Below are positions 1 through 64,000 of a stretch of DNA of 64,000 nucleotides, one piece after another. The position numbers were made by a program, and so were the translations under genes. How positions within the stretch are numbered: position 1 is the stretch's first letter; each line of letters opens with the position of its first letter. The stretch is from Candidatus Poribacteria bacterium (GTDB taxonomy: Bacteria; Poribacteria; WGA-4E; GCA-2687025), in assembly GCA_028818695.1 (NCBI GenBank), contig JAPPNK010000026.1, positions 135,164 to 199,163 on the forward strand, given 5' to 3'. The notes beneath the pieces were generated by a model. The model saw only the letters and a list, made by a program, of their open reading frames with translations, was not told the DNA's origin and did no database searches.

Positions 1-1
1 C

Positions 2-319
2 ATTCAGTCCGCCTGCTGCCTGTCCGGCTGGGGGCGCGTCAAGATCGAAGTGTTCGGAAAGCATCTCGCGGCGGACATCACGCAGGGGCAGGCGACGCTC
101 GTCAGCGGCGGCAACCGCGAAGTGATCAAAAGCTCGGTGAACCCGTACCAGCAGGAAGACCGCATCTTCATTGACGCGGTGAAAAGCGGCGACGGATCGA
201 AGATACTCGCGCCGTACGCCGAGGCGTTCCAGACGCAGAAGCTGATGGTCGCCGCGACGCGGTCGATGGAGAGCGGCAAGGCGGTGTTCATTCAGAACGA
301 TCAGTTTGTGTCGGCTTGA
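2..319 (+). CDS. Gfo/Idh/MocA-family oxidoreductase, C-terminal fragment (5' end lies outside the window)
   Basis: Open frame from window edge; the C-terminal region resembles the C-terminus of the complete Gfo/Idh/MocA gene at 52542..53546 (NFIDAIRG / IFIDAVKSG segment). Confidence 0.45.
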   Translation: MQSACCLSGWGRVKIEVFGKHLAADITQGQATLVSGGNREVIKSSVNPYQQEDRIFIDAVKSGDGSKILAPYAEAFQTQKLMVAATRSMESGKAVFIQNDQFVSA

Positions 320-345
320 CGCCGATCTTTTGAAAGGAAAAACGG

Positions 346-675
346 ATGGCTGAAATTCTTGAGCTGACCGATGAAGCGTTTGAGGAGGAGGTTCTCAACA
401 GCGAGCTTCCTGCGTTGGTCGATTTCTGGGCGCCGTGGTGCGGACCCTGCAAGGCGATCGCGCCGATCGTGAAGGAGCTGGCGGAGGAGTACGACGGGCG
501 GCTGAAGGTGGCGAAGGTGAACGTCGACGACAACCAGGGCGCCGCCATGCGCTATCAGGTGCGCGGCATTCCAACCCTGCTGATCTTCAAGGGCGGCGAG
601 GTGAAGCAGCAGGTGGTCGGAGCTGTTCCGAAGGAGGTTTTGACCGAAAAGATCGACGCGGCGCTGGAAGATTGA
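346..675 (+). CDS. trxA: thioredoxin
   Basis: 109 aa; canonical WCGPC active site, GIPTLLIFKGG motif, typical thioredoxin length. Confidence 0.95.
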   Translation: MAEILELTDEAFEEEVLNSELPALVDFWAPWCGPCKAIAPIVKELAEEYDGRLKVAKVNVDDNQGAAMRYQVRGIPTLLIFKGGEVKQQVVGAVPKEVLTEKIDAALED

Positions 676-762
676 GCCTGTTCATTCGGCGCGGAGAGGC
701 GGCATCGTCAGCCTCTCCGCGCCCGCGCTGTTTATTTTATTTAAGAATATCAGGAGAGACGG

Positions 763-1656
763 ATGGCAATAGCGGAAGCCCCTCTTATCGAAACGCCGAA
801 GCCGCTGTCGGATGCGGATGTGCAGTTTTTTGTTGAGAACGGATATTATGCGGCGCCGAATCTCATGACGGCGGAGGAGGTGGAGGAGCTGCGCGCGGAC
901 ACGGCTTATCTGGCGCGCGGCGGGTATCCGTGCGACGCGATGCAGCCGCTCCCCGACGAAACGACCGACGACGAGGCGCTGGCGGACATCCTATGCGTCC
1001 ATCAGCCGCACTTTGTCAGCCCCGTCATGCTGGAGTATGTGAAGCATCCAAAGATATGCGGGGCGTTGAGTCAGCTGACGGCGGCGCATATGCCGTATTG
1101 GGACGGCAGCGTCAAGTGCATGCAGTCGATGCTGTTTGTGAAGCCGCCGGGTTTTCAGGGTCAGGCGTGGCATCAGGACGAGATCTACATTCCGACGCGC
1201 GACCGGTCGCTCATCGGCGCCTGGATCGCGCTGGACGACGCGACGATTGAGAACGGCTGCCTGTGGGTCATCCCAGGGTCGCACCGCCAGGGGTATCTGT
1301 ATCCGCAGCGTCCGCATGAGAACCCGGACGAATTCGATTTCACGCCGGAGAGTTACGGGTTTGACGAGACGCAGGAGGTTCCGGTGGAGGCGGCGGCGGG
1401 GACGCTTGTCTTTTTCAACGGGTATCTGCTGCATCGTTCGCACAAGAACCGCGGGGAAACCTATCGGCGCGTGCTGGTGAACCATTACTGCAACGCCTGG
1501 TCGCTGCTGCCGTGGAGCATTCGTCAAGGGGAAAGCCCCGCGACCGCCGACCGGCGATGCATCGTCCCTGTCGCAGGCGTGGATCCGTATGCGTGGAAAG
1601 GCGTTGAGGAGCCGCCCAAGAATGTGCATCTTCGGCGGTGTCAGGCGAATTCGTAG
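763..1656 (+). CDS. phytanoyl-CoA dioxygenase (PhyH) family Fe(II)/2-oxoglutarate oxygenase
   Basis: WHQDE iron-binding HxD, a distal His and a RxS-like region; length about 300 aa; paralogous to 16509..17408 and 44739..45533. Confidence 0.8.
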   Translation: MAIAEAPLIETPKPLSDADVQFFVENGYYAAPNLMTAEEVEELRADTAYLARGGYPCDAMQPLPDETTDDEALADILCVHQPHFVSPVMLEYVKHPKICGALSQLTAAHMPYWDGSVKCMQSMLFVKPPGFQGQAWHQDEIYIPTRDRSLIGAWIALDDATIENGCLWVIPGSHRQGYLYPQRPHENPDEFDFTPESYGFDETQEVPVEAAAGTLVFFNGYLLHRSHKNRGETYRRVLVNHYCNAWSLLPWSIRQGESPATADRRCIVPVAGVDPYAWKGVEEPPKNVHLRRCQANS

Positions 1657-1681
1657 AGGTTAGGCGAGCCGCGCCGATGTT

Positions 1682-1849
1682 CCGACCTCATGCATAAAGT
1701 TGGGACATTTGAACGAATGATCGCTCTATTTATAGGGAAAAGGCGCTGCCAACCAGGCCGTCATTCCCGCGAAAGCGGGAATCCAGAGGCGCCCCAGAAA
1801 CCGTCTGCGTTCGCCCAGGCGAATGTCCCAACTAAAGCGCTAAGGTCAG
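1682..1849. mobile_element. MITE-like non-autonomous element, copy 1 (about 168 bp)
   Basis: Imperfect 25-29 bp terminal inverted repeats (CCGACCTCATGCATAAAGTTGGGACAT ... ATGTCCCAACTAAAGCGCTAAGGTCAG). Internal perfect palindrome ATTCCCGCGAAAGCGGGAAT. Near-identical copies at 29876-30042 and 54944-55131. Flanks GATGTT / GACGTT may be a degenerate 6-bp target-site duplication. Confidence 0.7.
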
Positions 1850-1903
1850 GACGTTCGGTTGACAACATGAAGCAGACGGCGTATGGCGCTCCCGCCAAGG
1901 GAT

Positions 1904-2194
1904 TCACCTGGATCGATTCCATTTTTGTATTTGCTTTTCATACGGATCATGCGGTCCGACCCAGTACCACACGATTCTTTCGCCTTCGGCTGTTTCTTCC
2001 GCATATCCGAGAATTCTGTATTTTCGGTTGATCCATATAGAATACAGGTAGGGGGGGACTTGCTTAAAATGAAGGCTACGGCGCTGCGGATCAATTTCAA
2101 ACCGCTCCAGAGTTGTATCGGCCTTCTTTTGTAACTGCCTATCGAGACGGTTGTATTCCTTCCAGTAATCCGAATTCTGTCTTGATCGCATCAA
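1904..2194 (-). CDS. RelE/ParE-fold toxin-like small protein (cassette copy 0)
   Basis: 96 aa; aligns with the small proteins at 38873, 39803 and 40746 (FKQ...Y..W...YR..G..........W.W.GPHD.Y). Start overlaps the stop of the upstream TPR gene (ATGA); region is AT-richer than surroundings. Confidence 0.55.
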   Translation of the reverse strand: MMRSRQNSDYWKEYNRLDRQLQKKADTTLERFEIDPQRRSLHFKQVPPYLYSIWINRKYRILGYAEETAEGERIVWYWVGPHDPYEKQIQKWNRSR

Positions 2195-2988
2195 CCGTCC
2201 TTGGAAATGGGCGGCTCTGCTTCTTCAGCTCTGCGCTCTTTCTTCGCTTTTTCTGCCCATGCTTGCAGCATTGCAATCGATTCAGGGCTTTTCAGCGTTT
2301 TGTCCCATTTCTCTTCCCATTCCCGCGCATCTTCCATGATTGGCTCAAACTCTTCTCTGTAAAGATCTGGGTTGAGCATGATCGCCTCGTAGATGTCGTC
2401 ATAGTATTCGTCCTCGTCGCCTCTCGCTTGATGGACAAGTCCTTTTAGGAGAAACGCCTCGGCGCAATAGCTGTCCAAATCGGTCGCTTTTTCGAGGCTC
2501 TCAACCGCGGCGTCCAGATTGCCCGCGTAGGCATGCGCTTCGCCCAAGCGCAGATAGGTTTCCGCGACGGGGTTCAGTTTCGCCGACTTGGCAAGGTCTG
2601 CAACCGCTTTGTTCAGATCGGCTGAGCCGTCTCCTATCTTGATCAAGATCAACGCAACAATCCCGCGGCAGTAGTAGAGGCTCGCTGACGCGGCTTCCGC
2701 CTTTTTTCCGAGCTCTATTTGCTGCGCCAGCCGAATTGCCGCGTTGGAATGCTCAATCGCTTTTTTGTATTCGGATACGGCGTTGGATTTATTCTCCCGC
2801 AAAAAATCCGCTGTCGCCTGACAAAGGGCTGCCGTGACGCGTTTAATTTCTGAGTTGAACTCTGCGCGGTCGTCTGACGAAGAGCCGCTTGGCGTCAGAG
2901 CGCTGAACGGTTTTAGCAGCGCAATCGGCGCCTGTTCAATCAGATTCGATGAAAACAAACCGCTTTTCAATTCCATTAAATGCGGCAT
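2191..2988 (-). CDS. TPR-repeat protein with acidic C-terminal tail (upstream partner of the toxin-like gene)
   Basis: TPR-like helical repeats (AEAFLLKGLVHQARGDEDEYYDDIYEAIMLNPDLY resembles the TPR proteins at 38358, 39285 and 40226); acidic C-terminus; ATGA-coupled to the downstream small gene. Confidence 0.65.
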   Translation of the reverse strand: MPHLMELKSGLFSSNLIEQAPIALLKPFSALTPSGSSSDDRAEFNSEIKRVTAALCQATADFLRENKSNAVSEYKKAIEHSNAAIRLAQQIELGKKAEAASASLYYCRGIVALILIKIGDGSADLNKAVADLAKSAKLNPVAETYLRLGEAHAYAGNLDAAVESLEKATDLDSYCAEAFLLKGLVHQARGDEDEYYDDIYEAIMLNPDLYREEFEPIMEDAREWEEKWDKTLKSPESIAMLQAWAEKAKKERRAEEAEPPISKDG

Positions 2989-3146
2989 GGTTTCCCCCGC
3001 GATTTGTTCATGTCAGACCCTGCGTCGTTTGGCGGATAGATCTATTGCCCGCGACCCTCAACGTCAATTATACCGCAGCGGAAATGACGACGCCCGTCTG
3101 CTTATGGATTACCGCTTACGCGAGAACGGCAAGAGGCGCGCTCGGC

Positions 3147-4319
3147 TTACCGCTCTTCAATCGGCTGGACGACCCGCCCTTCTTCGCCGACATAGATCGC
3201 TTTCGGCCGTATGAGTCGGTTGTCGTTGTGCTGCTCAATGATGTGCGCCGTCCAGCCCGTGATGCGCGCCAGCGCAAACACCGGCGTGAAGAGCGGCACG
3301 TCGATGCCCATCGTTGTGTAAGCGGACGCTGAGAAGAAATCGACGTTCGGATAGACGCCTTTCTCATTAAGACCTTCCTTCTCGCACGCCTCCACAACCG
3401 CCTCTGAAATGTCAACCCAGACCGTTTCGCCCGCGCGTTTTCCGAGCGTTTCCGACATCTCATGCAAGACCGCCGCGCGCGGATCGTACGACGTATAGAC
3501 GCGGTGGCCGAAGCCCGGTATGCGTTTCGGCGCGAGACCTGGGACGACGCGGTCGCCCGCAAGCGTTTCCTTCACATACCGCTCGGCGTTTTCAGGCGCC
3601 TCGATCTCCTCAAGCATCGCGCGCACAATCGCGTTCGCTCCGCCGTGCAGCGGTCCTTTGAGCGTTCCAAGCGCCGATGTGACGGCGGCGTACATATCGG
3701 ACAGGGTCGCGCAGGTGACCCGCGCCGAGAAGGTCGAAGCGTTCATCCCATGCTCGGCGTGGAGCGTCAGCGCGGCGTCCAGCGTGCGCGCGACGAACGG
3801 GTCCGGCTTCTCCCCGCTGAGCATATAAAGAAAGTTGGCGGCAGAGCTGCCGTCTTTGAGCGGCGGAATCGGCTCCTGGTCGTTCGAATGGCGGTAAACG
3901 GCGGCGAGAATGGTCGGAAACTTAGCGGTGAGTCGAATCGCTTTGCGCAGGTTCGCTTCGTTGGAGTTGTCCTCCATCTCCGCATCGGCGCTGGCGAGCA
4001 GGGAGACGCATGTGCGCAGCGCGTCCATCGGGGGGGCTGTTTTGGGATAGGAGGCGATGAGCCTATACGCGTTTTCGTCAATGCCGCGTTCGGCGGCGAG
4101 CTGCGCGTTCAGCGCGTTCAGCTGCGGGCGCGTCGGCAGGTCGCCCGACCAGAGCAGGTATGCCGTCTCTTCAAATGTTGCGTTTTGAGCCAGGTCTCGT
4201 ATGTCGTATCCGCGGTAGATAAGATGGCCGGCGGAGCCATCGATTCTACATATTTTAGATTCGGTGAGGGCGACGTCCTGCAGCCCCGATATAACGTTCG
4301 CCATGCTTGATCCTTTCAC
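3147..4319 (-). CDS. citrate synthase (or 2-methylcitrate synthase) family
   Basis: GFGHRVY catalytic motif, HGGANE-like region; about 385 aa. True start is possibly the internal Met at 4304 (MANVISGL...). Confidence 0.9.
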   Translation of the reverse strand: MKGSSMANVISGLQDVALTESKICRIDGSAGHLIYRGYDIRDLAQNATFEETAYLLWSGDLPTRPQLNALNAQLAAERGIDENAYRLIASYPKTAPPMDALRTCVSLLASADAEMEDNSNEANLRKAIRLTAKFPTILAAVYRHSNDQEPIPPLKDGSSAANFLYMLSGEKPDPFVARTLDAALTLHAEHGMNASTFSARVTCATLSDMYAAVTSALGTLKGPLHGGANAIVRAMLEEIEAPENAERYVKETLAGDRVVPGLAPKRIPGFGHRVYTSYDPRAAVLHEMSETLGKRAGETVWVDISEAVVEACEKEGLNEKGVYPNVDFFSASAYTTMGIDVPLFTPVFALARITGWTAHIIEQHNDNRLIRPKAIYVGEEGRVVQPIEER

Positions 4320-4413
4320 TCGTCGCCTGTCTGTGAGCGCGCTGTTGCCGACTGCTGATATTATTCCATGTCCGAAGCGTTTTTACAATGGAAACTTATG
4401 GGAGGCGGCGCAT

Positions 4414-6057
4414 TCAGACCCGTTGAACGGCGGGGAGCGAGACGGTGAAGCGGCAGCCTCCCCCGCCGACGGCGCTGACCTCAATCGTTCCGTTGTGATC
4501 CTCCACGATGCGCTTCGTCAGGGCGAGGCCGATGCCTGCCCCTTTGCGCTTCGTTGTGTAAAGCGGGTCGAAGATGCGCCGGCGCAGCTCTGGAGAGACG
4601 CCGGGACCGTTGTCTTGCACATACGCCTCCACAACGCGCATGGACCCGCCCGGCGTCCGCTCAACTGCGCGCACCGAGACGCGCAGCTCGCCCCCGTCCG
4701 GCATGGCGTCGATCGCATTGCTGATGAGGTTCAGAAAAACCTGCGTGATCTGATCGGCGTCCGCTAAGACGCGCGGAGCGCTCTTGGAAAAATCGCGCCG
4801 TATCTGCGCGCCCGATTTCTGCGCCTCATTCTTCATCAGAACCAAAGCCCTCTCCGCCGCCTCCACCAGATCGATCTCCTGAAACATATCCGGCGATGAA
4901 CGGCCGTAGCGCAGCTGTTTCTCCACGACGCGGTTCAGCCGCTCAACCTCTTCAATAATGATGGAGGCGTATTGAAGCATGTCTTCAGCCGATTTATTCG
5001 AGAGCGCAGGCTCCCGTCCGCCGTTCATCCGCTTGACGCCGATCTCAATCAGCTGCGCAGCGCCGCGTATGCCTCCAAGCGGGTTGCGTATCTCGTGCGC
5101 CAAGCTTTGCGACATCTCTCCTAGAGCGGCGAGACGTTCATGGAGCGCCGCTTCCTCAATCATCTGTTGTATTTTCAGCGCCTGCGAGAAGACGGAGGCG
5201 ACGATCGTCAAGAAATTCAGGTCGTCGCGCAGGGTTCGCTCGTCCATCGGCGCTCTGTCGACGCTCAACACGCCCGCCGTTTCGCCTTCCATGACGATCG
5301 GCAGGCAGAGGAAAGCGACGGAGCGTTCCTCAGCCGCCGCTTCATGAAGCGCGATCGGTTTGTCGCCTAGGTTCGGCGCCGCCATCGGCTGCCCCGTTTT
5401 CAGCGTCTGTCGATAGATATTCTCGCCCAGGCGGTACTGTCCGCGTTCGATGTCGGCGTCGGTAAGCCCGTAGGCGCATTTGAGCGTGAACCGCTCCGCC
5501 GCGCGGTCGTAGAGCAGCAGCTGTCCGCGGTACATGTTCAGCTGCTCCGACAGGCGGCGCATGACATCTTCAAACAGGCTCTCCATGTCGAAGGTGCGGG
5601 ATATTTCGCGGGCAATTTCAAACAAAGCGGAGCTTTCGCTCAGATGCTTTTGCGCTTCGGCGTTCGCTTCGTCAAGCCGTTTCAGCCGCGTTTGGACGTT
5701 CTTGCGCCAAAGAAGGAGTCGGCTGAGAGCGGCGATCGTCATTCCGCCGACGCAGGCGAACATGCCGCATACCATGGCGATGGCGGGGATATTCGGACGG
5801 AAGAGCGCATAGGCGAAAAGCGACGCAACCCCGGCGCCCCATACCGCCCACGGACGGCCGCGCAGAACGGCGGCAACCAGCGCGAGAATGTAGAGGTGCG
5901 ACAGGGCGGCCGCCGCCGCGAGCGGGTTCAGACGGTCCCCCGCCGCGTATATGCATAGGCTGGACAGGCAGATCCCGACGACGAGAACGATGGTCAGCGC
6001 AACGGGTTGACGCCTCCGCCGCCGTTCGCCGGCATCGTTCTCAGACGAGCTGTCCAT
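4414..6057 (-). CDS. membrane-bound sensor histidine kinase (TM region + GAF + HisKA + HATPase_c)
   Basis: N-terminal hydrophobic segments; H-box HEIRNPL; G2 box GAGIGLAL; GAF-like middle region. Confidence 0.85.
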   Translation of the reverse strand: MDSSSENDAGERRRRRQPVALTIVLVVGICLSSLCIYAAGDRLNPLAAAAALSHLYILALVAAVLRGRPWAVWGAGVASLFAYALFRPNIPAIAMVCGMFACVGGMTIAALSRLLLWRKNVQTRLKRLDEANAEAQKHLSESSALFEIAREISRTFDMESLFEDVMRRLSEQLNMYRGQLLLYDRAAERFTLKCAYGLTDADIERGQYRLGENIYRQTLKTGQPMAAPNLGDKPIALHEAAAEERSVAFLCLPIVMEGETAGVLSVDRAPMDERTLRDDLNFLTIVASVFSQALKIQQMIEEAALHERLAALGEMSQSLAHEIRNPLGGIRGAAQLIEIGVKRMNGGREPALSNKSAEDMLQYASIIIEEVERLNRVVEKQLRYGRSSPDMFQEIDLVEAAERALVLMKNEAQKSGAQIRRDFSKSAPRVLADADQITQVFLNLISNAIDAMPDGGELRVSVRAVERTPGGSMRVVEAYVQDNGPGVSPELRRRIFDPLYTTKRKGAGIGLALTKRIVEDHNGTIEVSAVGGGGCRFTVSLPAVQRV

Positions 6058-6069
6058 CGCCCAGCGCGG

Positions 6070-7572
6070 TCATTCGGGCGTTTCGAAGCCGCGCAGCCGG
6101 CGCAGCGACTTCAACGCCTGCAGGTAATTGACCGCCGACCGTATCTTCGGGTCCCAAATGTAATCGTCCTCCTGACCGACCGTCTCTACCGCAATCGCAA
6201 ATCTCACCAGCGGATCGCTCAGGGCGACGCCTTCGGCTTCCAGCTCCTCCAAGAAGCTGCGGTAGCTGCGCTCTAGGCTGGAGGGGGGCGAGTCGCGCGG
6301 GTCTTCCTGCGCTAAGCGCTCTAGGACATCCGTACCCTCTTTTTCTAAAAACGCTTTCAACGCTTCGCTTGTCCGCGCCTTTAGCCACATGCGCCCTTCG
6401 GCTCCGCTCAACGGGTCAAGCGTCACATCCGGCACGATTCCGACCTTGTGGATATTGACATCGTTTGGGGTGTAGTAGTGTGCGATGGTGAGTTTGACGG
6501 CGGACGGTTCGCGCGCCTCGTTCAGCTGAAAGATTTTTTGAACGCTCGCTTTTCCGAAGGTGTCGGTGCCCATCAACAGAGCGCGTCCATGCGCCTGGAG
6601 CGCCCCCGCGACAATCTCCGACGCGCTGGCGCTGCCCTGATTCACCAGAACAATCAGCGGCAGGTCGGTGTGGAAACTCTTGCTTTCAACGTGAAAGTTG
6701 GTCGGTTCGCCGCGCCCTTTTGTGTACACAATCAGGTCGCCTTCGTTCAGAAAAAATGAGGCGATCTTCGTCGCAGAGTTCAGCAGGCCGCCTGGATTGG
6801 AGCGCAGATCCAAAATGAGCGCCTTCGCCCCCTTCGCTTCCATATCCTGGATCGTCTCTTCGACGACAGCCGCGGTCGGTCCCATGAACTGGGTGATGCG
6901 GATATAACCTGTCATGGACTCTTCAAGGAGCGCGCTTTTGACCGATACGATCGTGATGATTCCGCGCACGATGGGCGTAACGATCGGCTCGTCAACGCCC
7001 TCTCGCAGTATGGTGAGGGTGACGCTGGTGCCGGGTTCGCCGCGCATTTTTTGGGCGCCTTCGTCGACCGAGATGCCGGCGGTCGACTCGCCGTCGATCT
7101 CGACGATTGCATCCCCCGCCATGACGCCCGCTTTATGCGCGGGGGTGTCTTCGATGGGCGCAATGACGGTGAGGCGGTTCTGCTTGATGCCGATATACAT
7201 GCCAAGTCCGCCGAACTTGCCGCTCGTGTCGGTCTGCAGGGCGCTGTACGCTTCGGAGTTGTAATACTGGCTATACGGGTCTAATTCCCGCAGCATGCCG
7301 CGTATGGCGCCTTCGACCAGTCTGTCGATGCCTTCTGGGCTGTAATGCTCGCTCTGTACGCGGGCAAGCGCTTCGCTCAGGACGGCAAGGCTTTCCAGTT
7401 CGGCGTCCTCTTCAGACTTCTCAGCGGGAGGCGGCTGCTCAGGCTCCACAACGGGAGGCGTCTGCGCGGCGGCAAACAAGACGCCCACCGCAAACATCAA
7501 AGCGATCAACAAGGCGAACAGCGCGCAAACAGACGCCGTTCGCCAGACGGCGCTGCGTTCAAGATGCTTCAT
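6070..7572 (-). CDS. S41-family carboxyl-terminal processing peptidase with PDZ domain
   Basis: N-terminal signal/TM; PDZ-like GVMAGDAIVEIDG; catalytic-region motifs RSNPGG and GSASASEI. Confidence 0.85.
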   Translation of the reverse strand: MKHLERSAVWRTASVCALFALLIALMFAVGVLFAAAQTPPVVEPEQPPPAEKSEEDAELESLAVLSEALARVQSEHYSPEGIDRLVEGAIRGMLRELDPYSQYYNSEAYSALQTDTSGKFGGLGMYIGIKQNRLTVIAPIEDTPAHKAGVMAGDAIVEIDGESTAGISVDEGAQKMRGEPGTSVTLTILREGVDEPIVTPIVRGIITIVSVKSALLEESMTGYIRITQFMGPTAAVVEETIQDMEAKGAKALILDLRSNPGGLLNSATKIASFFLNEGDLIVYTKGRGEPTNFHVESKSFHTDLPLIVLVNQGSASASEIVAGALQAHGRALLMGTDTFGKASVQKIFQLNEAREPSAVKLTIAHYYTPNDVNIHKVGIVPDVTLDPLSGAEGRMWLKARTSEALKAFLEKEGTDVLERLAQEDPRDSPPSSLERSYRSFLEELEAEGVALSDPLVRFAIAVETVGQEDDYIWDPKIRSAVNYLQALKSLRRLRGFETPE

Positions 7573-7625
7573 ATCAAATAACTCTCATCGTTTGTCTCAT
7601 AAAAGGCGCTCTACATTCGGCGGCA

Positions 7626-8873
7626 TCAACGGCGCGGGCGCATCCAGTTGATGGCGTTAAACCCGCGCCTCATTTCAAAATACAGAACCGGTCGGTCGAC
7701 CAGCCCGCCTGTGTTTCCGACCGTTCCGATCAAGGCGCCTTTGGCGACCTTTTGCCCTTCCGTCACATGGATGTCGCGCAGATGGGCGTAAAATGTTCGC
7801 AGGCCGTTATGTCCATGGTACACGCAAACCAGTTTGCCAAATCCCAACCCGGCATACCAGTCGGCGACCTCGACCGTTCCGCTCATGATCGATTTGACGG
7901 GCGCGCCTTCTTCCGCCTGTATCGACACGCCGTTCAGGTCCCTGCTGAAATTGGAGATGACGGTTCCGGAGACGGGCCACATGACCGCCTGATAGGTTCC
8001 GCGCAGCTCCAATTTTGAGGTGTGTCCGATGGTTCTTGGATTCCATGGGAGTTTTGAGACGGCGGTTGAAACTGCCCCTGTTCTGACCGGCTTTGCCGCC
8101 GGAGGCGCTGTCGGGCTTGTGTTGGTCAGCTTGCGTATCATCGCGTCTAAGGCGCGGACGGCAGCTTCCCCCTCGCGTATCAGCTGTTCTAGGGCTGCCT
8201 TGTCTTGGCGCGCTTTGGCGAGGATCGATTGGCGCATTTTGCGTTCTTTTTCGAGCGCCGCTTTTTGCTCTTGAACGGTCTGCTCCTGCCGCGCTAAAAC
8301 GGCGCGCCGTTCCGACAGGTCCGCTTTTCGCGCGTCCAGTATCTGCTGCGAATCGACAAGACCTTGCAGTATCTCCTGATCTTTTTCGCGTATTTTGGAG
8401 AGGTATTTTAAGCGGGTGAGCGGTCCGCCGACGCCGTTCCCGTTCAAATGTCCGCGCATGGCGACGCCAAAGGGCGCGCCGCCGGACCGGTACGCAAGTT
8501 TATACTTGGCGCGAAAACGCTGTCCGACGCGCTCTTCGTGCGTTTTGTGCAGCTTCTCAAGCGCCTCGATCTCTTGTTGTACCGCGGCGATGCCGGATTG
8601 GACTCTGGAGATGTCGCGCTGGGCGGCGATCAGTTGCGTTCGCGCGGAGTCGATTTTTCGGTCAAGGCGGTTGATTTCGGCGAGGACGCCTTTTTCGCGT
8701 TGCGCCGCTTTCTGGGCGGCGGCTTCGGCTTGTTGTATGCGGGCGCGCTCTTTGTCGCGTTCGGTCTGGGCGCGCTGCAGCTCGGCGTTTCCCTGCGCCT
8801 GCGCGACGACGGGAAACAGCGCGGCAATTCCGCATAATAATAGAAAGAAGCGGTTCATACTCTTATGATACAC
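7626..8873 (-). CDS. M23/LytM-family peptidoglycan metallopeptidase with N-terminal coiled coil (EnvC-like)
   Basis: Signal peptide; long Q/A/E/R-rich coiled coil; C-terminal LytM domain (HxxxD ... GxTGxxxGPHLH-like region). Confidence 0.8.
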   Translation of the reverse strand: MYHKSMNRFFLLLCGIAALFPVVAQAQGNAELQRAQTERDKERARIQQAEAAAQKAAQREKGVLAEINRLDRKIDSARTQLIAAQRDISRVQSGIAAVQQEIEALEKLHKTHEERVGQRFRAKYKLAYRSGGAPFGVAMRGHLNGNGVGGPLTRLKYLSKIREKDQEILQGLVDSQQILDARKADLSERRAVLARQEQTVQEQKAALEKERKMRQSILAKARQDKAALEQLIREGEAAVRALDAMIRKLTNTSPTAPPAAKPVRTGAVSTAVSKLPWNPRTIGHTSKLELRGTYQAVMWPVSGTVISNFSRDLNGVSIQAEEGAPVKSIMSGTVEVADWYAGLGFGKLVCVYHGHNGLRTFYAHLRDIHVTEGQKVAKGALIGTVGNTGGLVDRPVLYFEMRRGFNAINWMRPRR

Positions 8874-9012
8874 CGCAGGGGGCGATATCGCAAGTGTACG
8901 GGAGGCCCCTGTCAGCGGCGCCTTTCTTTAGAAGTCTCGGTCTTTTGAGGCGCGGACAGATTCAGCCTTGGCAAAGATTCCCGCGTTAAGAACGCCTCGA
9001 CAGACGCAGGGG

Positions 9013-9070
9013 CATGGCATTTTAAAGAAAGGAGGAGCAACCCTGGTTGCCCAGAGTTGCTCTTGCTCCG
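9013..9070 (-). terminator. putative Rho-independent terminator downstream of the HU gene
   Basis: Inverted repeat GGAGCAAC...GTTGCTCC followed on the transcribed strand by a U-rich tract (UCCUUUCUUUAAAAU). Confidence 0.35.
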
Positions 9071-9076
9071 ATCTGC

Positions 9077-9358
9077 TCAGCCGTCAACGCTGTCGCGCAG
9101 CGTTTTCCCAGGTTTAAAAACAGCGACCGTTTTAGCGGCGATCTGAATCTTCTCTTTTGTCTGAGGATTGGTGCCTTCGCGGGCGGCTCGATGGCGCGTT
9201 TCAAAGGTACCAAATCCGATGAGACTCACCTTGTCGCCGTCTGCCAGCGCGCCTGTGATGGCGCCCAGAACGGCGTCAAGAGCCTGGGACGCCTGTTTTT
9301 TCGTCAGGCTCAGATCCTCATGATTGTAAAGGGCGTTGACGATGTCTTGCTTGTTCAC
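9077..9358 (-). CDS. hup: DNA-binding protein HU
   Basis: VNKQDIVNAL...GFGTFETRHRAAREGTNPQT matches the HU/IHF family. GTG start preceded by a strong AGGAGGAG SD. The 36 nt upstream of it in the track ORF are probably untranslated. Confidence 0.9.
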   Translation of the reverse strand: MNKQDIVNALYNHEDLSLTKKQASQALDAVLGAITGALADGDKVSLIGFGTFETRHRAAREGTNPQTKEKIQIAAKTVAVFKPGKTLRDSVDG

Positions 9359-9424
9359 TGGAGGACTCCTCCTGATGTGGACATAAGTGTTCATGAATCG
9401 GCGCCGCGGGCACCCACTATCATT

Positions 9425-12370
9425 TTATTTACTGCGCAGCTCCTCAAATCGTTTCAGGATTCTTCCCAGCCGGTCGTAGTTCACGCCGAATTCGCCCCAG
9501 TTTCCTTGTTTCTGGGCGGCTTCTCCCGCCTCGTACGCTTCCAGGGCGCTCAGCGCCTCCTGAATGAGCGCCTGCGCGTCCTCTTCCAGCGGAACATTCT
9601 GCATGCTCTCCCCCCCGTCCGCCGCCGCGACCGCGCGGCTCTGATCGCCGAACAGGCGCGACAAGGCGTCCATCAGGCTGTCGCCCATCGAAATGCGCGG
9701 CTGATCGGTTCCTTCGGTGTAGCTCACATACCCCGCCAGCACCTTGCGCAGAAGCGGGATGGGCATGTTCGCCGCCTCTAGATAGAGCGGTTCAATCGCC
9801 AGGACGCCCTGACTCAACGGAAACAGCAGCAGGTTGCCGCGCAGGACGTTCGCTTGCTGCGTCTTCCGCCAGAACGAGTAATCGTTGTGTCCGCTGAAAT
9901 GCGATTCCCACTGCTCCGTTCCGGTCATCTGCTGCCCCTTCGGGAAGGTGTAAATGTAGATTTGCCCATACTGCGGTCCCCCCTGCGGGTCGGATCGATA
10001 ATCGCACCGCGCCGCCATCCACGCGCTCATGACCTCCTTGTCGCGCGGCGTGTACGGGTAGATGAGCAGAAATTCAGGGTCGCTGCCGTCGGGGAGCTCC
10101 ATCGTCACATAGTACGGCTCGACCGGAATGGTGTCTTTTTCGTCGCGGTAGTTTTCCTCCGACAGGTCCCACAGGTCCTCTTGTAGGAAAAAGGTGTCAG
10201 GGTCTGTCATATGGTATGCCCGCAGCTGCCGCGCTTGCAGCCAGAACATCGTCAGCGGATAACGGATATGCTTTTTCAGCTCGTCCGACATCTCCGAGAA
10301 GGGGCGGAACAGGTTCGGGAAAATGCGCGAATAGCATTCCAGGACCGGATCGTCCACATTGAGCGTCGGCTCCGTGTCGAGTCGGTAAAACTGAACAGAC
10401 CCGTCATACACATCCACAACCGCCTTGACCGAGTTGCGGATGTAATTGCCCCACGGAACGCCGCGCGGCAGAACGCGCATGGACGCTGACCGTCCGCGCG
10501 CGTCTCTCACCAGCCCTGTATAAGCGTCCAGAAGCGGCTGCGAGTACGGATAGTTCGACGCGGTCATATAGGCGTCAATGATCCAGTGGAGCCGTCCGTC
10601 GGCGACAACAAGGTACGGGTCTTTGTCGTATTTCAAAAACGGCGCGATTCGAATCACCCGTTCCAGTATGTTGCGGCGGTACATGAGCCTGCTGCCGCTT
10701 TTGATGTCGGTGTTGAGAATGTAGTTGTAATCGCCGAACGCCGCCGCGTAAGTGGCTCTCCGCAGAATCGAGTCGATGGGGACGCCGCCCCTGCCGGTGT
10801 AGGTGTATGCGGCGAACAGATCGCCTTGCAATGGATAATCGAACTCGACTGGGTTCTTGTTTTCAGGATTGACGATGACGCTGTGGTTGGTGCGTTCGCC
10901 GTAGTAAATGCGCGGACCTGGCGCCTCCGCCATGCGGTGCTTCCATTCAGGGTCGTACTGATGCGGTATGTCGCGCACATAATAGATCGGCTCGCCCTCG
11001 CGCGTTTCGTTCACCGGACCGGCGACAAAGCCGTACCCGTGGGTGAAATTGAAGGTGCGGTTGATCCAGTTGTTGCCGGCGCTCGTCAGCTGGTTCACAT
11101 CCACCTCGCGCGGCGAGATGGACACCTGGCGCACAATATCGCCCATCTCATACCGGTCAATGTCCACATTTTCAAAGTTGTACTGCGGACGCAGCTCCTG
11201 CTTCTGGATATACACCTTTTTGAGCGGGCGCGGGTCCCACAGCCGTATGTTTTTTTCAATGCTGGGACGGGTGACATCGCTCAAACGCAGCGGCTCCCCG
11301 TCGCTGGACTCTTGAAGCTCTTGCATCTTGATCCCGCTCAGTCCGAAGGCGTGGCGCGTCATGACAATGTTGTTGCGGATATATTTGCGCTGAAGCTCCT
11401 GCTTGTTTGGGACAACCTTGAAATTGTTGACGAGAGTCGGGTACACCGTACCGCCGAGGACGAACGCCAGCAGATACAGCCCCGTCATATAAACCCCCCA
11501 CTTGATCTTGTTCACGCTGACGCTGAGGAACCAAGCGGCGGCGGCAAGCGCGCAGATGCCAATCAGGATATACAGTACGGGCAGGCGGGCGTTATGCTCC
11601 ACATAGCCCGCGCCGAAAAACAGCGGATTGTCGACATACAGCAGCTCGTATCGGCTTAGCCAGTGTCGCCAGCCGAGCGCGGCGAAGGAGACGCCGGCAA
11701 GCGTCCCCAGATGAATGCCGACGCCTTTGGAGATATTGAGCCGATTCTGATCGTCCAGCAGGGCGCCGTAAAAATAATAGGCAGCCGCCATGACAAGCGT
11801 CACAGGAATGCTGACGGCGATGAGCCAGCCGTTCAAAAACTGCTCAAACGGCAGCGTGAGCATGTAGTAAGCGACGTTTTTTTGAAAGATCGGGTCAAGT
11901 ATGGGCTGCCCGGCGGCGTCTGTGAACTGTATGCCGTCGGCGTTGAACCAGCGCTGTATCACCTCCCACTGCGCGGCGGCTGAGTATCCGAGGGCGACGG
12001 CGAAGGCGACGGTCGCTCCGTAGAGAATGCGGCGCAGATACTGGCGCATTTCGGCTGGGGAGGCTTGCCATGGCATGGCGTTCTGGGCGGCTGGATGCAT
12101 GCTTTCGGGCGCGAGTCGATGGAGCAGCCAGACGTTCACAAAGCCGACCGCAAAGATAAGCAGACCGATCAGAATGGCGACGACAACCTTTGTCCACAGG
12201 ATGGTTGTGAAGACATCGACATACTCGGCGCCGCTGGCGGAGCCGACGGAGCGAAACCACCAGACATCCGGCAGAACGGCGAGCCATATTCTAATCAAAA
12301 CCCATAAAGCGCCGGCGACGATGCCGACAATAGCCATTTTTCGAACTCTCTGCGTCATAGACGACTCCAT
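9425..12370 (-). CDS. UPF0182-family large membrane protein
   Basis: About 980 aa; N-terminal multi-TM region then a large domain with VVPN...E..YI..NI..TR.AFGL, characteristic of UPF0182. The first 100 aa of the track ORF are read-through of MITE repeats. Start placed at MESSMTQRV (12370), alternatively 12358. Confidence 0.65.
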   Translation of the reverse strand: MESSMTQRVRKMAIVGIVAGALWVLIRIWLAVLPDVWWFRSVGSASGAEYVDVFTTILWTKVVVAILIGLLIFAVGFVNVWLLHRLAPESMHPAAQNAMPWQASPAEMRQYLRRILYGATVAFAVALGYSAAAQWEVIQRWFNADGIQFTDAAGQPILDPIFQKNVAYYMLTLPFEQFLNGWLIAVSIPVTLVMAAAYYFYGALLDDQNRLNISKGVGIHLGTLAGVSFAALGWRHWLSRYELLYVDNPLFFGAGYVEHNARLPVLYILIGICALAAAAWFLSVSVNKIKWGVYMTGLYLLAFVLGGTVYPTLVNNFKVVPNKQELQRKYIRNNIVMTRHAFGLSGIKMQELQESSDGEPLRLSDVTRPSIEKNIRLWDPRPLKKVYIQKQELRPQYNFENVDIDRYEMGDIVRQVSISPREVDVNQLTSAGNNWINRTFNFTHGYGFVAGPVNETREGEPIYYVRDIPHQYDPEWKHRMAEAPGPRIYYGERTNHSVIVNPENKNPVEFDYPLQGDLFAAYTYTGRGGVPIDSILRRATYAAAFGDYNYILNTDIKSGSRLMYRRNILERVIRIAPFLKYDKDPYLVVADGRLHWIIDAYMTASNYPYSQPLLDAYTGLVRDARGRSASMRVLPRGVPWGNYIRNSVKAVVDVYDGSVQFYRLDTEPTLNVDDPVLECYSRIFPNLFRPFSEMSDELKKHIRYPLTMFWLQARQLRAYHMTDPDTFFLQEDLWDLSEENYRDEKDTIPVEPYYVTMELPDGSDPEFLLIYPYTPRDKEVMSAWMAARCDYRSDPQGGPQYGQIYIYTFPKGQQMTGTEQWESHFSGHNDYSFWRKTQQANVLRGNLLLFPLSQGVLAIEPLYLEAANMPIPLLRKVLAGYVSYTEGTDQPRISMGDSLMDALSRLFGDQSRAVAAADGGESMQNVPLEEDAQALIQEALSALEAYEAGEAAQKQGNWGEFGVNYDRLGRILKRFEELRSK

Positions 12371-12433
12371 GCAGTCTTTCAAGCGATCGACTTTATCGTA
12401 TAACAACGGCGCGCGCAGCGCAAGCGCCGAAAG

Positions 12434-12700
12434 CTGACCTTTAAGGTTTCGTTGGGCATGTCGGTATGCGAACGCGGACAGCGTCTGTTGGACTCTGGAT
12501 TCCCGCTTTCGCGGGAATGGCGATTTGGAATGCGGAGGCTGTCTGGGAGAACTCTGGATTCCCGCTTTCGCGGGAATGGCGATTTGGAATGCGGAGGCTG
12601 TCTGGGAGAACTCTGGATTCCCGCTTTCGCGGGAATGACGCTCTGATTGACGGAGCCTTTTCCCATCCATAAAGGCTTTGTTCGTTCAACGGCTCCATCT
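12434..12700. repeat. degenerate MITE copy carrying three tandem 59-bp core sub-repeats
   Basis: Left end CTGACCTTTAAGGTTTCGTTGGGCATG resembles the MITE terminus. 3x tandem GGATTCCCGCTTTCGCGGGAATGGCGATTTGGAATGCGGAGGCTGTCTGGGAGAACTCT. Right end degenerate. Sits immediately upstream of the UPF0182 start. Confidence 0.7.
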
Positions 12701-13164
12701 TCAAACGGGAGGGCAGCCGAAAGGGTTTAGGAGGGCAGCGAGGGAGGCGGGCGCTCAATTTTTATGAACAGCGCTTAATTATGCGTCGCTTGCTAAAAGG
12801 TCCGCATGGCGCGAACCCGCATGAGGCGCAGAATCACGGACAGGCGGCGTTGGCACGCTTATTGCTAATAAAACGGCGTAAAACGAAAACAACAATACAG
12901 CGCGGCATGAAGACCGCGAAGGAGATACGACAATGCCTCGATTTCAATGCGCCTTCCCATACGAAAATGGGAACCAACCCAGATGCAGCCGGCGGCGTCC
13001 AAGCGGCAACGGAACCTGCCGCAAAACCCGCGCGCGCATCGAAACGGTTTATGAATTTGAAGCGCGCAACGCCGAGCAGCTCTACAAGTGGCTTGAAATG
13101 AGAGGCGCCCCCATACGCTCCATCTGCGACATCAAACCCGTGGAGAGGGAAGCGTCCTCTTAGT

Positions 13165-14565
13165 TCATTCTTTTTCGGCGCGGCCGGGACCTCGCGCTTG
13201 ATCTTTCAGCTGCGCGTCAAAGCGGCGCGCCGCTCCGGTCAAGCGCTCCACGACCGCTTCGTTCGCTTCTGCCGCATTCTCCGACTCGGCGATGTCGGCG
13301 TCCAGCTGATACAGCTCGGCGGGGTTTTTGTTCTTCTCGTTGGCGCCGCCCGCTAAATGCAGTTTCCAGTTGCCGCGGCGGACGGCGCGCAGATTGGCTC
13401 CCCTGTAAAAATAAAAATGCCTATCCGGCGCAGACGCCTCAGGGTCGCGCAGCGTCTCCCCGACATCTTCGCCGTCGATGGCGCGTTCCGGGAGATCGGA
13501 GCCGGCAAGCGCGGCGATGGTCGGCAGCAGGTCGATGGAGCTGACAACCTCGGAGCAGACCGTTCCCGCCGGTATGGTTCCCGGCCAGCGCATGACGCAC
13601 GGGACGCGGAAGCCGCCCTCATAGACGCTGAATTTGCCGCCGCGCAGAGGAAGGGCGCATCCGCCGTCCTCCTTTTTTTGGAGCCAAGGTCCGTTGTCGG
13701 AGGTGAAGACGACGAGCGTGTTTTCGTCGATGCCAAGCTCGCGCAGCGTTTCCAAGATGCGCCCTGTCGACCAGTCGATCTCTTCAATGGTGTCGCCGTA
13801 GAGGCCGCGTTCGGACTTCCCGACAAACCCTTCGGAAGCGTAGAGCGGCACATGCGGCATGGTGTGAGCGAGGTAGAGAAAGAAGGGGCTGTCATGGTTG
13901 CCGCGTATGAAGCGCAGTGCCTCTTCGGTGTAGCGCTGCGTCAGCGTCTCTTGGACAGCGGGGCGCTCAATGATCTCTTCGTTGCGCATGATCGGCACAT
14001 TGAAGATGCGTCCGTTTTCAGTTTGAACCGCGTCCATGTCGTTCGAGTAAGGGATGCCGAAGTAGGAATCGAAGCCGTGCGCTGTCGGAAGAAACTGGGG
14101 CAGATGTCCGAGGTGCCATTTTCCGACGCATGCGGTCGCGTACCCTTTTTTCTTTAAGAGGCTCGCGATGGTCGTTTCGCTGGGGTCGAGTCCGATTACG
14201 TTGCCAGGGAAGAGAACGGAGGTGATGCCGACGCGCGGCGGGTAGCAGCCTGTCAACAGGGCGGCGCGGGAAGGGGAGCAGATAGAGGCGGCGACATAAA
14301 AATCGGTGAGGCGCATGCCCTCTTCAGCCATCTGGTCGATTTGCGGCGTCTTGATGTTCGGCGAGCCGAAGCAGCCCAGATCCTGATACCCCTGATCGTC
14401 CGTGAAGATGACGACAATGTTGGGCAGGTCGGCCGGTTCGCTTTCTGCCTTGTTTTCGTTCGCCGCGCCGGTTTGAGAGGCGGCATGCGAGGCGGCCATG
14501 GCGGACGCCGCGGCTGTTTTGATGAAGTCGCGCCGAGTGGATTCGTCTGCGCGCTCTGTCGTCAT
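13165..14565 (-). CDS. formylglycine-dependent sulfatase (arylsulfatase family) with Tat signal
   Basis: RRDFIK twin-arginine signal; CSPSRAALLTG sulfatase signature (C-x-P-x-R). Confidence 0.85.
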   Translation of the reverse strand: MTTERADESTRRDFIKTAAASAMAASHAASQTGAANENKAESEPADLPNIVVIFTDDQGYQDLGCFGSPNIKTPQIDQMAEEGMRLTDFYVAASICSPSRAALLTGCYPPRVGITSVLFPGNVIGLDPSETTIASLLKKKGYATACVGKWHLGHLPQFLPTAHGFDSYFGIPYSNDMDAVQTENGRIFNVPIMRNEEIIERPAVQETLTQRYTEEALRFIRGNHDSPFFLYLAHTMPHVPLYASEGFVGKSERGLYGDTIEEIDWSTGRILETLRELGIDENTLVVFTSDNGPWLQKKEDGGCALPLRGGKFSVYEGGFRVPCVMRWPGTIPAGTVCSEVVSSIDLLPTIAALAGSDLPERAIDGEDVGETLRDPEASAPDRHFYFYRGANLRAVRRGNWKLHLAGGANEKNKNPAELYQLDADIAESENAAEANEAVVERLTGAARRFDAQLKDQARGPGRAEKE

Positions 14566-14604
14566 AAGACGCTCCCTTTCGATGGTTCCGTTCTGCTGCG
14601 CATC

Positions 14605-16512
14605 TTAGACGAAACGTCGGCCGAGGACAACTGAAATGCCGAAGAGGCGGCGGTAAAACGCAAGCTCCGCTTCTAAGGCGCGCCGCACGTTTTCCGCCTG
14701 TCGAAAGCCATGCCCTTCGCCTTCAAAGAGGACGCATTTGGCTTCCAGTCCGTTGTCGTTGAGCGTTTTGACCATCGCTTCGGTTTGGTTTGGCGGAACG
14801 ACCTTGTCCTCCATGCCCTGCAAGAACAGAACAGGTCCGGAGATGTTCTTGGCGTAATGAATCGGCGACCGCTCCCGATACAGATCGGCGCGCTCAGGAT
14901 ACGGTCCGATCAACCTGTCAAGGTATCTCGATTCAAACTTATGGGTGTCCTTCGCCAGCGCCTCCAGATCGCCGATGCCGTAATAACTGCATCCCCCCTT
15001 GAACGCGTCTCGAAACGCGAGCGCCGCCAGCGCGGTGAATCCGCCGGCGCTTCCGCCGCGCACCGCTATGCGTTCGCCGTCGACGGCTCCGCGCTCTGCC
15101 ATGGCGCGCGCGCCGTTGACGCAGTCGTCCACATCCACGACGCCCCATTGCCCGTTCAGCCGCTCTCTATAGTCGCGTCCGTAGCCGGCGCTTCCGCCGT
15201 AGTTGACGTCCAGCACGGCAAAGCCTCGGCTGGTGAAAAACTGAATTGAGGGGTTGTAGGACGCTGTCGCCGCGCCGGTCGGTCCGCCGTGGCAGCTGAC
15301 AATCAAGGGCGGCTTTTCGTCTTTAGGAGGCTCAACGCTGTCGTTTTTGGGCGGATAAAAGAAGCCGCGCGCTGTCAGCCCGTTCTCCGTCAAAAATTCA
15401 ACCTCCGTCGGCAGCGACAGATGCCGCTCGTCCGCCTCCGTTTCATTGGGGCGGCGAATCGTCTCGATCTCCCTTGAGGCAAGGTCAATCTGAATCAGCT
15501 CGGCGGAGCGGGACGGCGAAGCGGCGTATAGATAGAGGCTCCCATCTGCCGCCAAGGGCGAGCTCAACTCCGTATAAGGCGTCTCAATGCGCTCCGCCTC
15601 TCCAGACAGGAGATAGATGAGCGCGAGGCGGGACTGTCCATTCTGCCGATAAACGGCGGCGACCGTGTCTGCCGAGACGTATGCGTATGCGCGCATTCCA
15701 AACGCCCATTGCGGCAGTCCAAATTCGGCGTCCATCGGGGCGATGTTTCGCGCGTCGCCGTTTTCAATGCGGTAGAGGTTCCACCAGCCCGTTCTGTCGG
15801 ACGCGAAAGCGAGCGCGCCGTCGGGCGACCATGTAGGCTGAAAGATCGACTCGCCGGAGCCGCCGGCGATGCAGCGCGGGTTTGTCAACTCTCCCGAAGG
15901 CGCGCATTCTGCCGTCCACAGCTCCGTTCCATCCCACGGCATGTTCGGATGGTTCCACGCGAGCCATGCAATCTGTGAGCCGTCGGGACTGATTTGCGGC
16001 GAGGAGACAAAGTCGCTTTCCGCGTAGAGAATCGAGACCCGTCCCGTCTCTGCGTCCACTGCCGCAAGCGCGTTCAGCGGTTCGTTCTCTCTCCGCTCCC
16101 GTTCAATGACGCACAAAATGCGGTTGCGCCGCGCGTCCATCACGCCGTCCGCATAGCGGGAGCCGTCCGCCGGGGTGATCGGATCGGGCGGCATGCCGGC
16201 GTCTTGCCGGTAAAGGCGCTGGTCGGCGTCGTTAGAAAAAAAGACCGCGCCGTCATGAACGAGATACCCGCCGCCGCCGTATTCATGGACGCGGGAACGC
16301 GCGCTGAGCGGAGCGGGCGTCAAGTCGTTCAGGGTTCCGTCCGGCTTTCTTTGGACGATGACGCTGCGCCCTTTGTCGGCGGGGCGCGTTTCAACCCAGT
16401 AAATGTCGGCGCCGTCCGAGGCGGACAGCCCCATCCGGACGCCCGCTTTAGCGACCTTTTCGGCGGAAACGGGGGACGGCCATGCGCCGTATGGAGCGCT
16501 CATTTTGTTCAA
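14605..16512 (-). CDS. S9-family serine peptidase (acylaminoacyl-peptidase/prolyl oligopeptidase-like) with N-terminal beta-propeller
   Basis: GGSAGG nucleophile elbow; C-terminal alpha/beta hydrolase with Asp/His; propeller-like N-terminal half. Confidence 0.85.
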   Translation of the reverse strand: MNKMSAPYGAWPSPVSAEKVAKAGVRMGLSASDGADIYWVETRPADKGRSVIVQRKPDGTLNDLTPAPLSARSRVHEYGGGGYLVHDGAVFFSNDADQRLYRQDAGMPPDPITPADGSRYADGVMDARRNRILCVIERERRENEPLNALAAVDAETGRVSILYAESDFVSSPQISPDGSQIAWLAWNHPNMPWDGTELWTAECAPSGELTNPRCIAGGSGESIFQPTWSPDGALAFASDRTGWWNLYRIENGDARNIAPMDAEFGLPQWAFGMRAYAYVSADTVAAVYRQNGQSRLALIYLLSGEAERIETPYTELSSPLAADGSLYLYAASPSRSAELIQIDLASREIETIRRPNETEADERHLSLPTEVEFLTENGLTARGFFYPPKNDSVEPPKDEKPPLIVSCHGGPTGAATASYNPSIQFFTSRGFAVLDVNYGGSAGYGRDYRERLNGQWGVVDVDDCVNGARAMAERGAVDGERIAVRGGSAGGFTALAALAFRDAFKGGCSYYGIGDLEALAKDTHKFESRYLDRLIGPYPERADLYRERSPIHYAKNISGPVLFLQGMEDKVVPPNQTEAMVKTLNDNGLEAKCVLFEGEGHGFRQAENVRRALEAELAFYRRLFGISVVLGRRFV

Positions 16513-17408
16513 GAGATGCCCAATCGGCGTTTCTGCTCCTTCAACATCTTTTTCTGCCGCGCAACTCGTTCCGGCACAACGCGCTCTCTCGGCCGCGTCG
16601 GTTTAAAATCGAGCCGCTTGACGCCGAGTCCTTTCAGAACCGCCTTCTCAACAAGAGAGAAATCGTCCGGATTCTTTCGGTTAAAGTTCATCGGCTTCTT
16701 GAGCGCGACGGGCGGATTCGTGATGAAGCGCGCCCGTCCGGACGGGTTGCGCGACGCCGAATGGAGAACATACGGATGGATCAGAACGATGTCGCCTGCC
16801 AACCCCGTCAGCTCGGCAAAGTCGCTGCAGCGGCGGATCAGTTTGCCGAAGCCCGCCTCGGAGGGGAGCAGTCCTTCTGGATGTTGCGCGAGATAGCGGG
16901 CGATATGCTGGACGGAGTCGGCGGCGACGAAGGTTCCGCCGCTTTTCGGGAAAATGTCCGACCAGATGACGATGGTGAGCAGCCCTTGTTCAGGGCTGTC
17001 GAGAAAGTGGCGAAAGAAATCGCCGTCTTTGTGCCATCCGCTCATGTTGGGGGACGGGGGCTGCCATGGCTCGCCGTCGCCGATATTGAAATTGATGATA
17101 AAGCCGTCTCCGAGCGAGAAGTTTTGCGCGTTTTGGATGCGCTCTTCTCCGCCCATGAGGTCGCAGATCGCGTTCCATGCTCTTGGGGCGATGTCGGCGG
17201 CGCGCTTCCAATTCATGCCGGTGAGATGGACGCGCGGTTCCGCCCAGGTGTCGGGGTCGTAGGGGTCGTATCCGAGCCGCTTGAAGGCGAAGGCGCGCCA
17301 TTCTTCAGCCAGCTCGCGCGGGAATGCCTGGCGTATGACGATATGCCCGCGTTCTAGAAACTGCTGCGCCTGCTCCTGTGTGATTTCTCGATAAGGCTTT
17401 TGCGCCAT
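16509..17408 (-). CDS. phytanoyl-CoA dioxygenase (PhyH) family protein
   Basis: WHKD...H motifs; paralogue of 763..1656; 4-nt overlap with the downstream S9 peptidase gene. Confidence 0.8.
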   Translation of the reverse strand: MAQKPYREITQEQAQQFLERGHIVIRQAFPRELAEEWRAFAFKRLGYDPYDPDTWAEPRVHLTGMNWKRAADIAPRAWNAICDLMGGEERIQNAQNFSLGDGFIINFNIGDGEPWQPPSPNMSGWHKDGDFFRHFLDSPEQGLLTIVIWSDIFPKSGGTFVAADSVQHIARYLAQHPEGLLPSEAGFGKLIRRCSDFAELTGLAGDIVLIHPYVLHSASRNPSGRARFITNPPVALKKPMNFNRKNPDDFSLVEKAVLKGLGVKRLDFKPTRPRERVVPERVARQKKMLKEQKRRLGIS

Positions 17409-17496
17409 TATTTGTTCCTCGCCGGTGGTGCGTTTGTTTGGATTACGTTACAGCATTTTGGGTCGAGTTTCAAGAGCGGACGCTGACATGCTCTCA

Positions 17497-17520
17497 AGTT
17501 GTGACATTTGAACGGATAGG
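17497..17520. repeat. solo MITE terminal fragment
   Basis: AAGTTGTGACATTTGAACGGATAGG matches the MITE terminus AAGTTGGGACATTTGAACGAATGATCG. Confidence 0.4.
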
Positions 17521-17590
17521 GCCTTCTATGCGGCGCTCTTTGAGCGCCCCTTCAGCGTTTCAATGGCGTGGACGAGATCGTCTAGCGGCA

Positions 17591-19036
17591 TCAGCTGTTT
17601 CCTTCATCTGCGCTTGCGGTTTTATCCGCCGCGCGCAGCAGCGTTTTGGATGGATCCACGCCGCAGTGTTCAAATAACAGAATCGGGTCCATGGGTATGC
17701 GAGATCGTCCGTTATCCCTTCCAACAAAAATTCCGTCCACAATCTTCGTAGATCTCATAGGGGATCCTTTAAGCGACTTCGGCTCGGAATTGACGATAAA
17801 GCGCTTTCTAGACTTTGACAGAATCGGCATCTTGTCTGACGTCAGGCGGCCCTGCTCATACAGCCATCCTGCGATTTCACTCAGAATATCGTTCCAAGAA
17901 CGTATATCAATTTCTTTCCCGTCAGGAAATCGTATGGCGGAAGGCGGGGGCGCATTTCTAGGCGGCTTGCATTCAGGCAGCGGCGTCCATCCGTCAGTCG
18001 AAGGCGAGTCTGGAATTGGCGTCGGGGTTGGAGCCTGTTTTGGCTCTGTCGGCGGAACGGGAGTCGGTTCAGGGTCTCTTGACCGCTTCAAATAAATATG
18101 GGAGTTATCGATACCGCAGTTATGGGTCAGAGCTTTTATATTTTCCAAATGCCGCATGGAACTTCCGTGCTTTGAAACATAAATGCCGTGCGCAATTTTG
18201 ACGGGCAACTTCATGTCTTTGCCCGTATGCTCGATCGGTTCCGAATTTGCAACGTAGGCGTCGCTAGTCAATCTCTTAATCGGCATCTGATCAGACGTCA
18301 ACAGCCCTTTTGAATGGAGCCATTTGGCAAGTTCCACATGAAGATCAGTCCAGTCTTGGATTGGAATCTCGCTTTCATCGGGGAATCTGATCGACGCAGG
18401 CACATATTCGTAGACTTCAAAGTAGGTCACCAGAAATCGCGATAGCGCGACCCATTTGTATTCTTCGGAAGGTCTTGTCGTAGGGACAGAAAGCGGTTCT
18501 GGAATTGGCGCCGGGGGCGGATCAAGCTTTTGCTTAGGCTCAGACGCCATAAAAGGTCGATTCGCCGCCGCGGGATTCCATGACGCGAGATTCGGCCGCC
18601 AAAGCGTCAGCAGCTGAAGCGCGCATTCATGGGTCGGCGTATCGTTAATGGCGACGCTCAGCAGGCGCTGATCGTCAACGGCATGCAGCTCCCACTTATC
18701 ACCGTCGGCAAGGCAGGCGTATGCGATCCCCGCTTCTCTTGCGCAGGTAAACAGATCGGTTCGGGCGGCAACGAGCGGGTCGCCCAGTTTCTTGATTTGG
18801 ACGAGAGCGGCAGGCTCTCCGTATGCGGCAAGCAGCGCGTAGTCGAACACATGCTCATTCAGCCGGTAGTCAGACAGTACCGCGTCAGGGTCGGCTGTGT
18901 CCCATCCAAGAGCGCGCAGCAGCGGATCCACAAGAGCGGCGCGCGTCCGCGTTCTGCTTTCGCGCAGAAAGGCGTCATGTTTCAGTATGCGCTTCTTTAG
19001 TGTTTCAATCGTTTCGGCAAGGGCGTCTAAGTTCAT
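17591..19036 (-). CDS. HsdR-N/Mrr-like PD-(D/E)xK nuclease-fold protein with two copies of an uncharacterised ~110-aa C-terminal domain (paralogue A)
   Basis: N-terminus TRTRAALVDPLLRALGWD ... DYALL ... LVQIKK (D...QxK) as in HsdR N-terminal/Mrr_cat domains. Pro-rich linkers. Repeated domain RFPD(G/E)(S/K)EI...W.D......W......LT.D.MPI ... CG(V/I)D.S. AT-richer than the genome average. Confidence 0.6.
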   Translation of the reverse strand: MNLDALAETIETLKKRILKHDAFLRESRTRTRAALVDPLLRALGWDTADPDAVLSDYRLNEHVFDYALLAAYGEPAALVQIKKLGDPLVAARTDLFTCAREAGIAYACLADGDKWELHAVDDQRLLSVAINDTPTHECALQLLTLWRPNLASWNPAAANRPFMASEPKQKLDPPPAPIPEPLSVPTTRPSEEYKWVALSRFLVTYFEVYEYVPASIRFPDESEIPIQDWTDLHVELAKWLHSKGLLTSDQMPIKRLTSDAYVANSEPIEHTGKDMKLPVKIAHGIYVSKHGSSMRHLENIKALTHNCGIDNSHIYLKRSRDPEPTPVPPTEPKQAPTPTPIPDSPSTDGWTPLPECKPPRNAPPPSAIRFPDGKEIDIRSWNDILSEIAGWLYEQGRLTSDKMPILSKSRKRFIVNSEPKSLKGSPMRSTKIVDGIFVGRDNGRSRIPMDPILLFEHCGVDPSKTLLRAADKTASADEGNS

Positions 19037-20070
19037 CCGTCATCCCCCTCGGCAACGTTGGCTGTGATCAAATACACCTCGGACGGATCAACGCCGCCAT
19101 GCTTCAGCAAAACATTAATGTTGTTTCGGGCGATCTTTGGCCATATGTCATGCTTTTCGACAAAGTATCGGCCGTTCTGGATGCTTTCAGGACTTACCAT
19201 CGGCTTTCCATTCCGATGAACCTCGGAAGTGTGAATGATGTACCTACCGGTAGACGCAAACATCCGTATCGGTATATTCTCGTCGGTCAACTTTTGATTT
19301 TGAAACAGCCATTCCGCTGTCGCTACCATCAGCCCCGCCCATTTATGGTCTTCGTCCGTTGGCGCAATTTCGCTTCCGTCTGGAAAACGAAGCGCCTTCG
19401 GGATCGCTTTCCATAACGGGGAGCTGTATCCGACCGCTTTGTACTCCGATATCGGCGTCGATTTTTCAGAAGGATCCGATTCTGATTTTTGGGTCGACTC
19501 TGTATCGGGCAGGGAGTCAGGTTCTTCGTCTTCTGGGACGTGTATTTCAATAATCGGCGGATTGACCTTCTTCACTTTGCCCGACGCTAAATTTAGCCGC
19601 CAGAGCGTCAGCAATTCCAGCGCGCATTCATGCGCCTCATCCTTCGAGATGGAGACGTTTATCATCCGCCGGTCGTTGAGATGTCCGCGCTCAAAGACGC
19701 TGTACAGCTCCCACTTATCGCCGTTGGTCAAACCCGCATACTCAATGCCCTCAGTGTTGGCGTAGTTGAGCATCTGCATGCGATGGTTGTCCAACGCCTC
19801 GCCCAGTTTTTTCGCCTCAAAGACGGCGGCGGGCTTGTCGTCCCCGTCTAGCAGGGCGTAATCGGCGCGCAGATTGCCGACATTGTATTCCAGCGTGACA
19901 AGCGCAGGATCGCCGGGATCCCATCCGAGCGCTTTGAGGATCGGGTTGATGAGCGCCCCGCGCGTCCGCGTTTCATTCTCGCTCAATGTCTGCCGATGTT
20001 GCTCGATTCGTTCTTTGACCGTTTCAATCGCTTCGATGAGAGGTTCTAACACCGCGCCTCTTTCTAACAA
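19033..20070 (-). CDS. HsdR-N-like PD-(D/E)xK nuclease-fold protein with one copy of the same C-terminal domain (paralogue B)
   Basis: ETRTRGALINPILKALGWD ... ADYALLDGDDKPAAVFEAKK (D...EAK). 4-nt overlap with the paralogue A start; divergently transcribed from the Gp37/Gp68 gene. Confidence 0.6.
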   Translation of the reverse strand: MLERGAVLEPLIEAIETVKERIEQHRQTLSENETRTRGALINPILKALGWDPGDPALVTLEYNVGNLRADYALLDGDDKPAAVFEAKKLGEALDNHRMQMLNYANTEGIEYAGLTNGDKWELYSVFERGHLNDRRMINVSISKDEAHECALELLTLWRLNLASGKVKKVNPPIIEIHVPEDEEPDSLPDTESTQKSESDPSEKSTPISEYKAVGYSSPLWKAIPKALRFPDGSEIAPTDEDHKWAGLMVATAEWLFQNQKLTDENIPIRMFASTGRYIIHTSEVHRNGKPMVSPESIQNGRYFVEKHDIWPKIARNNINVLLKHGGVDPSEVYLITANVAEGDDG

Positions 20071-20131
20071 GTTTTAAGACATGCTTGGCATTCTAGCGCG
20101 CTTTTTGCGCTGCCGCAAACCCGTTTCGCTC

Positions 20132-20160
20132 TTGACACCCAACCGCGCTGTCCATACAGT
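20132..20160 (+). promoter_or_regulatory. candidate sigma70-like promoter for the Gp37/Gp68 gene
   Basis: TTGACA - 17 nt - TACAGT, about 41 nt upstream of ATG 20202, in a divergent intergenic region. Confidence 0.25.
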
Positions 20161-20201
20161 ATCTACAAGACGAGATTTGTATCGGCTTAGGGCAAACCGC
20201 A

Positions 20202-21008
20202 ATGTCATCGATTGAGTGGACAGACGCAACATGGAACCCTGTAACCGGATGCAGCCGAGTTTCCCCCGGCTGCGACAACTGCTATATGTTCGCCATGTAC
20301 CCCCGTCTGCGGGCGATGAACGTTAACGGCTACGAAACCTCGCCTGACGACGTCCAGATGATGCGGGGGCGGCTGAACGCCCCCTTGTCATGGGTGAAGC
20401 CGCGCCTCGTCTTTGTCAACAGCATGTCTGACCTGTTTCATCCGAAGGTTGATTTTGAGTTCATTGCCGAGATCTTTCATGTGATGCAGGAGGCGTCGGA
20501 GCGGCGGGGGCATCTGTTTCAGGTGTTGACAAAGCGGCCGGGGCGCGCTGTCGCATGGTGGAAGCGGTATGCGGGCGAGTTTTCGGACAGCTGGCCGGAG
20601 CGCGTGTGGATCGGCGTTTCGGTTGAGACGCAGAAATATGCGCCGCGTTTGACGGTGTTGTCCCGCTTGCCGGCGAAGGTGCGGTTTGTGTCGGCGGAGC
20701 CGCTTCTGGGAGAGCTGGATCTGTCGGAATGGCTGGAGGCGGGGGAGCTTCATTGGGTGATCGCCGGCGGAGAGAGCGGAGCGGGCGACCGACCGATGAA
20801 ATTGGAATGGGCGCGTCGGCTGCGCGATCAATGTTTAGCGTCGGGCGTCCCCTTCTTTTTAAAGCAGCTGGGCGGCGTCTGGAATAGACGGCGAGGCGAC
20901 GCCGCTGTATTGGACGGACGGCGCTGGAAGGAGACGCCTACTTGTCAAAGCTCTTCCCATATCTATTCATACGGCGCTTCAAAAAGATCTAATCATATCT
21001 TATTTTAA
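20202..21008 (+). CDS. phage Gp37/Gp68 family protein (DUF5131) with three-Cys motif
   Basis: N-terminal IEWTDATWNPVTGC...PGCDNCY (C-x6-C-x2-C) is the hallmark of Pfam Phage_Gp37Gp68; about 265 aa. Confidence 0.8.
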   Translation: MSSIEWTDATWNPVTGCSRVSPGCDNCYMFAMYPRLRAMNVNGYETSPDDVQMMRGRLNAPLSWVKPRLVFVNSMSDLFHPKVDFEFIAEIFHVMQEASERRGHLFQVLTKRPGRAVAWWKRYAGEFSDSWPERVWIGVSVETQKYAPRLTVLSRLPAKVRFVSAEPLLGELDLSEWLEAGELHWVIAGGESGAGDRPMKLEWARRLRDQCLASGVPFFLKQLGGVWNRRRGDAAVLDGRRWKETPTCQSSSHIYSYGASKRSNHILF

Positions 21009-21068
21009 TTCGGCGATGCCTGCAAGCGCCGGACAGTCTCTAAAGGCGATGGCATTGATTTTAGAGTC

Positions 21069-21127
21069 GTTTTGGAATGCGGAGGCCGTCTAAGAGAACT
21101 CTAGATTCCCGCTTTCGCGGGAATGGC
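21069..21127. repeat. solo MITE core sub-repeat fragment
   Basis: TTTGGAATGCGGAGGCCGTCTAAGAGAACTCTAGATTCCCGCTTTCGCGGGAATGGC matches the 59-bp sub-repeat at 12480-12650. Confidence 0.55.
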
Positions 21128-21306
21128 AAGTACCCGATTTGAACAGGATTTTCGTACATCATCGTCTGCAGAGGCTATCAAGCGCCGCGGCGCATCCTGT
21201 CAATCTTTTCCGTCTTTCTAATCCTAGTTCCGACAAGAGGCGCCTGGGCATGAATAGTAAGGGATGAGAGAAAAGGAACAGAGAAGAAAGGTTATAAACG
21301 TTCCAA

Positions 21307-21759
21307 TTATCGCAACCTGCGTTCTCTCTCTTCGCGGCTTCGTTGGCGCATTTCGATGGCGAGTTGGCGTTTGGCGCGTTCCCGCTCTCGGATTCGGCGT
21401 CGTTCTTGCGACCGTTTTTCGATGGCGGACAGCGGTCGGTTTCGGTTTCGGCGCCACTGAAAACGCACAGGCACGCGCGGCTTCGGCATCGGTATCTTCT
21501 GCAGCAGCTCGCGCAGTTTGACGATCCAGCCCGGTATGGAGCGCGCCTTGCGCCCGTGTCCGCACAGCTGAATCGGCAGCCCGCGCGCGCGTTCCTTCTC
21601 GCCGAGGTTGAACTCGCACGAGGCGCAATCGCCGCTGTCGCGCAGGAAGCCCGACAACATTGGGCATGCGACGCAGACGCGCTGCCCGATCTGCTTTCGG
21701 CGTATCTTGCGCGGACGCGCCTCAAAAAACCGCTCTATCAAACGCATCGGACTATTCAT
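21307..21759 (-). CDS. hypothetical Cys-rich (zinc-ribbon-like) protein with Arg-rich tail; doubtful
   Basis: CVACP...CASCEF...LCGHG pattern; 8-nt overlap with the upstream nuclease-like gene. The Arg-rich C-terminal half may be GC-rich noise. Confidence 0.25.
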   Translation of the reverse strand: MNSPMRLIERFFEARPRKIRRKQIGQRVCVACPMLSGFLRDSGDCASCEFNLGEKERARGLPIQLCGHGRKARSIPGWIVKLRELLQKIPMPKPRVPVRFQWRRNRNRPLSAIEKRSQERRRIRERERAKRQLAIEMRQRSREERERRLR

Positions 21760-22741
21760 TGCCCCGCCTTGGGCTTGCCTCTTCTTCGGTCGGCGCGGCG
21801 ATAGGCAGGTCAGGCTTGCCCGCCCGTTCCCATGCCGTCAGCCAAAACCGCGCGGCCGTCTCCGCCGCTTTGCTGATCTGCGACTCCAGCGTCTCTCCGC
21901 TCATGATCCACAGCCGCCTGAAATACTCGTCGTTCTTTTCTAGGTTTCCTGTCAAGCCGCTCCGCGCCCTGCGGTCATGGTTCAACAGCAAAAAATGGAG
22001 CGCATACGAGTCCATGACCGCCTCAAAGACAGCGTCATACGGCTTTTCAACCGTCTGCCCCGCCTCAATCTTGGGCGCCGCCGCCGCTTTCAGTTGCGCC
22101 TCGTACCGCTGCACTAGGTTCCATTCCCACAGCGCGTCCGCGTGCGGCTGCCCCGTTTTCCTGCCGTTGAAGTTCATGACGCAGTGGTAGGGCTGGTAAG
22201 GCTTGGCGGCGTAAAACGCATGCGCTCCGAGCGCGGCGGCGATCCGCTCCGAATCCTCCGACCTGAACGCCTCCGTCACAACATCCAGATAGGACACAAT
22301 CCGCCACGGCAGACGTCCATACTTGTCAAACGTCTCCTCCCCAAACTTCTCTACCGCCGCCTCATAATCGCGCGGCAGCTCGTTGAACGGGTAGGGTCCG
22401 AACCCTTCATAGTCGATGTCGAAATAGTGGTTTGCGTGTTCGTTTTGATGTTTTGGGTCGTCGCTCTCGCGCCACAGGTACGGGTCGATAGCGTGTTGAA
22501 CGATCTTGTCCTGGTTCTCGATAAAGAAGGCGCGGACCGGCTCCGGCATCGCCTCGCACGCTTTTTGGGCGATGAGTCGGTGCGCCTCATGCCCCCATCC
22601 ATGCGCGGCGCCCGCCGCCAACAAGAACGCCCCAAACGCCGCCAAACGCCGAACACTCCATCGAACCATACGCGCCCTTTCTAAACGGCAAACGCCTATC
22701 CGCTTCTTGTTCAGTGTATCCAAAAGCGGCGGCGCGCGCAA
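21752..22741 (-). CDS. secreted S1/P1 nuclease / zinc-dependent phospholipase C superfamily protein
   Basis: Signal peptide ending AAHG, then mature N-terminal WGHEAH (N-terminal Trp-His zinc ligands typical of S1/P1 nuclease and PLC folds). Further His/Asp clusters (HANHYFD, HAFYAAKP). Confidence 0.5.
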   Translation of the reverse strand: MRAPPLLDTLNKKRIGVCRLERARMVRWSVRRLAAFGAFLLAAGAAHGWGHEAHRLIAQKACEAMPEPVRAFFIENQDKIVQHAIDPYLWRESDDPKHQNEHANHYFDIDYEGFGPYPFNELPRDYEAAVEKFGEETFDKYGRLPWRIVSYLDVVTEAFRSEDSERIAAALGAHAFYAAKPYQPYHCVMNFNGRKTGQPHADALWEWNLVQRYEAQLKAAAAPKIEAGQTVEKPYDAVFEAVMDSYALHFLLLNHDRRARSGLTGNLEKNDEYFRRLWIMSGETLESQISKAAETAARFWLTAWERAGKPDLPIAAPTEEEASPRRGNE

Positions 22742-22865
22742 ATCCTGCTGGGACGCCTAAGCTTCCCGTTTTCACAGGATGACGATTTCGCTCTTCTGTA
22801 ACCCGTTCCCGCTTAACTCGTTTATTTAAGCGCGACCGCTTTATTGATTGCAAGGAGAAATGCGC

Positions 22866-23279
22866 ATGGCTGGCGTCTATCTGTATTTCAACGGCAACTG
22901 CCGAGAAGCGTTTGAGTTTTATAAGTCCGCTTTCGGCGGCGAGTTTTCATCCGTCTCCGTCTTCCGCGACGCCCCCATTGAGATGCCCGGCATTCCCGAA
23001 GCGGATATGGACAACATCATGCATATCTGCTTGCCGGTCGGCGGCGGCGAGCTGAGGGGCAGCGATCTTCCGGAGTCCTTCGATCTGCGCCCCGGCAACA
23101 ACTTCGCCGCCAACGTCTTTCTTGAAACGCGGGAGGAGGCGGAGGCTGTCTTTGAGGCGCTGTCGGAGGGCGGCGTCGTTTATCAGCCGATGGAAGACGC
23201 CTTCTGGGGCGGTTACTTCGGCGCCTGCGCGGATCGGTTCGGCGTCAACTGGCATATCAACTGCGGCGGCGACTCGTGA
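22866..23279 (+). CDS. VOC (glyoxalase/bleomycin-resistance, PhnB/YjdN-like) family protein
   Basis: MAGVYLYFNGNCREAFEFY...FWGGYFG...DRFGV.W resembles the PF06983-type VOC fold; start moved to the Met at 22866. Confidence 0.7.
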   Translation: MAGVYLYFNGNCREAFEFYKSAFGGEFSSVSVFRDAPIEMPGIPEADMDNIMHICLPVGGGELRGSDLPESFDLRPGNNFAANVFLETREEAEAVFEALSEGGVVYQPMEDAFWGGYFGACADRFGVNWHINCGGDS

Positions 23280-23375
23280 CGACAGGGCGCGCGGCTTTGA
23301 CATCGGGTTTTTAGCGGCGGCTCGCGCAAACCTCGCGGCTCATCTACAAGCGCCTATCCCTCTGCTCGTTATCCC

Positions 23376-24557
23376 CTATCGGTCAAGATGAAAGATGACG
23401 CGAACAGATGATTCGTCCACTTCTAGCTCCGGCTCCGTGCCGTTGAACTCAAGCATTGCCTTGCGCATGATCGGCCAGCCTCGACCGCGTCGTTCCATGA
23501 GTTTCCGCTCCAACATATAGTTCGCTACCCATTCGTTTCTCGATCGGGGAATCGCTCCTGCGCGAACGCTGGCGGGCGTCATGCTGTTCGGCAGCGCGCC
23601 GGGGCTGGTAACCGCCGCCTGACGTGAAAACACTTCAAAAAGAATCTTGGATCCTATGACTGCATAATCGCGGTGAACAACTGCATTGACCAGCGCTTCC
23701 CTAACCGCTTTTAACGGCAGCAGATGCCTATCTTCTCGATATAAACCTTTGTAAACTTCTTGGCGTCCGAGACCTTGGAACCATCCCTCCGCGCGCTCCA
23801 CCTGTTCGTCCAGCCGCCCCTTCGCTTCGCTGACGATGATCGTCTCTGAAGCTCGATCGCCGCCCGCATAAGCGACGCATTCAATCCAAAAGTTGCCTGT
23901 TTGCGGATAGCGCTGCGGCTCGTTCCCGAACGCGAGAATTCCGTAGAGCGTCGCGCGCCGTTCGCCGTCAGATTCGGCAAGGACGCGGCGGTTGACAAGA
24001 TCGTTTTCCGGGCTTGGCTGAGGGTCTTCCTCCATATCAAGCCCATGCTCCCTCAGATAGTCTCGGAAGCATTCCAAGTTGATGCTTTCCACGCCGGCGG
24101 CTTTTAGGACGCGCTCTTCGGTCATGATATACCCGAAATCGTTGTATAGCCCTTGCAGCTCCGTTGGCGAAGGCTCAACGTTGCTGCGCCCTCGGCGAAC
24201 GAAGACCCTTCCTCCTGTGCGCATCGGTTCAAATCCGCGCTGTCGGGAAACCTCTATCCAGTGAACCCAGCCGTCAGAACTTTCATGACGGCCAAGGCGC
24301 GCGGACACAGGGGCGCTGCAGCCTGTCTGTAGGAATCCGGTCAACCGTTCTTGAACCTTTTCCGCGCCCTCTTTCACTCCGACGATCTCGCGCGTCTTGT
24401 TCTCCACCCCCAATATGACGACTCCGCCCCTCGTATTTGCGAACGCGCACATTGCCTCGCAAATTTTTTTGCCGTCTCCTATGCCTCGCTTGAATTCGAC
24501 CTGGTCGCCTTCACCCGATTCGATTCGTTCGAGTATTTCGAGCCATGTCATTTTCAT
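23376..24557 (-). CDS. AlbA_2 (Schlafen-like) DNA-binding domain + HATPase_c_4 protein
   Basis: N-terminal E..EFK...........AFANT.GG....GV (AlbA_2) and a C-terminal GHKL-like region ending RGRG; 0-10 nt from the upstream ATPase stop (operon). Confidence 0.65.
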   Translation of the reverse strand: MKMTWLEILERIESGEGDQVEFKRGIGDGKKICEAMCAFANTRGGVVILGVENKTREIVGVKEGAEKVQERLTGFLQTGCSAPVSARLGRHESSDGWVHWIEVSRQRGFEPMRTGGRVFVRRGRSNVEPSPTELQGLYNDFGYIMTEERVLKAAGVESINLECFRDYLREHGLDMEEDPQPSPENDLVNRRVLAESDGERRATLYGILAFGNEPQRYPQTGNFWIECVAYAGGDRASETIIVSEAKGRLDEQVERAEGWFQGLGRQEVYKGLYREDRHLLPLKAVREALVNAVVHRDYAVIGSKILFEVFSRQAAVTSPGALPNSMTPASVRAGAIPRSRNEWVANYMLERKLMERRGRGWPIMRKAMLEFNGTEPELEVDESSVRVIFHLDR

Positions 24558-24562
24558 GTCCT

Positions 24563-27361
24563 TCAAAACCCATACTTTACGCGCCGCAGATGAAAAGCAT
24601 AGCCTCCTCCGTCCACCGTTTGAACGATGGCATTGCGAACGGCTGGCTCTTCAATAGCTCCGTCCTGCTCAACCCAGCCATGATTCGCGGTCGCTTCCAG
24701 CTGAATGACCTGATCGGCGTCCCCGTTTACAACGATGTTCGCGTTATGCGTTGCGATAATGATCTGTCGGCGGCCTTTTAGCCGCTTCAACGCCGGCAGG
24801 ATAGCGTCAAATAGAAATCGGTTGTCTATTTCGTCTTCGGGCTGGTCAATCACTAGAGGACGGTTGTCGTCCGTCTCCAACAGCAAGGAGAGCAAGAGGC
24901 TCACCCGTTTGCCTCCAGAGAGCTGATCCAAAGGACGGTATTTGTCTTCTTCTATCTTCGACTCCAATAGATAGCGATCTCCGCAGCGAATCGCCTTTAA
25001 CTCGCGCAGTTTCGAGCGGGTAAGATTCTCTCTAAACGTAGATTGCACAGCGCCGCTCATTCCGACAGACGCTAAATCATCGTTTTCAAAAGCTGCGATC
25101 AACTTGCCGGACGACGGCCGTTCTTTCTGATCGTTCCACCACCTCGTCACTCCCCGCTGATTTAGATTCCTCACAAAGCGGTCAAGAGGCAGCAAATCTC
25201 CCTCGTCAATGCGGCGGGCGGAAATCTGGCCTTCAAACTTTTCAGCAATCGCTTTGATCGCCCGGTCGAAGGCGCGCCGCTGCTCTTCCGCCAGATGTTT
25301 TCTTTCTTCCAGCAGCTTTTCAAGCAAGCTTTCCTCTTTGCGGCGCGTTTCCTGTATTTCACGAAATGCCGCCTCATAACTCTCTAAAAGAGTCGCTTGA
25401 CGGCTCAGCGCCTGAAACTCATCAATCTTGGAGCTGTCCATGCCTTTGGCCGCGAGCTTACGGTTCATATCGCCGCGAACATTCTGCTCATTCGTTTTCA
25501 GAACATCCATGATGGATTCAATGACAGCGTCGGCATTGGTCAGCTCATCCATCGCGTCGCGAATCGAAGCGGCGATGCTTTTCCAACGCGCGCGAAACGC
25601 CTCCGCCTGTTCCTCCACGCCGGCCGCCAACAGCAGATCCGCCAAAGCGCCGTCAATATCGGGCATGTCAATACCTTCGGCAGATTGCAGCGCGCTGTGG
25701 ATTGCTTCGGCAAGATCTTTGGACGCTTCCGCGGAGTCCCGCCAACGCCCCAAGTCCCGCGACGCCCGATGATACTCTTCAATGCCGGCTTCCGAAAAGG
25801 CATCCAAGGCATCGGCGGCGCGGCGGCAGCGCTCACAGGACTGCTCTGCATCTGCAGCTTCTTCATCAAGTTGATCAATCCTCTTGGCAGCATTGCGCAG
25901 CTCATCATCCATCCCGCGCAGCCGCTCATCCCGCACTTCAATTTCGGCCGCCTCGGCAGCTGCGAACCGAGCAAGAACCTCGTCGACCGCATCAGGTTCT
26001 TGAGCGAGTCTTTGAAGTTCATTCTGCGAGAAAAATACGGCAGGCCAGCGGTCAAAATGCTCTGCTGTTGGATCGCCGCCCTTAAGTTCTAACGCGACAT
26101 CAGCCGAGCCGCTGCCGAGAAATCGCTTATAGCCGCGAGATTCGATCTGGTTTTTCAGCTTCTCCATATCATTGCGCTGGTCGTCATCAGGATTATTGCC
26201 AGGCTTTACTTTAGGAAGGGGGGCTCCGATATGAACACGGAGGCCGTCAAGAAACGTGCTTTTACCGGTCATGCTGCCGCCAATGATGCATGTCAAATCG
26301 GGGTGAAAGTCGAAGCGCGTTCCCGAATCGCCGCCAAAGAACGAAGCTTTGCCTTTGACCGTGACCGATCTTAGCCAAGAGTGCTCGCGCGCTGTCTCAT
26401 CGGGCGAGTCTGAAATCTCGACCAGTTTTCCGCTCTCGCTGCGTTCATAAGCGATGCGTATCCGCGAATCGCCGGCGAGAAACGCTTGGCGCAGCGCTTC
26501 GATCCGCGGGCTGGCGAGCTTGAACCAAGTATATTGATTGCCAATTTCCTCAACCAAATTTGCGTCGCTGCAGTGGAACAACGCGTCACGGTACTTTTTC
26601 TTTAAATCATGGTCATTTGAGAACCGATGGTCTTCCAAGACATCTTCAGGAAGCTTTTTGCTGTTAAGGCCTAGACCCGTTAATTCGTCGTGCGGAAAGG
26701 TATCCCAGACTTGCGCTCTTTGCTCCTTTAAAAGGCCTTTCTTGGAAAAGATATGAGGGGCGAGCGCAATATAGCTCCACGGGTTATCTCTGTCATGAAA
26801 CTCACGTAGTTCTTTAAACGCTTCCTTTGCTCTATAGCTAGATATTTGAAGCTCATTGCTTTTCCAAGGTTGCCTGTTCTTCATGACAAGATCGAATGCG
26901 CTTAAATAGGCGTTGCGCCCGATTTCGGGGTCAAACAGAAAAAGCATATGCAGCCCGCCATGACCGTCATGAAGCGACGGCTCGAAGCCTGGGAACACGG
27001 CGTATATCTTTTCTCGGAACGGCTTGCCATCGTCGTCATCGCCTTCGTTCCACTCCTGCACGATCTGCCATACCGCGCTCATGTCGCCGTGATCGCTCAT
27101 GCGCGGTCGGTGCGGCGTTAGACCGAGTACGCGGACGCCCTTTTTCACGGCATTTTGTAGAAATATTCGAGCGTAAGCGCGAAGCTCATCCTCTGACCAG
27201 TCTGATGACGCATTGCAAGGCGGGTTAACGCCTTCCGGAACCTTGACCTGGCAGCCAGGCAGGTCGTCTATCGTATGGATTTGAAGATCCGCCTTGAACC
27301 ACCGCGCGCCAGGCACCTCCTCCCGCCAAAAGTCCGTTTCGTTCCGCTCGAAATCTGCCAT
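24563..27361 (-). CDS. fusion of N-terminal PHP-type phosphoesterase domain with SMC/Rad50-like ABC ATPase (coiled-coil)
   Basis: N-terminus ADLQIHTIDD...LGLTPH...FPGFEPS (PHP-like motifs). Walker A IIGGSMTGKST (about 26255-26285). Long coiled-coil. ABC signature LSGGKRVSL (about 24893-24925). Walker B/D-loop LVIDQPEDEID (about 24824-24856). H-loop IIATHN. Confidence 0.7.
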   Translation of the reverse strand: MADFERNETDFWREEVPGARWFKADLQIHTIDDLPGCQVKVPEGVNPPCNASSDWSEDELRAYARIFLQNAVKKGVRVLGLTPHRPRMSDHGDMSAVWQIVQEWNEGDDDDGKPFREKIYAVFPGFEPSLHDGHGGLHMLFLFDPEIGRNAYLSAFDLVMKNRQPWKSNELQISSYRAKEAFKELREFHDRDNPWSYIALAPHIFSKKGLLKEQRAQVWDTFPHDELTGLGLNSKKLPEDVLEDHRFSNDHDLKKKYRDALFHCSDANLVEEIGNQYTWFKLASPRIEALRQAFLAGDSRIRIAYERSESGKLVEISDSPDETAREHSWLRSVTVKGKASFFGGDSGTRFDFHPDLTCIIGGSMTGKSTFLDGLRVHIGAPLPKVKPGNNPDDDQRNDMEKLKNQIESRGYKRFLGSGSADVALELKGGDPTAEHFDRWPAVFFSQNELQRLAQEPDAVDEVLARFAAAEAAEIEVRDERLRGMDDELRNAAKRIDQLDEEAADAEQSCERCRRAADALDAFSEAGIEEYHRASRDLGRWRDSAEASKDLAEAIHSALQSAEGIDMPDIDGALADLLLAAGVEEQAEAFRARWKSIAASIRDAMDELTNADAVIESIMDVLKTNEQNVRGDMNRKLAAKGMDSSKIDEFQALSRQATLLESYEAAFREIQETRRKEESLLEKLLEERKHLAEEQRRAFDRAIKAIAEKFEGQISARRIDEGDLLPLDRFVRNLNQRGVTRWWNDQKERPSSGKLIAAFENDDLASVGMSGAVQSTFRENLTRSKLRELKAIRCGDRYLLESKIEEDKYRPLDQLSGGKRVSLLLSLLLETDDNRPLVIDQPEDEIDNRFLFDAILPALKRLKGRRQIIIATHNANIVVNGDADQVIQLEATANHGWVEQDGAIEEPAVRNAIVQTVDGGGYAFHLRRVKYGF

Positions 27362-27520
27362 AAAAACTCCTAAGTCCGCTGCTCAATCCTGCTCACGCGC
27401 AACAGCCCGACACCGCATTAAACTTGTATCCAATAAAGCCAGTTTGTCAAACTTATCTGCGCAAGCGTGAGCTTACAGGGAGGGAAGCGTCCATCCACAG
27501 CCCCGTCCCTCCGCTGCCTA

Positions 27521-28585
27521 TCAGGAAAGGCGCCACAGCCGGACGGCGTCGCAGTTCGTTCCCGCCGCGAGCGTCTTGCCGTCCGGCGAAAACGCGAAAT
27601 CATAGACCGTCAGCGTCATTTCTTCTATCTCGCGGAGCAGCTCCCCGCGCTCCACATTCCACAGCCGCGCCGCGTTGCCGTCGCTCCCGGTCGCCAGCGT
27701 CTTGCCGTCCGGCGAAAACGCCAGCGAAATCACCGCGTCTTTGTTGACGCCCCAAGCGACCGTCTTCGGCGACGGATTGGAGCCTGCAAAAGCCTCCAGC
27801 CGCTCGCCCGTGTCGACCTCCCACAGCAGCGCGGCGTTGTCGTTCCCGCCGCTCGCCAGCAGCGACCCGTCCGGCGAAAACGCGAGCGAGAGGACATCGT
27901 CCGTATGCCCCTTCAATGTTGCCGTCAACGCTTCGGTTTCGATGTCCCGCAACAGGACGGAGCGGTCATGTCCGCCGGCGGCGAGCGTTTTGCCGTCCGG
28001 CGACAAGGCGGCGGCGCCGTTTCCTTCAAAGGTTTTCAACAGCTCGGCGGTCTCAACATCCCACAGCCGAACAAGATTGTCGGCGGCGCCTGTGACGAGC
28101 GTTTTGCCGTCCGGAGAAAAAGCGAGCAGACCGACGGCGCTCTCATGCGGCAGGTTTGTCATCAGCTTCGGCTCCTCAATGCTCTGCTGTTGGACGCTCT
28201 GCCCCCTTATCTTTTCGGTCGTCCAAACGATGACAACCGGCTCATAGGCGTCGGAGTTGACGCTCCATAGATGGACCGCGCTGCCGTCCCCGCCGGAGGC
28301 GAGCGTCTTGCCGTCGGGCGAGAAGGCGACCGTCCGCACAGGTCCATGATGCGCCAGCGATCGGAGATGCGCCCCTGTGCCGGCGTCCCAAAGGCGAACC
28401 GTTCTGTCCCATCCGCCTGTCGCTAACAGCGTTCCGTCCGGCGAATACGCGACCGAGCAGATGTGGCTCGTATGTCCATGAACGGCGACTCCCTCAATAT
28501 AATGGGGAATATGGTACTTGCTTCGCTCAACCTGCCGAGGGCGCATCTTTTCAAGTATGATCGGGTTCATCCATCTCCCATTCAT
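27521..28585 (-). CDS. WD40 beta-propeller protein (paralogue a)
   Basis: 7 WD repeats (FSPDGKTLA.G..D..VRLWD); N-terminal YHIPHYIEG motif shared with paralogues b and c. Confidence 0.85.
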   Translation of the reverse strand: MNGRWMNPIILEKMRPRQVERSKYHIPHYIEGVAVHGHTSHICSVAYSPDGTLLATGGWDRTVRLWDAGTGAHLRSLAHHGPVRTVAFSPDGKTLASGGDGSAVHLWSVNSDAYEPVVIVWTTEKIRGQSVQQQSIEEPKLMTNLPHESAVGLLAFSPDGKTLVTGAADNLVRLWDVETAELLKTFEGNGAAALSPDGKTLAAGGHDRSVLLRDIETEALTATLKGHTDDVLSLAFSPDGSLLASGGNDNAALLWEVDTGERLEAFAGSNPSPKTVAWGVNKDAVISLAFSPDGKTLATGSDGNAARLWNVERGELLREIEEMTLTVYDFAFSPDGKTLAAGTNCDAVRLWRLS

Positions 28586-28740
28586 TGAGAAATGCCGTCT
28601 GTGTCCGAAGCTGTGTTAATCCTTAAAGATAGAACAACGGCAAGGGCGGAGTCGCTCTCGGACAAGTTGAATCGCATCCGCTGTCGGCGCGGTTTAGGCA
28701 GGGCGGGAAGCGTCCGCAGCCCCCGCCCTTTCTCCGCCTA

Positions 28741-29784
28741 TCAGGACAGGTCCCACAGCTGGACGGTGTCATAATGCGTCCCCGCCGCAAGCGTCTTGCC
28801 GTCCGGCGAAAACGCGACATCATAGATTGTTAGCGTCATCCCCTCCAGCTCCCGAATCAGCTCCCGACGCTCCACATCCCAAAGCCGTATTGTGTTGCCG
28901 ATGCTGCCGGTTGCGAGCGTCTTGCCGTCCGGCGAAAACGCGACCGACTCAATCGAGTCCTTGCTGTCTTCCCATACGCGCGTCTTCGGCGACGGCTCCG
29001 ACACGCCGTCAAATGCCGCCAGCCTCTCGCCGCTTTCAATGTCCCACAGCAGGGCGGCGTTGTCCTCCCCGCCGCTGGCGAGCAGCTTTCCGTCCGGCGA
29101 AAAAGCGAGCGAGCAAACGCTGTCTGTATGCCCCTCAAAAGTTTTTGCCAGCTGTTCGGTTTCGATGTCCCACAACAGGACGGAGCGGTCATGTCCGCCG
29201 GCGGCGATCGTCCTGCCGTCCGGCGACAAGGCGGCTGCCCGATTTCCTTCAAAGGTTTTCAACAGCTCGGCGGTCTCGGCATCCCACAGGCGAACAAGGT
29301 TGTCGACGGCGCCTGTGACAAGCGTCTTGCCGTCGGGAGAAAAGGCGGCAGATCTCACCATGCCCCCATGCGGCAGCATTTTATGATGCTTGCGTTCTTC
29401 GAAGCTCTTCCGTTCGACGCGCCGCCCGTCCGGTTCTGTCGACCATGTGGTTGTGATGGAGCTCTCAACGGGTTCATAGTCGACGCTCCATAGCATGACC
29501 TCGTTTTCTTCGGAGCCTGCGGCAAGCGTCTTGCTGTCGGGAGAAAAGGCGAGCGTCCAGACGGACCCTTTCAGCGACGTTGAGCGAATTTGCGCCCCTG
29601 TGTCGGCGTCCCACAGGCGAACTGTCTTGTCCCATCCGCCGGTCGCCAGAAGCTTCCCGTCCGGCGAGAAGGCGACCGAGAAGATATGGCTGTCATGACC
29701 GCTGATGATAATTCCCTCAACATAATGCGGAATCTGGTAGTTTTTCGATTCCAGCTGTCGGGCGCGCATCTCTTGAAAAGCCAT
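28741..29784 (-). CDS. WD40 beta-propeller protein (paralogue b)
   Basis: First about 100 aa identical to paralogue c; 7 WD repeats. Confidence 0.85.
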   Translation of the reverse strand: MAFQEMRARQLESKNYQIPHYVEGIIISGHDSHIFSVAFSPDGKLLATGGWDKTVRLWDADTGAQIRSTSLKGSVWTLAFSPDSKTLAAGSEENEVMLWSVDYEPVESSITTTWSTEPDGRRVERKSFEERKHHKMLPHGGMVRSAAFSPDGKTLVTGAVDNLVRLWDAETAELLKTFEGNRAAALSPDGRTIAAGGHDRSVLLWDIETEQLAKTFEGHTDSVCSLAFSPDGKLLASGGEDNAALLWDIESGERLAAFDGVSEPSPKTRVWEDSKDSIESVAFSPDGKTLATGSIGNTIRLWDVERRELIRELEGMTLTIYDVAFSPDGKTLAAGTHYDTVQLWDLS

Positions 29785-29875
29785 GATATTTGTCCTCCGT
29801 TCATCTGAAAGCGATCAATTCGTATGCTTGTCTGTAGAAGATAACATGGAGGCGGAATCAAATCAAGCGGACGGG

Positions 29876-30042
29876 CTGACCTTAGCGCTTTAGTTGGGAC
29901 ATGTCGACATGCGAACGCGGACGTCGTCTGTTGGACTCTGGATTCCCGCTTTCGCGGGAATGACGGCCTGGTTGGCGGCGCCTGTTTCCCATAAATAGAG
30001 CGATCATTCGTTCAAATGTCCCAACTTTACGTATGAGGTCGG
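29876..30042. mobile_element. MITE-like element copy with target-site duplication
   Basis: Inverted orientation relative to copy 1; flanked by direct GGACGGG / GGACGGG. The paralogous site upstream of WD40-c (about 31196-31210) has a single GGACGGG directly followed by TTTCCGCCCC (empty site). Confidence 0.75.
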
Positions 30043-30069
30043 GACGGGTTTCTGCCCCTTCGCCGCCTG

Positions 30070-31110
30070 TCAGGACAGGTCCCACAGCTGGACGGTGTCG
30101 TAGTATGTCGCCGCCGCGAGCGTCTTGCCGTCTGGCGAAAATGCGACGTCATAGATTGTCAACGTCATCCCCTCCAGCTCTCGAAGCAGCTCCCTGCGCT
30201 CCACATCCCAAAGCCGTATCGTGTCGCCGGCGCCGGTCGCAAGCGTTTTGCTGTCCGGTGAAAATGCAAGCGAGCGGACATTGCCTCTGTAAATCCCCCA
30301 TTCGTCCTCCGTTGCCGACGACGGATCGGTTCCTTCAAAAGCCGCCAGCCGCTCGCCCGTCTCGGTCTCCCACAGCAGGGCGGCGTTGTCGTTCCCGCCT
30401 GACGCCAGCAGCCTTCCGTCCGGCGAGAACGCGAGCGAAAGGACCTCGTCCGTATGCCCCTTAAAAATTTTTGTCAGCTGTTCGGTTTCGATGTCCCACA
30501 ACAGGACGGAGCAGTCATGTCCGCCGGCGGCGATCGTCCTGCCGTCCGGCGACAAGGCGGCCGCCCGATTTCCTTCAAAGGTTTTCAACAGCTCAGCGGT
30601 CTCAACATCCCACAGCCGAACAAGGTTGTCGACGGCGCCTGTGACAAGCGTCTTGTTGTCGGGAGAAAAGGCGGCAGATCTCACCATGCCCCCATGCGGC
30701 AGCATTTCATAATGCTTTTGCGTTTCTCGAATCTCTTCCGTTTGACGCGCCGCCCGTCCGGTTCTGTCGATCACGGTTGTGACGGCGCGCCGAACGGCTT
30801 CATGGCTGACGCTCCATAGCATGACCTCGTTTTCTTCGGAGCCTGCGGCGAGCGTCTTGCTGTCGGGAGAGAAGGCGAGCGTCCAGACCGACCCTTTCAG
30901 CGACGTTGAACGAATTTGCGCTCCTGTGTCGGCGTCCCACAGGCGAACCGTCTTGTCCCATCCGCCGGTCGCCAGAAGCTTCCCGTCCGGCGAGAAGGCG
31001 ACCGAGAAGATATGGCTGTCATGACCGCTGATGATAATTCCCTCAACATAATGCGGAATCTGGTAGTTTTTCGATTCCAGCTGTCGGGCGCGCATCTCTT
31101 GAAAAGCCAT
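30070..31110 (-). CDS. WD40 beta-propeller protein (paralogue c)
   Basis: 7 WD repeats; near-identical to b over the N-terminal third; upstream region (31111-31200) near-identical to that of b (29785-29875). Confidence 0.85.
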   Translation of the reverse strand: MAFQEMRARQLESKNYQIPHYVEGIIISGHDSHIFSVAFSPDGKLLATGGWDKTVRLWDADTGAQIRSTSLKGSVWTLAFSPDSKTLAAGSEENEVMLWSVSHEAVRRAVTTVIDRTGRAARQTEEIRETQKHYEMLPHGGMVRSAAFSPDNKTLVTGAVDNLVRLWDVETAELLKTFEGNRAAALSPDGRTIAAGGHDCSVLLWDIETEQLTKIFKGHTDEVLSLAFSPDGRLLASGGNDNAALLWETETGERLAAFEGTDPSSATEDEWGIYRGNVRSLAFSPDSKTLATGAGDTIRLWDVERRELLRELEGMTLTIYDVAFSPDGKTLAAATYYDTVQLWDLS

Positions 31111-31313
31111 GATTTTTGTCCTCCGTTCATCTGAAAGCGGTCAATTTGTATGCTTGTCTGTAGAAGATAACACGGAGACGGAATCGAGTCAAACGGACGG
31201 GTTTCCGCCCCGCCCTTGGTCTGAGCGGCGGATGTTGACACGCATGCTGAACGGCGCCATAGTGTTTCGAATCAGCGCATACGCAGCATTGAACTTTGTA
31301 AGGAGCGCAGCCA

Positions 31314-32354
31314 ATGTGGACAGACCTTTCAAACCTTTATCTTGACCGAGACGCCGAGTCGCGCTCGTTGACCGCCGAAAACCCGACCGGAGCCGTCGGA
31401 AAAGGCGCGATGGACGACCCAGGCGGACACGGACCCGCCCGCGAACTGGGCGTCGGATGGAAAGTGACCCCCTGCCTTCAACTGAAAGCGGGCGAAACCG
31501 CGACGCTCATGAACAACGACGGACCGGGCGTCGTCCGCCACATCTGGATCACCTTCCGCGAATCGCATTACAGGCATCTCATCCTGCGCATCTACTGGGA
31601 CGGGGACGACCAGCCCTCCGTCGAAACCCCCCTCGGCGACTTCATGTGCAACGCATGGAACGCCCGCCAGAACATCCTCTCCATTCCCATGAACGTCAAC
31701 CCGTCCGGCGGAATGAACTGCTACTTTCCGATGCCGTTCCGCAAACATGCCAAGATCACCGTTGAAAACGATTCGACGGAAGATCTCAGCCACCTCTTTT
31801 ACACGATCAACTACACGCTGGAATCGGTCCCCGACGACGCGCTCTACTTCCACGCGCAGTGGCGGCGCAGCAACCCGCTCCCCTACGGCGAGGAGTATCT
31901 CATGGCGGACGGCATCGAAGGGCGCGGGCAGTATGTCGGAACCTTCATGGCGTGGCAGCAGAACAACGCCGGCTGGTGGGGCGAAGGCGAAATCAAAATG
32001 TATCTGGACGGCGACGACCCGCACCCGACCATCTGCGGCACCGGGACGGAGGATTACTTCGGCGGCGCATGGTGCTTCGGCGCTAGTTTCAGCGCCCCGT
32101 ACCTCGGCTTTGACCAAGTCCGTGGACGTTCGGGCGAGGTCGGCGCGCGGATGACGCTTTACAGGTTCCACGCCCTGGACCCCGTCTATTTCAAGAAAAG
32201 CCTGCGGGTAACGATGCAGGCGCTCGGCTGGCGCTCGCAGGGGCGGTTCCTTCCGCTTCAAGACGACATCTCATCGGTCGTGTACTGGTACCAGACGCTG
32301 CCGCATGCGCCGCTTCCGCCGCTCCCCGACCGCAACAGCAGAGAAATCATCTAA
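31314..32354 (+). CDS. DUF2961 (glycoside hydrolase family 172-like) protein
   Basis: Conserved WGEGEIKMYLDGD, GTGTEDYFGGAW segments typical of DUF2961. Confidence 0.7.
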   Translation: MWTDLSNLYLDRDAESRSLTAENPTGAVGKGAMDDPGGHGPARELGVGWKVTPCLQLKAGETATLMNNDGPGVVRHIWITFRESHYRHLILRIYWDGDDQPSVETPLGDFMCNAWNARQNILSIPMNVNPSGGMNCYFPMPFRKHAKITVENDSTEDLSHLFYTINYTLESVPDDALYFHAQWRRSNPLPYGEEYLMADGIEGRGQYVGTFMAWQQNNAGWWGEGEIKMYLDGDDPHPTICGTGTEDYFGGAWCFGASFSAPYLGFDQVRGRSGEVGARMTLYRFHALDPVYFKKSLRVTMQALGWRSQGRFLPLQDDISSVVYWYQTLPHAPLPPLPDRNSREII

Positions 32355-32368
32355 CAGGAGAACATGTC

Positions 32369-33181
32369 ATGAGTCCGATACAGGTCGTCATCAACGGAGC
32401 CGCCGGAAAAATGGGGCGAATGATCGCCGCAGGCGTCCATAGCCAGGACGATATGCAGGTTGCCGCCGGCGTAGAGGCGCCCGGCTCCCCGCATCTCGGT
32501 CAAGACGCGGGAGAACTGGCGGGAGTCGGCTTCCTTGAGGCGCCCGTCGTCGAGTCGCTCGAAACGGTCATCGACAAGGCGGACGTTCTGATCGAGTTCA
32601 CGCGCCCCGGACCGACGCTCCAGCATCTCCGCGCCGCCGCGCGGACGCAAACGCCGTTTGTGATTGCAACCACCGGCTTTGAAGAGGAAGAGCTGGCTGA
32701 AATCAGCGAACTGGCGCAGCAGACGCCGACCGTCATGGCGCCGAATTTCAGCGTCGGGGTGAACACGCTCATCAAGGCGGTCGCCCTCGTCGCCGAGACG
32801 CTGGGAGACGCCTACGACATTGAGATTGTGGAGGCGCACCACAACGAAAAGGTGGACGCGCCCAGCGGAACCGCCGTCCGTCTGGCGGATGTCGCCGCGG
32901 AGGCGGTCGGGCGTTCGATGCGCAGTGTCGGCGTCTATGGGCGGCATGGGATCGTCGGCGCGCGGAAGCCGAAGGAGATCGGGGTCCACGCGGTGCGCGG
33001 CGGAGACATTGTCGGCGACCACACGGTCATGTTTGCGGGGAAGGGGGAACGGATTGAGCTGGTACACCGCTCGCAAAGCCGAGAAGCGTTTGCGAGCGGC
33101 GCCATCCGAGCGGCGCGCTGGATCGTCTCGGCGCCGAAGGGGCTGCATAGCTTCGATGACGTTCTCTTCGGACAAGATTAA
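32369..33181 (+). CDS. dapB: 4-hydroxy-tetrahydrodipicolinate reductase
   Basis: N-terminal NGAAGKMGR NAD(P) site; EIVEAHHNEKVDAPSGTA signature of DapB; 270 aa. Confidence 0.9.
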   Translation: MSPIQVVINGAAGKMGRMIAAGVHSQDDMQVAAGVEAPGSPHLGQDAGELAGVGFLEAPVVESLETVIDKADVLIEFTRPGPTLQHLRAAARTQTPFVIATTGFEEEELAEISELAQQTPTVMAPNFSVGVNTLIKAVALVAETLGDAYDIEIVEAHHNEKVDAPSGTAVRLADVAAEAVGRSMRSVGVYGRHGIVGARKPKEIGVHAVRGGDIVGDHTVMFAGKGERIELVHRSQSREAFASGAIRAARWIVSAPKGLHSFDDVLFGQD

Positions 33182-33231
33182 GGCTATACTCGGCGGCAAG
33201 ACGACGCGCCGACACAACGGAGAATTCCCGC

Positions 33232-36200
33232 ATGCAGATTTCCAACGACAGCGACCGCGCCATCGCCGAGGCTCTGGACGAACTAAATGAGATGAGTTCT
33301 CAAGCGACAGACGGCAAGTGGCTGGAAGAGATCACCGTAGACGCAGGTCCGCACATCAGGGACTGGGACGTCTTGGAATGCTGGAGCTGGGCGGATTGGC
33401 CCGATCGGTACCGTATCTTTTCCGTCGATTCCAAGACGGATCTTGGCATCGACGTTGTGGCGAAGCGTCGCAGCGATGGCAAGCATATCGCCGTCCAATG
33501 CAAGTCGCGTCGGTTGGATGAACATGGCAACGGCGCTCCCGTCTTGAAACACGAGATGGACAAGTTTATCAGCGCGTCGGCGAATCCGTTTTGGGCGGAG
33601 CGGTGGCTCGTCACGAACGGCAGCATTCCGCAAAGCCCGCAGCTCCAATCCGCCCTTAAATTGCAGAGCGATTCGGCTAAGGTTAAGTGGGTCAACATCG
33701 CTTCCGCCCTTCAACAGCAACAAAACGCCGCTGTCGAATACAGTGACCCATGCCCGCATTGCGAACCGAACCCAGACGGCGAGTTTCGCATTCAAACGAA
33801 AAACTGCATGCAGCGGGAAGCGGTCAAAAACAGCGTCCGCATTCTGAAAGAGCATGAGCAGTCGGACAGCGGCGGACTGCCAATCGGTCAAGCGCGCGGC
33901 AGGATCATCCTGCCCTGCGGAACCGGCAAAACCCGCATCTCTCTGCGGATTGTGGAAAAGCTGACAGCGCAGGGCGAGCTCTCCATCGTGCTTTGCCCGT
34001 CCATCGCCCTCGTCGCGCAAATTCGGCGGGAGTATCTGCAGCATAATAACGTTAAAATAAGAGCATTGGCGGTCTGTTCTGATAAAACGGCGGGATACAA
34101 CCCGAAAAAAGAGGACGCTGTCGTCAACAGCGACGACCCCACCATTGACCGAAGCAACGTGAGCGCGGCGGAAGTGAAAGGGATGGTGACGACCGATCCG
34201 AACGAGATCGCCGAATGGATCCAAGACCCGATGAGCGAAGGAGCCGTCAACGTCATCTTCGGAACCTATCAGAGCGGACGCCGCATCGCCGAGGCGCTGC
34301 GCCAAACGGAGACTACGGCAAAGGTACTCATTGCGGACGAAGCGCATCGAACCGCCGGCTTCAGGCAAACAAAAGGCAAGAACGCGTCTAAAGTGGAAGA
34401 GAATATACGAAGCTTCACCCTCTGCCATGACAACGACAAATTCCCCGCAACATACCGCGTCTATCAAACGGCGACGCCGAAACAGTACAGCGGAGCGAAA
34501 CAAATCAGTAAAAATGCCGACTACATCATCCGCTCCATGGACGATGAAACCGTCTTTGGGGTTGAGCTGTACCGCAAATCCTACGTCGAAGCGGTCGAGA
34601 ACGAATGGCTGTCCGACTACCGAATCATCGCGCTGGCGATCAACAACCATGACGCGTACGAACAAGCGAACGCGCTAGCGAAAAAGACGCTAAGCAAGAA
34701 ACTGAATACGAACAACTACATACGCGGACTCGCGTTTGCGCTGGCGATGGGCGGAGCGGCGCAAGACGCAGGCGAGGACGATATCAAACTCGAATCATGC
34801 ATCGCTTTCATGAATACGGTCGACAAATCGAAAAACATGGCGCAAGACCTGCAAACGGACGCTGTCAAGCAGTGGGTTCAGAAATGGCTCAACGAAAACG
34901 GACAGCAAGATCGAAAAGCGGCTGATTACAGCCTCGAACATCTGGACGCCTCAAGCAACGTCACTCAACGCGACAACGGCAAAATAAAATTGGCGGACGC
35001 CGACGAAACAGCCCCGCATGGAATCCTCAATGTCGGCATCTTCGGCGAAGGAACCGACTCGCCGTCTCTCAGCGCCGTCGCCTTTCTAGAGCCGCGCAAA
35101 AGTCCCATTGACGTCGTTCAAGCGGTCGGAAGAGCGATGCGTACGGCGCCCGGCAAAAGTTACGGATACGTCATCTGCCCCATTGTCATACCCGCCAACG
35201 CCGACCCAGAACAGTGGCTCAGCACAAGCGAAAAGGAGGAAGGATGGGAAGAACTGGGGCAAATCCTGCTCGCGCTGCGGGCGCACGACAATCGGATCGA
35301 AGATGAACTGGAAAAGTTCCTAAAACTGTACATACCGCCTCCGCCGGAGATTCAGAAAACGATCGTCGCCGTCGCGCGCCAAGAAGGCAAGCGCATCCAA
35401 TATCGCGAACATGAAGGTAAACCGGGAGACGCCGAGAGAGCGCTGCAACGCGCCCTGGACGGGGAAAGCTATGAAGCGGCCGGACTGACGCCGCTCAAAG
35501 AAGAGTCAACGAACGAATTCAGCGGCGTTAGAGAGAAACCTGCCCTGCCGAAACCAAGCGAACCGATCCAGCATACCGCCATCATCGCCGGAAAGAAAAA
35601 CAGCGACGGCGGAACCGAAATGCGCATCGCCTCCGTTCAAAGAGACAAACCGAAGGCGAACGAACTCGTCGGGAAGGTGAATTTCGACAAGTCGAAGAAA
35701 AAAGCGAAAGACATGATCAATAAGGGCGACGGCGTCCGCCTGCCGCTGCCCAAACCTAGAACGCGAAGAACCGAAAAAGAACGACGGGAACTGTCCGGTA
35801 AGTTGTTCCTAGAACGGAGCGGACTGGAAGAAAGCGGAAAAGCGATCTGCATGAACCTGCTGAAAAAGTCCGGACTCTGCAGAAACCGAGTCGAAAGAGA
35901 CCTGAACATCCTAGAAGCAAGCGTCAACGAAGCGGCGCATCATCTGCGAGACGAAAAGATGGGCGCCGTACTCGACAAGCATTTCGGACTGGACAGGCTC
36001 AAAAAAACGAGCGGCAAGCAGCCGGCGGACGGAAGTACGACCGCCGCATTGCTGATGATGAACGCTGCCATGCTCCATCAGCGTATCTGCAACGGCGGCT
36101 GGTTCAAAGGCGTCAAATCGCTGAGCGAAATCAAAAACGACGCAAGAGTTATACAGCGAATCTGCAGAGAATGGGAACGCATCCTGCGGGAAGATTTTCG

Positions 36201-38250
36201 ACCCGTCTTGGAACCGGCGCTGGAGACGATCTACGCCATCGAAGAAACCGGCAAAACAAACGGACTGGAACGCGCCCTGCGCCACCTCGCTGCCGAAGCG
36301 GAACGCATCGCCGAAACCTACGCCGACATGGGAGCCGACCATGCGGGACCGCTCTTCAACAAAGTGATGGGTAATCAGGCGAGCGACGGCGCCTTCTTCA
36401 CAAGACCGCCGGCGGCGTCCATTGCCGCCCGGCTCACACTGGACGCATGCGAAGAAGCAGACGGCGAAACGGACTGGACAGACCCCGATACGTGGAAAGC
36501 GCATAAAACGATAGACCTCGCATGCGGAAGCGGAACGCTCCTGACCGCCATGCTGACCGACATGAAACGAAGGGCGAAAGAGCAAGGCGCCGACAAATCG
36601 CAAATCAGCGCGCTGCAGAAACTGGCGGTCGAAGAGACGATCAAAGGACTCGACATCAACCCCGTATCGCTACAACTGGCGGCGGCGCAGCTGACGGCGG
36701 GAAACCAGAAGATCAGCTACCGAAAGATGGGGCTTTATCAAATGCCCTACGGACCTCAGCCGAACGGACAAGCAGCGTCGGGAACGCTGGAGCTGCTGTC
36801 GCAAAAGGCGATCCTCCCGCGTGTAGAGCTGGGCATACCCGACCATCTGATCGAATCGGAAGCGGTGTGGAATCAGCATGACGACGCCGAGCTGGAAGAC
36901 GCTGTGGACGCCGCTAAAAACTGCCGCATTGTCATCATGAATCCGCCGTTTAGCAGTCGAGAGAAGATGGGCGAGAAGTTCATGAAGGAGGATCAAAAAG
37001 TGCTTCGGGCAAGATCCGACATTATGGCTAAACTTCTGATTGAAATAGATCGTGACATGGATGGATTCGTCAGTAAGTCCACAATAGCCCCCACTTTTGT
37101 TGCATTGGCTGATTACTGTTTGAATTCTGATTCCGCTGCGCTGACTATGGTACATCCTACAATAGCTCTGAGCAACACATCAGGATTGAAAGAACGAATC
37201 GTTCTCGCTCAACGCTATCATATACACACTGTGGTTACCTGCCATCAGCCAGGCCAAATGAACATGAGTCATAACATGAGTCTCAACGAAAGCATTATCA
37301 TCGCTATGCGACATAAAGAGAGGGGGTTTCCTCCTACAAGGTTCATCAACTTAGATCGAATGCCGTTTCAAGAAAGCGATGTGGAAGACCTGTATCAGTG
37401 CCTTGTTGAATGCGGCGATGGGTCAATTGCCAACGGATGGGGCGAGGTGTCCTACTGGCCGGCAAGCCGTATAAAAGCGGGCGATTGGACCCCCGCCGTC
37501 TGGCGGTCGCCTGAATTGGCGGAGGCGGCATATACATATGCTAACATCAATGAAATGCAATCTATCATAGATACTCTTGACCAGTCCCCTACAGCCACAG
37601 GCCCAGTGCTTCGCAGCTCTTTCAAGAGCACAACACCCGGCCAAAAAGGCAGTTTTCCGATATTGAAATCGAAAGGCGCCGACGCACAAAAACGGATTCA
37701 AGGCGAGCCAGATGAGTATTGGATCTCCAAAAAACAAAGCAAGGACGCCACACGAAAGATGCTGGCTAAAGTTGGCTATCTATTGATTACCGCAGGTCAA
37801 GACACCTCCACGGGGCGTCTCACAGCAGTTGCATGCGATACGAAATATGTAGGCAACGGCTGGATGCCGTTAACAGGGCTGTCTTTGGATGAAGCGAAAG
37901 CTCTAGCAGTGTTCATCAACTCGACGCCGGGGCGGCTGCAGTTGATGCGCAATCCTGGTATGAAACTGGCATTTCCTCAATACAGCGTGGCGGAAATCTC
38001 TAACATTCGCATCCCCGACATCCAAGACGCCCGCGTCTGCCGCATCTTAGCGGACTGCTGGGAAGCGACGAAAGAGATGTTGGTTCCGCAGTTCCGCGAC
38101 GGCGAATGCGAGGTTCGCGTCTTATGGGATGAGGCTGTCGCCGAAGCGATGGGCTGGGATCGGGCTGAGTTGGCTCGCCTGCGCCGCCTGCTTCACCAGG
38201 AGCCGCATGTTCGGGGGCTGGGCTATAACCAGTATGCCGACGAAGCGTAG
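33232..38250 (+). CDS. Type ISP-like single-polypeptide restriction-modification enzyme (Mrr-like nuclease + SF2 helicase-like ATPase + gamma-class N6-adenine methyltransferase + C-terminal TRD)
   Basis: Mrr_cat-like D...GIDVVAKRRSDGKHIAVQCK (about 33445-33504). Walker A LPCGTGKTRI (about 33911). DEAH box LIADEAHRT (about 34336). Motif VI QAVGRAMR (about 35118). MTase motif I DLACGSGTLL (about 36513) and motif IV NPPF (about 36937). 1672 aa, consistent with LlaGI/LlaBIII-type architecture. Confidence 0.7.
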   Translation: MQISNDSDRAIAEALDELNEMSSQATDGKWLEEITVDAGPHIRDWDVLECWSWADWPDRYRIFSVDSKTDLGIDVVAKRRSDGKHIAVQCKSRRLDEHGNGAPVLKHEMDKFISASANPFWAERWLVTNGSIPQSPQLQSALKLQSDSAKVKWVNIASALQQQQNAAVEYSDPCPHCEPNPDGEFRIQTKNCMQREAVKNSVRILKEHEQSDSGGLPIGQARGRIILPCGTGKTRISLRIVEKLTAQGELSIVLCPSIALVAQIRREYLQHNNVKIRALAVCSDKTAGYNPKKEDAVVNSDDPTIDRSNVSAAEVKGMVTTDPNEIAEWIQDPMSEGAVNVIFGTYQSGRRIAEALRQTETTAKVLIADEAHRTAGFRQTKGKNASKVEENIRSFTLCHDNDKFPATYRVYQTATPKQYSGAKQISKNADYIIRSMDDETVFGVELYRKSYVEAVENEWLSDYRIIALAINNHDAYEQANALAKKTLSKKLNTNNYIRGLAFALAMGGAAQDAGEDDIKLESCIAFMNTVDKSKNMAQDLQTDAVKQWVQKWLNENGQQDRKAADYSLEHLDASSNVTQRDNGKIKLADADETAPHGILNVGIFGEGTDSPSLSAVAFLEPRKSPIDVVQAVGRAMRTAPGKSYGYVICPIVIPANADPEQWLSTSEKEEGWEELGQILLALRAHDNRIEDELEKFLKLYIPPPPEIQKTIVAVARQEGKRIQYREHEGKPGDAERALQRALDGESYEAAGLTPLKEESTNEFSGVREKPALPKPSEPIQHTAIIAGKKNSDGGTEMRIASVQRDKPKANELVGKVNFDKSKKKAKDMINKGDGVRLPLPKPRTRRTEKERRELSGKLFLERSGLEESGKAICMNLLKKSGLCRNRVERDLNILEASVNEAAHHLRDEKMGAVLDKHFGLDRLKKTSGKQPADGSTTAALLMMNAAMLHQRICNGGWFKGVKSLSEIKNDARVIQRICREWERILREDFRPVLEPALETIYAIEETGKTNGLERALRHLAAEAERIAETYADMGADHAGPLFNKVMGNQASDGAFFTRPPAASIAARLTLDACEEADGETDWTDPDTWKAHKTIDLACGSGTLLTAMLTDMKRRAKEQGADKSQISALQKLAVEETIKGLDINPVSLQLAAAQLTAGNQKISYRKMGLYQMPYGPQPNGQAASGTLELLSQKAILPRVELGIPDHLIESEAVWNQHDDAELEDAVDAAKNCRIVIMNPPFSSREKMGEKFMKEDQKVLRARSDIMAKLLIEIDRDMDGFVSKSTIAPTFVALADYCLNSDSAALTMVHPTIALSNTSGLKERIVLAQRYHIHTVVTCHQPGQMNMSHNMSLNESIIIAMRHKERGFPPTRFINLDRMPFQESDVEDLYQCLVECGDGSIANGWGEVSYWPASRIKAGDWTPAVWRSPELAEAAYTYANINEMQSIIDTLDQSPTATGPVLRSSFKSTTPGQKGSFPILKSKGADAQKRIQGEPDEYWISKKQSKDATRKMLAKVGYLLITAGQDTSTGRLTAVACDTKYVGNGWMPLTGLSLDEAKALAVFINSTPGRLQLMRNPGMKLAFPQYSVAEISNIRIPDIQDARVCRILADCWEATKEMLVPQFRDGECEVRVLWDEAVAEAMGWDRAELARLRRLLHQEPHVRGLGYNQYADEA

Positions 38251-38357
38251 GACGGATAGGCGGCGGGCGCAGCGGTTTCCCAAACCGCGCCCTTGACAAC
38301 GCATCGGCGCGTCTGGCACACTTTCGTCAGCGTCGGCGGTTGAATGGAGAGAGTAAA

Positions 38358-38873
38358 ATGGCGGCTGCGGCATCCAAGGGCGCAGAATTCTATCTCAAAC
38401 GCGGTCGGCTCTACGCAGACAAGGGCAAACTAGAGCGCGCCGCTGCGGAATACACAAAGGCGATAGAGCTGTATCCCGACGATCAGAAGGCGTATCGTCT
38501 CCGCGCAGAGGCGTACCGCGCAGCGGGCGACCTTGACCAGGCTCTTGCGGACATCAACAAAGCGGTTGATCTGGACATCTATGACGCCCAGGCGTTCATG
38601 CTCCGCGGGCTGATCCATAAAGACAGGGGCGAGATGGCTGATTACGAGGAGGAGTTTCGCGTCGCCGTTCTGCTTGACGGCGAACTGGTGAACCACGAAA
38701 CGCATGGGGCGGAGTTTGCGCGTATCAAGAAGGCTGACGAGGAAGAGGAGGCGGAGTGGGACGAACTTGTCAGCCAGCCGGAAGCGGAGGCGCTGTTTGA
38801 GGAATGGGAAGCGGAGGCGCTGGAGGAGCGTCAAGCGGGGAAAACGAAGCCTCTGGATCCTGAGGCTCTATAA
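38358..38873 (+). CDS. TPR protein with acidic C-terminal tail (cassette copy 1)
   Basis: ATG with GGAGAG SD (track ORF starts at upstream TTG 38340). TPR-like repeats. Acidic tail EEEEAEWDEL...EEWEAEALEE. Stop overlaps the start of the next gene (TAATG). Confidence 0.7.
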   Translation: MAAAASKGAEFYLKRGRLYADKGKLERAAAEYTKAIELYPDDQKAYRLRAEAYRAAGDLDQALADINKAVDLDIYDAQAFMLRGLIHKDRGEMADYEEEFRVAVLLDGELVNHETHGAEFARIKKADEEEEAEWDELVSQPEAEALFEEWEAEALEERQAGKTKPLDPEAL

Positions 38874-39154
38874 TGCGCTCGCGCACAACTTCGCGGTTTC
38901 GAAAGCAATTCAGGCTTCTTCCAAAGGAAGTCCGGCAACGGGCAAAGGAGGCATACCGCCTATTTGAAACGAACCCCCGCCATCCCGCCTTACGATTTAA
39001 AAAATTACGCGGCAGCAGCCGCAGATATTCGGTTCGTTTTTATAAAAAATACCGCGCTCTAGCCAGAAAAACGGATGAGGGCGACCTCGAATGGTATTCT
39101 ATTGGATCGCATGCGACATACGACCAAGATATAGAGAACAAGAAGCTGGGATAG
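38873..39154 (+). CDS. RelE/ParE-fold toxin-like small protein (copy 1, divergent/shorter)
   Basis: 93 aa; FRLLPKEVRQRAKEAYRLFETNPRHPALRFKKL...YSVR...YRA family pattern. C-terminus diverges from copies 2 and 3 (no WFWIGPHDEY). Confidence 0.55.
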   Translation: MRSRTTSRFRKQFRLLPKEVRQRAKEAYRLFETNPRHPALRFKKLRGSSRRYSVRFYKKYRALARKTDEGDLEWYSIGSHATYDQDIENKKLG

Positions 39155-39284
39155 CGCCGCATGGTTTCCGCGCCCCCTTCTCGTTCTTCCCGCCTTGCGA
39201 TAAAATATGCGGGAATCCAGATTATGCGCCGCCCCGTATCAACTTGACGCGCATACCAGCAGACGGTTAAATGGAGAAAGTACA

Positions 39285-39800
39285 ATGGCGGCTGCGGCAT
39301 CCAAGGACGCAGAATTCTATCTCAAACGCGGTCGGCTCTACGCCGACAAGGGCAAATTAGAGCGCGCCGCTGCGGAATACACGAAGGCGATAGAGCTGTA
39401 TCCCGACTATCAGAAGGCGTATCGTCTCCGCGCAGAGGCGTACCGCACAGCGGGCGACCTTGACAGCGCCCTTGACGACATCAATAAGGCGGTTGATCTG
39501 GACCTCTACGATGCGCAGGCGTTCATGCTCCGCGGATTGATTCATAAAGACAGGGGCGAGATTGAGGACTACGAAGAAGAGTTTCGCGTCGCCGTTCTGC
39601 TTGACGGCGATTTGGTGAGCCATGAAACGCATGGGGAGGAGTTTGCGCGTATCCTGAAAGCGTATGAAGAATCGGAGGCAATATGGGAAGAACTATTCAG
39701 TCGCCCCGAGTCGGACGCATTCTTATTAAAGATGGCGGAAGAGGCGCTGGAGGATCACAGGCAGGGCAAAACGAAGCCGCTTAAGCTAGAAGATCTATAG
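39285..39800 (+). CDS. TPR protein with acidic C-terminal tail (cassette copy 2)
   Basis: 5' 200+ nt nearly identical to copies 1 and 3; GGAGAAAG SD. Confidence 0.7.
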   Translation: MAAAASKDAEFYLKRGRLYADKGKLERAAAEYTKAIELYPDYQKAYRLRAEAYRTAGDLDSALDDINKAVDLDLYDAQAFMLRGLIHKDRGEIEDYEEEFRVAVLLDGDLVSHETHGEEFARILKAYEESEAIWEELFSRPESDAFLLKMAEEALEDHRQGKTKPLKLEDL

Positions 39801-39802
39801 GC

Positions 39803-40135
39803 ATGCGCTCGTTTACATGCCCGCGCTTCTGGAGGGAGTTCCGCGCGCTTCCAGAAGATGTGCAAAGACAGGCGCGCAAATCCTATTCATATTTCAAAGA
39901 CAATCCCCGCCATCCAAGCCTCCGTTTTAAACAGATATCGAGAATTGTCGGCTTATGGTCTGCCAGCGTTGATCAAAATTACCGCGCGATGGGCGCGATA
40001 TCGGGTGAGAACGAGATCATGTGGTTCTGGATCGGGCCGCATGACGAATATGAGCGTAAGATCAACGATCCGAATATCGCGCGATCAGTTGAAATGGCGC
40101 GGAAAAATTTAGCCGACCGCCGCTCTAAACGCTGA
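39803..40135 (+). CDS. RelE/ParE-fold toxin-like small protein (copy 2)
   Basis: 110 aa; FRALPEDVQRQARKSY.YFKDNPRHPSLRFKQI...YRAMG...EIMWFWIGPHDEY, resembling the RelE/ParE C-terminal beta-sheet region ending IG.H..Y. Confidence 0.6.
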   Translation: MRSFTCPRFWREFRALPEDVQRQARKSYSYFKDNPRHPSLRFKQISRIVGLWSASVDQNYRAMGAISGENEIMWFWIGPHDEYERKINDPNIARSVEMARKNLADRRSKR

Positions 40136-40225
40136 ACCGAAACAGCGCCGCGCCTCTCATTTGACAGCGCATAGGCGCGTCTGGCACACTTTAGGCAGCG
40201 TCGGCGGTTGAATGGAGAGTGTAAA

Positions 40226-40729
40226 ATGGCGGTTTCGGCATCCAAGGACGCAGAATTCTATCTCAAACGCGGTCGGCTCTATGCAGACAAGGGCAAACTA
40301 GAGCGCGCCGCTGCGCAATACACGAAGGCGATAGAGCTGTATCCCGACGATCAGAAGGCGTATCGTCTCCGCGCAGAGGCGTACCGCGCAGCGGGCGACC
40401 TTGACCGCGCCCTTGCGGACATCAATAAGGCGGTTGATCTGGACCTCTACGACGCGCAGGCGTTCATGCTCCGCGGGCTGATCTATAAAGACAGGGGCGA
40501 GATTGAGGACTACGAAGAAGAGTTTCGCGTCGCCGTCCTGCTTGACGGCGAGCTGGTGAACCACGAAACGCATGGGGAGGAGTTTGCGCGCATCCTGAAA
40601 GCTGACGAGGAAGAGGAGGCGAAATGGGAAGAGACGTTCAAGCTGCCCGAATCGCAAATCTTCCTAAAAAAGATGGCGGAAGAAGCGCTGGAGGCGCATC
40701 GTCAGGGCAAAACGAAGCCGCTAAATTAG
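40226..40729 (+). CDS. TPR protein with acidic C-terminal tail (cassette copy 3)
   Basis: As copies 1 and 2; conserved leader upstream (40170-40225). Confidence 0.7.
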   Translation: MAVSASKDAEFYLKRGRLYADKGKLERAAAQYTKAIELYPDDQKAYRLRAEAYRAAGDLDRALADINKAVDLDLYDAQAFMLRGLIYKDRGEIEDYEEEFRVAVLLDGELVNHETHGEEFARILKADEEEEAKWEETFKLPESQIFLKKMAEEALEAHRQGKTKPLN

Positions 40730-40745
40730 AATATCTGATGTAAGC

Positions 40746-41078
40746 ATGCGCTCGTTTATATGCCCGCGATTCGTGAAGGAGTACCGCGCGCTTCCAAAGG
40801 CCGTCCGTATCAAGGCTCGCAAAGCCTACTCTTTCTTCAAGATAAATCCGAGATACCCAAGCCTCCACTTTAAGCCTGTAATCAGCAGCATCGGGCTGTA
40901 TTCCGCCCGAGCGGATAAGAATTACAGGGCGTTGGGCGCGGTATCAAGTGAGAACGAGATCATGTGGTTCTGGATCGGCCCGCATGACGAATACATGCGC
41001 AAGATCAACGATCCAAATATCGTCAGGTCTGTTGAAATGGCGCGGGAACGTCTAGCCGACCGCCGCCCTAAACGCTAA
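40746..41078 (+). CDS. RelE/ParE-fold toxin-like small protein (copy 3)
   Basis: 110 aa; about 75% identical to copy 2; same WFWIGPHDEY C-terminal motif. Confidence 0.6.
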   Translation: MRSFICPRFVKEYRALPKAVRIKARKAYSFFKINPRYPSLHFKPVISSIGLYSARADKNYRALGAVSSENEIMWFWIGPHDEYMRKINDPNIVRSVEMARERLADRRPKR

Positions 41079-42093
41079 ACCGAAATAGCATCGCGTCCCC
41101 GTCCTGAACGACGTACTCTTTCCCTTCCAGCCGAAGCTTCCCGCTGGAGCGCAGTTTGGAGAACGACCCCGCCTCGGCGAGCTCGTCCCAGCGGCATGTC
41201 TCTGCGCGGATGAACCCTTTCGCCATGTCCGTATGCACCGACTCCGCCGCCTCTAGAGCCGTCGCCCCGCGCGGCAGAAGGCGCATGCGCGTCTCTTCCT
41301 CGTTCGCCGTGAAAAAGGCGCACACCTCCAGCGCCTCATACGCCGCCTCCGTCAACCGCTTCATTGCCGATTCTTCAGGCAAACCCAGATCGACTCGGAA
41401 CGCAAGAGCCTCTTCCTCCGGCAGCTGCGTCAGCTCCGCCTCCAGCTCCGCGCACACCTCAACGCAAACCCCTCCGCCCGGCGCATCCGCTTGCCGTTCC
41501 GCCTCCTCGCCCGCGTTTATAACGGCGATGAGCGGCTTCATCGACAAAAACTGAAACCCGCGCGTGAGCCGCTCCTCTTCGGCAGACGTCTTGAGTTCGC
41601 GCAGCGGACGCCCCGCCTCCAGCGCCTCCTGAAAACGCAGCAGAACGTCCCGCTCTTTCAGCTGCTCAGGGTCTTTCTTGACCTGTATCTCCCGTTTCAG
41701 GCTTACGAAGCGGTTCTCGATGATCTGCAGGTCTGCTAGGACAAACTCATCCTCCAGCGTCTGCGCGTCCCTTTTCGGATCAATCGACCCGGCGATATGC
41801 GGCGCGGCATCGTTCTCAAACGCGCGCAGCGTATGCGCGAGCGCGTCCGCTGTCCGCGCGTCAGGATTAACATACCCCTTCGACGGCGGCGCCAGATCGA
41901 CAAACGTGAAGGCGGCGCGGTGAACCTTCGGCGCGCCGACCCCCTCCGCAATCGCCGAAAGCCGCGGATCGTCGATGGGAACGGCGGCTGCGCGGTTTTG
42001 GCGCCGCCCGTCCGGCGGGCTAAACGATCCGGTGAGCGCATTAAAGAGCGTCGTTTTACCTGAAAAAGGCAGTCCAACCAGAGCGATTTCCAT
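41068..42093 (-). CDS. ychF: YchF/Obg-family P-loop GTPase/ATPase (ribosome-binding ATPase-like) with C-terminal TGS-like domain
   Basis: GLPFSGKTTLFNALT G1 motif; C-terminal GFIRAE segment typical of YchF. Confidence 0.7.
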   Translation of the reverse strand: MEIALVGLPFSGKTTLFNALTGSFSPPDGRRQNRAAAVPIDDPRLSAIAEGVGAPKVHRAAFTFVDLAPPSKGYVNPDARTADALAHTLRAFENDAAPHIAGSIDPKRDAQTLEDEFVLADLQIIENRFVSLKREIQVKKDPEQLKERDVLLRFQEALEAGRPLRELKTSAEEERLTRGFQFLSMKPLIAVINAGEEAERQADAPGGGVCVEVCAELEAELTQLPEEEALAFRVDLGLPEESAMKRLTEAAYEALEVCAFFTANEEETRMRLLPRGATALEAAESVHTDMAKGFIRAETCRWDELAEAGSFSKLRSSGKLRLEGKEYVVQDGDAMLFRFSV

Positions 42094-42105
42094 CAGCGGC
42101 TCAAC

Positions 42106-43212
42106 TCACTCCCGCCATTCCGCCTTGGGCGGATGGACGAAATTATGAAACGCCCCCTCAATGTCCGCTTCCAGATGTCCGCCCGCATGCGCCGCCACCT
42201 GATACCGAAACGTCAGCGTTTCTCCCGCTTTGAGCGTGAAGCTTCCGTCCCCGTCGATGAGCTGCCCGCCGCGCTGGAAGGTTCCGCGCCCAAAGATGTT
42301 CGTCCCCATCAAGCCGTAGTTGCGCACATGCCAGTGGCACGGGTAGCGCGGGTTGGAGATATGGTCAAGCGTCGCAATGCCGGCGCGGACGCCGTCGGCG
42401 AGTCCCGAATAGTCGCACCAGTTGGCGCGCTTGCCCCATGTCTCCGCCTCGTTGACGCCGCCAAACGAGTTCACGATCCGCCCCGTGTTCGACACCTTCA
42501 AGCTCGGCGCGACGCGGACGCACATGATCCCCGCCTCTTTGGTGTCGCCGAAGACAACGTCGCCCTCGCTCGCCTTGAAGACGATCTTCGACTCAATAAT
42601 CCTCCGCGTTGAAGGCAGATTGTAGATGCGCCAGACGATCTCGTCGGTCATGAGCGCGTTGCCGTCCTTGTCCTGCCAGACGCTTTCGGCGTTGATCTGG
42701 GCGAAGACGGCGCCGCCCGTTCCGCTTGCCGACATCGCCTTCACGCTGCCTGAATTCTTGCCTTCGCCCCAGCAGTCGGCGCCGTTCACCTCGCCGTAGG
42801 CGACATAGAGCGAGCGGTGGTGGATATGATCGGACGGATCCTCTTCGGTCAGCTCCTTCCCGCCTGGTCCGAGGACAGGGTAGAAGTACGGCCGCTTGCG
42901 TTCGGTTGAGTACAGGTAGGTTGTGAACGCCTCCCCGCCGACGCGGACCCACATGCTCTCGCCGTCGTCGTCCAGCTGCACGAGTTCGGGCGAAGGGTAC
43001 GGATGCGTTTCATATGTCCGAGTTTCCCCTGCCGAGAGACAGTCCGCGATGAAAGCGAGACGCCCGTCCGAGGTCGCCTGCGCAGGCAGAGAAGCGCCTG
43101 TAGATTTGTCCAAGACGCGGACGGGACCTTCAACAGGCTGCGGAGTTTTCACAAAAACAGGGCATTGGCGGCGGTCATGCTCCCCAGCGTTCACAACAAT
43201 AAGCGGCATCAA
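42106..43212 (-). CDS. PmoA-like / DUF6807-family protein
   Basis: 368 aa; conserved segments HIHHRSLYVAYGEVNG, RYPCHWHVRNYGL typical of PmoA-family proteins in Planctomycetota/Verrucomicrobiota-type genomes. Confidence 0.5.
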   Translation of the reverse strand: MMPLIVVNAGEHDRRQCPVFVKTPQPVEGPVRVLDKSTGASLPAQATSDGRLAFIADCLSAGETRTYETHPYPSPELVQLDDDGESMWVRVGGEAFTTYLYSTERKRPYFYPVLGPGGKELTEEDPSDHIHHRSLYVAYGEVNGADCWGEGKNSGSVKAMSASGTGGAVFAQINAESVWQDKDGNALMTDEIVWRIYNLPSTRRIIESKIVFKASEGDVVFGDTKEAGIMCVRVAPSLKVSNTGRIVNSFGGVNEAETWGKRANWCDYSGLADGVRAGIATLDHISNPRYPCHWHVRNYGLMGTNIFGRGTFQRGGQLIDGDGSFTLKAGETLTFRYQVAAHAGGHLEADIEGAFHNFVHPPKAEWRE

Positions 43213-43509
43213 AAAGCTCCATCTGATAAAGCGGCGCGGTCATGTCATCATGCGCCCATCATAAACCGACGCCGCCTCCAACGCAAGAGCGCGGCGATGT
43301 TGGCAGTACATTTAGAACGGGGAACGGGAAGGGAATCTTAAAAGAGACATCTCCCGACCAGACGCCATCGCCATCCATAACCTCGTTGGAGCGTACTGCC
43401 CGCCGCCGCTTCTTGAGAATCTGGCGGAAGCTGCTAGACTGCATGCGCCTCGCCTCCTGTTTAGTTAGTCAGGCGCAGCATCTATTTTGTTTTGTTAAAA
43501 GGAGACGTC

Positions 43510-44667
43510 ATGCCGCGCGTCCAGACCGGGCTTGAAACGCTTGCCGCTTCGGACTTCAAGGCGGTACGAAACATGCGCGTCGGCCTCATCACAAACCAGA
43601 CGGGCGTCGATTCGCGTTTTGAGGACAACGCTTCGCTCATCGTTCGGTCGGGGAAGGCGCAGCTGACGGCGCTCTTTGCGCCGGAGCATGGGCTTCTCGG
43701 AACGCAGCAGGCGGGAGGGAAAGTGGCGGACGGGCGGGAGCGCCGTTTTCAGATCCCGGCGCATTCGCTTTACGGGAAGCTGCGCGAGCCGTCCGACGCC
43801 CAGCTGGAAAACATCGACGCGCTTGTGTATGACATTCAACCCGTCGGCGCCCGCTACTACACCTATCTTTCAACCTTGAAGGGCTGTCTCGAAAAAGCGG
43901 CGGAGGCGGGCGTCCGCTTTGTCGTGTTAGACCGCCCGAACCCGCTTGGCGGCGAGGCGGCGGAGGGCTTTCCGCCGTTTGACGACAGGTTCCGCTCTTT
44001 CGTCTCATGCGCCCCCGCCCCGATACGGCATGCCCTCACCGCCGGCGAATTCGCCCGCTGGATCGTTCATGAAGAGGCGCTGGACATCGATCTCAAGGTC
44101 GTCCCGATGCGCGGATGGAAGCGCTCAATGTACTACGCCGACACGGGGCTGCCATGGGTCGCGCCGTCTCCGAACATGCCGACGCCGGCGACCGCGCTGG
44201 CGTACCCGGCGTCCTGCCTCATCGAAGGGACGAACGCGAGCGAGGGGCGCGGAACGACGCAGCCGTTTGAGCTGTTTGGGGCGCCCTGGGCGGACGCTCA
44301 CCGCTTCTGCGCGGATCTGAACGGGCTTGGGCTGCCGGGCGTCTGGTTCCGCCCTGCGTCGTTCAAGCCGTCTTTTTCTAAACACGCGGGGGAAGTGTGC
44401 GAAGGGGCGCAGATGCATATCGCGGAGCCGCGGGCGTTACGCGCCGTTGAAACCGGCATGGAGCTGCTTGCCGCGCTGCGCCGCCAGAGCGGTCGGTTTG
44501 CGTTCATCGGCGCTGAAAACCGGAAGATGATCGATCTGCTGCTCGGAAACGACGCCCCCCGGCGGGCGTTGGAAGCGGGCGCTGAAGGCAGGGAGGCTGC
44601 CGCCGGCTGGGAGGCGCGCGCGCAGGCATGGCAGGAAAAAACCGCCCCCTTCCGCCTTTACGATTGA
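43510..44667 (+). CDS. DUF1343 (exo-beta-N-acetylmuramidase NamZ-like) protein
   Basis: RVGLITNQTG...LFAPEHG...DIQPVGARYYTY...VLDRPNPLGG motifs; GGAGA SD before ATG 43510. Confidence 0.7.
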   Translation: MPRVQTGLETLAASDFKAVRNMRVGLITNQTGVDSRFEDNASLIVRSGKAQLTALFAPEHGLLGTQQAGGKVADGRERRFQIPAHSLYGKLREPSDAQLENIDALVYDIQPVGARYYTYLSTLKGCLEKAAEAGVRFVVLDRPNPLGGEAAEGFPPFDDRFRSFVSCAPAPIRHALTAGEFARWIVHEEALDIDLKVVPMRGWKRSMYYADTGLPWVAPSPNMPTPATALAYPASCLIEGTNASEGRGTTQPFELFGAPWADAHRFCADLNGLGLPGVWFRPASFKPSFSKHAGEVCEGAQMHIAEPRALRAVETGMELLAALRRQSGRFAFIGAENRKMIDLLLGNDAPRRALEAGAEGREAAAGWEARAQAWQEKTAPFRLYD

Positions 44668-44738
44668 CGCCCGCGCTTTGACAACGCCGCCCCGTTCCAG
44701 TACACTCATCCCCAACATCACAAAGCGGGAATCTCAAC

Positions 44739-45533
44739 ATGCGCACCGAACTGACACAGGACCAGATCGAGTTCTACCGAGAGAACGGCTTCATCGTACT
44801 GGACGAATTTTTAGACGACGGGGAACTGGAAGAGTGGCGCGAAGCGGTCGATGAGACCGTCCACAAGCGCGGGATGTATCTTGACCCTGAAAAACGGCGC
44901 GAGAAAAGCGGCTATTATCAGCGCGTCTTCATTCAGTCGCTCAACATGTGGAAAGAGAGCGAGCGCATCCGCAAGCTGATACTAGACCCCAGAATCGGCG
45001 AGATGTGCTGCAAGCTGGAGGGCATGAACGGATACCGCGTCTGGCATGATCAGGCGCTCATCAAGGAGCCGTGGGCGAACCAGACCAGCTTTCACCTCGA
45101 CAACCCGTACTGGTCGTTCAGCTCGCCGCATGCGGTCAGCATCTGGGTCGCGCTGGACGACGCGACGTTTCAGAACGGCTGCCTTTACTTTCTGCCGGGG
45201 ACGCACAAGCTGGCGCGTTATGACAATGTCGGCATCGGTCCGCATTTCGGCGCGCTGTTCGACGTCTATCCTGAATGGGCGGAGATCGAGGCGGTCGCGG
45301 CGCCGATGAAGGCGGGCAGCTGCTCCTTCCACAACGGCCTCGTCGCCCACGGCGCCGGCGCCAACGCGACGCCCGGCTACCGACGCGCCATGACCTGCGG
45401 CTATATGCCGGACGGCTCCACCTTCAACGGCAAGCAGAACATTCTCTCCGCCGAGCAGATGGCGCAGCTGGAGATCGGCGATCCGCTCATCGACCCAGAG
45501 CAGAACCCGCTCGTGTTCTCTTTGGAGGGGTAA
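44739..45533 (+). CDS. phytanoyl-CoA dioxygenase (PhyH) family protein
   Basis: WHQD...H..N motifs; third PhyH paralogue in the window. Confidence 0.8.
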   Translation: MRTELTQDQIEFYRENGFIVLDEFLDDGELEEWREAVDETVHKRGMYLDPEKRREKSGYYQRVFIQSLNMWKESERIRKLILDPRIGEMCCKLEGMNGYRVWHDQALIKEPWANQTSFHLDNPYWSFSSPHAVSIWVALDDATFQNGCLYFLPGTHKLARYDNVGIGPHFGALFDVYPEWAEIEAVAAPMKAGSCSFHNGLVAHGAGANATPGYRRAMTCGYMPDGSTFNGKQNILSAEQMAQLEIGDPLIDPEQNPLVFSLEG

Positions 45534-45584
45534 AGCGAACATAGGCGGCGCGCCCTCTCCCGCGTCTGGGCTGGAAGGACGGTT

Positions 45585-46880
45585 ATGAATCAACAGCAGC
45601 CGAACTGGACGAACCGCACCATGTGGACGGGCGATAACCTGGACATCATGCGCGGCATGAATTCGAACAGCGTCGATCTGATCTATCTAGATCCGCCGTT
45701 CAATTCCAACAAAAACTATTCGGCGCCGGTCGGGTCAGATGCGGCGGGGGCGGCGTTCAAAGACACATGGACGCTGGACGACGTCGACCTCGCATGGCAC
45801 GGCGAAATCGCCGACCGGGAGCCAGCCCTCCACGCTGTGATCGAAGCGGCGGGCTTCGCGCACAGCAAGAGCATGAAGTCCTACGCGGTCATGATGGCGG
45901 TTCGCCTGCTAGAAATGAAACGCATTTTGAAAGAAACGGGCAGCGTTTATCTGCATTGCGATCCGACAGCGTCTCATTATCTGAAGCTGATCATGGACGC
46001 TGTTTTTGGTAAAGAACAGTTCCGAAATGAGGTCGCTTGGTGTTATCGGAAGTGGACGAACGCCGCCTCTTACTTTCAACGCAACCATGACACGCTGCTG
46101 TTTTACGCAGGAAACGGACATACCTTTAACAAGCAATACGGGCCGCCTTCAAAACGGCAACTCCAGATACGCCAACTTGGATACAACGCAGGATCAAGAG
46201 GCGGGGTTCGAATACTCAGGGTGTATGACAAGGAAAAAGCCGCCAAGAAGATTGAACAGGCTGAAAAAGACGGCGTCTCGGTTTATTATGTTGACGATGA
46301 ATTGAAAGGCAACCCTATCCCCGATTATTGGCAAATTTCCGTTCTCAACGGAGCGGCAAAAGAGCGCATGGGTTATCCAACGCAGAAGCCTCTTGAGCTG
46401 TTGGAGCGCATCATCAAGGCGTCCTCCAACGAGGGCGATATGATTCTAGACCCGTTTTGCGGCTGCGCGACGGCGTGCGTCGCCGCGGAACGTTTGAACC
46501 GTCAATGGGCGGGAATCGACCTGTCGCCGAAGGCTGCGCAGCTGGTGAAGATACGCATTGAAAAGGACAACCCGCTGCTGTTCACCCAGCATCCGATGGC
46601 GCACCGAACCGACATTCCGAAGCGAACCGATCTCGGCAAGCTGCCGAATTACCGGACGCATAAGCATACGTTGTTTGGGAAACAGGAGGGCGTTTGCGCG
46701 GGCTGTGAGACGGCGTTTCCGTTTCGCAATTTCACCATTGATCATATTGTCCCGACCAGCAAAGGCGGCTCCGATCATCTCGACAACCTGCAGCTGCTGT
46801 GCGGGGCATGCAACTCGGTCAAGGGGAACCGCGATCAGGCGTTCTTAGTCGCCGAGCTCCGCCGCAGCGGAATTCTTTGA
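45585..46880 (+). CDS. beta-class N6A/N4C DNA methyltransferase fused to C-terminal HNH endonuclease domain
   Basis: Motif IV DPPF near the N-terminus precedes motif I ILDPFCGCATA (beta permutation). C-terminal CAGCE...IDHIVPTSKGGSDHLDNLQLLCGACNSVKGN HNH motif. AT-rich patch at 46000-46350. Confidence 0.8.
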   Translation: MNQQQPNWTNRTMWTGDNLDIMRGMNSNSVDLIYLDPPFNSNKNYSAPVGSDAAGAAFKDTWTLDDVDLAWHGEIADREPALHAVIEAAGFAHSKSMKSYAVMMAVRLLEMKRILKETGSVYLHCDPTASHYLKLIMDAVFGKEQFRNEVAWCYRKWTNAASYFQRNHDTLLFYAGNGHTFNKQYGPPSKRQLQIRQLGYNAGSRGGVRILRVYDKEKAAKKIEQAEKDGVSVYYVDDELKGNPIPDYWQISVLNGAAKERMGYPTQKPLELLERIIKASSNEGDMILDPFCGCATACVAAERLNRQWAGIDLSPKAAQLVKIRIEKDNPLLFTQHPMAHRTDIPKRTDLGKLPNYRTHKHTLFGKQEGVCAGCETAFPFRNFTIDHIVPTSKGGSDHLDNLQLLCGACNSVKGNRDQAFLVAELRRSGIL

Positions 46881-46987
46881 TGCGGGGAGAACATCGTGAA
46901 ATCCCCCGTAAAGGGAGAGGAGCTGTCCGCCTTGACGCGCCGCCGGCGTCCTTTATGCTTATTCGGCAGGCTCGAAAGGAGACGCCC

Positions 46988-48850
46988 ATGAACAAGCGCT
47001 TCTCTTGGATCGGCGCGCTATTCTTGATCAGTTGCGTCTGGGGGGCGTCGGCGTCGGATCCTAAGCCGTCGCCGTACACTTCTCGTCTGTCGCTGCCGGA
47101 CGGCGCCAAGATGCGCGTCGGCAAAGGCCAGATCTATTCCGTCGCCTATTCCCCGGACAGCAGGCGAATCGCCGCCGCGAGCTCCATCGGCGTATGGATA
47201 TACGACGCGGATTACAGCAAGGAGATCGCGCTGCTGCGGGGACATACAAGGCGCGTCAATTCGGCGGCGTATTCCCCAGACGGAACGCGGATTGTCAGCG
47301 CTTCGGATGATAAAACCGTTCGGATATGGGATGCCCAAACGGGGGCTGCTCTCAAAACGCTTAAAGGACATACAAGGCGCGTCAATTCAGCGGCGTACTC
47401 GCCAGGCGGCAAAAGGATCGCGAGCGGCGGCAGCGACAACGACAAAGCGATTCGAATATGGAATGCGGACGACGGGGCGCTTCTCAATACTCTGGAAGGA
47501 TATATTTACTGGATCAATTCAATCGCATATTCGCCGGACGGCAAAACGATCGCGGGGGGCGGCTGGGACGGCGCGGCGCGCATATGGGACGCCGAAAGCG
47601 GCGCCCTTCTCCGCGTCCTTGAAGGGCATCAGAGGGAAATCAGATCGGTCGCGTATTCGCCGGACGGCAAAACAATTGTGATCGGCAGCGACGACGGAAC
47701 GGCGCGCGTCTGGAACGCCGACGCCGGCGCCCTTCTTCATACTCTTGAACCAGAGAATAGACCCAGTTGGGTAAGGACGCATTCGGTCGCGTATTCGCCG
47801 GATGGGAGGCTAATCGCAAGCGGAGGGTTGTACGAAGGCGGTGTTGGGGTTCTGATGTGGAACGCCGCCGGCGGCTCGCCTTTTCGGAAATTCGAGAAAG
47901 GCGGCAGCCATTGTATTGCGTTTTCCCTTGACGGGCATAACTTAGCAAGCGGAGGCTCTCGTGGAATTGCTACTTTTAACATCAAGATCGGCGAACGCAT
48001 CCGTTGGATCCGCGGGCATCCGACAAGGATCAAGTACGCTCTATTCACCCCGGACGGACAGGGGATCGCCGTTGTTTTCTCAGCAAACATCTTACATATT
48101 TGGGAACCCGAAACCGGGGCGCTCCTCAGAAGGATGGAATGGGTGTCTGGAAGCAAAGGAGTCTTCTCGCCGGACGAAAATCTTCACGCTGTCGCCGAGT
48201 TCAACAGGACGGTCATAAGCGTCTATGATGTCGAGACCAATTCAAAGCTCCGTACGCTCAAGGGGTATGGGATCCAGCCCATGGCGTTTTCGCCGGACGG
48301 AAAAACGCTTGCTTATTCAAACGACGAAGATGCCGTTTATCTCCGGAATGTCGAGACCGGCGCTCTGTTCAATACGCTGGAAGGGCATACAAGAGAGGTC
48401 AATTCGGCGGCATACTCGTCCGACGGCAAAAAGATTGTCACCGGCAGCAATGATTTCACGGTTCGGATTTGGGACGCTAAGACAGGCGCTCTGTTCAATA
48501 CGCTCAAAGGGCATACAAAAGAGGTCCTTTCGGCGGCGTTTTCGCCCGACGGAAAAACGATCGTCAGCGCGGACAAGGGCGAAACCGTTCGAACCTGGGA
48601 CGCTGACGGCTCTCCTCTCAACACGCTGGAAGGGCGTCATTGGGCGGCGTATTCGCCCGACGGCAAGCGTATCGCCGGCGGAGGAGACAACAACGCGGTT
48701 CGGATTTGGGACGCTAAGACCGGCGCCCTCTTAAAGACGCTTGAGGGACATACGGACATGATCACATGGGTTGGATATTCGTCGGACGGCAAGACGCTCG
48801 GCAGCGCCAGCGATGATGGTACCGTCCTCCTTTGGGATGCGTCCGACTAA
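46988..48850 (+). CDS. secreted WD40 beta-propeller protein (about 14 repeats)
   Basis: AAGGAG SD; signal peptide MNKRFSWIGALFLISCVWGASA; repeated AYSPDGK..ASGS.D.T.RIWD units. Confidence 0.8.
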   Translation: MNKRFSWIGALFLISCVWGASASDPKPSPYTSRLSLPDGAKMRVGKGQIYSVAYSPDSRRIAAASSIGVWIYDADYSKEIALLRGHTRRVNSAAYSPDGTRIVSASDDKTVRIWDAQTGAALKTLKGHTRRVNSAAYSPGGKRIASGGSDNDKAIRIWNADDGALLNTLEGYIYWINSIAYSPDGKTIAGGGWDGAARIWDAESGALLRVLEGHQREIRSVAYSPDGKTIVIGSDDGTARVWNADAGALLHTLEPENRPSWVRTHSVAYSPDGRLIASGGLYEGGVGVLMWNAAGGSPFRKFEKGGSHCIAFSLDGHNLASGGSRGIATFNIKIGERIRWIRGHPTRIKYALFTPDGQGIAVVFSANILHIWEPETGALLRRMEWVSGSKGVFSPDENLHAVAEFNRTVISVYDVETNSKLRTLKGYGIQPMAFSPDGKTLAYSNDEDAVYLRNVETGALFNTLEGHTREVNSAAYSSDGKKIVTGSNDFTVRIWDAKTGALFNTLKGHTKEVLSAAFSPDGKTIVSADKGETVRTWDADGSPLNTLEGRHWAAYSPDGKRIAGGGDNNAVRIWDAKTGALLKTLEGHTDMITWVGYSSDGKTLGSASDDGTVLLWDASD

Positions 48851-48991
48851 GATTCCAGCGCGTAATGACCGCGGAGGCGAGAACGACAGTCTGTGGATTC
48901 CCCTCTCGCCTGCGCGAGACGAACCTTGCGCTCCAACGCAAATCCGCGTATGCTTTAGGCGCGTTAGGCGGATTCATGATTGGAGAAGGCG

Positions 48992-50542
48992 ATGCGTTCC
49001 GCGCCGTTGACCGACAAGGCGCTCATTTTGCGCGCGGGCGACGATGTCGCTGTCGCGCGGGAGTGGATACCCGCAGGCGCGGCGCTGTCGCGCGGCGAAG
49101 ACATTTTACAGACCGCCGAGCCGATTCGACCCGGACATAAACTCGCCCTCAAAGCGATACCGAAGGACGCCCCTGTCCGCAAATACGGACATGTGATCGG
49201 CTTCGCTTCCCAAGAGATCGCGCCCGGCGCCCATGTCCATTCCCACAACCTAGAGGCGCGCGACTTCGACCGCGACTACCGCTTCGGCGAGGACGCCGTC
49301 CCGCTGCAGCCCTACCCGCCCGGCAAGGCGCGAACCTTTGACGGCTATCTCCGCTCAGACGGCCGCGTCGGAACGCGCAACTACATCGCCGTCATCTCCA
49401 CCGTGAACTGCTCCGCCAGCGTCTCCCATTATGTGTCGCGTGAATTTTCAGACGAGCTGCTTAGCGGCTATCCGAATGTGGACGGGCTGCTGCCGTTGAC
49501 GCATAAAGGCGGCTGCGGCGGCGTCTTGGGAGGCGCGGACTATCTTCAGCTGCAGCGCACGCTCGCCGGCATGGCGACCCATCCGAACGTGTACGGGTAT
49601 ATCCTGATGGGCTTGGGCTGCGAAGTGAATCAGATGGCGGATCTGGCGGCGAACGAGGGCTTGTTGACGATTGAAGGCATGGGCGCGCCGCCCAAGATGA
49701 TCTCCATTCAGGCGGAAGGCGGCATCCAAAAGGCGGTGGAGGCGGGCTGCGCAGCGGTGGAAGAGATGCTGCCGCATGCGGACGCTTGCCGAAGGACGCC
49801 GCAGCCGCTCTCCAAGCTGATTGTCGGGGCGGAGTGCGGCGGTTCCGACGCGCATTCCGGCGTCACGGCGAACCCGGCGGTCGGCTGCTTCGGCGACGAG
49901 CTGGTGCGGCATGGCGGAACGCACTGCATCGGCGAGACGCCGGAGATGTACGGCGCGGAGCATCTGCTGACGGCGCGCGCGTCCAGCGAACAGGTCGGCA
50001 GGCGGCTTCTGGAGCGCATCCGCTGGTGGGAAGAGCATGCCGCCGCGCATGGCGCCAAGATCGACAACAATCCGACGCCCGGCAACAAGGAGGGCGGCTT
50101 GACGACGATCTACGAAAAGTCGCTCGGCGCGATTGCGAAGGGCGGCTCGTCGCCGCTGCGCGCTGTTTACGGGTACGCCGAGCGGATTGTGGAGAAAGGC
50201 TTTGTGGCGATGGACACGCCGGGCTACGATCCGGTGTCGGTGACCGGCATGGCGGCGGGCGGCGCGACGGTCATTCTGTTCACAACAGGGCGCGGGAGCG
50301 TCTTCGGGTTCAAACCGTCCCCCTCCATCAAGATTGCGACGAATTCGCGCCTGTTTCATCATATGCCGGACGATATGGACATCAACGCCGGCGCGGTTTT
50401 AGAAGGCAAAACGGTTGAAGAGGTCGGGCGGGAGATTTTGGAGGCGGTCGTCGCGACAGCCTCCGGCAAAAAAACGAAGAGCGAACTGGCAGGCGTCGGC
50501 GAATTGGAGTTCAACCCATGGACGCTGGGTCCGATTTTGTAG
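48992..50542 (+). CDS. UxaA-family (altronate/galactarate) dehydratase with N-terminal SAF domain
   Basis: SAF-like N-terminus (ILRAGDDVAVA); long C-terminal UxaA-type domain with conserved Cys/His cluster. Confidence 0.75.
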   Translation: MRSAPLTDKALILRAGDDVAVAREWIPAGAALSRGEDILQTAEPIRPGHKLALKAIPKDAPVRKYGHVIGFASQEIAPGAHVHSHNLEARDFDRDYRFGEDAVPLQPYPPGKARTFDGYLRSDGRVGTRNYIAVISTVNCSASVSHYVSREFSDELLSGYPNVDGLLPLTHKGGCGGVLGGADYLQLQRTLAGMATHPNVYGYILMGLGCEVNQMADLAANEGLLTIEGMGAPPKMISIQAEGGIQKAVEAGCAAVEEMLPHADACRRTPQPLSKLIVGAECGGSDAHSGVTANPAVGCFGDELVRHGGTHCIGETPEMYGAEHLLTARASSEQVGRRLLERIRWWEEHAAAHGAKIDNNPTPGNKEGGLTTIYEKSLGAIAKGGSSPLRAVYGYAERIVEKGFVAMDTPGYDPVSVTGMAAGGATVILFTTGRGSVFGFKPSPSIKIATNSRLFHHMPDDMDINAGAVLEGKTVEEVGREILEAVVATASGKKTKSELAGVGELEFNPWTLGPIL

Positions 50543-50615
50543 CCTATGCGGCGCATGGGGCGCATCATTGAGTCGCTGTCGAGCCGCTTTTAAATAAAAG
50601 AAAGGGAACGGATAG

Positions 50616-51626
50616 ATGAGCTATTTGACGGACGAACGGGTCGCCATTTTAGGAGCCGCCGGGGCGATCGGTTCCAATCTGGCGCAGTCGGTTCTGGCGA
50701 TGGGCGTTTCAAGCCGAGTCGTCATGTTCGACCCGTTCGAGTCAGGTTTGCATGGCGCCGCCGAGGAGATGAATCACTGCGGTTTTCCTGGGGCTGAAAT
50801 CGCTTGGACGACCGATCTGGGCGAAGCTCTGGAAAGCGCCTCGTACGCGATCACATCGGGCGGGGCGCCGCGCAAAGAGGGCATGACGCGCGAAGACCTG
50901 CGCAGAGACAACTGCGCTATTGCGAAGGAGCTGGGCGAAACGATACGCAAGCGCGCCCCGCATCTGAAATTCCTGATTGTCATCTTCAACCCGGCGGACA
51001 TCACCGGCTTGACCGCTCTTGTGCATTCGGGCTTGGACCCGAAGCGGGTGTCCACGCTGGCGGCGCTTGATTCGACGCGCCTTCAGACCGCCCTCGCGCA
51101 GCGGTTCGGCGTGCGCCAGGACCTCGTGACCGGCTGCCGAACCTACGGCGGACACGGCGAAAAGATGGCGGTCTTTAAAGACGGCATCCGCATCGACGGC
51201 AAGCCCCTGACAAGTTACTTGAGCGAGGGCTGGCTGTCGCAGGAGGACTGGGAGGAGATACAGGCGCATGTGCGGGGCGGCGGCGCGCGGGTCATTCAGC
51301 TGCGCGGGCGCAGTTCGTTTCAATCGCCCTCCCATTTGAGCGTTCTCATGCTGCGGTCGGTTCTTGGCGGGGGCGAATTTCCGTGGCCGAGCGGCGCGTA
51401 TATCGGCGCTGAGGGGGATGCGTCCGAATGGGGCGGCGTCATGATGGCGGCGGACACGTCGCTCGGCGCGGACGGCGTCACAGCGCGCCTGCCGGACGGC
51501 TCCGAGGAGGACATGGCGGCGTTGAAGGAGTCGCATGCGCATCTGGCGGCGCTGCGCGACCAGACCATCGCGGACGGGCTGCTTCCGCCGCTGAACGAGT
51601 GGAAGCGGATCAATCCGCATCTGTGA
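50616..51626 (+). CDS. lactate/malate dehydrogenase family protein
   Basis: GAAGAIGS NAD site; GAPRKEGMTREDLLRDN; NPAD; catalytic His region (GGHGE). Confidence 0.75.
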   Translation: MSYLTDERVAILGAAGAIGSNLAQSVLAMGVSSRVVMFDPFESGLHGAAEEMNHCGFPGAEIAWTTDLGEALESASYAITSGGAPRKEGMTREDLRRDNCAIAKELGETIRKRAPHLKFLIVIFNPADITGLTALVHSGLDPKRVSTLAALDSTRLQTALAQRFGVRQDLVTGCRTYGGHGEKMAVFKDGIRIDGKPLTSYLSEGWLSQEDWEEIQAHVRGGGARVIQLRGRSSFQSPSHLSVLMLRSVLGGGEFPWPSGAYIGAEGDASEWGGVMMAADTSLGADGVTARLPDGSEEDMAALKESHAHLAALRDQTIADGLLPPLNEWKRINPHL

Positions 51627-51695
51627 CGCGGGGTCGGCGGCGATGAAGCGGAATCTTAGAATGCCCCCTTGCCGTTCAAACGAGAGGATAGCGCG

Positions 51696-52496
51696 ATGTC
51701 GGATTTGTTGATATGGGTCATCGGTTTAGACCATACGCAGACCGATCTGAAAAAGGCGCAGAAAGCGCTGGCTGAGGCGGCTCCTGAAGAGTGGGCGGCG
51801 TATAAGCGGTCGCGCGCGGCGTACGAGGCGGCGCGGACGCTTGTTGTGCGGAATTCGGCGGTGATGGACGCGGAGGCGGAGCTGAAAATGACAGCCGCCG
51901 CCGAGTGGAAGGCGTACCAAAAAGCGCAGGACGCATTCCGCGAGGCGATTGAGGAGCATATCGAGGCAAAGAACGATGTCAAGCGGGAAGCGCCGGATCA
52001 GTACGCCGCGATCAAGGCGCTGTTCAAAGACGACTCGCTCTTTCAAGGCGGGTTTGAAAAGCGTTACAACGAGGCGCGCGATGCGTTGAAAGCCGCTGTC
52101 CCTCCCCCGAAGTGGGAACGGTATGAACATACGTCGGATAAGGTGTACCATAAAGGCGAGGATTTGGGAAAGGCGGAGGAGGCGCTGCGCGACAACGCTC
52201 CCATGGAAATAGAAGTGTACCATGAGGCGGTGGAGTCGGCAGGCAACGCGCGCAGGCTTCGGCGGGCGCCGGTAGAATGGGCGTTGTTCTACGCGGCAGA
52301 GGAGGCGCTGATTTTAGCGGCGCCGGACGAATGGTTCGCCTACGAAAACGCGCTGGATGAGGACGAGCTCCATGCGGCGCAGAACGAGCTCTCAAAGGCG
52401 GCGCCGGACGAATGGGCGGCGTACCAAACCGCGGAGGACGCGCTGGGCGACGCGCTGGGGCGGCGGCGCAAACTCATACAGTATATGGACTTTTGA
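51696..52496 (+). CDS. hypothetical alpha-helical protein with internal AP(E/D)EW(A/F)AY repeats
   Basis: ATG with GAGAGGA SD; about 35-aa helical repeats; no recognisable family. Confidence 0.4.
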   Translation: MSDLLIWVIGLDHTQTDLKKAQKALAEAAPEEWAAYKRSRAAYEAARTLVVRNSAVMDAEAELKMTAAAEWKAYQKAQDAFREAIEEHIEAKNDVKREAPDQYAAIKALFKDDSLFQGGFEKRYNEARDALKAAVPPPKWERYEHTSDKVYHKGEDLGKAEEALRDNAPMEIEVYHEAVESAGNARRLRRAPVEWALFYAAEEALILAAPDEWFAYENALDEDELHAAQNELSKAAPDEWAAYQTAEDALGDALGRRRKLIQYMDF

Positions 52497-52541
52497 ACGG
52501 AACGAACCGCTTATCAACACACAGAAAAGGGTCAAAATCGT

Positions 52542-53546
52542 ATGGCAGAAACGATACGGGTTGGGTTTATCGGAACGGGCGGCAACGCGCGCGGACATAT
52601 CGGGTGCCTCGCCGGCATGAAGGGCGTTCAGATTGCCGCGTTTGCCGATCCGAGCAAGGGGGCGCTCAAAGCGGCGCAGGAGCGAGTCAAAACGAAGGTT
52701 CCCGTCTTCAGCGACTATGTCGAGATGCTTGACAAAACCGAGATGGACGCCGCCGTCATCTCCACGCCGCACACGCTGCATTTTGAGCAGGTCATGGCGT
52801 GCCTCGACCGCGGGCTGCATGTGCAGGTGGAAAAGCCTATGACCTGTACGAGCGCCCATGCGCGGGAAGTGATCCGCAAGCAGAAGGAAACCGGCAAGAC
52901 GCTGCTGATCGGATACCAGCGGCATTACGATCCGCGTTTCCGCTGGGCGCGTCAACAGATCGCCGAGGGCGCCATCGGACGCGTCACGCTCACGCATGTT
53001 TACCAAGGGCAGAACTGGCTGCGCAATCAGCAGGGAAGATGGCGGCTTGACCCCGCCCTGAGCGGCGGCGGACAGCTGAACGATTCGGGCAGCCATGTGG
53101 TCGACATACTGCTCTGGATAACAGGGCTGGAGGCGGAAGAAGCGTTTGCGTATGTCGACAACCGAGGGGCGGAGGTGGATGTCAACAGCGCCGTCTCGGT
53201 GCGCTTCACGAACGGCGCCATCGGCACAATCACGATCGTCGGCGACGAGGTCGCAGGCGGCATGTGGGAAGACATCACGATCGCCGGCGACAAGGGAATC
53301 ATCTGGATACGGCAGGGCGGCAAGCTGCTCGTTGCGAACGAGTCGCGGCGCCGGCCGACCGAGGTGACCGATTTCAGCGGCGTCGAGTCGTTCCCCGGCA
53401 GCAAGGACGGCAACTTCATCGACGCGATACGCGGCAAGGCGGAGAATCAGGTCCCGGCAATCTGCGGGCTGCGCGTCATTGAGTTGACGGAGGCGGTCTG
53501 GCGCTCGGCGGCGTCCGGTCTGCCGCAGAAGGTGGAGAAGTCCTAA
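52542..53546 (+). CDS. Gfo/Idh/MocA-family NAD(P)-dependent oxidoreductase
   Basis: N-terminal VGFIGTGGNARGH Rossmann motif; 334 aa. Confidence 0.85.
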   Translation: MAETIRVGFIGTGGNARGHIGCLAGMKGVQIAAFADPSKGALKAAQERVKTKVPVFSDYVEMLDKTEMDAAVISTPHTLHFEQVMACLDRGLHVQVEKPMTCTSAHAREVIRKQKETGKTLLIGYQRHYDPRFRWARQQIAEGAIGRVTLTHVYQGQNWLRNQQGRWRLDPALSGGGQLNDSGSHVVDILLWITGLEAEEAFAYVDNRGAEVDVNSAVSVRFTNGAIGTITIVGDEVAGGMWEDITIAGDKGIIWIRQGGKLLVANESRRRPTEVTDFSGVESFPGSKDGNFIDAIRGKAENQVPAICGLRVIELTEAVWRSAASGLPQKVEKS

Positions 53547-53548
53547 AG

Positions 53549-54217
53549 GTGAAGAAGAGAGAGTCGCCGGGCGAGATGCTTCGGGATCGGATTAAGCGTC
53601 AGGGGGTCGGCTCGTTGACGGTGGAGGAGCTGTTCGGGCTGATGCTTGGGGGAACAGAGAAGCATATGGACGGCGCGCGGATGCTGCTGCGCCGTTTTGA
53701 CGGGAACCTGGCGCGGATGGCGGGCGAGTCGTGCCAGACGCTCGCGCTCACCCCTGGGATGAGTTTTCGGGACGGCTGCCACGCGGCGGCGGCTCTTGAG
53801 CTGGCGCGCCGCTGGGCGGCTTTTCTGCCGAGTCAGAAGATGAAGTTTCAAGGACCTGAGCATGTCGCCAATTTTTTGCGCCCGTCTCTTCGAGGCGCGC
53901 AGCAGGAAATGCTGTGGGCAATGTGCCTCGACACCAAAAATGTGATCACGCACTGGAAAATGCTGACCGTCGGGACGCTGAACGCGAGCCTGATCCATCC
54001 GCGCGAGGTGTACCGCTATGCGATCGAAAACGCCTCGGCGGGAGTCATCCTGGCGCACAACCACCCCTCCGGCGACCCGACGCCCAGCCCCGAAGACATC
54101 AACGTGACGCGCCGCATTGCGCAGGCGGGCAAGCTGCTGGACATCCCCCTGCTTGACCATGTGATTGTGGCGGACAACAGCTTCCGCAGCTTAAAAGAGG
54201 ACGGGCATCTCCGCTAA
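53549..54217 (+). CDS. radC: RadC-like JAB/MPN-domain protein
   Basis: JAMM motif ILAHNHPSGDPTPSPED; GTG start 2 nt after the preceding stop. Confidence 0.85.
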   Translation: MKKRESPGEMLRDRIKRQGVGSLTVEELFGLMLGGTEKHMDGARMLLRRFDGNLARMAGESCQTLALTPGMSFRDGCHAAAALELARRWAAFLPSQKMKFQGPEHVANFLRPSLRGAQQEMLWAMCLDTKNVITHWKMLTVGTLNASLIHPREVYRYAIENASAGVILAHNHPSGDPTPSPEDINVTRRIAQAGKLLDIPLLDHVIVADNSFRSLKEDGHLR

Positions 54218-54229
54218 AAGCGGGCTTCG

Positions 54230-54934
54230 TCAGTCGCTATCGCCCGCCTTCAGCCGCCCCCATGGGATAAAACCCAGAGGAAATCTGCCGCTCCCTCCTG
54301 AAAGAACCCATTCCTGACCAAGCCCCCCAGGATCGCCATGCGTTACCTGAACAACCTCTTTGGTCTCAACATGGATCCGGTAAATGTTCCATGCGCCCCC
54401 GCGGAATAGATCCACTCCGTCTCCTGTCTCGCCAGAAGAATACAAGATCCATTTGCCGTCCGGAAACCAGGACGGAGCAACTTCCCAATGAGGACCAAAC
54501 GTCAACTGCCGAATGTTTGACCCGTCCGGATCCATCAGATACAGGTTGAATCCTGGCGGATCCGACCGATCGTACGAGTAAAAAGCTATCGTCTTTCCGT
54601 CTGGCGACCATCTTGGCTCCCCGTCCTGCGCGGGATGGTCTGTGAGTTGAACCCTGTTCTTGCCATCGGCGTCCATGACAAAAATATCGCGAATCAACTC
54701 CTCCTTCGCGTTTCTGCGCCACGAATGAAAGACGATTCGCTTCCCGTCCGGCGACCAGTAGGGCTTCCCGTCATTTTCCTTCGGGGTGTTGGTCAGATTG
54801 ACAATCTGTCCAGTTTCGATATCTACCTTGTAAATGTCGATAGTGCTGCGCCCGCCTTCGCAGACGATCGTCGTTCCGTCCGGCGACCATTGAGGGGCAA
54901 CGATGCTTATACGAGGAAAAACTTGGTTTTGTAA
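54230..54934 (-). pseudogene. TolB-like PD40 beta-propeller gene, 5'-truncated by MITE insertion
   Basis: The frame stays open (PD40 repeats WSPDGTTIV..., YWSPDGKRIVF..., RWSPDGKTIAF...) from 54230 up into the MITE, where a stop occurs at about 54986. No ATG/GTG/TTG start occurs until TTG 54697. No signal peptide or N-terminal domain. Confidence 0.55.
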
Positions 54935-54943
54935 TTGATCGCA

Positions 54944-55131
54944 TTCCCTATGCTGAAAGTTGGGACCGTTGAACGACCAAAGCCTTTATTCATGGGAAAA
55001 AGGCGCCGCCAACCAAGCCGTCATTCCCGCGCAAGCCAGATCCCCGTGAAAACGGGGAGGGAATCTGGAGACGCCGCAGAAACCGTCCGCATCCGCCAGG
55101 CGGAATTTCCCAACTAAAGCGCTAAGGTCAG
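54944..55131. mobile_element. MITE-like element copy (with extra nested hairpin)
   Basis: Termini ...TGCTGAAAGTTGGGACCGTT ... AATTTCCCAACTAAAGCGCTAAGGTCAG. Core ATTCCCGCGCAAGCCAGATCCCCGTGAAAACGGGGAGGGAAT. Abuts the truncated TolB-like frame. Confidence 0.7.
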
Positions 55132-55144
55132 AAAAAACATACGC

Positions 55145-55173
55145 TTGACACGCCGCGCGTTGATGTTTATGGT
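55145..55173 (+). promoter_or_regulatory. candidate sigma70-like promoter for the DUF58 gene
   Basis: TTGACA - 17 nt - TATGGT, about 33 nt upstream of ATG 55206. Confidence 0.3.
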
Positions 55174-55205
55174 ACGTTCCGTAACAAGCAGAAACGGGGC
55201 TATCT

Positions 55206-56078
55206 ATGGAAGAAGCCTACCGACAGCATCTTGTGAACGGGGAGCGGGCGGGCGCGCGGTATGTGCTGAACGCGCCGCGCATCGTCCCTTTGGGCGCCGC
55301 CGGCGACCAGCTCGCCAAGCGCGCCGGCAGCTCCTTAGAGTTCATCGACCGGCGCGAATACCAACCCGGCGACGACCTGCGCGCCATCGACTGGAGCGGA
55401 TTCGCCCGAAGCGACAAGCTGATTGTGAAACTGTACCGCGACGAGGTCTCCCCCCATGCCGACATCATCCTGGACGGCTCCCGCTCCATGAACCTAGAAG
55501 GGACGCGCAAGGCGGAAGCGGCGCTCGGTTTGACCGCGGCGTTTGCCGCCGCCTCCTTCAACGCCGGCTACTCCGCCTCGGCGTGGATCGCCGCGGACGG
55601 GTACCGCCCCGTCGAAAACGGCTCCTCCCGCCCTTCCATATGGGACGGCATCGACTTTGAATATACAGGCAGCCCCGCCGATTCGTTTCGGCGCGCCGCC
55701 CCAAGATGGCGTCCCTACGGCATTCGAATACTCATCAGCGACCTGCTCTGGATCGGCGACCCGATGGAGACGCTGAGCCGCATCGCCGAGCGGGCGTCCG
55801 CGGTGGTCGTCGTTCAAATGCTCGCCGAAAGCGACATCGCAACGCCGGAGCGCGGCAATGTGCGCTTTGTCGACTCTGAAACGGAGGAGATGCAGGAGAT
55901 CTTTTTGGACGCGGGAGCTCTGGCGCGCTATCGGAACGCCCTTGCGCGTCATCAGGAGCGCTGGCATACTGCTTGCCGTCAGGCGGGCGCCGTCATGACA
56001 ACAGCGACAGCCGAAGAAACCGCCTCCGAATGGAAACTGGACGCTCTCGTCAAATCGGAGGTTCTCCAGGTCGCATAA
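55206..56078 (+). CDS. DUF58 (vWA-like, MoxR-associated) protein
   Basis: Hallmark AGSSLEFIDRREYQPGDDLRAIDW segment of DUF58. Confidence 0.85.
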   Translation: MEEAYRQHLVNGERAGARYVLNAPRIVPLGAAGDQLAKRAGSSLEFIDRREYQPGDDLRAIDWSGFARSDKLIVKLYRDEVSPHADIILDGSRSMNLEGTRKAEAALGLTAAFAAASFNAGYSASAWIAADGYRPVENGSSRPSIWDGIDFEYTGSPADSFRRAAPRWRPYGIRILISDLLWIGDPMETLSRIAERASAVVVVQMLAESDIATPERGNVRFVDSETEEMQEIFLDAGALARYRNALARHQERWHTACRQAGAVMTTATAEETASEWKLDALVKSEVLQVA

Positions 56079-56129
56079 TGTATCCAAGCATCCAACGCGA
56101 TTTTGAAGTTCACTAAGAAAGGACGCTAC

Positions 56130-59036
56130 ATGATACGACACATCGCCTCGATTATTGTTGCCGCGTCGTTTACCGCGGCCGCCTGGGCAGGTCCCGCTAT
56201 CGGCTCGTCGGGCATGCCGCCCGGCGCGGTCTCTTCAAGCGGGTTTCTGTTCAGCGTTCTCACTAGCGCCAACGGCGCAACCGTTCTGAACGGCCTTCCG
56301 CTTTCCGTTTACATCGTCGCGGCGGGACATCTGCCATGCGAGCAACCGGCTGAAGGAGAGATGGAAGAGCCGCATGCCGAAGAAGAGACGAAGTCCGGCG
56401 CTTCAGAGATTGAGCTGGAAAAGGTGTCTGTCACCGCCTCCCGCCGCCCCGAAAAGGTGATAGAGGCTCCCGCCTCCATCGCCGTCATTGAGGGCGATCA
56501 GCTGCGCGCCCAGGTCGCCGTCAACCAGGCAGAGCGGCTGCGCCATCTGCCCGCCGTCGATGTCGCTTCTTCCGGCATCGTTCAGGCGAACGCCGTTGTG
56601 CGCGGCTTCAACAATGTTTTCTCAACAACGCTTCTGACGCTTGTCGACAACCGTTATGCGCGCATTCCGTCCCTGCGCCTGAACGCCTACTCCTTCATCC
56701 CCTCGACCGACGACGACATTGAGCGGGTTGAGGTCGTTTTGGGTCCAGGCTCCGCGCTCTACGGGCCAAACAGCGCGAACGGCGTCCTGCATATGTTGAC
56801 CCGCTCTCCGTTTGATTCGGCGGGAACCGACATCTCTGTCGGCGCGGGGGAACGCGGCATTCTCATGGGTTCAGTGCGCCACGCGGGCGTCGTCAACGAG
56901 CAGATTGGCTACAAGCTGTCCGCTCAATACTACCAAGGGGATGACTGGGAATTCGTCGACCCTATTGAGCAGCGGCAGCGCGGTCAAGCGCTCCGTAAAG
57001 CGATCGAGGACGCAGGAAAAGACCCTGGCGAGGAGGTTCTTGTCAGCGATCCCAACTTTGAAGATTATCTGCAGGCGCTTCATCAAAAGCTCACTGACGC
57101 CGGGGGAAACCCGGACGCGATTCGCATCGGCGCGCGCGATTATGAAGTGGACAAACTGAGCGCCGACGCGAGGCTTGACTACCGCCTCAGCGACAGCGCG
57201 ACCGCAATACTCTCCGGCGGGTTCGTTCAAGCGAAACAGATTGAGCTGACTGGCCTCGGAGCCTCCTCTGCGGATGGATGGACGTATAGCTATGTACAGG
57301 GCAGGCTCGCGGCGGGCGACCTGTTCGCGCAGGCGTTCATCAATATGAGCGACGCCGGCGACAGCTTCCTGCTGCGCGACGGCGCCCCGATCATTGACAA
57401 ATCGCAGGTGATGGTTGCGCAGATTCAGCACGGAACCTCCCTCGGCGAGCGCGAGCGGTTGACCTACGGAGTTGACGCGCTGTTGACCCGCCCCGACACT
57501 GAAGGCACCATCAACGGCTCCAACGAAGAGGACGACACGATCAACGAAATCGGCCTCTACCTGCAGTCGGAGACCGTCTTGACCGATCAGCTGAAGCTGG
57601 TCGCGGCGGCGCGCGTGGACGACCACAGCCGGCTGGCAGACATGATCTTCTCGCCGCGCGCCGCGCTGGTCTTTAGCCCAACCTCCACCGACAATCTGCG
57701 CCTCACCTACAACAGGGCGTACAGCACCCCCAGCACAAACAACCTGTTCTTGGACATCCGCGCTGCGCAGGACCCCTTCGGCCTCGGGATTGATGTGCGC
57801 GGCTCCGGCGTTCCGGACTCGGGCTTCACCTTCGAACGAAGCGAAAATGGACAACCGAAGTTCAGATCGCCGTTTTCGCCGCTCGCAGAGATGCCGGTGG
57901 ACCACTACTGGGAGCTGGACGATCCCGCCTTCACGAACGTTATGTGGGGCGTAGCCCGAAGCGCTGTGATTGATGGCCTGATTACGGACCCGGGGATCAG
58001 CGCGCTCATGAAGAGTGCGTTGACACGCTTAGGTCTGCCAGCGGATGAAGAGACCATGAAGACAATTGCTGAGGGGTTAATACCTCAACAGGTGGACGGT
58101 GTGAAAAACACCCTTCTAGCGTTCAACCCTAATTACAACCCTGAGGATCCCAATTCGCAGCCGTTTCTACAGCTACAGAAACCCGTGCGTGACGTTGCTC
58201 CGATGGAGCCGACGATCACCCAGACCGTAGAGCTGGGCTACAAGGGCGCGCTCTTCAATCAGCTGGTCATCGGCGTCGATTTTTACCGTACAAACATCGT
58301 GAATCTCGTTGGTCCGATCACCGCTGAAACGCCCAACGTGTTTTTGGACAGCGAAACGCTCTATGCCTTCCTTGCGCAGCAGTTGGGTGAAACGTTTAGC
58401 CTGCCTCAAAATCAGCCGCTGGGAGAAGCGTTGATCGCGCTTGACGGCATTTACGAAGAGGAAACACAGGGAGCGGTGGCGAAAAACGGCTCTGGGGTTG
58501 ATGAGGTGGCGTACTTAATCACAAACGGGGCGGCGCGTATTCCGCTCGGAACGGTGACGCCCAACGAAGCCTCCGACCCGACTGCCATCATGACAACCTA
58601 CCGCAACTATGGCGACATTTCATTGTTTGGGGCGGACCTGAACCTGAACCTCTTCCTGAACGAGAACTGGGTCGTCGGCGGAACCTACTCGTTCGTGAGC
58701 GAAGACACGTTCGAGCTGGAGGGGGAGCCGAATGTGTCGTTGAACGCCCCGAGGCACAAGTTTGGAGCGCGCCTTCAGTATATGAACGCCGATCTGGGCG
58801 CGCTGGCGGCGGAGCTGCGCCTGCGTTATGTGAACGAATTCCCGGTCAATTCGGGCACCTATCAGGGCGTTGTGGAGCAGTATCAGACGATCGACGTGAG
58901 CGCAGGGTACAACGTTCTAGACAACACGCGCCTGTCGCTGTCTGTCCAGAACATCCTGGACGACAAGCATATCGAGTTTATCGGCGCCCCCGAGCTGGGG
59001 CGGCTGACGATCGTTCGATTGACGCAGTCGTTCTAA
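56130..59036 (+). CDS. TonB-dependent outer-membrane receptor
   Basis: Signal peptide; plug-domain-like N-terminal region; long beta-barrel with C-terminal aromatic (…RLTQSF) terminus. Track ORF begins at upstream TTG 56103. Confidence 0.85.
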   Translation: MIRHIASIIVAASFTAAAWAGPAIGSSGMPPGAVSSSGFLFSVLTSANGATVLNGLPLSVYIVAAGHLPCEQPAEGEMEEPHAEEETKSGASEIELEKVSVTASRRPEKVIEAPASIAVIEGDQLRAQVAVNQAERLRHLPAVDVASSGIVQANAVVRGFNNVFSTTLLTLVDNRYARIPSLRLNAYSFIPSTDDDIERVEVVLGPGSALYGPNSANGVLHMLTRSPFDSAGTDISVGAGERGILMGSVRHAGVVNEQIGYKLSAQYYQGDDWEFVDPIEQRQRGQALRKAIEDAGKDPGEEVLVSDPNFEDYLQALHQKLTDAGGNPDAIRIGARDYEVDKLSADARLDYRLSDSATAILSGGFVQAKQIELTGLGASSADGWTYSYVQGRLAAGDLFAQAFINMSDAGDSFLLRDGAPIIDKSQVMVAQIQHGTSLGERERLTYGVDALLTRPDTEGTINGSNEEDDTINEIGLYLQSETVLTDQLKLVAAARVDDHSRLADMIFSPRAALVFSPTSTDNLRLTYNRAYSTPSTNNLFLDIRAAQDPFGLGIDVRGSGVPDSGFTFERSENGQPKFRSPFSPLAEMPVDHYWELDDPAFTNVMWGVARSAVIDGLITDPGISALMKSALTRLGLPADEETMKTIAEGLIPQQVDGVKNTLLAFNPNYNPEDPNSQPFLQLQKPVRDVAPMEPTITQTVELGYKGALFNQLVIGVDFYRTNIVNLVGPITAETPNVFLDSETLYAFLAQQLGETFSLPQNQPLGEALIALDGIYEEETQGAVAKNGSGVDEVAYLITNGAARIPLGTVTPNEASDPTAIMTTYRNYGDISLFGADLNLNLFLNENWVVGGTYSFVSEDTFELEGEPNVSLNAPRHKFGARLQYMNADLGALAAELRLRYVNEFPVNSGTYQGVVEQYQTIDVSAGYNVLDNTRLSLSVQNILDDKHIEFIGAPELGRLTIVRLTQSF

Positions 59037-59110
59037 TCAGCATGAGAACGGGCGCGGGCGGGCTTAAAAAACCTGCCCGCGCATCCTTTCTCTATCCAAT
59101 GGAGGGCGCG

Positions 59111-59389
59111 ATGAGCAGATGGCAGATCGTGGACGCCGCCGTAACGGTCGCAGGCGTTGCGTTGCTCGCGATCGGCGTTTATATGATCATTGCGGCGGTC
59201 GGTTCCTATATTCCGATGAGCGCGGCGCTGAAAAACACGCCAATGGGCAGTTCAGCGGGGATCAACATGAGAATGCTTACTGTGGCGCCGTTGCTGAAGG
59301 GAATGCTCTTGTTCATTGTTGGAATTCTGACCTGCGCATTATCAGACAAAATAGCGACCATGTTCCGCCCGGACGGCGATGGAAGTTGA
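59111..59389 (+). CDS. small two-TM membrane protein, paralogue 1 (C-terminal FRPD motif)
   Basis: GGAGGG SD; 92 aa; two hydrophobic helices; ends ...TMFRPDGDGS. Preceded by a GC hairpin repeat (about 59051-59085). Confidence 0.5.
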   Translation: MSRWQIVDAAVTVAGVALLAIGVYMIIAAVGSYIPMSAALKNTPMGSSAGINMRMLTVAPLLKGMLLFIVGILTCALSDKIATMFRPDGDGS

Positions 59390-59448
59390 AGCGGCGCGGG
59401 CGGGCTTAAAAAAAACCTGTCCGCGCCTCTCACACGGAGAACGGCAAC

Positions 59449-59697
59449 ATGACCATGCGGAAAATACTTGAGATCGCGACGCAGATCATCGGCGTCTATC
59501 TGATCTTCACAGCCGTACCCGCCCTGTTAGCGTCGATTATCATCGGATGCGCCGTGTCGATCGAGATGAACTCTTTGAATATGGCGCAATTTATGTCGGC
59601 GGGCGTTGCAGGTCCTTTCATTAAATTTTGCTTTGGGCTTTGGGCGGCTTACTCGGCGGAATCGATTTCGCGCACGTTTCGCCCGAACGACGACTAA
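59449..59697 (+). CDS. small two-TM membrane protein, paralogue 2
   Basis: GGAGAA SD; 82 aa; MTMRKILEIATQIIGV...; ends ISRTFRPNDD. Preceded by the same hairpin repeat (about 59393-59425). Confidence 0.5.
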   Translation: MTMRKILEIATQIIGVYLIFTAVPALLASIIIGCAVSIEMNSLNMAQFMSAGVAGPFIKFCFGLWAAYSAESISRTFRPNDD

Positions 59698-59717
59698 CAT
59701 TCAACGGAGACAGCGGC

Positions 59718-59990
59718 ATGACGATGCGGCGCGTTATTGAGATTGCTGTAACGATTGTCGGCGTTGTCTTTATGGGGTCGGCGCTGTGGAGCTTTATTGA
59801 GGCGGTTGTGAACGCCGCATTCAACATGCCGTTCGACACGGACAACGATCCCTCGTATGCGGTTCAAGAATCGTTGCTTGTCAAAACGCGGATGTTGACC
59901 ATGTTGATGACTCTTTTGCAGTTCTGGGTCGGATACTGGATATGCAAAGGGGCGTCCGGCATCGCCCGACATTTCCGACCCGATGAGTGA
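59718..59990 (+). CDS. small two-TM membrane protein, paralogue 3
   Basis: GGAGAC SD; MTMRRVIEIAVTIVGV...; ends GIARHFRPDE. Confidence 0.5.
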   Translation: MTMRRVIEIAVTIVGVVFMGSALWSFIEAVVNAAFNMPFDTDNDPSYAVQESLLVKTRMLTMLMTLLQFWVGYWICKGASGIARHFRPDE

Positions 59991-60004
59991 GAGGGGGAAC
60001 GATC

Positions 60005-60283
60005 ATGTCCATGCGGCGCGTTATTGAGATTGCTGTAACGATTGTCGGCGTTATTTTTATGGCGGGTTCGCTCTGGGTGGCTACGATGGTTCTCGGCGTC
60101 TTCACCGGCGGAGCGTCCTTAATGGGCGTACTCTCTTTCAAGATGACCGCGACTGAAGGCATTCCCACCATGCTGCGGGGCATCGCCGCCGGCATCGTGT
60201 CGGTCGCTTTGCCGTTTATCGTCGGATACTGGCTCTGTAAAAAAGCGTCCGGCATCGCCCGGCACTTCAGACCTGACCAATGA
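60005..60283 (+). CDS. small two-TM membrane protein, paralogue 4
   Basis: GAGGGGG SD; MSMRRVIEIAVTIVGV... (N-terminus identical to paralogue 3); ends GIARHFRPDQ. Confidence 0.5.
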   Translation: MSMRRVIEIAVTIVGVIFMAGSLWVATMVLGVFTGGASLMGVLSFKMTATEGIPTMLRGIAAGIVSVALPFIVGYWLCKKASGIARHFRPDQ

Positions 60284-60309
60284 CGCCTCTATCGAAAGAT
60301 TCTTAAGCG

Positions 60310-62139
60310 ATGCCTGTCTTTGCCTTGCCTGCCGCATTTTTCGCGCTTGCCGCTATACCGGGTCTTGTCGCCATCTACTGGCTTCGGACGCGCTCGCGCC
60401 GCGTTCCTGTGTCCAGCTTGGCGCTCTGGATTGACCAGCGGCGCGCCCGGCAGGGCGGAACGCGCATTGAGCGGTTTCAGATGCCGCTTCTGCTTATTCT
60501 TGAAATACTGGCTATTCTGGCGTTGACGCTCGCGGCGGCTTCTCCGCTTTTTTTGATGGACGCGGACGCGCCGACGCTTTACGTCGTCCTGGACGACTCC
60601 TTCTCCATGCGCGCCGACGGCGAAAACAGCCCCCGCGCCCGCGCCGCCGACGCCGTGCGCGCCGAGCTCGGCATCGACACGCGCAACCCGTTCGCCAAGC
60701 CGCGGTATGAAGCGCGCTACATCGTCGCCGGCAGAAAGCCGCGCCTCGCCGAAACGGACGGCGGCATGCCCGACGAAAATGAATGGAGCTGCCGGTCGCC
60801 TGTCGCCGACATCGCCGGCGCCGTCGCTCTCGCCGAAGAGTTGAGTCAAGAAGCGGCGCTGATCCTTGTCGTCTCCGACGAGCCGCCCGCCGCCGACATT
60901 CAAAACGACCGGCTCAAATGGCGCTCCTTCGGCCGCGCGAAGCCGAACGCCGCCATTGTGAACGCGACTCGGTCTCCCGCCGAAACGGGCGAACGGTGCC
61001 TTCTGGAGATCGCCAACCTGTCGAAAGAGACGTACCGCGCAACGCTTGTCATCGAAGAGCTGCCAGATTCGGACGCGGCGGATGAAAGCGTCCAGCCGTC
61101 CGTCCTGCGCGAGGAGGAGTTGACGCTTGACCCAGAAGAGACGCGCCGGCTCATCTTCAGCCTGCCTGAAGGGACGCCGGGCGTCCTGGCGCGCATCGGC
61201 GCGGACGCGCTCAACATCGACAACGAAGCGTATCTGCTGCCTGAAGAAAGAAAGCAGGCGCGCGTTCAGTTGGACATACGGAACGAGTCGCTCCGCCGGC
61301 GCGTTCGGTCGGGCTTGGAGTCGACAGGCGCGGTTCATTTCACGAATCTGCGCCCCGAGCTGCTTTTGACAGACGCGCCGTTTGACGGTCCGCCCGCCTC
61401 GCCGCAGGTCTGGCGCGTGCTGTTTGACGCGCCTGACAACGCCGCGGCGTATGTCGGTCCTTTTGTCGTTGACCAGACGCATCCGCTGGCGGAGGGGGCG
61501 GGCTTGGACGGCGTCGTCTGGGCGGCGGGCGAGGCGGAGGAGTATGCCGGCATGCCGGTTGTGACGGCGGGGAATGTTCCGCTCATCGTCGACGCGGAGC
61601 GCTCCGACGGCGGACGCGATCTGAAATGGAGCCTGCGCATCGACCTTTCCAACCTGCAGGACGCCCCGGCATGGCCGATTTTCATGTGGAACCTGGCGCA
61701 GTGGCGCGTCTCCGAGACGCCGGGGCTGCGGCGCATCAACTACCGCCTCGGCGACGATGTGAGCCTGACGGTCAACCCTCCGCCGCCCGAAAGCGTTGAA
61801 GAAGCGGCGAGCATCGTCTCGCCCAGCGGAGTCGTGCGCGACCTGCCTCCGCCGCAGGAGGGCGTCTATGCGCTGGCTGAAGAAACGGGCGTTTACCGCA
61901 TTGAAGCGGACGGCGAGGAGTACCGGTTCGCCGTCAGCGCCTTCTCTAAAAATGAATCGAACCTGCTCAACAAGGAGCGCGGAGAATGGGGCGGCTGGGC
62001 GGGGTCCGAGCTGCTAGAAAGGGGCTATAGAGACATGGGCTGGGCGCTGATGCTGCTTGCCGTTCTCATCTTGACGGCGCATATGATTCTCGCCGCCGCC
62101 GAAGGGGGAACGGCGCGACCCGCGGAGACCGCCGCATGA
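60310..62139 (+). CDS. BatA-like N-terminal double-transmembrane domain protein (DUF4159-like C-terminal region)
   Basis: N-terminus PAAFFALAAIPGLVAIYWLRTRSRRVPVSSLALW...LLLILEILAILALTLAAASP matches the aerotolerance BatA N-terminal double-TM domain. 609 aa. Stop overlaps the next start (ATGA). Confidence 0.6.
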   Translation: MPVFALPAAFFALAAIPGLVAIYWLRTRSRRVPVSSLALWIDQRRARQGGTRIERFQMPLLLILEILAILALTLAAASPLFLMDADAPTLYVVLDDSFSMRADGENSPRARAADAVRAELGIDTRNPFAKPRYEARYIVAGRKPRLAETDGGMPDENEWSCRSPVADIAGAVALAEELSQEAALILVVSDEPPAADIQNDRLKWRSFGRAKPNAAIVNATRSPAETGERCLLEIANLSKETYRATLVIEELPDSDAADESVQPSVLREEELTLDPEETRRLIFSLPEGTPGVLARIGADALNIDNEAYLLPEERKQARVQLDIRNESLRRRVRSGLESTGAVHFTNLRPELLLTDAPFDGPPASPQVWRVLFDAPDNAAAYVGPFVVDQTHPLAEGAGLDGVVWAAGEAEEYAGMPVVTAGNVPLIVDAERSDGGRDLKWSLRIDLSNLQDAPAWPIFMWNLAQWRVSETPGLRRINYRLGDDVSLTVNPPPPESVEEAASIVSPSGVVRDLPPPQEGVYALAEETGVYRIEADGEEYRFAVSAFSKNESNLLNKERGEWGGWAGSELLERGYRDMGWALMLLAVLILTAHMILAAAEGGTARPAETAA

Positions 62140-64000
62140 CGCTGTTCTATCCGATCTGGCTGCTTTTGCTGATTCCGCTCATCGCGTCCATGCGCGTCTG
62201 GCGCCTGCCGTCGCGCCTTCTCATCGGGCTTCGTTTCACGGCTGTTCTGCTGATTGTTCTCGCGCTGGCGGGCTTGTCCTTAAAAATACCGAGCCGAGCG
62301 GGCGTTGCGGTCGTCGCAGTGGATAGAAGCCTCTCGATGCCGGCAAGCAGCGAGGCGCAGCAGCTGGAAGCGATCGCGCTCATTCAGGAGGCGCAGAAAC
62401 AGGACTCGCGCCTAGCGGTCGTCGCGTTTGGAGAAAAAAGCGCCATCGAACAGGGACCGACAACGGGCAAATTCGGCAGCTTTATGCATGAGGTCAAGGG
62501 CGACGCCTCCAACATGCATGACGCGCTCGAAACGGCGCTATCGCTCATACCGGCGAACGCGCCGGGGCGAATCATCCTGCTCTCCGACGGCAGATGGACA
62601 GGCAAAGACCCGACCGAAGCGGCCGTCCAAGCCGCGGCGCGCGGCATTCCTATTGATTATAGGGCGATTCGCCGTTCCGCCGCCAACGACGCCGCCATTG
62701 AACGCATCAACGCACCGCAGTCGGCTCGCCCCGGCGAGTCGTTCATGATCGCCGGCTGGGTTCGAGCGCCGGTTTCTACCGAGATCAAGTACAGGCTCAT
62801 GCGCGGCGGGGAGACGTTGTCCAGCGGTACGCGCTCCATTCCGTCCGGCCTCTCGCGCCTGCTTTTCCGCGACACGGCGCATCAACCGGGCGTCCAGAGC
62901 TACATCCTGGAGATCGACGGCGGGGGAGACGACCCTGTGCCTGAAAACAACAAGGCGAAACTGCTTGTCGGCGTGGAAGGCGAGCGGCCGATCCTACATA
63001 TCGCCAACGACGCAGATTCGGGGCTTGGAGAATTTCTGCGCCGCGGGCAGCTGAATGTGCAGACGCGGACGCCGCGGCAGATGCGCTGGTCGCTGGACGA
63101 GCTGGGCGGATACTCGGCCCTTCTGATCGAGAACGCGCCGGCGAACCGCATCGGGACGCGCGGCATGGAAAACATCGCAAATTGGGTGAAGGAGGCGGGC
63201 GCGGGCATTATGATGACCGGCGGCAAAACCTCCTACGGCCCCGGCGGCTATTTCAAGTCCCCCCTAGAGCCGATCATGCCGGTCTCAATGGAGCTGCGGC
63301 AGGAACACCGCAAGATGGCGGTCGCCATTGCGATTGCGATGGACAGGTCGGGAAGCATGGGCATGCCGGTTGCGGGCGGTCGAATGAAGATGGACCTGGC
63401 AAACTTAGCGGCGGCGGAAGTATATGACATGCTCAGCCTGACAGATGAATTTGGGGCGATCGCCGTCGACAGCCAGGCGCATGTCATCGCCGATCTAGAC
63501 TATGTTGATCATGAGAACTCCGACGCGCGCGATAGGGTCATACAGATCAGCCCAGGGGGAGGGGGGATTTATGTTTACAACGGTCTGGATGCAGCCGTGC
63601 GGATGCTCCAAGGCGCGACGGCGCAGACGCGCCATGTGATTCTGCTGGCGGACGCCGCCGACTCTGAGCAGCCCGGCGCATATGTGGAGCTGATACGGCT
63701 CTCGCGCAAGGCGGGGATCACCTTCAGCGTTGTCGGCCTCGGCAACGACACCGACCCGGACGCCGAATTTTTGAAAGACATTGCCAAGCGGGGCGACGGG
63801 CGCATCTTTTTCACAAACAACGCCGAAGACCTGCCCAGACTCTTCGCGCAGGACACGATTGATGTCGCGCGCAGCTCCTTCATCGAAGACCCGGTCAACG
63901 TCAACACAACGGGCGAACTGCTCACCCTTGTCGGCAAAAAGCATGAGATTCCTTATACGATCGGCGGTTATAACCTGTGCTATGTGCGCCCTGAGGCGAA
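62136..64000 (+). CDS. large vWA-domain protein (BatA-like N-terminus, two vWA-like regions flanking a GATase-like segment); 3' end outside the window
   Basis: Not in the ORF track because no stop occurs in the window. My translation from ATG 62136 gives MTLFYPIWLLLLIPLIASMRVWRL...VAVDRSLSMP (vWA MIDAS-like DxSxS) and later IAMDRSGSM. Confidence 0.65.
   Translation, partial: MTLFYPIWLLLLIPLIASMRVWRLPSRLLIGLRFTAVLLIVLALAGLSLKIPSRAGVAVVAVDRSLSMPASSEAQQLEAIALIQEAQKQDSRLAVVAFGEKSAIEQGPTTGKFGSFMHEVKGDASNMHDALETALSLIPANAPGRIILLSDGRWTGKDPTEAAVQAAARGIPIDYRAIRRSAANDAAIERINAPQSARPGESFMIAGWVRAPVSTEIKYRLMRGGETLSSGTRSIPSGLSRLLFRDTAHQPGVQSYILEIDGGGDDPVPENNKAKLLVGVEGERPILHIANDADSGLGEFLRRGQLNVQTRTPRQMRWSLDELGGYSALLIENAPANRIGTRGMENIANWVKEAGAGIMMTGGKTSYGPGGYFKSPLEPIMPVSMELRQEHRKMAVAIAIAMDRSGSMGMPVAGGRMKMDLANLAAAEVYDMLSLTDEFGAIAVDSQAHVIADLDYVDHENSDARDRVIQISPGGGGIYVYNGLDAAVRMLQGATAQTRHVILLADAADSEQPGAYVELIRLSRKAGITFSVVGLGNDTDPDAEFLKDIAKRGDGRIFFTNNAEDLPRLFAQDTIDVARSSFIEDPVNVNTTGELLTLVGKKHEIPYTIGGYNLCYVRPEA

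Follow-up and report, generated by a model that had tools for sequence, protein, structure and literature searches.

Predicted HsdR-type nucleases with putative SeqA-like C-terminal domains at a variable locus of Poribacteria

Two overlapping genes of Candidatus Poribacteria, A and B, could with moderate confidence be grouped as stand-alone, modular, restriction-like defense nucleases that carry SeqA-like reader domains and lie in a variable hotspot, the adjacent DUF5131 gene not being their partner. Both genes are located in the window, i.e., the whole stretch of 64,000 nucleotides that was analyzed (Table 1). The proposed architecture of the family is an N-terminal nuclease followed by one to four basic reader copies of ∼120 amino acids. 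What the SeqA-like domain recognizes in DNA would be a short sequence or a modification state, and the fused nuclease would thereby be positioned to cleave close by, as in Type IV/IIM-like restriction enzymes made of a single chain. B is the predicted active enzyme, and A, co-translated with B, would most likely be a catalytically dead partner, a specificity subunit, or a decaying copy.

Table 1. Features of the locus (positions in the window).
Feature	Position	Strand	Description
Gene A	17591..19036	-	481-aa ORF; degenerate nuclease domain and two reader domains
Gene B	19033..20070	-	345-aa ORF from a TTG start; predicted nuclease and one reader domain
B N-terminal domain	19576..20070	-	Residues 1–165; predicted PD-(D/E)xK nuclease, HsdR-N/RecB type
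B C-terminal domain	19057..19464	-	Residues ∼203–338; putative SeqA-C-like domain
A reader copy 1	18083..18463	-	Residues ∼192–318; profile match (192–318) and BLASTP
A reader copy 2	17627..17989	-	Residues ∼350–470; basic, pI 9.7
Variable cassette	17516..19549		Whole of A and, from B, the linker and the reader domain; blastn against strains L090 and L087
Intergenic stretch	20071..20201		Separates B from the divergent DUF5131 gene; GC 0.51
DUF5131 gene	20202..21008	+	268 aa; Gp37/Gp68, PADLOC PDC-M30B/M41B
tcmP-loss scar	20918..21307		blastn; a ∼57-nt hairpin repeat is present once

Gene organization and the predicted nuclease domain

The locus is bordered by a PhyH-like gene on one side and by the DUF5131 gene on the other. 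The stop codon of B and the start codon of A overlap as ATGA, a sign of translational coupling, and the two proteins share 39% identity over 335 amino acids (E = 4e-64), in agreement with the overlapping operon of two paralogs described in the first-pass annotation. The start of B is more likely the GTG at position 20052, which is preceded by AAGAGG and yields a protein of 339 amino acids matching the NCBI record and the homologs. The B protein showed 100% identity to a protein of a Candidatus Poribacteria MAG.

A Pfam search showed that B narrowly exceeds the gathering score of HSDR_N (PF04313; 26.3 bits against 25.1), and the same search with A returned no match. The residues E33, D70, E85-x-K87, and Q99-xxx-Y103 were invariant across the family (66–120 homologs), and B was found to keep every family-invariant residue and catalytic motif, with E85-A-K87 as its version of the third. 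The QxxxY motif is required for cleavage in EcoR124I (PMC2475608). The AF2 model of B had a pLDDT of 86.6, and Foldseek matched its N-terminal domain to 3h1t (an HsdR fragment), 3s1s (BpuSI), and 7lvv (DrdV), in each case to the nuclease domain, with E-values of 2e-4 to 3e-4, HSDR_N-type nucleases being the best matches in Pfam, PADLOC, and Foldseek alike. From its sequence and modeled fold, the N-terminal domain is a predicted HsdR-N/RecB-type PD-(D/E)xK nuclease with the full catalytic set in B, and the HsdR-N-type nuclease core proposed earlier is upheld. The label "Mrr-like" was not borne out, as neither Mrr_cat nor Mrr_N matched A or B in Pfam or PADLOC. The absence of helicase and methylase partners was confirmed: Pfam and the ORF list showed no helicase, ResIII, or methylase domain in or adjoining A and B, and no conserved methylase neighbor was present across 80 related loci. 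The suggested comparison with PADLOC-DB v2 was carried out, and no system model fitted A or B; the only matches were REase_I (E = 9e-5, N-terminal domain) and PDC-M54B (E > 0.01).

The A protein carries the substitutions E33R, E61D, E85Q, Q99D, and Y103C at positions invariant in 120 homologs and is probably catalytically inactive, judging from the loss of four catalytic or invariant residues (E33, E85, Q99, and Y103). The same losses, a 194-aa fragment of the N-terminal domain at the equivalent site of strain L090, and the neighboring DUF5131 gene having lost its own partner (see below) would fit a decaying locus in which A is on its way to becoming a pseudogene and B is a remnant, both devoid of current function. 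That explanation appears improbable, as the ORFs of A and B are both intact, all invariant residues are kept in B, the ATGA coupling is preserved, and both readers of A still fit the family reader profile strongly (two stretches, total E = 3e-79).

The C-terminal reader domain and its family

The C-terminal domain of ∼120 amino acids is present as one copy in B and two copies in A. The copies of A were 39% identical to each other over 105 amino acids in BLASTP (E = 5e-24), and each of them matched the single copy of B with an E-value of ∼1e-18, which substantiates the repeat noted in the first-pass annotation. The domain had also been described as unassignable; this stands insofar as no Pfam, NCBIfam, or PADLOC model matched the copies of A and B, but it does not stand entirely, as a probable remote relative was found. 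Structure and weak sequence signals agreed on SeqA-C, and the reader is probably a remote homolog of the SeqA C-terminal DNA-binding domain (PF03925) as judged from sequence and modeling. The only structural or sequence relatives found were SeqA-C and the SLED domain, the latter of which binds DNA. Among the family members, only 3 of 173 touched the Pfam SeqA model. Alignment of the reader with SeqA by hhalign was collinear with a probability of 5–10%, the SeqA profile being too shallow for a powerful comparison since none of the retrieved SeqA homologs fell below 88% identity to the E. coli protein. Foldseek of the C-terminal domain against the PDB gave nothing significant, its profile did not match any PDB sequence, and a word-indexed search with its alignment returned two fragments only. 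A literature search on SeqA-like nuclease fusions yielded nothing relevant.

SeqA reads hemimethylated GATC through its TNTN loop. The loop aligned to it reads V-E/N-x-H/N-x-S-A in the family, and methyl-GATC reading is not to be assumed since the base-contacting TNTN is not conserved. No match to the SeqA N-terminal oligomerization domain (PF17206) was obtained. It seems very improbable that the SeqA-like readers sense a hemimethylated or otherwise strand-asymmetric modification state, a capacity that is the hallmark of SeqA, with the nuclease cutting methylated foreign DNA that replicates without the matching host methylase. In such a scheme, the sites read would have their spacing and valency determined by the tandem readers and the dead two-reader A, and, if true, restriction would sense the replication state of invader DNA and not a fixed mark.

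The reader family comprises 1,881 clusters at 50% identity, with one to four reader copies per protein, and was found in Poribacteria, Chloroflexota, Entotheonella, Acidobacteriota, Latescibacterota, and haloarchaea. Its fusion partners include HNH, a PD-T4-6-type Ser/Thr kinase, Mrr_N, PLD-like, GIY-YIG-like, and other PD-(D/E)xK domains, most of the partners being nucleases. The only member with Mrr_N is P0230, which matches the N-terminal part of PADLOC mREase_IV. In PDC-S14 and PDC-S18 candidates, the reader takes the place of the C-terminal part and is joined to the N-terminal one; a literature search on PDC-S14, PDC-S18, and PDC-M30 revealed nothing relevant. Fusion to a protein kinase shows that the domain can have uses other than bringing a nuclease to DNA. 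It could sense something else, such as a small molecule or a protein of a phage, in which case sensing would release the nuclease as an abortive-infection effector without specificity. The kinase fusion, together with the replaced C-terminal parts of the PDC-S14 and PDC-S18 candidates, gives the pattern of swappable sensor domains. In addition, the C-terminal domain evolves fast (mean pairwise identity 37% vs. 71% for the N-terminal domain), and the B reader is near neutral (pI 6.6); the fast evolution of the reader likewise speaks for the defense-nuclease interpretation. Such a sensing role is nevertheless rather unlikely, as the sole relatives found are the DNA-binding SeqA-C and SLED domains, most reader copies are basic (median pI 9.15), and nucleases predominate among the fusion partners.

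The neighbors of the family loci include toxin–antitoxin (TA) modules and other defense genes, and TA modules flank the Dehalococcoidia copies. A HicB-like gene upstream in Dehalococcoidia was rejected as a partner, since it is missing in other lineages and looks like a TA pair of its own, a ∼68-aa ORF before it being taken as HicA. In ∼39 Dehalococcoidia loci (about half), the gene is present as a single copy per genome at the same position downstream of acetyl-CoA synthetase, which is also compatible with vertical inheritance of a non-defense gene, and the homolog of Thermomicrobium roseum directly follows parA–parB on a megaplasmid. These positions and the SeqA-like domain could point to a housekeeping role in DNA maintenance, with a factor resembling MutH or SeqA introducing nicks or marks into hemimethylated DNA during repair, control of replication, or segregation. 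There is little likelihood of such a role in view of the one to four copies and fragments in Poribacteria, the cassettes that differ between strains otherwise 98–99% identical, the atypical composition, the TA modules around the Dehalococcoidia copies, the shuffling of the domain onto HNH, GIY-YIG-like, and kinase domains, and the missing SeqA oligomerization domain and GATC-contact residues.

Strain-level variation and the DUF5131 neighbor

Taken together, A and B have a GC content of 0.534, compared with an average of 0.587 for the window, placing them in the 1st percentile of the window, and their GC3 values are 0.56 and 0.63 as compared to 0.73–0.75 in the flanking housekeeping genes. The genes are indeed AT-richer, as had been observed, and their horizontally acquired, defense-like appearance is supported. 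A phage origin, on the other hand, found no backing: the IMG/VR scan gave no relative of the family, and in GenBank phages tblastn matched the N-terminal nuclease domain and nothing else of the protein. Comparison with the sister strains L090 and L087 by blastn showed flanks of 98–99% identity enclosing an unrelated cassette, the breakpoint of which falls at residue ∼174 of B, the boundary between its N- and C-terminal domains. In Poribacteria, the copy number of the array varies from 1 to 4, fragments included. The site is a poribacterial hotspot between the DUF5131 and PhyH-like genes, and the differences in copy number and reader cassettes between near-identical strains are as expected for a defense gene under diversifying selection.

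The identity of the DUF5131 gene facing A and B was confirmed by matches to Pfam PF07505 (E = 1.6e-81) and PADLOC PDC-M30B/M41B (E ∼1e-80, best 2e-81) and by the three cysteines of its N-terminus (C17-x6-C24-x2-C27). It had been proposed that A, B, and this gene constitute one module, A/B standing in for the TcmP partner of DUF5131. DUF5131 lies beside the array in each of the six poribacterial loci compared (the window, L001, L002, L087, L088, and L090), even in L001 with its different right flank, and this adjacency represents one conserved syntenic position. Among the 79 closest non-poribacterial family loci, however, none has DUF5131 within 10 kb, and the one-module part of the first-pass annotation fails on this lack of conserved linkage, which that annotation had itself named as refuting. 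The gene that overlaps DUF5131 in L090 is a true tcmP (179.9 bits for TIGR04474, the cut-off being 53; E = 1.8e-54 for PADLOC PDC-M30A), so that the canonical pair is present at this very site, in line with the dedicated partner ascribed to the DUF5131 family. Between strains, DUF5131 is 82–94% conserved, whereas the A/B array is swapped or just 40–57% identical; its GC3 of 0.70 is host-like, unlike that of A and B, and neither A nor B matches PDC-M30A or PDC-M41A. A single module is hence barely plausible and already largely refuted.

The fate of the partner in the window was evident from the alignment with L090, in which a 1.18-kb tcmP is replaced by 390 nt (blastn). The DUF5131 protein of the window is 94% identical to the L090 copy over residues 1–246, and its last ∼22 codons differ. 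TIGR04474 and PDC-M30A did not match A, B, or any of the small ORFs nearby, a 150-aa and a 329-aa ORF among those searched, and tblastn with the L090 TcmP against the window returned nothing. The DUF5131 gene of the window is an orphan whose TcmP partner has been deleted, and it is an unrelated resident neighbor of A and B. The guilt-by-association assignment is corrected in that DUF5131 pairs with TcmP and not with the A/B nucleases.

If A and B are modular restriction-like nucleases, they would represent a sizeable unannotated family, given the 1,881 clusters without a Pfam, NCBIfam, or PADLOC model, and a swappable DNA-reader or sensor module mounted on at least five effector types. The SeqA fold would then extend from replication control, as in the enterobacterial SeqA proteins retrieved, to restriction-like defense spanning Poribacteria, Chloroflexota, Entotheonella, Acidobacteriota, and archaea. 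The locus would also clearly illustrate how strains of uncultured lineages exchange cassettes at the boundary between two domains. Lineages of this kind are known as sponge symbionts. Sponge symbionts have been reported to be rich in defense genes (PMC5649159, PMC5099237).

Comparison with known systems

The predicted nuclease domain of B resembles HsdR and the Type IIG/ISP enzymes (EcoR124I, BpuSI, and DrdV) in the order and spacing of its PD-(D/E)xK motifs, with ExK 15 residues after the Asp and QxxxY 12 residues after the Lys, and the HsdR-type nucleases and the A/B family both possess a preceding helix with a conserved Glu. Unlike HsdR, A and B lack an SF2 motor, a methyltransferase, and HsdM/HsdS partners and are only 339–481 amino acids long; the fused C-terminal domain would have to supply the specificity. 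The reader shares ∼10% identity with SeqA-C (PF03925; PDB 3fmt, 3sk7, and 1lrr) and differs from SeqA in being fused to nucleases or a kinase, in lacking the N-terminal oligomerization domain, and in its non-conserved TNTN loop. The retrieved SeqA homologs were all enterobacterial, whereas the reader is present in Poribacteria, Chloroflexota, haloarchaea, and other lineages. The window DUF5131 corresponds to the PDC-M30B/M41B component of PADLOC PDC-M30 (TcmP and DUF5131), of which L090 has the full pair; unlike PDC-M30, the window has its TcmP deleted, and A and B match neither component. DpnI, the MspJI family, and Mrr are single-chain modification-dependent (Type IV/IIM) restriction enzymes that combine a reader and a nuclease. 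Similar to these, the A/B family has a nuclease and a predicted reader in one polypeptide with no cognate methylase adjoining, and its readers are exchanged among different nuclease folds. It differs from them in that the reader would be SeqA-like and not of the winged-helix, SRA, or EVE type and in that the predicted nuclease is N-terminal and of the HsdR type.

Genes A and B and their nuclease domain

Genes A and B were found to be paralogues (39% identity across 335 aa, E 4e-64), each consisting of an N-terminal HsdR-N-type nuclease domain followed by a repeated C-terminal domain, which is present once in B and twice in A (39% mutual identity across 105 aa, E 5e-24). The two form an overlapping operon in which the start codon of A and the stop codon of B share the tetranucleotide ATGA. 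B probably initiates at the GTG at 20052, which is preceded by AAGAGG; its product showed 100% identity to one from a 'Candidatus Poribacteria bacterium' MAG. At 0.534, the GC content of the pair ranks in the 1st percentile among equally long segments of the window (mean 0.587, SD 0.026), and GC3 was 0.56 and 0.63 for A/B vs 0.73-0.75 for the PhyH-like, S9 peptidase and sulfatase genes on the flank. The first-pass annotation, which had described these two ORFs and a divergent DUF5131 ORF, the paralogy, the copy numbers of the C-terminal domain, the overlap and the AT-richness, was confirmed on each of these points.

Features of the window (coordinates from the window start; L087 and L090 are near-identical sister strains)
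Feature	Coordinates	Strand	Remarks
Gene A	17591..19036	-	ORF, 481 aa
Gene B	19033..20070	-	ORF, 345 aa
DUF5131 gene	20202..21008	+	ORF, 268 aa; PF07505 E 1.6e-81
Zn-ribbon ORF	21307..21759	-	150 aa; CxxC...CxxC motif, very basic tail
Schlafen/AlbA_2 + HATPase_c_4 gene	23376..24566	-	4-nt overlap with the next gene
TrlF-family AAA-like ATPase gene	24563..27361	-	4-nt overlap with the preceding gene
Three tandem WD40-repeat paralogues	27521-31110	-	346-354 aa; WD40 by synteny with Pfam-annotated L087/L090 genes
1,672-aa ORF	33232..38250	+	first 400 residues: Mrr-like D...QxK, then GTGKT/DEAH helicase motifs, by eye
Intergenic repeat, ~57 nt	12492-12637; 21071-21127; 29935-29962; 1762-1788		three tandem copies at 12492-12637; hairpin CCCGC-TTTC-GCGGG, REP- or MITE-like

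B matched Pfam HSDR_N at 26.3 bits, barely past the gathering score of 25.1, and A gave no match in the Pfam search. With the AF2 model of B (pLDDT 86.6) as query, Foldseek retrieved nuclease domains from three proteins at E 2e-4 to 3e-4: a Vibrio HsdR fragment (3h1t), BpuSI (3s1s) and DrdV (7lvv). Residues E33, E61, D70, E85, K87, Q99 and Y103 were invariant across 66-120 homologues and represent the PD-(D/E)xK residues together with a RecB-type QxxxY motif; in EcoR124I HsdR, cleavage is abolished by the double mutant Q179A,Y183A (PMC2475608). All seven residues are retained in B. A carries the substitutions E33R, E61D, E85Q, Q99D and Y103C and ~15 more changes at family-invariant positions, and its closest relatives are at most 48% identical; hence, A is very probably catalytically dead. 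Simple decay of the locus is a rival explanation, on which both the substitutions of A and the intact residues of B bear.

The C-terminal domain, a putative DNA reader

The C-terminal (putative reader) domain, earlier considered unassignable, indeed matched no model in Pfam, NCBIfam or PADLOC in its window copies; it is, however, probably a remote relative of a known fold, as described below. PHROGs was the only library matching these copies: PHROG 32890, a phage family of 189 positions with no function assigned, matched the domain core in A (residues 231-307, E 2.5e-8) and B (residues 247-307, E 0.0098), and the domain may also occur in phages. No full-length relative of the family was found in IMG/VR. 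Among 1.84 billion proteins, a profile of 27 copies picked out 1,881 cluster representatives with E <= 1e-3, and the stricter limit of E <= 1e-10 left 1,018; proteins have one to four copies.

The AF2 model of the domain was confident (pLDDT 90.5, pTM 0.85), and both Foldseek and a sequence-profile search of the domain against the PDB were negative. The Pfam SeqA C-terminal model matched 2 of the 27 copies (best E 4.7e-5) and one of 146 full proteins. In one directed comparison, an HMM of 176 copies matched enterobacterial SeqA at E ~1e-5, placing the SeqA sequence 'RVYFAADEQTLLKNGNQTKPKHVPGTPYWVITNTNTGRKCSMIEHIMQSMQ' opposite the family consensus 'RYlVNtePvHpnGkpF..p..i.g.lfVetnlsa....nakkLLehcg'. 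The hhalign comparison gave 102 collinear columns spanning SeqA 69-175 (P 0.003), with low probabilities because the SeqA profile is shallow. The median pI was 9.15 for the reader copies and 8.93 for SeqA-C. It is thus likely that the reader domain has a remote SeqA-C-like DNA-binding fold. Unlike in SeqA, the TNTN contact loop is not conserved in the family, and the domain is not a SeqA orthologue. A housekeeping MutH/SeqA-like role is a rival reading, which the SeqA likeness and the missing contact loop both concern.

The N-terminal domains were scanned in 146 proteins among the 150 best representatives. Most carried an HsdR-type domain (76 HSDR_N and 54 HSDR_N_2 matches). Elsewhere the reader was joined to HNH in P0174, to a Ser/Thr kinase in P0177 that matches the defence kinase PD-T4-6 (E 1e-54), and in P0230 to Mrr_N, where the N-terminal part of PADLOC mREase_IV also matches. 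P0239 has a weak PLD-like domain and P0210 another PD-(D/E)xK domain. Two further proteins begin like PADLOC candidates: P0201 shares the N-terminal part of PDC-S14, a single-gene candidate, and has a GIY-YIG-like motif (E 2.5e-35), and P0139 shares that of PDC-S18 (E 4.5e-38). Mean identity within the family was 71% for the N-domain vs 37% for the reader, the N-domain being the more conserved in 99.4% of family pairs. The specificity/sensor domains of restriction and defence proteins likewise behave as fast-evolving modules swapped among effectors. Given the fusions to the kinase and to the PDC-S14 and PDC-S18 parts, the reader could alternatively be a non-DNA sensor coupled to an abortive-infection nuclease, a rival to the DNA-binding fold favored by the SeqA comparisons.

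The DUF5131 gene and the poribacterial hotspot

The DUF5131 protein has the predicted N-terminal three-Cys motif, C-x6-C-x2-C, and matched PADLOC PDC-M41B/M30B at E ~1e-80; GC3 of the gene was 0.70. Its proposed co-occurrence with A/B-type nucleases did not hold outside Poribacteria. Using the window protein as a tblastn query, matches were obtained in poribacterial loci only, and none of the 79 non-poribacterial loci among the 80 closest had DUF5131 within 10 kb. The L090 copy of DUF5131 overlaps a gene of 362 aa for its dedicated partner TcmP (TIGR04474, 179.9 bits, cut-off 53; PDC-M30A, E 1.8e-54). The tcmP stretch of 1.18 kb (L090:4965-6143) is replaced in the window by 390 nt (20918-21307); therefore, DUF5131 is half of a TcmP-DUF5131 pair degraded in the window, a mere border of the A/B hotspot and independent of the family. 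The last ~22 codons of the window DUF5131 are altered relative to L090. L087 also lacks tcmP, the PDC-M30-type pair being polymorphic among strains.

Six poribacterial loci share the order WD40 genes, variable genes, Zn-ribbon ORF, DUF5131, family array, PhyH, S9 peptidase and sulfatase, except that L001 has another right flank. The array itself varies: one protein with two reader domains in L087, two proteins with one reader apiece in L002 and L088, a 194-aa N-domain fragment plus one gene in L090, four genes in L001, and B with degenerate A in the window. The flanks of the window are 98.5-99.2% identical to L090 and L087, and positions 17516-19549 (all of A and, from B, the linker and the reader domain) are unrelated to both, the breakpoint lying at B residue ~174, i.e., the N/C domain boundary.

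Several neighboring features were also recorded. The Zn-ribbon ORF, without a family match in PADLOC or NCBIfam, is conserved as a gene of 150-164 aa across the six poribacterial loci, where it converges with tcmP in L090 and with DUF5131 in the others; of the L002 and L001 copies, for which identity was compared, the former is 89.6% identical and the latter is annotated in another frame. One copy of the intergenic repeat (21071-21127) lies inside the tcmP deletion scar. The GC-poor block 23329-27520 (4.2 kb, GC 0.54-0.56) is missing from L090 and L087, the flanks being 98-99% identical, and its TrlF-family ATPase matched NF045780 (392 bits, cut-off 350) and PADLOC Ppl (E 7e-31); it appears to be a defence insertion acquired separately. 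Of the three WD40 paralogues, two have 99% nucleotide identity with L090 and L087, and the number of WD40 copies varies by strain. The 1,672-aa ORF, which spans window positions 34-37 kb, where AT skew is unusually high (0.35-0.39), may encode a further large enzyme of restriction or defence.

Distribution and proposed mechanism

The 80 closest GTDB loci come from MAGs of Dehalococcoidia and other Chloroflexota, Entotheonella, Bryobacterales, Latescibacterota, Rhodothermales, 'Versatilivorator' and one Poribacteria genome. These lineages are typical of sponge symbionts, and the near-restriction of the closest family members (L006-L084) to such lineages suggests horizontal spread inside the sponge-microbiome habitat. 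One gene order recurs in about 39 Dehalococcoidia loci: acetyl-CoA synthetase, ~68-aa ORF (presumed HicA), HicB-like gene, family gene, VapB-like and PIN genes, and Usp; the remaining loci are arranged otherwise, with no partner common to all. Farther full-length homologues occur on the Thermomicrobium roseum megaplasmid and on haloarchaeal plasmids. The T. roseum homologue (L085:8001-8891, NC_011961.1 747415-748305), annotated hypothetical, has 29% identity at 97% coverage. A gap of 225 nt separates it from parA-parB, which lie upstream and run in the same direction, a curious position given the SeqA-like domain.

We propose that the SeqA-like domain would bind DNA according to sequence or modification state and would guide the nuclease joined to it, much as single-chain Type IV/IIM-like enzymes do. 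B would be the active enzyme, and the co-translated A may be decaying or may serve as an inactive, two-reader specificity partner. No account of the reader fold or family, its spread, or strain-level cassette exchange at the domain boundary was found in the family libraries and literature searched. The relationship of the reader to SeqA is remote, and the general arrangement, a reader domain with a nuclease within a defence hotspot, is of a kind already known.

What the first reader, a model, noticed from the sequence alone, without database searches (positions are those of the whole stretch)
24563..27361. Fused PHP-phosphoesterase / SMC-Rad50-like ABC ATPase in an operon with an AlbA_2-HATPase protein: candidate SbcCD-like single-polypeptide nuclease system
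The 932-aa protein has PHP-like metal-site motifs at its N-terminus (DLQIHT, LGLTPH, FPGFEPS). After them comes a complete Rad50/SbcC-type ATPase: Walker A GGSMTGKST, a long coiled coil, the signature LSGGKRVSL, Walker B VIDQPEDE and the H-loop ATHN. A phosphoesterase-nuclease domain fused to an SMC-like ATPase would be a one-protein analogue of SbcD+SbcC, with a PHP nuclease replacing the calcineurin-like one. I believe comparable architectures have been noted in comparative-genomic work as TrlF-like ATPases, but function is unknown to me. It is tightly coupled (0-10 nt) to a downstream AlbA_2/HATPase_c_4 gene. It sits in an AT-richer island directly downstream of three WD40 genes on the same strand. 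The context (nuclease paralogues, Gp37/Gp68, RM systems nearby) suggests an anti-phage or DNA-surveillance role.
Basis: partly seen in the sequence, partly recalled or inferred. Interest (0 to 1): 0.75.

Follow-up and report, generated by a model that had tools for sequence, protein, structure and literature searches.

The report
PHP-ATPase gene paired with Schlafen RNase
The 932-residue gene is a real fusion of a nuclease-like domain to a Rad50/SMC-like ATPase, from a named but unstudied family related to the anti-phage protein Ppl, and it is almost always followed by a Schlafen-type RNase/ATPase gene, so the two probably form an undescribed two-gene anti-phage cassette that moves between bacterial phyla.

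Summary
Window 24563-27361(-) encodes a 932-aa protein with every quoted motif. It scores above NCBI's cut-off for the TrlF family (NF045780, 392 vs 350 bits).

- **N-terminus:** a divergent PHP domain. Pfam PHP misses it. It matches the Ppl model's N-terminus and aligns (hhalign 96%) motif by motif to a phage TrlF that passes Pfam PHP.

It is a "Schlatpase", a Schlafen RNase domain plus a GHKL ATPase, with the Ex4ExK and ExxxN motifs intact.

The pair is a unit:
- The partner lies directly downstream in 73 of 80 relatives from about nine phyla.
- The two genes co-evolve (Mantel r 0.76).
- The pair recurs at ~25% identity inside type I restriction operons of Citrobacter and Methylomonas.

The WD40 genes are only local scenery.

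One Acidimicrobiia clade has lost the PHP metal ligands but keeps the ATPase and Schlafen motifs invariant.

Best reading: a defence cassette in which the SMC-like ATPase senses aberrant DNA and drives a PHP exonuclease and a Schlafen tRNase. Function is untested. I rate it a new variant of a known kind.

The parts
24563..27361 (-). TrlF-family gene (932 aa): PHP-like domain fused to an SMC/Rad50-type ABC ATPase
   Evidence: ORF. NCBIfam NF045780 matches end to end at 392 bits against a cut-off of 350. Full-length homologues exist.
26462..27310 (-). N-terminal PHP-like phosphoesterase domain (aa 18-300). Ligand positions read D25 Q27 H29 H84 E127 H138 H203 H263 D266 N268.
   Evidence: The N-terminus matches the Ppl model in 28 of 28 clade members, best E 3e-11. 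hhalign against a Pfam-PHP-positive TrlF gives probability 96%, E 4.7e-9, with all motifs in register. The AF2 model shows alternating strand-helix elements. Pfam PHP itself does not hit.
27272..27289 (-). PHP motif I, DLQIHT: an HxH motif whose first His is replaced by Gln
   Evidence: Consensus is DLHIHT; Q occurs in 10 of 81 relatives and arose at least 4 times.
25997..26371 (-). ABC head, N-terminal half (aa 331-455), with Walker A GGSMTGKST (26255-26281) and Q-loop Q446
25232..25996 (-). Antiparallel coiled-coil insert (aa 456-710), with no conserved CxxC hook
   Evidence: Long helices 456-709 in the AF2 model. This is the least conserved region, with 38% mean pairwise identity. The only invariant Cys residues are C358 and C793, both outside the coil.
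24566..25231 (-). ABC head, C-terminal half (aa 711-932): signature LSGGKRVSL (24896-24922), Walker B VIDQPEDE (24830-24853), H-loop ATHN (24743-24754)
   Evidence: Pfam AAA_21 and SMC_N. S815, G816, G817, D839, E842, D846 and H872 are invariant in 83 of 83. This is the best conserved region, at 68%.
24552..24565 (-). Gene junction: TrlF stop codon TGA, a GAAGGA Shine-Dalgarno-like hexamer across it, and 11 nt to the partner's ATG
   Evidence: Sequence read directly. Gaps of -1 to 32 nt occur in nearly all relatives.
23376..24551 (-). Partner gene (391 aa): a stand-alone 'Schlatpase', i.e. a Schlafen/AlbA_2 RNase domain plus a GHKL ATPase
   Evidence: Pfam PF04326 and PF13749. PADLOC SLFN-type pAgo N-terminus, 2.3e-17. 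PDB sequence hits to SLFN5/8/11/14 and to 3lmm. Architecture as defined in 10.64898/2026.05.29.728809.
24489..24512 (-). Schlafen catalytic motif EGDQVEFK, of the form Ex4ExK
   Evidence: The motif is defined in PMC13056530. E, E/D and K are invariant in 70-71 of 71 partners.
23664..23699 (-). GHKL N-box EALVNAVVHRDY (ExxxN; ATP/Mg ligands by analogy with RzAgo E314/N318)
   Evidence: E and N are invariant in 71 of 71. Their role in RzAgo is described.

Best explanation
Window 23376-27361(-) is a mobile two-gene cassette, most likely an anti-phage or anti-mobile-element defence system.

**Gene 1** is a TrlF-family protein.
- It has a divergent PHP-type metal phosphoesterase domain. The nearest characterised relative is the ssDNA 3'-5' exonuclease domain of the defence protein Ppl.
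- This domain is fused to an SMC/Rad50-type ABC ATPase whose head is split by a coiled coil.

**Gene 2** is translationally coupled to gene 1. It is a stand-alone 'Schlatpase': a prokaryotic Schlafen RNase domain with an intact Ex4ExK site, joined to a GHKL ATPase with an intact ExxxN site.

**Proposed mechanism (inferred, not shown).**
1. A TrlF dimer uses its ATP-gated head and coiled coil to detect foreign or aberrant DNA. Candidates are free 3'-OH ends or ssDNA produced during phage replication or packaging, as reported for Ppl and for SMC-like sensors such as Lamassu.
2. Detection has two outputs. The cis PHP domain degrades DNA ends. The Schlatpase is licensed, for example released from TrlF and allowed to form its ATP-driven oligomer, and cleaves tRNA. 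That stops translation (abortive infection).

In this window the PHP site carries H27Q and a terminal DxH-to-DxN change. Its catalytic competence is therefore uncertain, and the Schlafen RNase may be the main effector.

**Shown here:** domain identities, motif conservation, gene coupling, co-inheritance, mobility and RM linkage.
**Inferred:** the defence function, the DNA trigger, the tRNA target and any physical coupling between the two proteins.
For: **Identity**
- NF045780 (TrlF) matches full length above its cut-off. Sub-threshold hits go to the sibling families Spaf_1101 and Ppl. PADLOC Ppl scores 7e-31 and LmuB 7e-15.
- PHP link: Ppl-model hits in 28 of 28 N-termini. hhalign gives 96% probability against a phage TrlF that passes Pfam PHP, with HxH, H, E, H, H and SD-x-H in register.
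- Partner: Pfam PF04326 plus PF13749, with the Ex4ExK and ExxxN motifs.

**The two genes behave as one unit**
- The partner lies directly downstream in 73 of 80 genome loci, typically with a gap of 32 nt or less.
- No other neighbour recurs in more than 8 loci.
- Distance matrices of the two proteins correlate (Mantel r = 0.76; 0 of 2000 permutations reach it).
- A search from the partner's side found TrlF upstream in 5 of 5 places for P0148.
- The same pair, at about 25% and 27% identity, sits between hsdS and hsdR on Citrobacter IncC plasmid pCFR-0b27 and in Methylomonas sp. MO1.

**Constraint**
- ABC motifs are invariant in 83 of 83, and Schlafen and GHKL motifs in 71 of 71.
- dN/dS in the window's lineage is 0.10-0.35 for all domains and 0.20 for the partner.
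- A monophyletic clade of 11 Acidimicrobiia members has lost 4-7 of 10 PHP ligand positions. It keeps the partner and all ATPase motifs.

**Defence context**
- Relatives occur in about nine phyla at 45-57% identity.
- GC3 is low relative to neighbouring genes.
- A Res(III)-Mod(III)-TrlF-Schlatpase block occurs in 6-8 loci from different phyla.
- TrlF lies in a P2-like phage hotspot between gpA and gpQ. On plasmids it lies next to BrxL and next to a type II RM.

**Literature**
- Ppl is a validated defence gene, described as an NTP-inhibited ssDNA 3'-5' exonuclease that senses 3'-OH ends (PMC12904381; PMC11482910).
- Bacterial Schlafens are phage-activated tRNases (PMC13056530).
Against: - No experiment exists on this family. 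No paper in the library mentions TrlF as a protein.
- Pfam PHP does not hit the window protein, its clade, or five other TrlF members. A profile search against PDB sequences found nothing. hhalign against a DnaE2 PHP domain was not significant. The structure model is below pLDDT 50 for residues 200-330 and the last 60 residues.
- Two of the canonical PHP ligands are substituted in the window (Q27, N268).
- Both genes can persist alone.
  - Six informative loci have intact TrlF without the partner, as do two syntenic relatives of the window's own lineage.
  - The partner homologue P0124 is solo.
  - Most of the 930 plasmid TrlF hits have no detectable partner.
- In PMC13056530 only two of the seven tested Schlafen constructs gave protection. 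Neither was a HisKinase-type fusion, the class to which this partner belongs.
- Ppl is reported to be inhibited by NTPs, whereas Schlatpase assembly needs ATP. A simple shared nucleotide switch is therefore not obvious.
- The immediate surroundings in this window are largely metabolic genes.
- Only 2 weak hits were found in 2.9 million viral contigs.
Confidence: 0.55

Rival explanations
1. These are two independent single-gene defence systems that merely travel together. TrlF works alone as a Ppl-like exonuclease, and the Schlatpase works alone as a self-contained Schlafen system, with no functional coupling between them.
For: - Ppl is a single-gene system.
- TrlF is solo in the P2-like phage hotspot and on most plasmids.
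- Stand-alone Schlatpases are the commonest Schlafen architecture.
- TrlF persists intact without the partner in L021, L029, L030, L038, L046, L079, L082 and L098.
- The partner homologue P0124 is solo.
Against: - Adjacency is 92% among informative loci, in a fixed order with gaps mostly of 32 nt or less.
- The two genes co-evolve (Mantel r = 0.76).
- The same order recurs at about 25% identity inside hsd operons of two Gammaproteobacteria.
- A clade with a dead PHP site keeps both the invariant ATPase motifs and the partner. This is hard to explain if TrlF's only output were its own nuclease.
Confidence: 0.2
2. The pair is a guard of restriction-modification systems, analogous to PrrC. It is held silent by an RM complex and is unleashed when a phage inhibits restriction.
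For: - The pair is embedded between hsdS and hsdR in Citrobacter and Methylomonas.
- It lies directly downstream of a type III res-mod pair in 6-8 of 80 loci.
- PrrC and RloC set a precedent: an ABC ATPase plus tRNase linked to type I RM (PMC3458546, PMC2610378).
Against: - In the window and in about 70 of 80 loci no RM genes adjoin the pair.
- The nearest RM-like gene in the window is 6 kb away on the other strand, with WD40, GH172 and DapB genes in between.
Confidence: 0.12
3. The partner is a regulator or antitoxin-like silencer of TrlF rather than an effector. TrlF would then be the only toxic or nuclease component.
For: - AlbA_2/HATPase_c_4 proteins have long carried annotations other than nuclease: 'RNA-binding domain-containing protein' and 'ATP-dependent DNA helicase RecG', and one homologue is annotated as a helix-turn-helix protein.
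- That they were also annotated as transcriptional regulators (COG2865) is my recollection. My search found no paper on prokaryotic systems that mentions COG2865.
- The downstream position with translational coupling is typical of toxin-antitoxin-like pairs.
Against: - This partner ends at residue 391, right after the GHKL domain, and has no HTH.
- The Schlafen catalytic triad and the GHKL ATP ligands are invariant in 71 of 71 partners. That fits an enzyme, not a passive binder.
- TrlF survives intact where the partner was lost, so it is not lethal alone.
Confidence: 0.08
4. The pair is a housekeeping DNA-repair machine: a one-polypeptide SbcCD/Mre11-Rad50 analogue that processes hairpins or breaks in the host chromosome.
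For: - The head and coiled coil are Rad50/SbcC-like.
- PHP domains act as proofreading exonucleases in polymerases.
- GenBank names such as 'DNA repair protein' are attached to relatives.
Against: - Distribution is patchy and incongruent across phyla.
- Codon composition looks foreign.
- Relatives lie on conjugative plasmids and in a phage hotspot, next to RM and BREX genes.
- There is no conserved zinc hook.
- The gene is paired with an RNase-type partner.
- The PHP site has eroded in a whole clade.
Confidence: 0.05

Closest known systems
TrlF family AAA-like ATPase (NCBIfam NF045780)
   Same: The window protein matches the 944-position model end to end at 392 bits against a cut-off of 350. 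Length is similar (about 870-930 aa). It has the same PHP-like N-terminus, split ABC head and highly conserved C-terminal block. Members are found on plasmids and in phage hotspots next to RM and BREX genes.
   Different: The family has a name but no published function that I could find. The window belongs to a deep subclade, about 25% identical to enterobacterial members. In that subclade the last DxH His is Tyr, and Asn in the window. The Schlatpase partner is near-obligatory in the subclade, whereas most plasmid TrlF genes are solo.
Ppl (polymerase/histidinol-phosphatase-like) single-gene anti-phage protein
   Same: Same two-module architecture of a PHP domain plus an ABC-type NTPase. The Ppl HMMs hit both the N-terminus (28 of 28 clade members) and the C-terminal head. 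Ppl is experimentally anti-phage and is described as an NTP-gated ssDNA 3'-5' exonuclease that senses 3'-OH ends. It was first reported by Gao et al. according to 10.1101/2022.08.27.505566.
   Different: The window scores 150 bits against a cut-off of 1000 for NF042955, so it is not a Ppl orthologue. Ppl acts alone, whereas this gene is coupled to a second enzyme. The window's PHP site has two ligand substitutions.
Prokaryotic Schlafen nucleases (pSlfn) and the 'Schlatpase' supradomain (SLFN AlbA_2 + GHKL ATPase)
   Same: The partner has PF04326 plus PF13749, the Ex4(E/D)xK catalytic motif and the GHKL ExxxN motif. Stand-alone Schlatpases without an HTH are described as common and associated with defence islands.
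   Different: Published active examples are fused in cis to their sensors (Ig-like, DUF262, pAgo). The SLFN-pAgo study reports no conserved genetic partner for SLFN-pAgos. Here the candidate sensor is a separate SMC-like protein encoded upstream. No activity has been shown for this subfamily.
Lamassu (LmuB SMC-like sensor plus LmuA effector) and Wadjet (JetC)
   Different: There is no LmuA- or LmuC-like gene and no kleisin. The effector here would be a Schlafen RNase. TrlF also carries its own nuclease-like domain in cis.
RloC and PrrC anticodon nucleases
   Same: An ABC or Rad50-like ATPase that responds to DNA controls a tRNase. They are linked to type I RM loci, always for prrC and only rarely for rloC (PMC3458546, PMC3874168, PMC2610378). 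The gammaproteobacterial TrlF-Schlatpase pairs sit inside hsd operons.
   Different: In RloC and PrrC the ATPase and the RNase are one polypeptide, and the RNase is a different, unrelated domain from Schlafen (HEPN-type, from my own knowledge). RloC has a zinc hook and TrlF has none. There is no sequence relationship beyond the ABC fold.
SbcCD / Mre11-Rad50
   Same: Rad50/SbcC-like head and coiled coil by fold, combined with a metal-dependent phosphoesterase.
   Different: The nuclease is PHP-type rather than calcineurin-like, and it is fused in cis. No CxxC hook is conserved. The distribution is that of a mobile element, not a housekeeping gene.
OLD (P2) and related ABC-ATPase/TOPRIM systems
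   Same: An ABC ATPase that surveys DNA structures is coupled to a tRNA-cleaving effector and causes abortive infection (10.64898/2026.07.10.737580). It is likewise found in P2-type hotspots.
   Different: The effector fold is TOPRIM, fused in cis. The ATPase lacks a long SMC-like coiled coil and a PHP domain.

Membership tests
TrlF family (NCBIfam NF045780) | Whole-protein HMM score at or above the curated cut-off, with an end-to-end match | tested here: met
   392.0 bits against a cut-off of 350. Residues 18-931 match model positions 2-944.
TrlF family (NCBIfam NF045780) | Complete ABC-type ATPase motif set (Walker A, Q-loop, signature, Walker B, D-loop, H-loop) | tested here: met
   All are present and invariant in 83 of 83 relatives.
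PHP superfamily (Pfam PF02811) | Pfam PHP HMM hit at or above the gathering score | tested here: not met
   No PF02811 hit for the window protein, for 28 clade N-termini at E up to 10, or for 5 other TrlF members. Only weak PHP_C hits were seen, in 7 of 28.
PHP superfamily (Pfam PF02811) | Homology to a bona fide PHP domain by profile comparison | tested here: met
   hhalign of the clade profile against the N-terminus of Yersinia phage TrlF gives probability 96%, E 4.7e-9, over 226 columns. That protein passes PF02811 (30.3 bits against 26.4) and also hits CehA/McbA, RNase RNM and nucleoside bisphosphate phosphatase models. A direct comparison with a DnaE2 PHP domain was not significant.
PHP superfamily (Pfam PF02811) | Full set of metal ligands (HxH, H, E, H, H, and a terminal H...D-x-H) | tested here: inconclusive
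   The window has D25 Q27 H29 H84 E127 H138 H203 H263 D266 N268. The first His is Gln, and the last His is Asn (Tyr in the clade consensus, His in the phage TrlF). Gln and Asn can still bind metal, so activity cannot be judged from sequence.
PHP superfamily (Pfam PF02811) | (beta/alpha)7 barrel fold | tested here: inconclusive
Ppl anti-phage protein (NCBIfam NF042955 / PADLOC PDLC02208) | HMM score at or above the curated cut-off | tested here: not met
   150.3 bits against a cut-off of 1000. The PADLOC Ppl match (7.3e-31) has two matched stretches; the best covers residues 768-926, and the other's position was not reported.
Ppl anti-phage protein (NCBIfam NF042955 / PADLOC PDLC02208) | Acts as a single-gene system | tested here: not met
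   A conserved second gene is present in 73 of 80 relatives.
Schlatpase / pSlfn (partner gene) | SLFN AlbA_2 (PF04326) plus GHKL HATPase_c_4 (PF13749) in one protein | tested here: met
   1.8e-18 and 4.4e-16, both above gathering scores.
Schlatpase / pSlfn (partner gene) | Catalytic Ex4(E/D)xK motif | tested here: met
   EGDQVEFK at aa 14-21. Invariant in 70-71 of 71 partners. The motif is defined in PMC13056530.
Schlatpase / pSlfn (partner gene) | GHKL ATP/Mg ligands (E and N of the N-box) | tested here: met
   EALVN at aa 285-289. Invariant in 71 of 71. Their role was shown for RzAgo E314/N318.
Schlatpase / pSlfn (partner gene) | tRNA cleavage and ATP-driven oligomerisation | not testable with these tools
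   This needs biochemistry.
SbcCD / Mre11-Rad50 | Rad50-type head with a long coiled coil | tested here: met
SbcCD / Mre11-Rad50 | CxxC zinc hook at the coiled-coil apex | tested here: not met
   The window has CERC in the N-terminal part of the coil (C509-C512), but neither Cys is conserved. The only invariant Cys residues are C358 and C793.
SbcCD / Mre11-Rad50 | Mre11/SbcD calcineurin-like nuclease partner | tested here: not met
   No such domain occurs in the protein or among the neighbouring ORFs I scanned on either side.
Lamassu | LmuB together with an LmuA effector (and LmuC) | tested here: not met
   There is only a partial LmuB HMM match. The partner hits no Lamassu model.
PrrC / RloC | ABC ATPase fused in cis to an anticodon-nuclease domain | tested here: not met
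   PADLOC and NCBIfam listed only other families for either protein. The RNase-like domain is Schlafen-type and lies on a separate polypeptide.

The most novel reading that the evidence does not exclude
TrlF-Schlatpase is a previously unrecognised class of two-component immune system. In it, an SMC/Rad50-like DNA sensor controls a Schlafen tRNase in trans.

It would be a split counterpart of RloC built from unrelated parts, with a Lamassu-style logic of sequestering and then releasing the effector.

The ancestral PHP exonuclease would be a second, dispensable output. It has already become a pseudo-enzyme in one Acidimicrobiia clade.

This would be the first case of a stand-alone Schlatpase with an identified partner sensor. 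Stand-alone Schlatpases are the commonest prokaryotic Schlafen architecture, and this might explain why such proteins looked inactive when tested alone.
Probability: 0.35. Interest if true: 0.75.

Novelty: new variant of a known kind. Interest (0 to 1): 0.6.

Why it matters
Each part is known:
- the PHP-ATPase defence protein Ppl
- the named but unstudied TrlF family
- bacterial Schlafen tRNases
- the 'Schlatpase' supradomain

Their fixed pairing is not described in any paper or PADLOC model I could search.

If the pair works as one system, three things follow.
1. It would give a partner and a candidate activation route to the most abundant class of prokaryotic Schlafen proteins, the stand-alone SLFN-GHKL proteins. 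These make up more than half of about 100,000 proteins in one survey.
2. It would add a DNA-sensing-to-tRNA-cleavage circuit built from SMC-like and Schlafen modules, both of which have eukaryotic immune or repair counterparts.
3. It would provide a natural series for dissecting which output matters: intact PHP, Q27 variants, a clade with fully eroded PHP, and lineages that lost the partner.

Cultured carriers exist: Citrobacter plasmid pCFR-0b27 and Methylomonas sp. MO1. The idea is therefore directly testable.

The clade's spread across about nine phyla is also a clear example of horizontal exchange of defence genes. From the MAG names these appear to be largely sponge-associated bacteria, which would make it exchange within one habitat.

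Tried and rejected
2. **PHP by direct searches.**
   - Pfam at E up to 10 on 28 N-termini gave nothing for PF02811.
   - A profile against PDB sequences gave nothing.
   - hhalign against a DnaE2 PHP domain was not significant.
   - Only the transitive route through a PHP-positive phage TrlF worked.
3. **First genome scan, with the single protein.** It found nothing. The alignment-based scan worked.
4. **WD40 genes as part of the system.** Rejected. They have no hits in the 80 loci and occur only in the window's syntenic relatives.
5. **A conserved third gene.** Rejected. All-against-all clustering of flanking ORFs gives at most 7-8 loci for any neighbour, namely type III Mod and Res.
6. **An alternative partner in loci lacking the Schlatpase.** None is shared.
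7. **Zinc hook.** The window's CERC is not conserved.
8. **Phage-borne origin.** Only 2 hits in IMG/VR, neither with the partner. The pair is absent from 5,426 E. coli genomes and present in 1 plasmid at the DNA level.
9. **Promoter and terminator scan.** Counts did not exceed those in shuffled sequence, so it was uninformative.
10. **Origin of the name 'TrlF'.** Not found. All literature hits were for the spectroscopy acronym TRLFS or were irrelevant.
11. **Papers combining AlbA_2, PHP and ATPase, or Schlafen and Ppl.** No paper describes the pair.

Full report
**1. The observation**

Window 24563..27361(-) is an ATG-initiated ORF of 932 aa.
- DLQIHT (aa 25-30), LGLTPH (79-84), FPGFEPS (123-129)
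- Walker A GGSMTGKST (361-369)
- signature LSGGKRVSL (814-822)
- Walker B VIDQPEDE (837-844)
- H-loop ATHN (870-873)

The next ORF downstream hits Pfam SLFN_AlbA_2 and HATPase_c_4, both above gathering scores. It runs 23376..24551 from the ATG that gene callers use, or to 24566 from an overlapping TTG.

The junction reads TTT-TGA-AGG-ACA-TGA-AAA-TGA-CA. A GAAGGA hexamer lies across the stop codon, 7 nt before the ATG. This fits translational coupling.

Three WD40 genes precede the ORF on the same strand.

The pair has 54.5% GC against 58.8% for the window. Its GC3 is 0.58-0.61 against 0.71-0.80 for the neighbouring genes.

**2. What gene 1 is**

NCBIfam places it in the TrlF family. The match is end to end (residues 18-931 on model positions 2-944) at 392 bits, above the curated 350. 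Two sibling models hit below threshold: Spaf_1101 (186 of 475 bits) and the anti-phage protein Ppl (150 of 1000 bits). PADLOC's best hits are Ppl (7e-31), mad3 and LmuB.

- The head is split by roughly 255 residues of long helices (aa 456-710).
- No CxxC hook is conserved. The only invariant cysteines, C358 and C793, lie outside the coil.
- Walker A, Q-loop, signature, Walker B, D-loop and H-loop residues are invariant in 83 of 83 relatives.

*The PHP question.* Direct tests fail.
- Pfam PF02811 does not hit the window protein, any of 28 clade N-termini even at E up to 10, or five other TrlF members.
- A clade profile finds nothing among PDB sequences.
- The structure model is below pLDDT 50 for residues 200-330, so fold searches are silent on this domain.

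Indirect evidence is consistent.
- All 28 N-termini hit the Ppl model (best 3e-11).
- A TrlF member encoded in Yersinia phage vB_YenM_42.18 scores 465 bits on NF045780. It passes Pfam PHP (30.3 bits against 26.4) and hits other PHP-type hydrolase models.
- The clade profile aligns to that N-terminus with hhalign probability 96%, E 4.7e-9, over 226 columns.
- The motifs are in register: DLHIHT with DLHIHS, TPH with TDH, PGFE with PGIE, GLHLLFLF with HLLVYF, LAPHI with LAHIE, and SDAY with SDAH.

I accept a divergent PHP-type domain by homology. The fold itself is not demonstrated here.

In the window two ligand positions are substituted. H27 is Gln. The last His of D-x-H is Asn; it is Tyr in the clade consensus.
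- The Q27/N268 pair is shared with relatives P0002 to P0004; P0005 has Q27 but keeps Tyr.
- H27Q arose at least four times in the clade.
- dN/dS for the PHP segment in this lineage is 0.28-0.35, so the domain is still constrained.

**3. What gene 2 is**

Recent literature makes this more specific.
- PF04326 is the prokaryotic Schlafen nuclease domain, with catalytic motif Ex4(E/D)xK. Bacterial Schlafens are phage-activated tRNases. The commonest architecture is a fusion to a histidine-kinase-like ATPase (PMC13056530).
- A 2026 preprint names the PF04326+PF13749 combination the 'Schlatpase' supradomain.

The window's partner has:
- EGDQVEFK (Ex4ExK) at aa 14-21
- EALVN (ExxxN) at aa 285-289
- no C-terminal HTH

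Both motifs are invariant in 71 of 71 partners. PADLOC's best hit is the N-terminal part of a pAgo model (2.3e-17). PDB sequence hits are SLFN5/8/11/14 and the uncharacterised protein 3lmm. The partner is therefore a likely enzyme, not an accessory binder.

**4. The two genes are one unit**

An alignment-based scan of one genome per species returned 80 loci at 43-57% identity. They come from Acidobacteriota, Chloroflexota, Actinomycetota, Alpha- and Gammaproteobacteria, Latescibacterota, Gemmatimonadota, Verrucomicrobiota, Spirochaetia and Rhodothermales. Many bear sponge-symbiont names such as Candidatus Poriferisodalis. The sponge habitat is my inference from the names.
- The Schlatpase gene lies immediately downstream in 73 of the 80 loci, mostly with gaps of -1 to 32 nt.
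- One further locus ends too early to tell, and six truly lack the partner.
- No other flanking gene recurs in more than 7-8 loci.
- WD40 genes never recur.
- Pairwise distances of the two proteins correlate (Mantel r = 0.76; 0 of 2000 permutations).
- From the partner's side, TrlF was upstream in 5 of 5 places for P0148. The partner homologue P0124 was solo.

The same gene order also occurs at only about 25-27% identity in cultured Gammaproteobacteria.
- On Citrobacter IncC plasmid pCFR-0b27 the order is hsdM-hsdS-TrlF-Schlatpase-hsdR-SprT.
- Methylomonas sp. MO1 has the same arrangement.
- The Citrobacter partner also keeps both motifs.
- Photorhabdus carries a decayed 115-aa remnant of the partner, and Acinetobacter has none.

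**5. Defence context**
- In the clade, 6-8 loci from different phyla carry Res(III)-Mod(III)-TrlF-Schlatpase on one strand.
- Among 98 immediate neighbours of 49 loci, PADLOC finds 9 type III methylases, 5 NERD+UvrD proteins and 4 GajB-like helicases.
- Elsewhere TrlF lies in a P2-like phage hotspot between gpA and gpQ, beside BrxL, and beside a type II RM flanked by recombinases.
- TrlF-like genes hit 930 plasmid records, most of them conjugative.
- Viral contigs hold almost none.

In the window itself the pair sits among metabolic genes but close to other foreign-looking genes: DUF5131, an HSDR_N-like ORF and a 1672-aa type ISP-like enzyme.

Syntenic relatives show the locus is inherited vertically within the lineage.
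- P0002 (81% identical) keeps the pair.
- P0004 and P0005 (68% identical) keep an intact TrlF but have lost the partner.

**6. A natural experiment on which output matters**

Eleven members form one monophyletic Acidimicrobiia clade. They have lost 4-7 of the 10 PHP ligand positions. They retain the domain, all ATPase motifs and the Schlatpase. Conversely, every relative that lacks the partner has an intact or nearly intact PHP ligand set. The numbers are too small for statistics. Still, the pattern suggests that the ATPase plus either effector is sufficient for retention, and that the Schlafen enzyme can be the sole output.

**7. Mechanism (inference)**

The reasoning draws on four precedents:
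- Ppl, an NTP-gated ssDNA 3'-5' exonuclease that needs 3'-OH ends (PMC12904381)
- SMC-like sensors such as Lamassu, which hold a nuclease inactive until DNA is sensed (title of PDB 9hqu; the review)
- RloC, PrrC and OLD, where an ABC ATPase that reads DNA state controls a tRNase
- the ATP-driven assembly of Schlatpase

I propose that a TrlF dimer senses foreign DNA ends or structures. It then trims them with its PHP domain and licenses the Schlatpase to oligomerise and cut tRNA.

My rough confidences are 0.9 that this is a conserved TrlF-Schlatpase unit, 0.7 that it is a defence system, and 0.35 for the specific coupling.

Arguments against:
- Both genes can persist alone.
- In PMC13056530 the HisKinase-type Schlafen fusions were not among the two of seven constructs that gave protection.
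- The nucleotide dependencies reported for Ppl and for Schlatpase point in opposite directions.

**8. Novelty**

The TrlF family is named in NCBIfam but has no literature in the searchable library. Ppl and Schlatpase are each known. No paper or PADLOC model links them. The SLFN-pAgo study explicitly found no conserved partner for SLFN-pAgos. I rate this a new variant of a known kind.

The representative library holds 269 cluster representatives at E up to 1e-30, including about 35 full-length ones at 39% identity or more. The clade is sizeable but not huge.

Noticed in passing
window 33232-38250 (+): A 1672-aa single polypeptide with an Mrr_cat_2 nuclease, ResIII/Helicase_C and an N6 DNA methylase. 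It resembles a type ISP restriction-modification enzyme. It is conserved at the same position in syntenic relatives L082 and L098.
   Followed up: partly
window 27521-31110 (-): Three tandem seven-blade WD40 paralogues of 346-354 aa, 63-85% identical to the copies in relative L082. They are lineage-specific and never linked to TrlF elsewhere. WD40-repeat proteins of this eukaryote-like kind are, as I recall, common in sponge symbionts.
   Followed up: partly
window 17591-21008: A low-GC3 block (0.56-0.70) containing a 481-aa ORF with no Pfam hit, a 345-aa ORF with a weak HSDR_N nuclease-like hit, and a DUF5131 (Gp37/Gp68-like) gene. In relatives the first two are replaced by two HSDR_N-like ORFs of about 330 aa.
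   Followed up: no
window 38340-41078 (+): A run of six small same-strand ORFs of 93-197 aa. The first is a TPR protein. GC3 is variable and generally low. Function unknown.
   Followed up: no
L082 12761-13336; L098 10818-11369; L097 4189-4722: A 177-191-aa ORF with a hydrophobic N-terminus and no Pfam hit. It sits just after TrlF in relatives that lack the Schlatpase, and after the Schlatpase in L097. It is absent from the window, so the locus has been rearranged locally.
   Followed up: partly
L043, L045, L051, L060, L061, L064, L066, L068-L071 (TrlF genes at about 8001-10750): One monophyletic Acidimicrobiia clade (Ca. Poriferisodalis, Ca. Aldehydirespirator) has lost 4-7 of 10 PHP metal-ligand positions. 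It keeps the domain, the ATPase motifs and the Schlatpase partner, so the PHP domain looks like a pseudo-enzyme there.
   Followed up: yes
L085 (Citrobacter pCFR-0b27) 3609-15289; L102 (Methylomonas sp. MO1) 4024-14744: A type I RM operon with the TrlF-Schlatpase pair inserted between hsdS (or an hsdMS fusion) and hsdR, followed by a SprT/YgjP-like metalloprotease gene. A small HTH_73 gene lies upstream in Methylomonas (L102); in Photorhabdus (L101), which has no RM operon, it lies directly upstream of TrlF.
   Followed up: partly
L088 (IMG/VR UViG_3300006987_000044) 33-14204: A TrlF-like 939-aa gene lies inside a block of six large same-strand ORFs (822, 1164, 939, 322, 600 and 781 aa) on a predicted viral contig, with no Schlatpase. 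It may be a different multi-gene system built around TrlF.
   Followed up: no
L099/L100 (Acinetobacter baumannii) 3158-10674: TrlF is preceded by three ORFs without Pfam hits (420, 348 and 418 aa) and followed by a 319-aa ORF, also without hits. This may be another partner set for the family.
   Followed up: no
L075 10752-11568: The Schlatpase match is split into two pieces (aa 5-112 and 214-396). This suggests an internal deletion or a frameshifted pseudogene in this Candidatus Azotimanducaceae MAG.
   Followed up: no

Follow-up and report, generated by a model that had tools for sequence, protein, structure and literature searches.

A MITE beside the promoter-like site of a WD40 gene in a Candidatus Poribacteria bacterium: a probable IS4-like parent and a likely TTGA-anchored target preference of its family

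Introduction

Several groups of bacterial mobile elements have been described in terms of their ends, their duplications and their choice of target. Within the IS4 family, subgroups with 5'-CT ends (IS10, IS50, ISPepr1) were defined by De Palmenaer et al. (2008; PMC2266710), and the hallmark of the family is the Y-(2)-R-(3)-E-(6)-K signature, which includes the catalytic glutamate (PMC2266710). Among the non-autonomous elements, the Correia elements bring promoters of their own and produce a TA duplication (PMC10969869), and a MITE of Porphyromonas gingivalis has an internal minisatellite (PMC4596501). Furthermore, some insertion sequences (ISs) are site-specific: IS1397 and ISKpn1 insert into REP sequences (PMC1525189), and the IS1202 group inserts at a 5-bp distance from XerC-binding sites of dif/pdif (PMC10132070).

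The element described here is similar to the bacterial MITEs, for example the Correia elements of Neisseria and MITEAba12, in that it is shorter than 300 bp and non-coding, with terminal repeats and target duplications (PMC10969869, PMC6382973). As with bacterial MITEs generally, its family has dozens to hundreds of intergenic copies, often just upstream of genes. It differs from those MITEs in that a matching autonomous IS was identified. A wider comparison is offered by the retroelements of yeasts. Ty3 is found where RNA polymerase III starts transcription, and Tf1 at the promoters of polymerase II, both being guided by contacts between integrase and transcription factors; the Ty3 integrase is recruited by TFIIIB. 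Our elements are like Ty3 and Tf1 in accumulating at a fixed position upstream of genes, where damage is minimal, and unlike them in belonging to a DDE cut-and-paste system with no sign of a protein tether. Full-text literature searches, of incomplete coverage, returned no paper on MITEs in Poribacteria and none on a bacterial IS that targets the region just upstream of -35 boxes, which is absence of evidence only.

The MITE copy lies in a 64,000-nucleotide stretch of Candidatus Poribacteria DNA, the whole of which is called the window below. From sequence comparison we consider it quite likely that the MITE is a non-autonomous deletion derivative of a 1.27-kb IS of the IS4 family, that it was inserted after the duplication of the neighbouring genes, and that the targeting of its family is anchored on TTGA(C/A). 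As a single event it is well supported as an ordinary MITE insertion. The promoter-proximal register of the family would be a new variant of site-preferring transposition, to which strong statistics point.

Results and Discussion

The element and its duplication

WD40-a, WD40-b and WD40-c are three tandem genes on the minus strand, and the spacer between WD40-c and WD40-b is 285 nt long. The features of the locus are as follows (window coordinates).

27521..28585, minus strand: WD40-a coding sequence, 354 aa, the more divergent paralog, with 77-78% nucleotide identity to WD40-b and WD40-c
28741..29784, minus strand: WD40-b coding sequence, 347 aa, with seven WD40 repeats
29838..29866, minus strand: sigma-70-type promoter-like site of WD40-b, TTGATT (29866-29861), 17-nt spacer, TATCTT (29843-29838)
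29869..29875, no strand: target-site duplication, left copy, GGACGGG (6-bp reading: GACGGG, 29870-29875)
29876..30042, plus strand: MITE copy, 166/167 bp, without a credible ORF
29876..29902, plus strand: L-type terminal inverted repeat, CTGACCTTAGCGCTTTAGTTGGGACAT, matching end A of the 1267-bp IS
29942..29961, no strand: central G+C hairpin module, ATTCCCGC-TTTC-GCGGGAAT, from the inverted-repeat listing
30016..30042, minus strand: R-type terminal inverted repeat, minus-strand reading CCGACCTCATACGTAAAGTTGGGACAT, matching end B of the IS
30042..30048, no strand: target-site duplication, right copy, GGACGGG (6-bp reading: GACGGG, 30043-30048)
30070..31110, minus strand: WD40-c coding sequence, 346 aa, with its stop codon 21 nt from the duplicated target
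31164..31192, minus strand: promoter-like site of WD40-c found by the promoter scan, TTGACT, 17-nt spacer and TG-extended TATCTT
31195..31201, no strand: paralogous site upstream of WD40-c with one GGACGGG, empty in each of the four strains

The MITE stands between the WD40-c stop codon and the WD40-b promoter, its L end facing the latter. It has 27-nt imperfect terminal inverted repeats and an exact GGACGGG duplication on either side; the two copies of the duplication are 173 nt apart and flush with the element. Across the spacer the plus strand reads ...AAGCGGACGGG / CTGACCTTAGCG...ATGAGGTCG / GGACGGGTTTCTGCCCC. A perfect 11-nt core, AGTTGGGACAT, is common to both terminal repeats (29892-29902 and 30016-30026), whose alignment spans 27 nt. 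With at most one mismatch the core occurs 6 times in the window, where 0.49 occurrences are expected, and 0 of 100 shuffles reached 6. The sole ORF overlapping the element is a 67-aa GTG ORF that runs out of it.

An earlier note on this DNA, made from its letters, had placed a MITE with a target-site duplication at 29876-30042, and the terminal repeats, the flush exact GGACGGG and the dispersed copies of the family bear this out. Its duplication of about 7 bp was right as an exact direct repeat and needs a wider statement of length, 6-9 bp across the family and 6 or 7 bp here. Two readings fit this copy: 166 bp with the 7-bp duplication GGACGGG, or 167 bp with the 6-bp GACGGG. The family consensus ends are CTGACCT...AGGTCAG and the present copy ends in ...AGGTCGG. 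The earlier coordinates of the element overlapped GGACGGG by one base because the boundary is truly ambiguous. That the element is a MITE is well supported, since every MITE criterion that can be tested (size, terminal repeats, duplication, dispersed copies, an IS with the same ends, filled and empty sites) gave an agreeing result.

The promoter-like sites and the paralogous empty site

The DNA upstream of WD40-c is AACGGACGGGTTTCCGCCCC; it contains GGACGGG once (31195-31201) and has no element, which is the paralogous empty site that had been claimed. The flanks had been described as near-identical. This held on the gene side, where 83 of the 91 nt from the site to the start codon are the same in WD40-b and WD40-c, but not on the far side, where homology to the WD40-c upstream sequence covers only 10 nt (9/10 identical) because the boundary of the tandem duplication falls there.

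The sequence of the WD40-b flank is cccgtc-cgc-TTGATT-17 nt-TATCTT, with 53 nt between it and the start codon, and its -35 hexamer TTGATT is 2-3 nt from the GGACGGG duplication. This promoter-like site was read from the sequence directly; in the promoter scan it scores 8/12, under the threshold of the tool. The empty WD40-c paralog has TTGACT-17-TATCTT, and therefore both promoter hexamers belong to the target and not to the element. It is different from the Correia elements in this respect, as here both hexamers come from the target and are present in the empty site. The MITE replaces all DNA upstream of about position -38 of the WD40-b promoter. No terminator-like site was found in 29700-31400, and a read-through transcript from WD40-c is predicted to gain a hairpin with a 27-bp stem from the MITE. 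The RNA hairpin of the terminal repeats is modestly more stable than that of shuffled sequences (z=-2.8). The insertion may affect the expression of WD40-b. The adjoining -35 box of WD40-b, as well as the family-wide TTGA register described below, was absent from the earlier note.

The copy family

Scanning the species-representative genomes with the terminal-repeat pattern returned at least 81 stretches of 8 kb in the assembly of OY762492.1. Among the matches listed, all stretches came from this one Ca. Poribacteria MAG (the 3.95-Mb chromosome OY762492.1 and one short contig). A scan of metagenome contigs with the terminal-repeat pattern gave 0 matches. The segments shared by the window and OY762492.1 are 82-94% identical, mostly about 90%, and the window is a different genome.

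When the element was compared by BLAST with the fetched loci and the window, 203 matches were obtained, including 47 distinct full-length copies in two size classes (166-169 bp and 187-190 bp). Among these 47 copies the ends were CTGACCT in 36 and AGGTCAG in 33. Perfect flush duplications of 6-9 bp were found in 20 of the 47, compared with about 0.56 expected from re-paired flanks; they were 6 bp long in seven copies, 7 bp in seven, 8 bp in four and 9 bp in two. As the copies are 70-89% identical to the query, the MITE family is not young. Its interior has the G+C hairpin ATTCCCGC-N4-GCGGGAAT and then a hypervariable stretch, which in different copies is expanded to tandem repeats of 22, 50, 59 or 79 bp. 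The family thereby resembles the P. gingivalis MITE in having an interior tandem repeat of variable copy number, and it differs from it in sequence, host and IS family and in that the expanding unit (22, 50, 59 or 79 bp) is built on a G+C hairpin. "Half elements" were considered as a separate family and rejected; most of them are full or truncated copies whose interior is expanded by tandem repeats.

In total, the window has four copies that bear terminal repeats and one solo end. The members other than the WD40 copy, together with an isolated hairpin, are listed here.

1682..1849, minus strand: second copy of full length (88.7% identity), its duplication GACGTT(C)/GATGTT(C) having one mismatch, L end 9 nt from TTGACA
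12434..12735, plus strand: variant copy with three tandem 59-bp hairpin-module units and degenerate terminal repeats
17483..17520, plus strand: solo fragment of an R-type end, at 9 nt from TTGAAA-17-TAACGT and upstream of a minus-strand gene starting at 17408
21105-21124: isolated hairpin
54943..55131, minus strand: degenerate full-length copy, about 70% identical, L end 13 nt from TTGACA-17-TATGGT, upstream of a gene starting at 55206

The copy at 1682..1849 is the nearest relative of the MITE at 29876-30042 within the window.

A probable IS4-like partner

An IS of 1267 bp with MITE-type ends and a single long ORF was found at L034:1322-2588. IS copies with matching ends were also present in L085 and L087-L089, and a single 321-aa ORF is seen in five independent IS copies. 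The earlier note had expected a trans-acting transposase elsewhere in the genome and an autonomous partner flanked by the same ends. Such a partner, the 1267-bp IS with its 321-aa DDE transposase, exists in related genomes and metagenomes; the transposase gene was absent from the window and from the other fetched loci, and its presence elsewhere in this very genome would be a prediction. Short contigs of other metagenomes encode homologues of 321 aa with 94% and 88% identity, and these too lie between such terminal repeats.

The IS has two unlike ends, of which one matches the L end of the MITE and the other its R end. The similarity covers about the first 36 nt at the L end and about 30 nt at the R end, and the interiors are unrelated. 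These matching but non-identical ends are strong evidence for a derivation of the MITE from the 1267-bp IS, and the 321-aa transposase would be likely to mobilise the MITE in trans. The full-length IS copies examined showed no target duplication. In L034 the transposase ORF has no stop codon inside the element and reads out of it. The idea that the TGA of a target TTGA serves as the transposase stop codon, as seen in L034, was rejected, for the normal 321-aa protein ends inside the IS and its stop codon has been lost in L034.

The transposase matches Pfam DDE_Tnp_1 (PF01609) with E=1.8e-13. Its best NCBIfam matches are IS4-family models, all under their curated cut-offs (for the top model, NF033591, 77.7 bits compared with a cut-off of 152), and the IS is accordingly IS4-like and in no curated equivalog. 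The YREK signature in the protein (P0001) is Y260-R263-E267-K274, with YRRRMTIEESFKDLK at residues 260-274. Candidate catalytic aspartates are D87 and D168, which with E267 give spacings of 81 and 99, the aspartates being assigned by eye; the spacing criterion used for the IS4 family was D(60-110)D(100-150)E. Searches of the transposase by tblastn against plasmids and by sequence against solved structures gave no match.

The partner IS therefore shares with the IS4 family a single ORF, the DDE_Tnp_1 domain, the complete YREK signature and 5'-CT ends. Its length of 1267 bp is within the range of the IS10 subgroup, and the duplications of the MITE overlap with those of the ISPepr1, IS50 and IS10 subgroups (7-9 bp). 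It departs from the family in its short transposase (321 aa), which is under every NCBIfam IS4 cut-off, and the Asp-Glu spacing of 99 residues, with aspartates assigned by eye, is at the lower edge of the range. Furthermore, the duplications of 6-9 bp within one MITE family are shorter and more variable than those usual in the IS4 family, which span about one helical turn (roughly 7-13 bp, according to subgroup; PMC2266710).

The TTGA register of the element ends

In an alignment of the flanks of 176 distinct element ends, TCAA was at -14/-13 from the element end in 44 of the 176 and within -16 to -12 in 62, compared with 1-2 ends per other position. Seen from the element, 35% of the ends have a TTGA at 8-12 nt, and its outward reading is TTGACA-17-TAnnnT. 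The outward consensus of the 62 anchored flanks is TTGACA, a 17-nt spacer and TAnnnT, with the T, the A and the T of the -10 element each in 41 of 62. Of the 62, 36 (58%) had TAnnnT at a spacing of 16-18, a share that was 2.5% for the TTGA sites of this DNA as a whole (p=1.7e-41). Among the anchored ends, 53 of 58 (91%) were followed by an outward ORF of 100 aa or more that starts no further than 330 nt away; among the other ends it was 71 of 104 (p=8.5e-4). The association of the element ends with promoter-like sequence is thus shown statistically, and the targeting step would be a correlative reading of it.

Sixteen full-length copies have a TTGA close by as well as a perfect duplication. 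When the length of the duplication was subtracted from the distance to TTGA, the result was 3 in 11 of them, and this 3-nt register holds for duplications of 6, 7, 8 and 9 bp. One edge of the staggered cut appears to be fixed relative to TTGA and the other appears to float. Either end of the element can face TTGA (about 8 L ends vs 7 R ends). In the window, four of the five members bearing terminal repeats (three copies and the solo end) follow the rule, and three of the four members that abut TTGA are upstream of a correctly oriented gene.

The same register was found at sites that are not promoters, namely at hairpin repeats (TTGAAAAGG, CCCCCTTGAAAAGGGG) without a -10 element, and at the TTGACA between convergent genes in the window (1850-1865), beside the copy at 1682..1849. 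These sites are evidence for direct recognition of the sequence, and we take the transposase or transpososome, rather than selection, to be the probable source of the TTGA rule. A rule of TTGA(C/A) plus 3 nt is not among the target preferences listed for the IS4 subgroups (PMC2266710). It is similar to those of IS1397/ISKpn1 and the IS1202 group in placing the insertion at a fixed small offset from a short recurring motif with a cellular function. It is different from them in that the motif is the -35-like TTGA(C/A), the orientation is random, and the length of the duplication floats with one edge fixed.

In the mechanism that we propose, the 321-aa DDE transposase would bind the 27-nt terminal repeats through their tip CTGACCT and the core AGTTGGGACAT, and movement would be by cut and paste, staggered cuts in the target giving rise to the 6-9-bp duplications. 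The targets picked by the transpososome would be 3 nt from TTGA(C/A), the duplication being fixed at one edge and floating at the other. At the WD40 locus the MITE would have been mobilised in trans and inserted after the tandem duplication of WD40-b and WD40-c, the duplicated target ending 2-3 nt upstream of the -35 hexamer TTGATT. If -35 boxes are the main intergenic source of TTGA(C/A) and genic insertions are purged, copies would pile up upstream of promoters.

A position beside promoters could also be left by selection. The MITE might insert at random, insertions into genes and core promoters being purged and copies upstream of the -35 box being tolerated or even favoured as an UP-like or regulator-binding module. 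Such an account would fit the occupancy of TTGACA, as 13 of 37 complete promoter-like sites and only 10 of 348 other sites, the latter probably mostly inside genes, are occupied, and it would also accommodate the 20 of 47 full-length copies that have no TTGA near either end. However, selection alone would hardly give a 3-nt register that is kept while the duplication varies from 6 to 9 bp, the register recurs at the non-promoter TTGAAAAGG hairpin repeats and at the convergent-gene TTGACA (1850-1865), and the random orientation (about 8 L:7 R ends) speaks against a directional regulatory role. We consider it unlikely.

A stronger form of targeting would be that the IS4-like transposase homes to sigma-70 promoters, docking on the -35 box, either by reading TTGAC or via RNA polymerase or sigma, and cutting at a fixed offset of 3 nt. 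We hold this to be quite unlikely. If it were true, no bacterial DDE transposase would have been shown before this one to home to promoters, and its colonisation would be genome-wide and could rewire upstream regulatory input.

Recruitment of the transpososome through the transcription machinery, by the RNA polymerase holoenzyme or by sigma region 4 at the -35 box, seems distinctly improbable. It would be a bacterial parallel to the way in which TFIIIB brings in the Ty3 integrase. It would agree with the correctly spaced -10 element in 58% of the TTGA-adjacent ends, with the downstream gene in the right orientation in 91%, and with an occupancy that is highest at complete promoter-like sites. 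However, selection against intragenic insertions explains this last enrichment equally well, TTGA motifs that lack a -10 element, at hairpin repeats and between convergent genes, show this register too, and there was no sign of any protein-protein contact.

With recognition of TTGA(C/A) by the transpososome as the preferred reading, a fixed 3-nt register of a DDE element would be a safe-harbour strategy comparable to those of Ty3 and Tf1 in yeasts. If the rule is genuine target recognition, it could provide a natural tool for promoter-proximal integration and hundreds of mapped promoters in an uncultivated phylum. In many genes the DNA upstream of -38 would then be replaced systematically by the MITEs, and regulation might be affected.

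Filled and empty alleles among strains

The exact WD40-b protein is encoded on three contigs of the metagenome assembly ERZ25069412, here called L082 (18x), L083 (12x) and L084 (33x); for the WD40-c protein no exact record was found. Around the WD40 cluster these contigs and the window are about 98% identical to one another, and their mosaic differences indicate recombination. In L082 and L084 the spacer between WD40-b and WD40-c is filled, at the same position and in the same orientation. The L082 element is identical to that of the window; in L084 the central hairpin of the element has lost 9 nt and the adjacent -35 box 4 nt.

L083 lacks the MITE in this spacer, and its orthologous empty site reads GGAAACCCGTCCGCTTGAC. 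The locus consists of GGGGCGGAAACC, a 779-bp element that is unrelated to the MITE, and CGGAAACCCGTCCGCTTGACTTG. When the 779-bp element and one copy of its own 8-bp duplication are taken out, GGGGCGGAAACCCGTCCGCTTGAC is obtained, a footprint-free orthologous empty site with a single CCCGTCC. As evidence of mobility this orthologous site weighs more than the paralogous one. The MITE insertion is polymorphic among co-occurring strains. An insertion polymorphism in related strains had been suggested as something to look for, and it was found. The insertion documents ongoing mobile-element polymorphism among co-occurring sponge-symbiont strains, in a eukaryote-like WD40 gene family.

The simplest history is a single insertion into the spacer between WD40-b and WD40-c after the duplication, followed by spread of the allele among strains by recombination. 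The earlier note had dated the insertion to after the WD40 duplication, and this agrees with that history, but the comparison has little dating power. WD40-b and WD40-c are 88.9% identical in nucleotides overall and differ at only 6 positions in their first 300 nt, which suggests that the 5' ends were homogenised by gene conversion. A recent transposition had also been claimed, and "recent" is to be taken relatively: the insertion is common to at least three strain-level lineages, and the nearest other copy in the window is 88.7% identical. There was no copy nearly identical to the MITE at 29876-30042 outside its own allele, and so the family need not be active at present.

The reverse history, in which the element is older than the WD40-b/c duplication or ancestral in all strains and the empty sites arose by precise deletion between the 7-bp repeats or by gene conversion, is very improbable. 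The WD40 region is a recombination mosaic, the first 300 nt of the two genes look homogenised, and in the short intergenic region several SNPs and an indel of 4 nt place L083 with the filled L084, all of which would be in keeping with loss. However, loss requires at least two independent and perfectly precise events, and the site upstream of WD40-c is empty in four of four strains. The WD40-b upstream sequence of L083 differs from its own WD40-c upstream sequence, and therefore no recent conversion has taken place. One insertion with shuffling of alleles by homologous recombination is simpler.

Further comparisons of filled and empty sites between the window and OY762492.1 gave no other pair of this kind. 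L061, compared with the window at about 60 kb, shows no homology upstream of the gene, and L022 has a rearranged partial copy at the site of the second full-length window copy; both pairs are therefore unclean.

The central hairpin

That the family is not driven by a transposase at all, being either a gene for a structured RNA or a REP/BIME-like palindromic repeat that recombination or a tyrosine transposase of the RAYT type has spread, is extremely improbable: the occurrence of the central ATTCCCGC-N4-GCGGGAAT hairpin alone and in tandem arrays and an RNA fold somewhat more stable than shuffled sequence (z=-2.8) would suit it, but a DDE insertion sequence has identical 27-nt terminal repeats, flush 6-9-bp duplications are a hallmark of DDE transposition and not of REP, and a known structured RNA was rejected because no Rfam family matched in a scan of the whole window. 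REP/BIME elements are palindromic units without terminal repeats or duplications, and the elements of this family have both. The hairpin module is also found outside the elements, solitary and in tandem arrays, and by itself it could be REP-like.

Insertions and sequence change in the WD40-b/WD40-c spacer

The WD40 genes lie in tandem on the minus strand, and the MITE occupies the spacer between the last two of them:
27521-28585, minus strand, WD40-a
28741-29784, minus strand, WD40-b
29876-30042, MITE, beside the -35 box of the WD40-b promoter
30070-31110, minus strand, WD40-c

Three contigs of related strains (L082, L083 and L084, metagenome assembly ERZ25069412) were compared with this region. 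In L083, which lacks the MITE, the orthologous spacer contains a 779-bp element unrelated to it (L083:2125-2903). This element has perfect terminal repeats of 21 bp (GGTAGTACCTGAAGGCGATGG), is flanked by an 8-bp duplication (CGGAAACC) and carries an ORF of 165 aa with a weak match to IS1 transposase, scoring 22.9 bits where the cut-off is 24.1. The point at which this element inserted shares 2 nt with the MITE target, indicating that one spot upstream of the promoter has been struck by two different elements. L084 comes from a strain at 33x and is MITE-filled; at about 2900-2960 of this contig, 4 nt are missing from the -35 box that adjoins the MITE (CGC----TTCGATT) and 9 nt from the MITE hairpin. 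On the filled allele, the promoter of WD40-b may be decaying.

The alignment of WD40-b with WD40-c (28741-31110) revealed a mosaic: the first 300 nt of the coding sequence contain 6 differences, whereas further in there are up to 40 per 100 nt. Such a pattern suggests that the 5' ends and promoters of these tandem paralogs underwent gene conversion with each other.

Variation among MITE copies and their targets

All three window copies compared (at 29876, 1849 and 55131) have the variant CTGACCTTAGCGCTTTAG at their L ends, whereas most L ends in OY762492.1, a related Ca. Poribacteria MAG, read CTGACCT(T/C)ACGTCTT(T/A)AG. From sequence comparison, this difference suggests lineage-specific amplification of a MITE subfamily. 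In some copies the module ATTCCCGC-N4-GCGGGAAT and adjoining sequence were multiplied into tandem arrays:
window 12434-12735, period 59 bp, 3 units
L076:3635-4394, period 79 bp, about 10 units
L060:3423-3603, period 50 bp
L054:~530-716, period 22 bp, at least 9 units

Solitary modules were also present (e.g., window 21105-21124), and the hairpin module may be an independent REP-like repeat that was taken up by the MITE.

Another abundant repeat, based on the hairpin CCCCCTTGAAAAGGGGG, was seen at many loci (e.g., L047, L048, L014, L027, L038, L039 and L073). Its word CCTTTTCAAGG, often preceded by GCGTCCGATTCCC, occurred 87 times in about 0.7 Mb, both strands counted. The MITE has repeatedly used this repeat as a target.

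Full-length IS copies and the region downstream of WD40-a

No target duplication was detected on any full-length copy examined of the IS4-like partner (L034:1309-2424, L085, L087 and L088). The copies in L087 and L088 share an identical left flank and differ in their right flanks, which suggests that recombination between IS copies rearranged them. The L034 copy has lost its stop codon, giving 371 aa instead of 321 aa.

Downstream of WD40-a, over window ~24563-27500, homology to L082, L083 and L084 is lost, and these contigs carry a glyoxalase-like gene at the corresponding place. This part of the window is a strain-variable island; it encodes a 932-aa protein with ATPase matches (AAA_21, AAA_23 and SMC_N) and could be defence-related.
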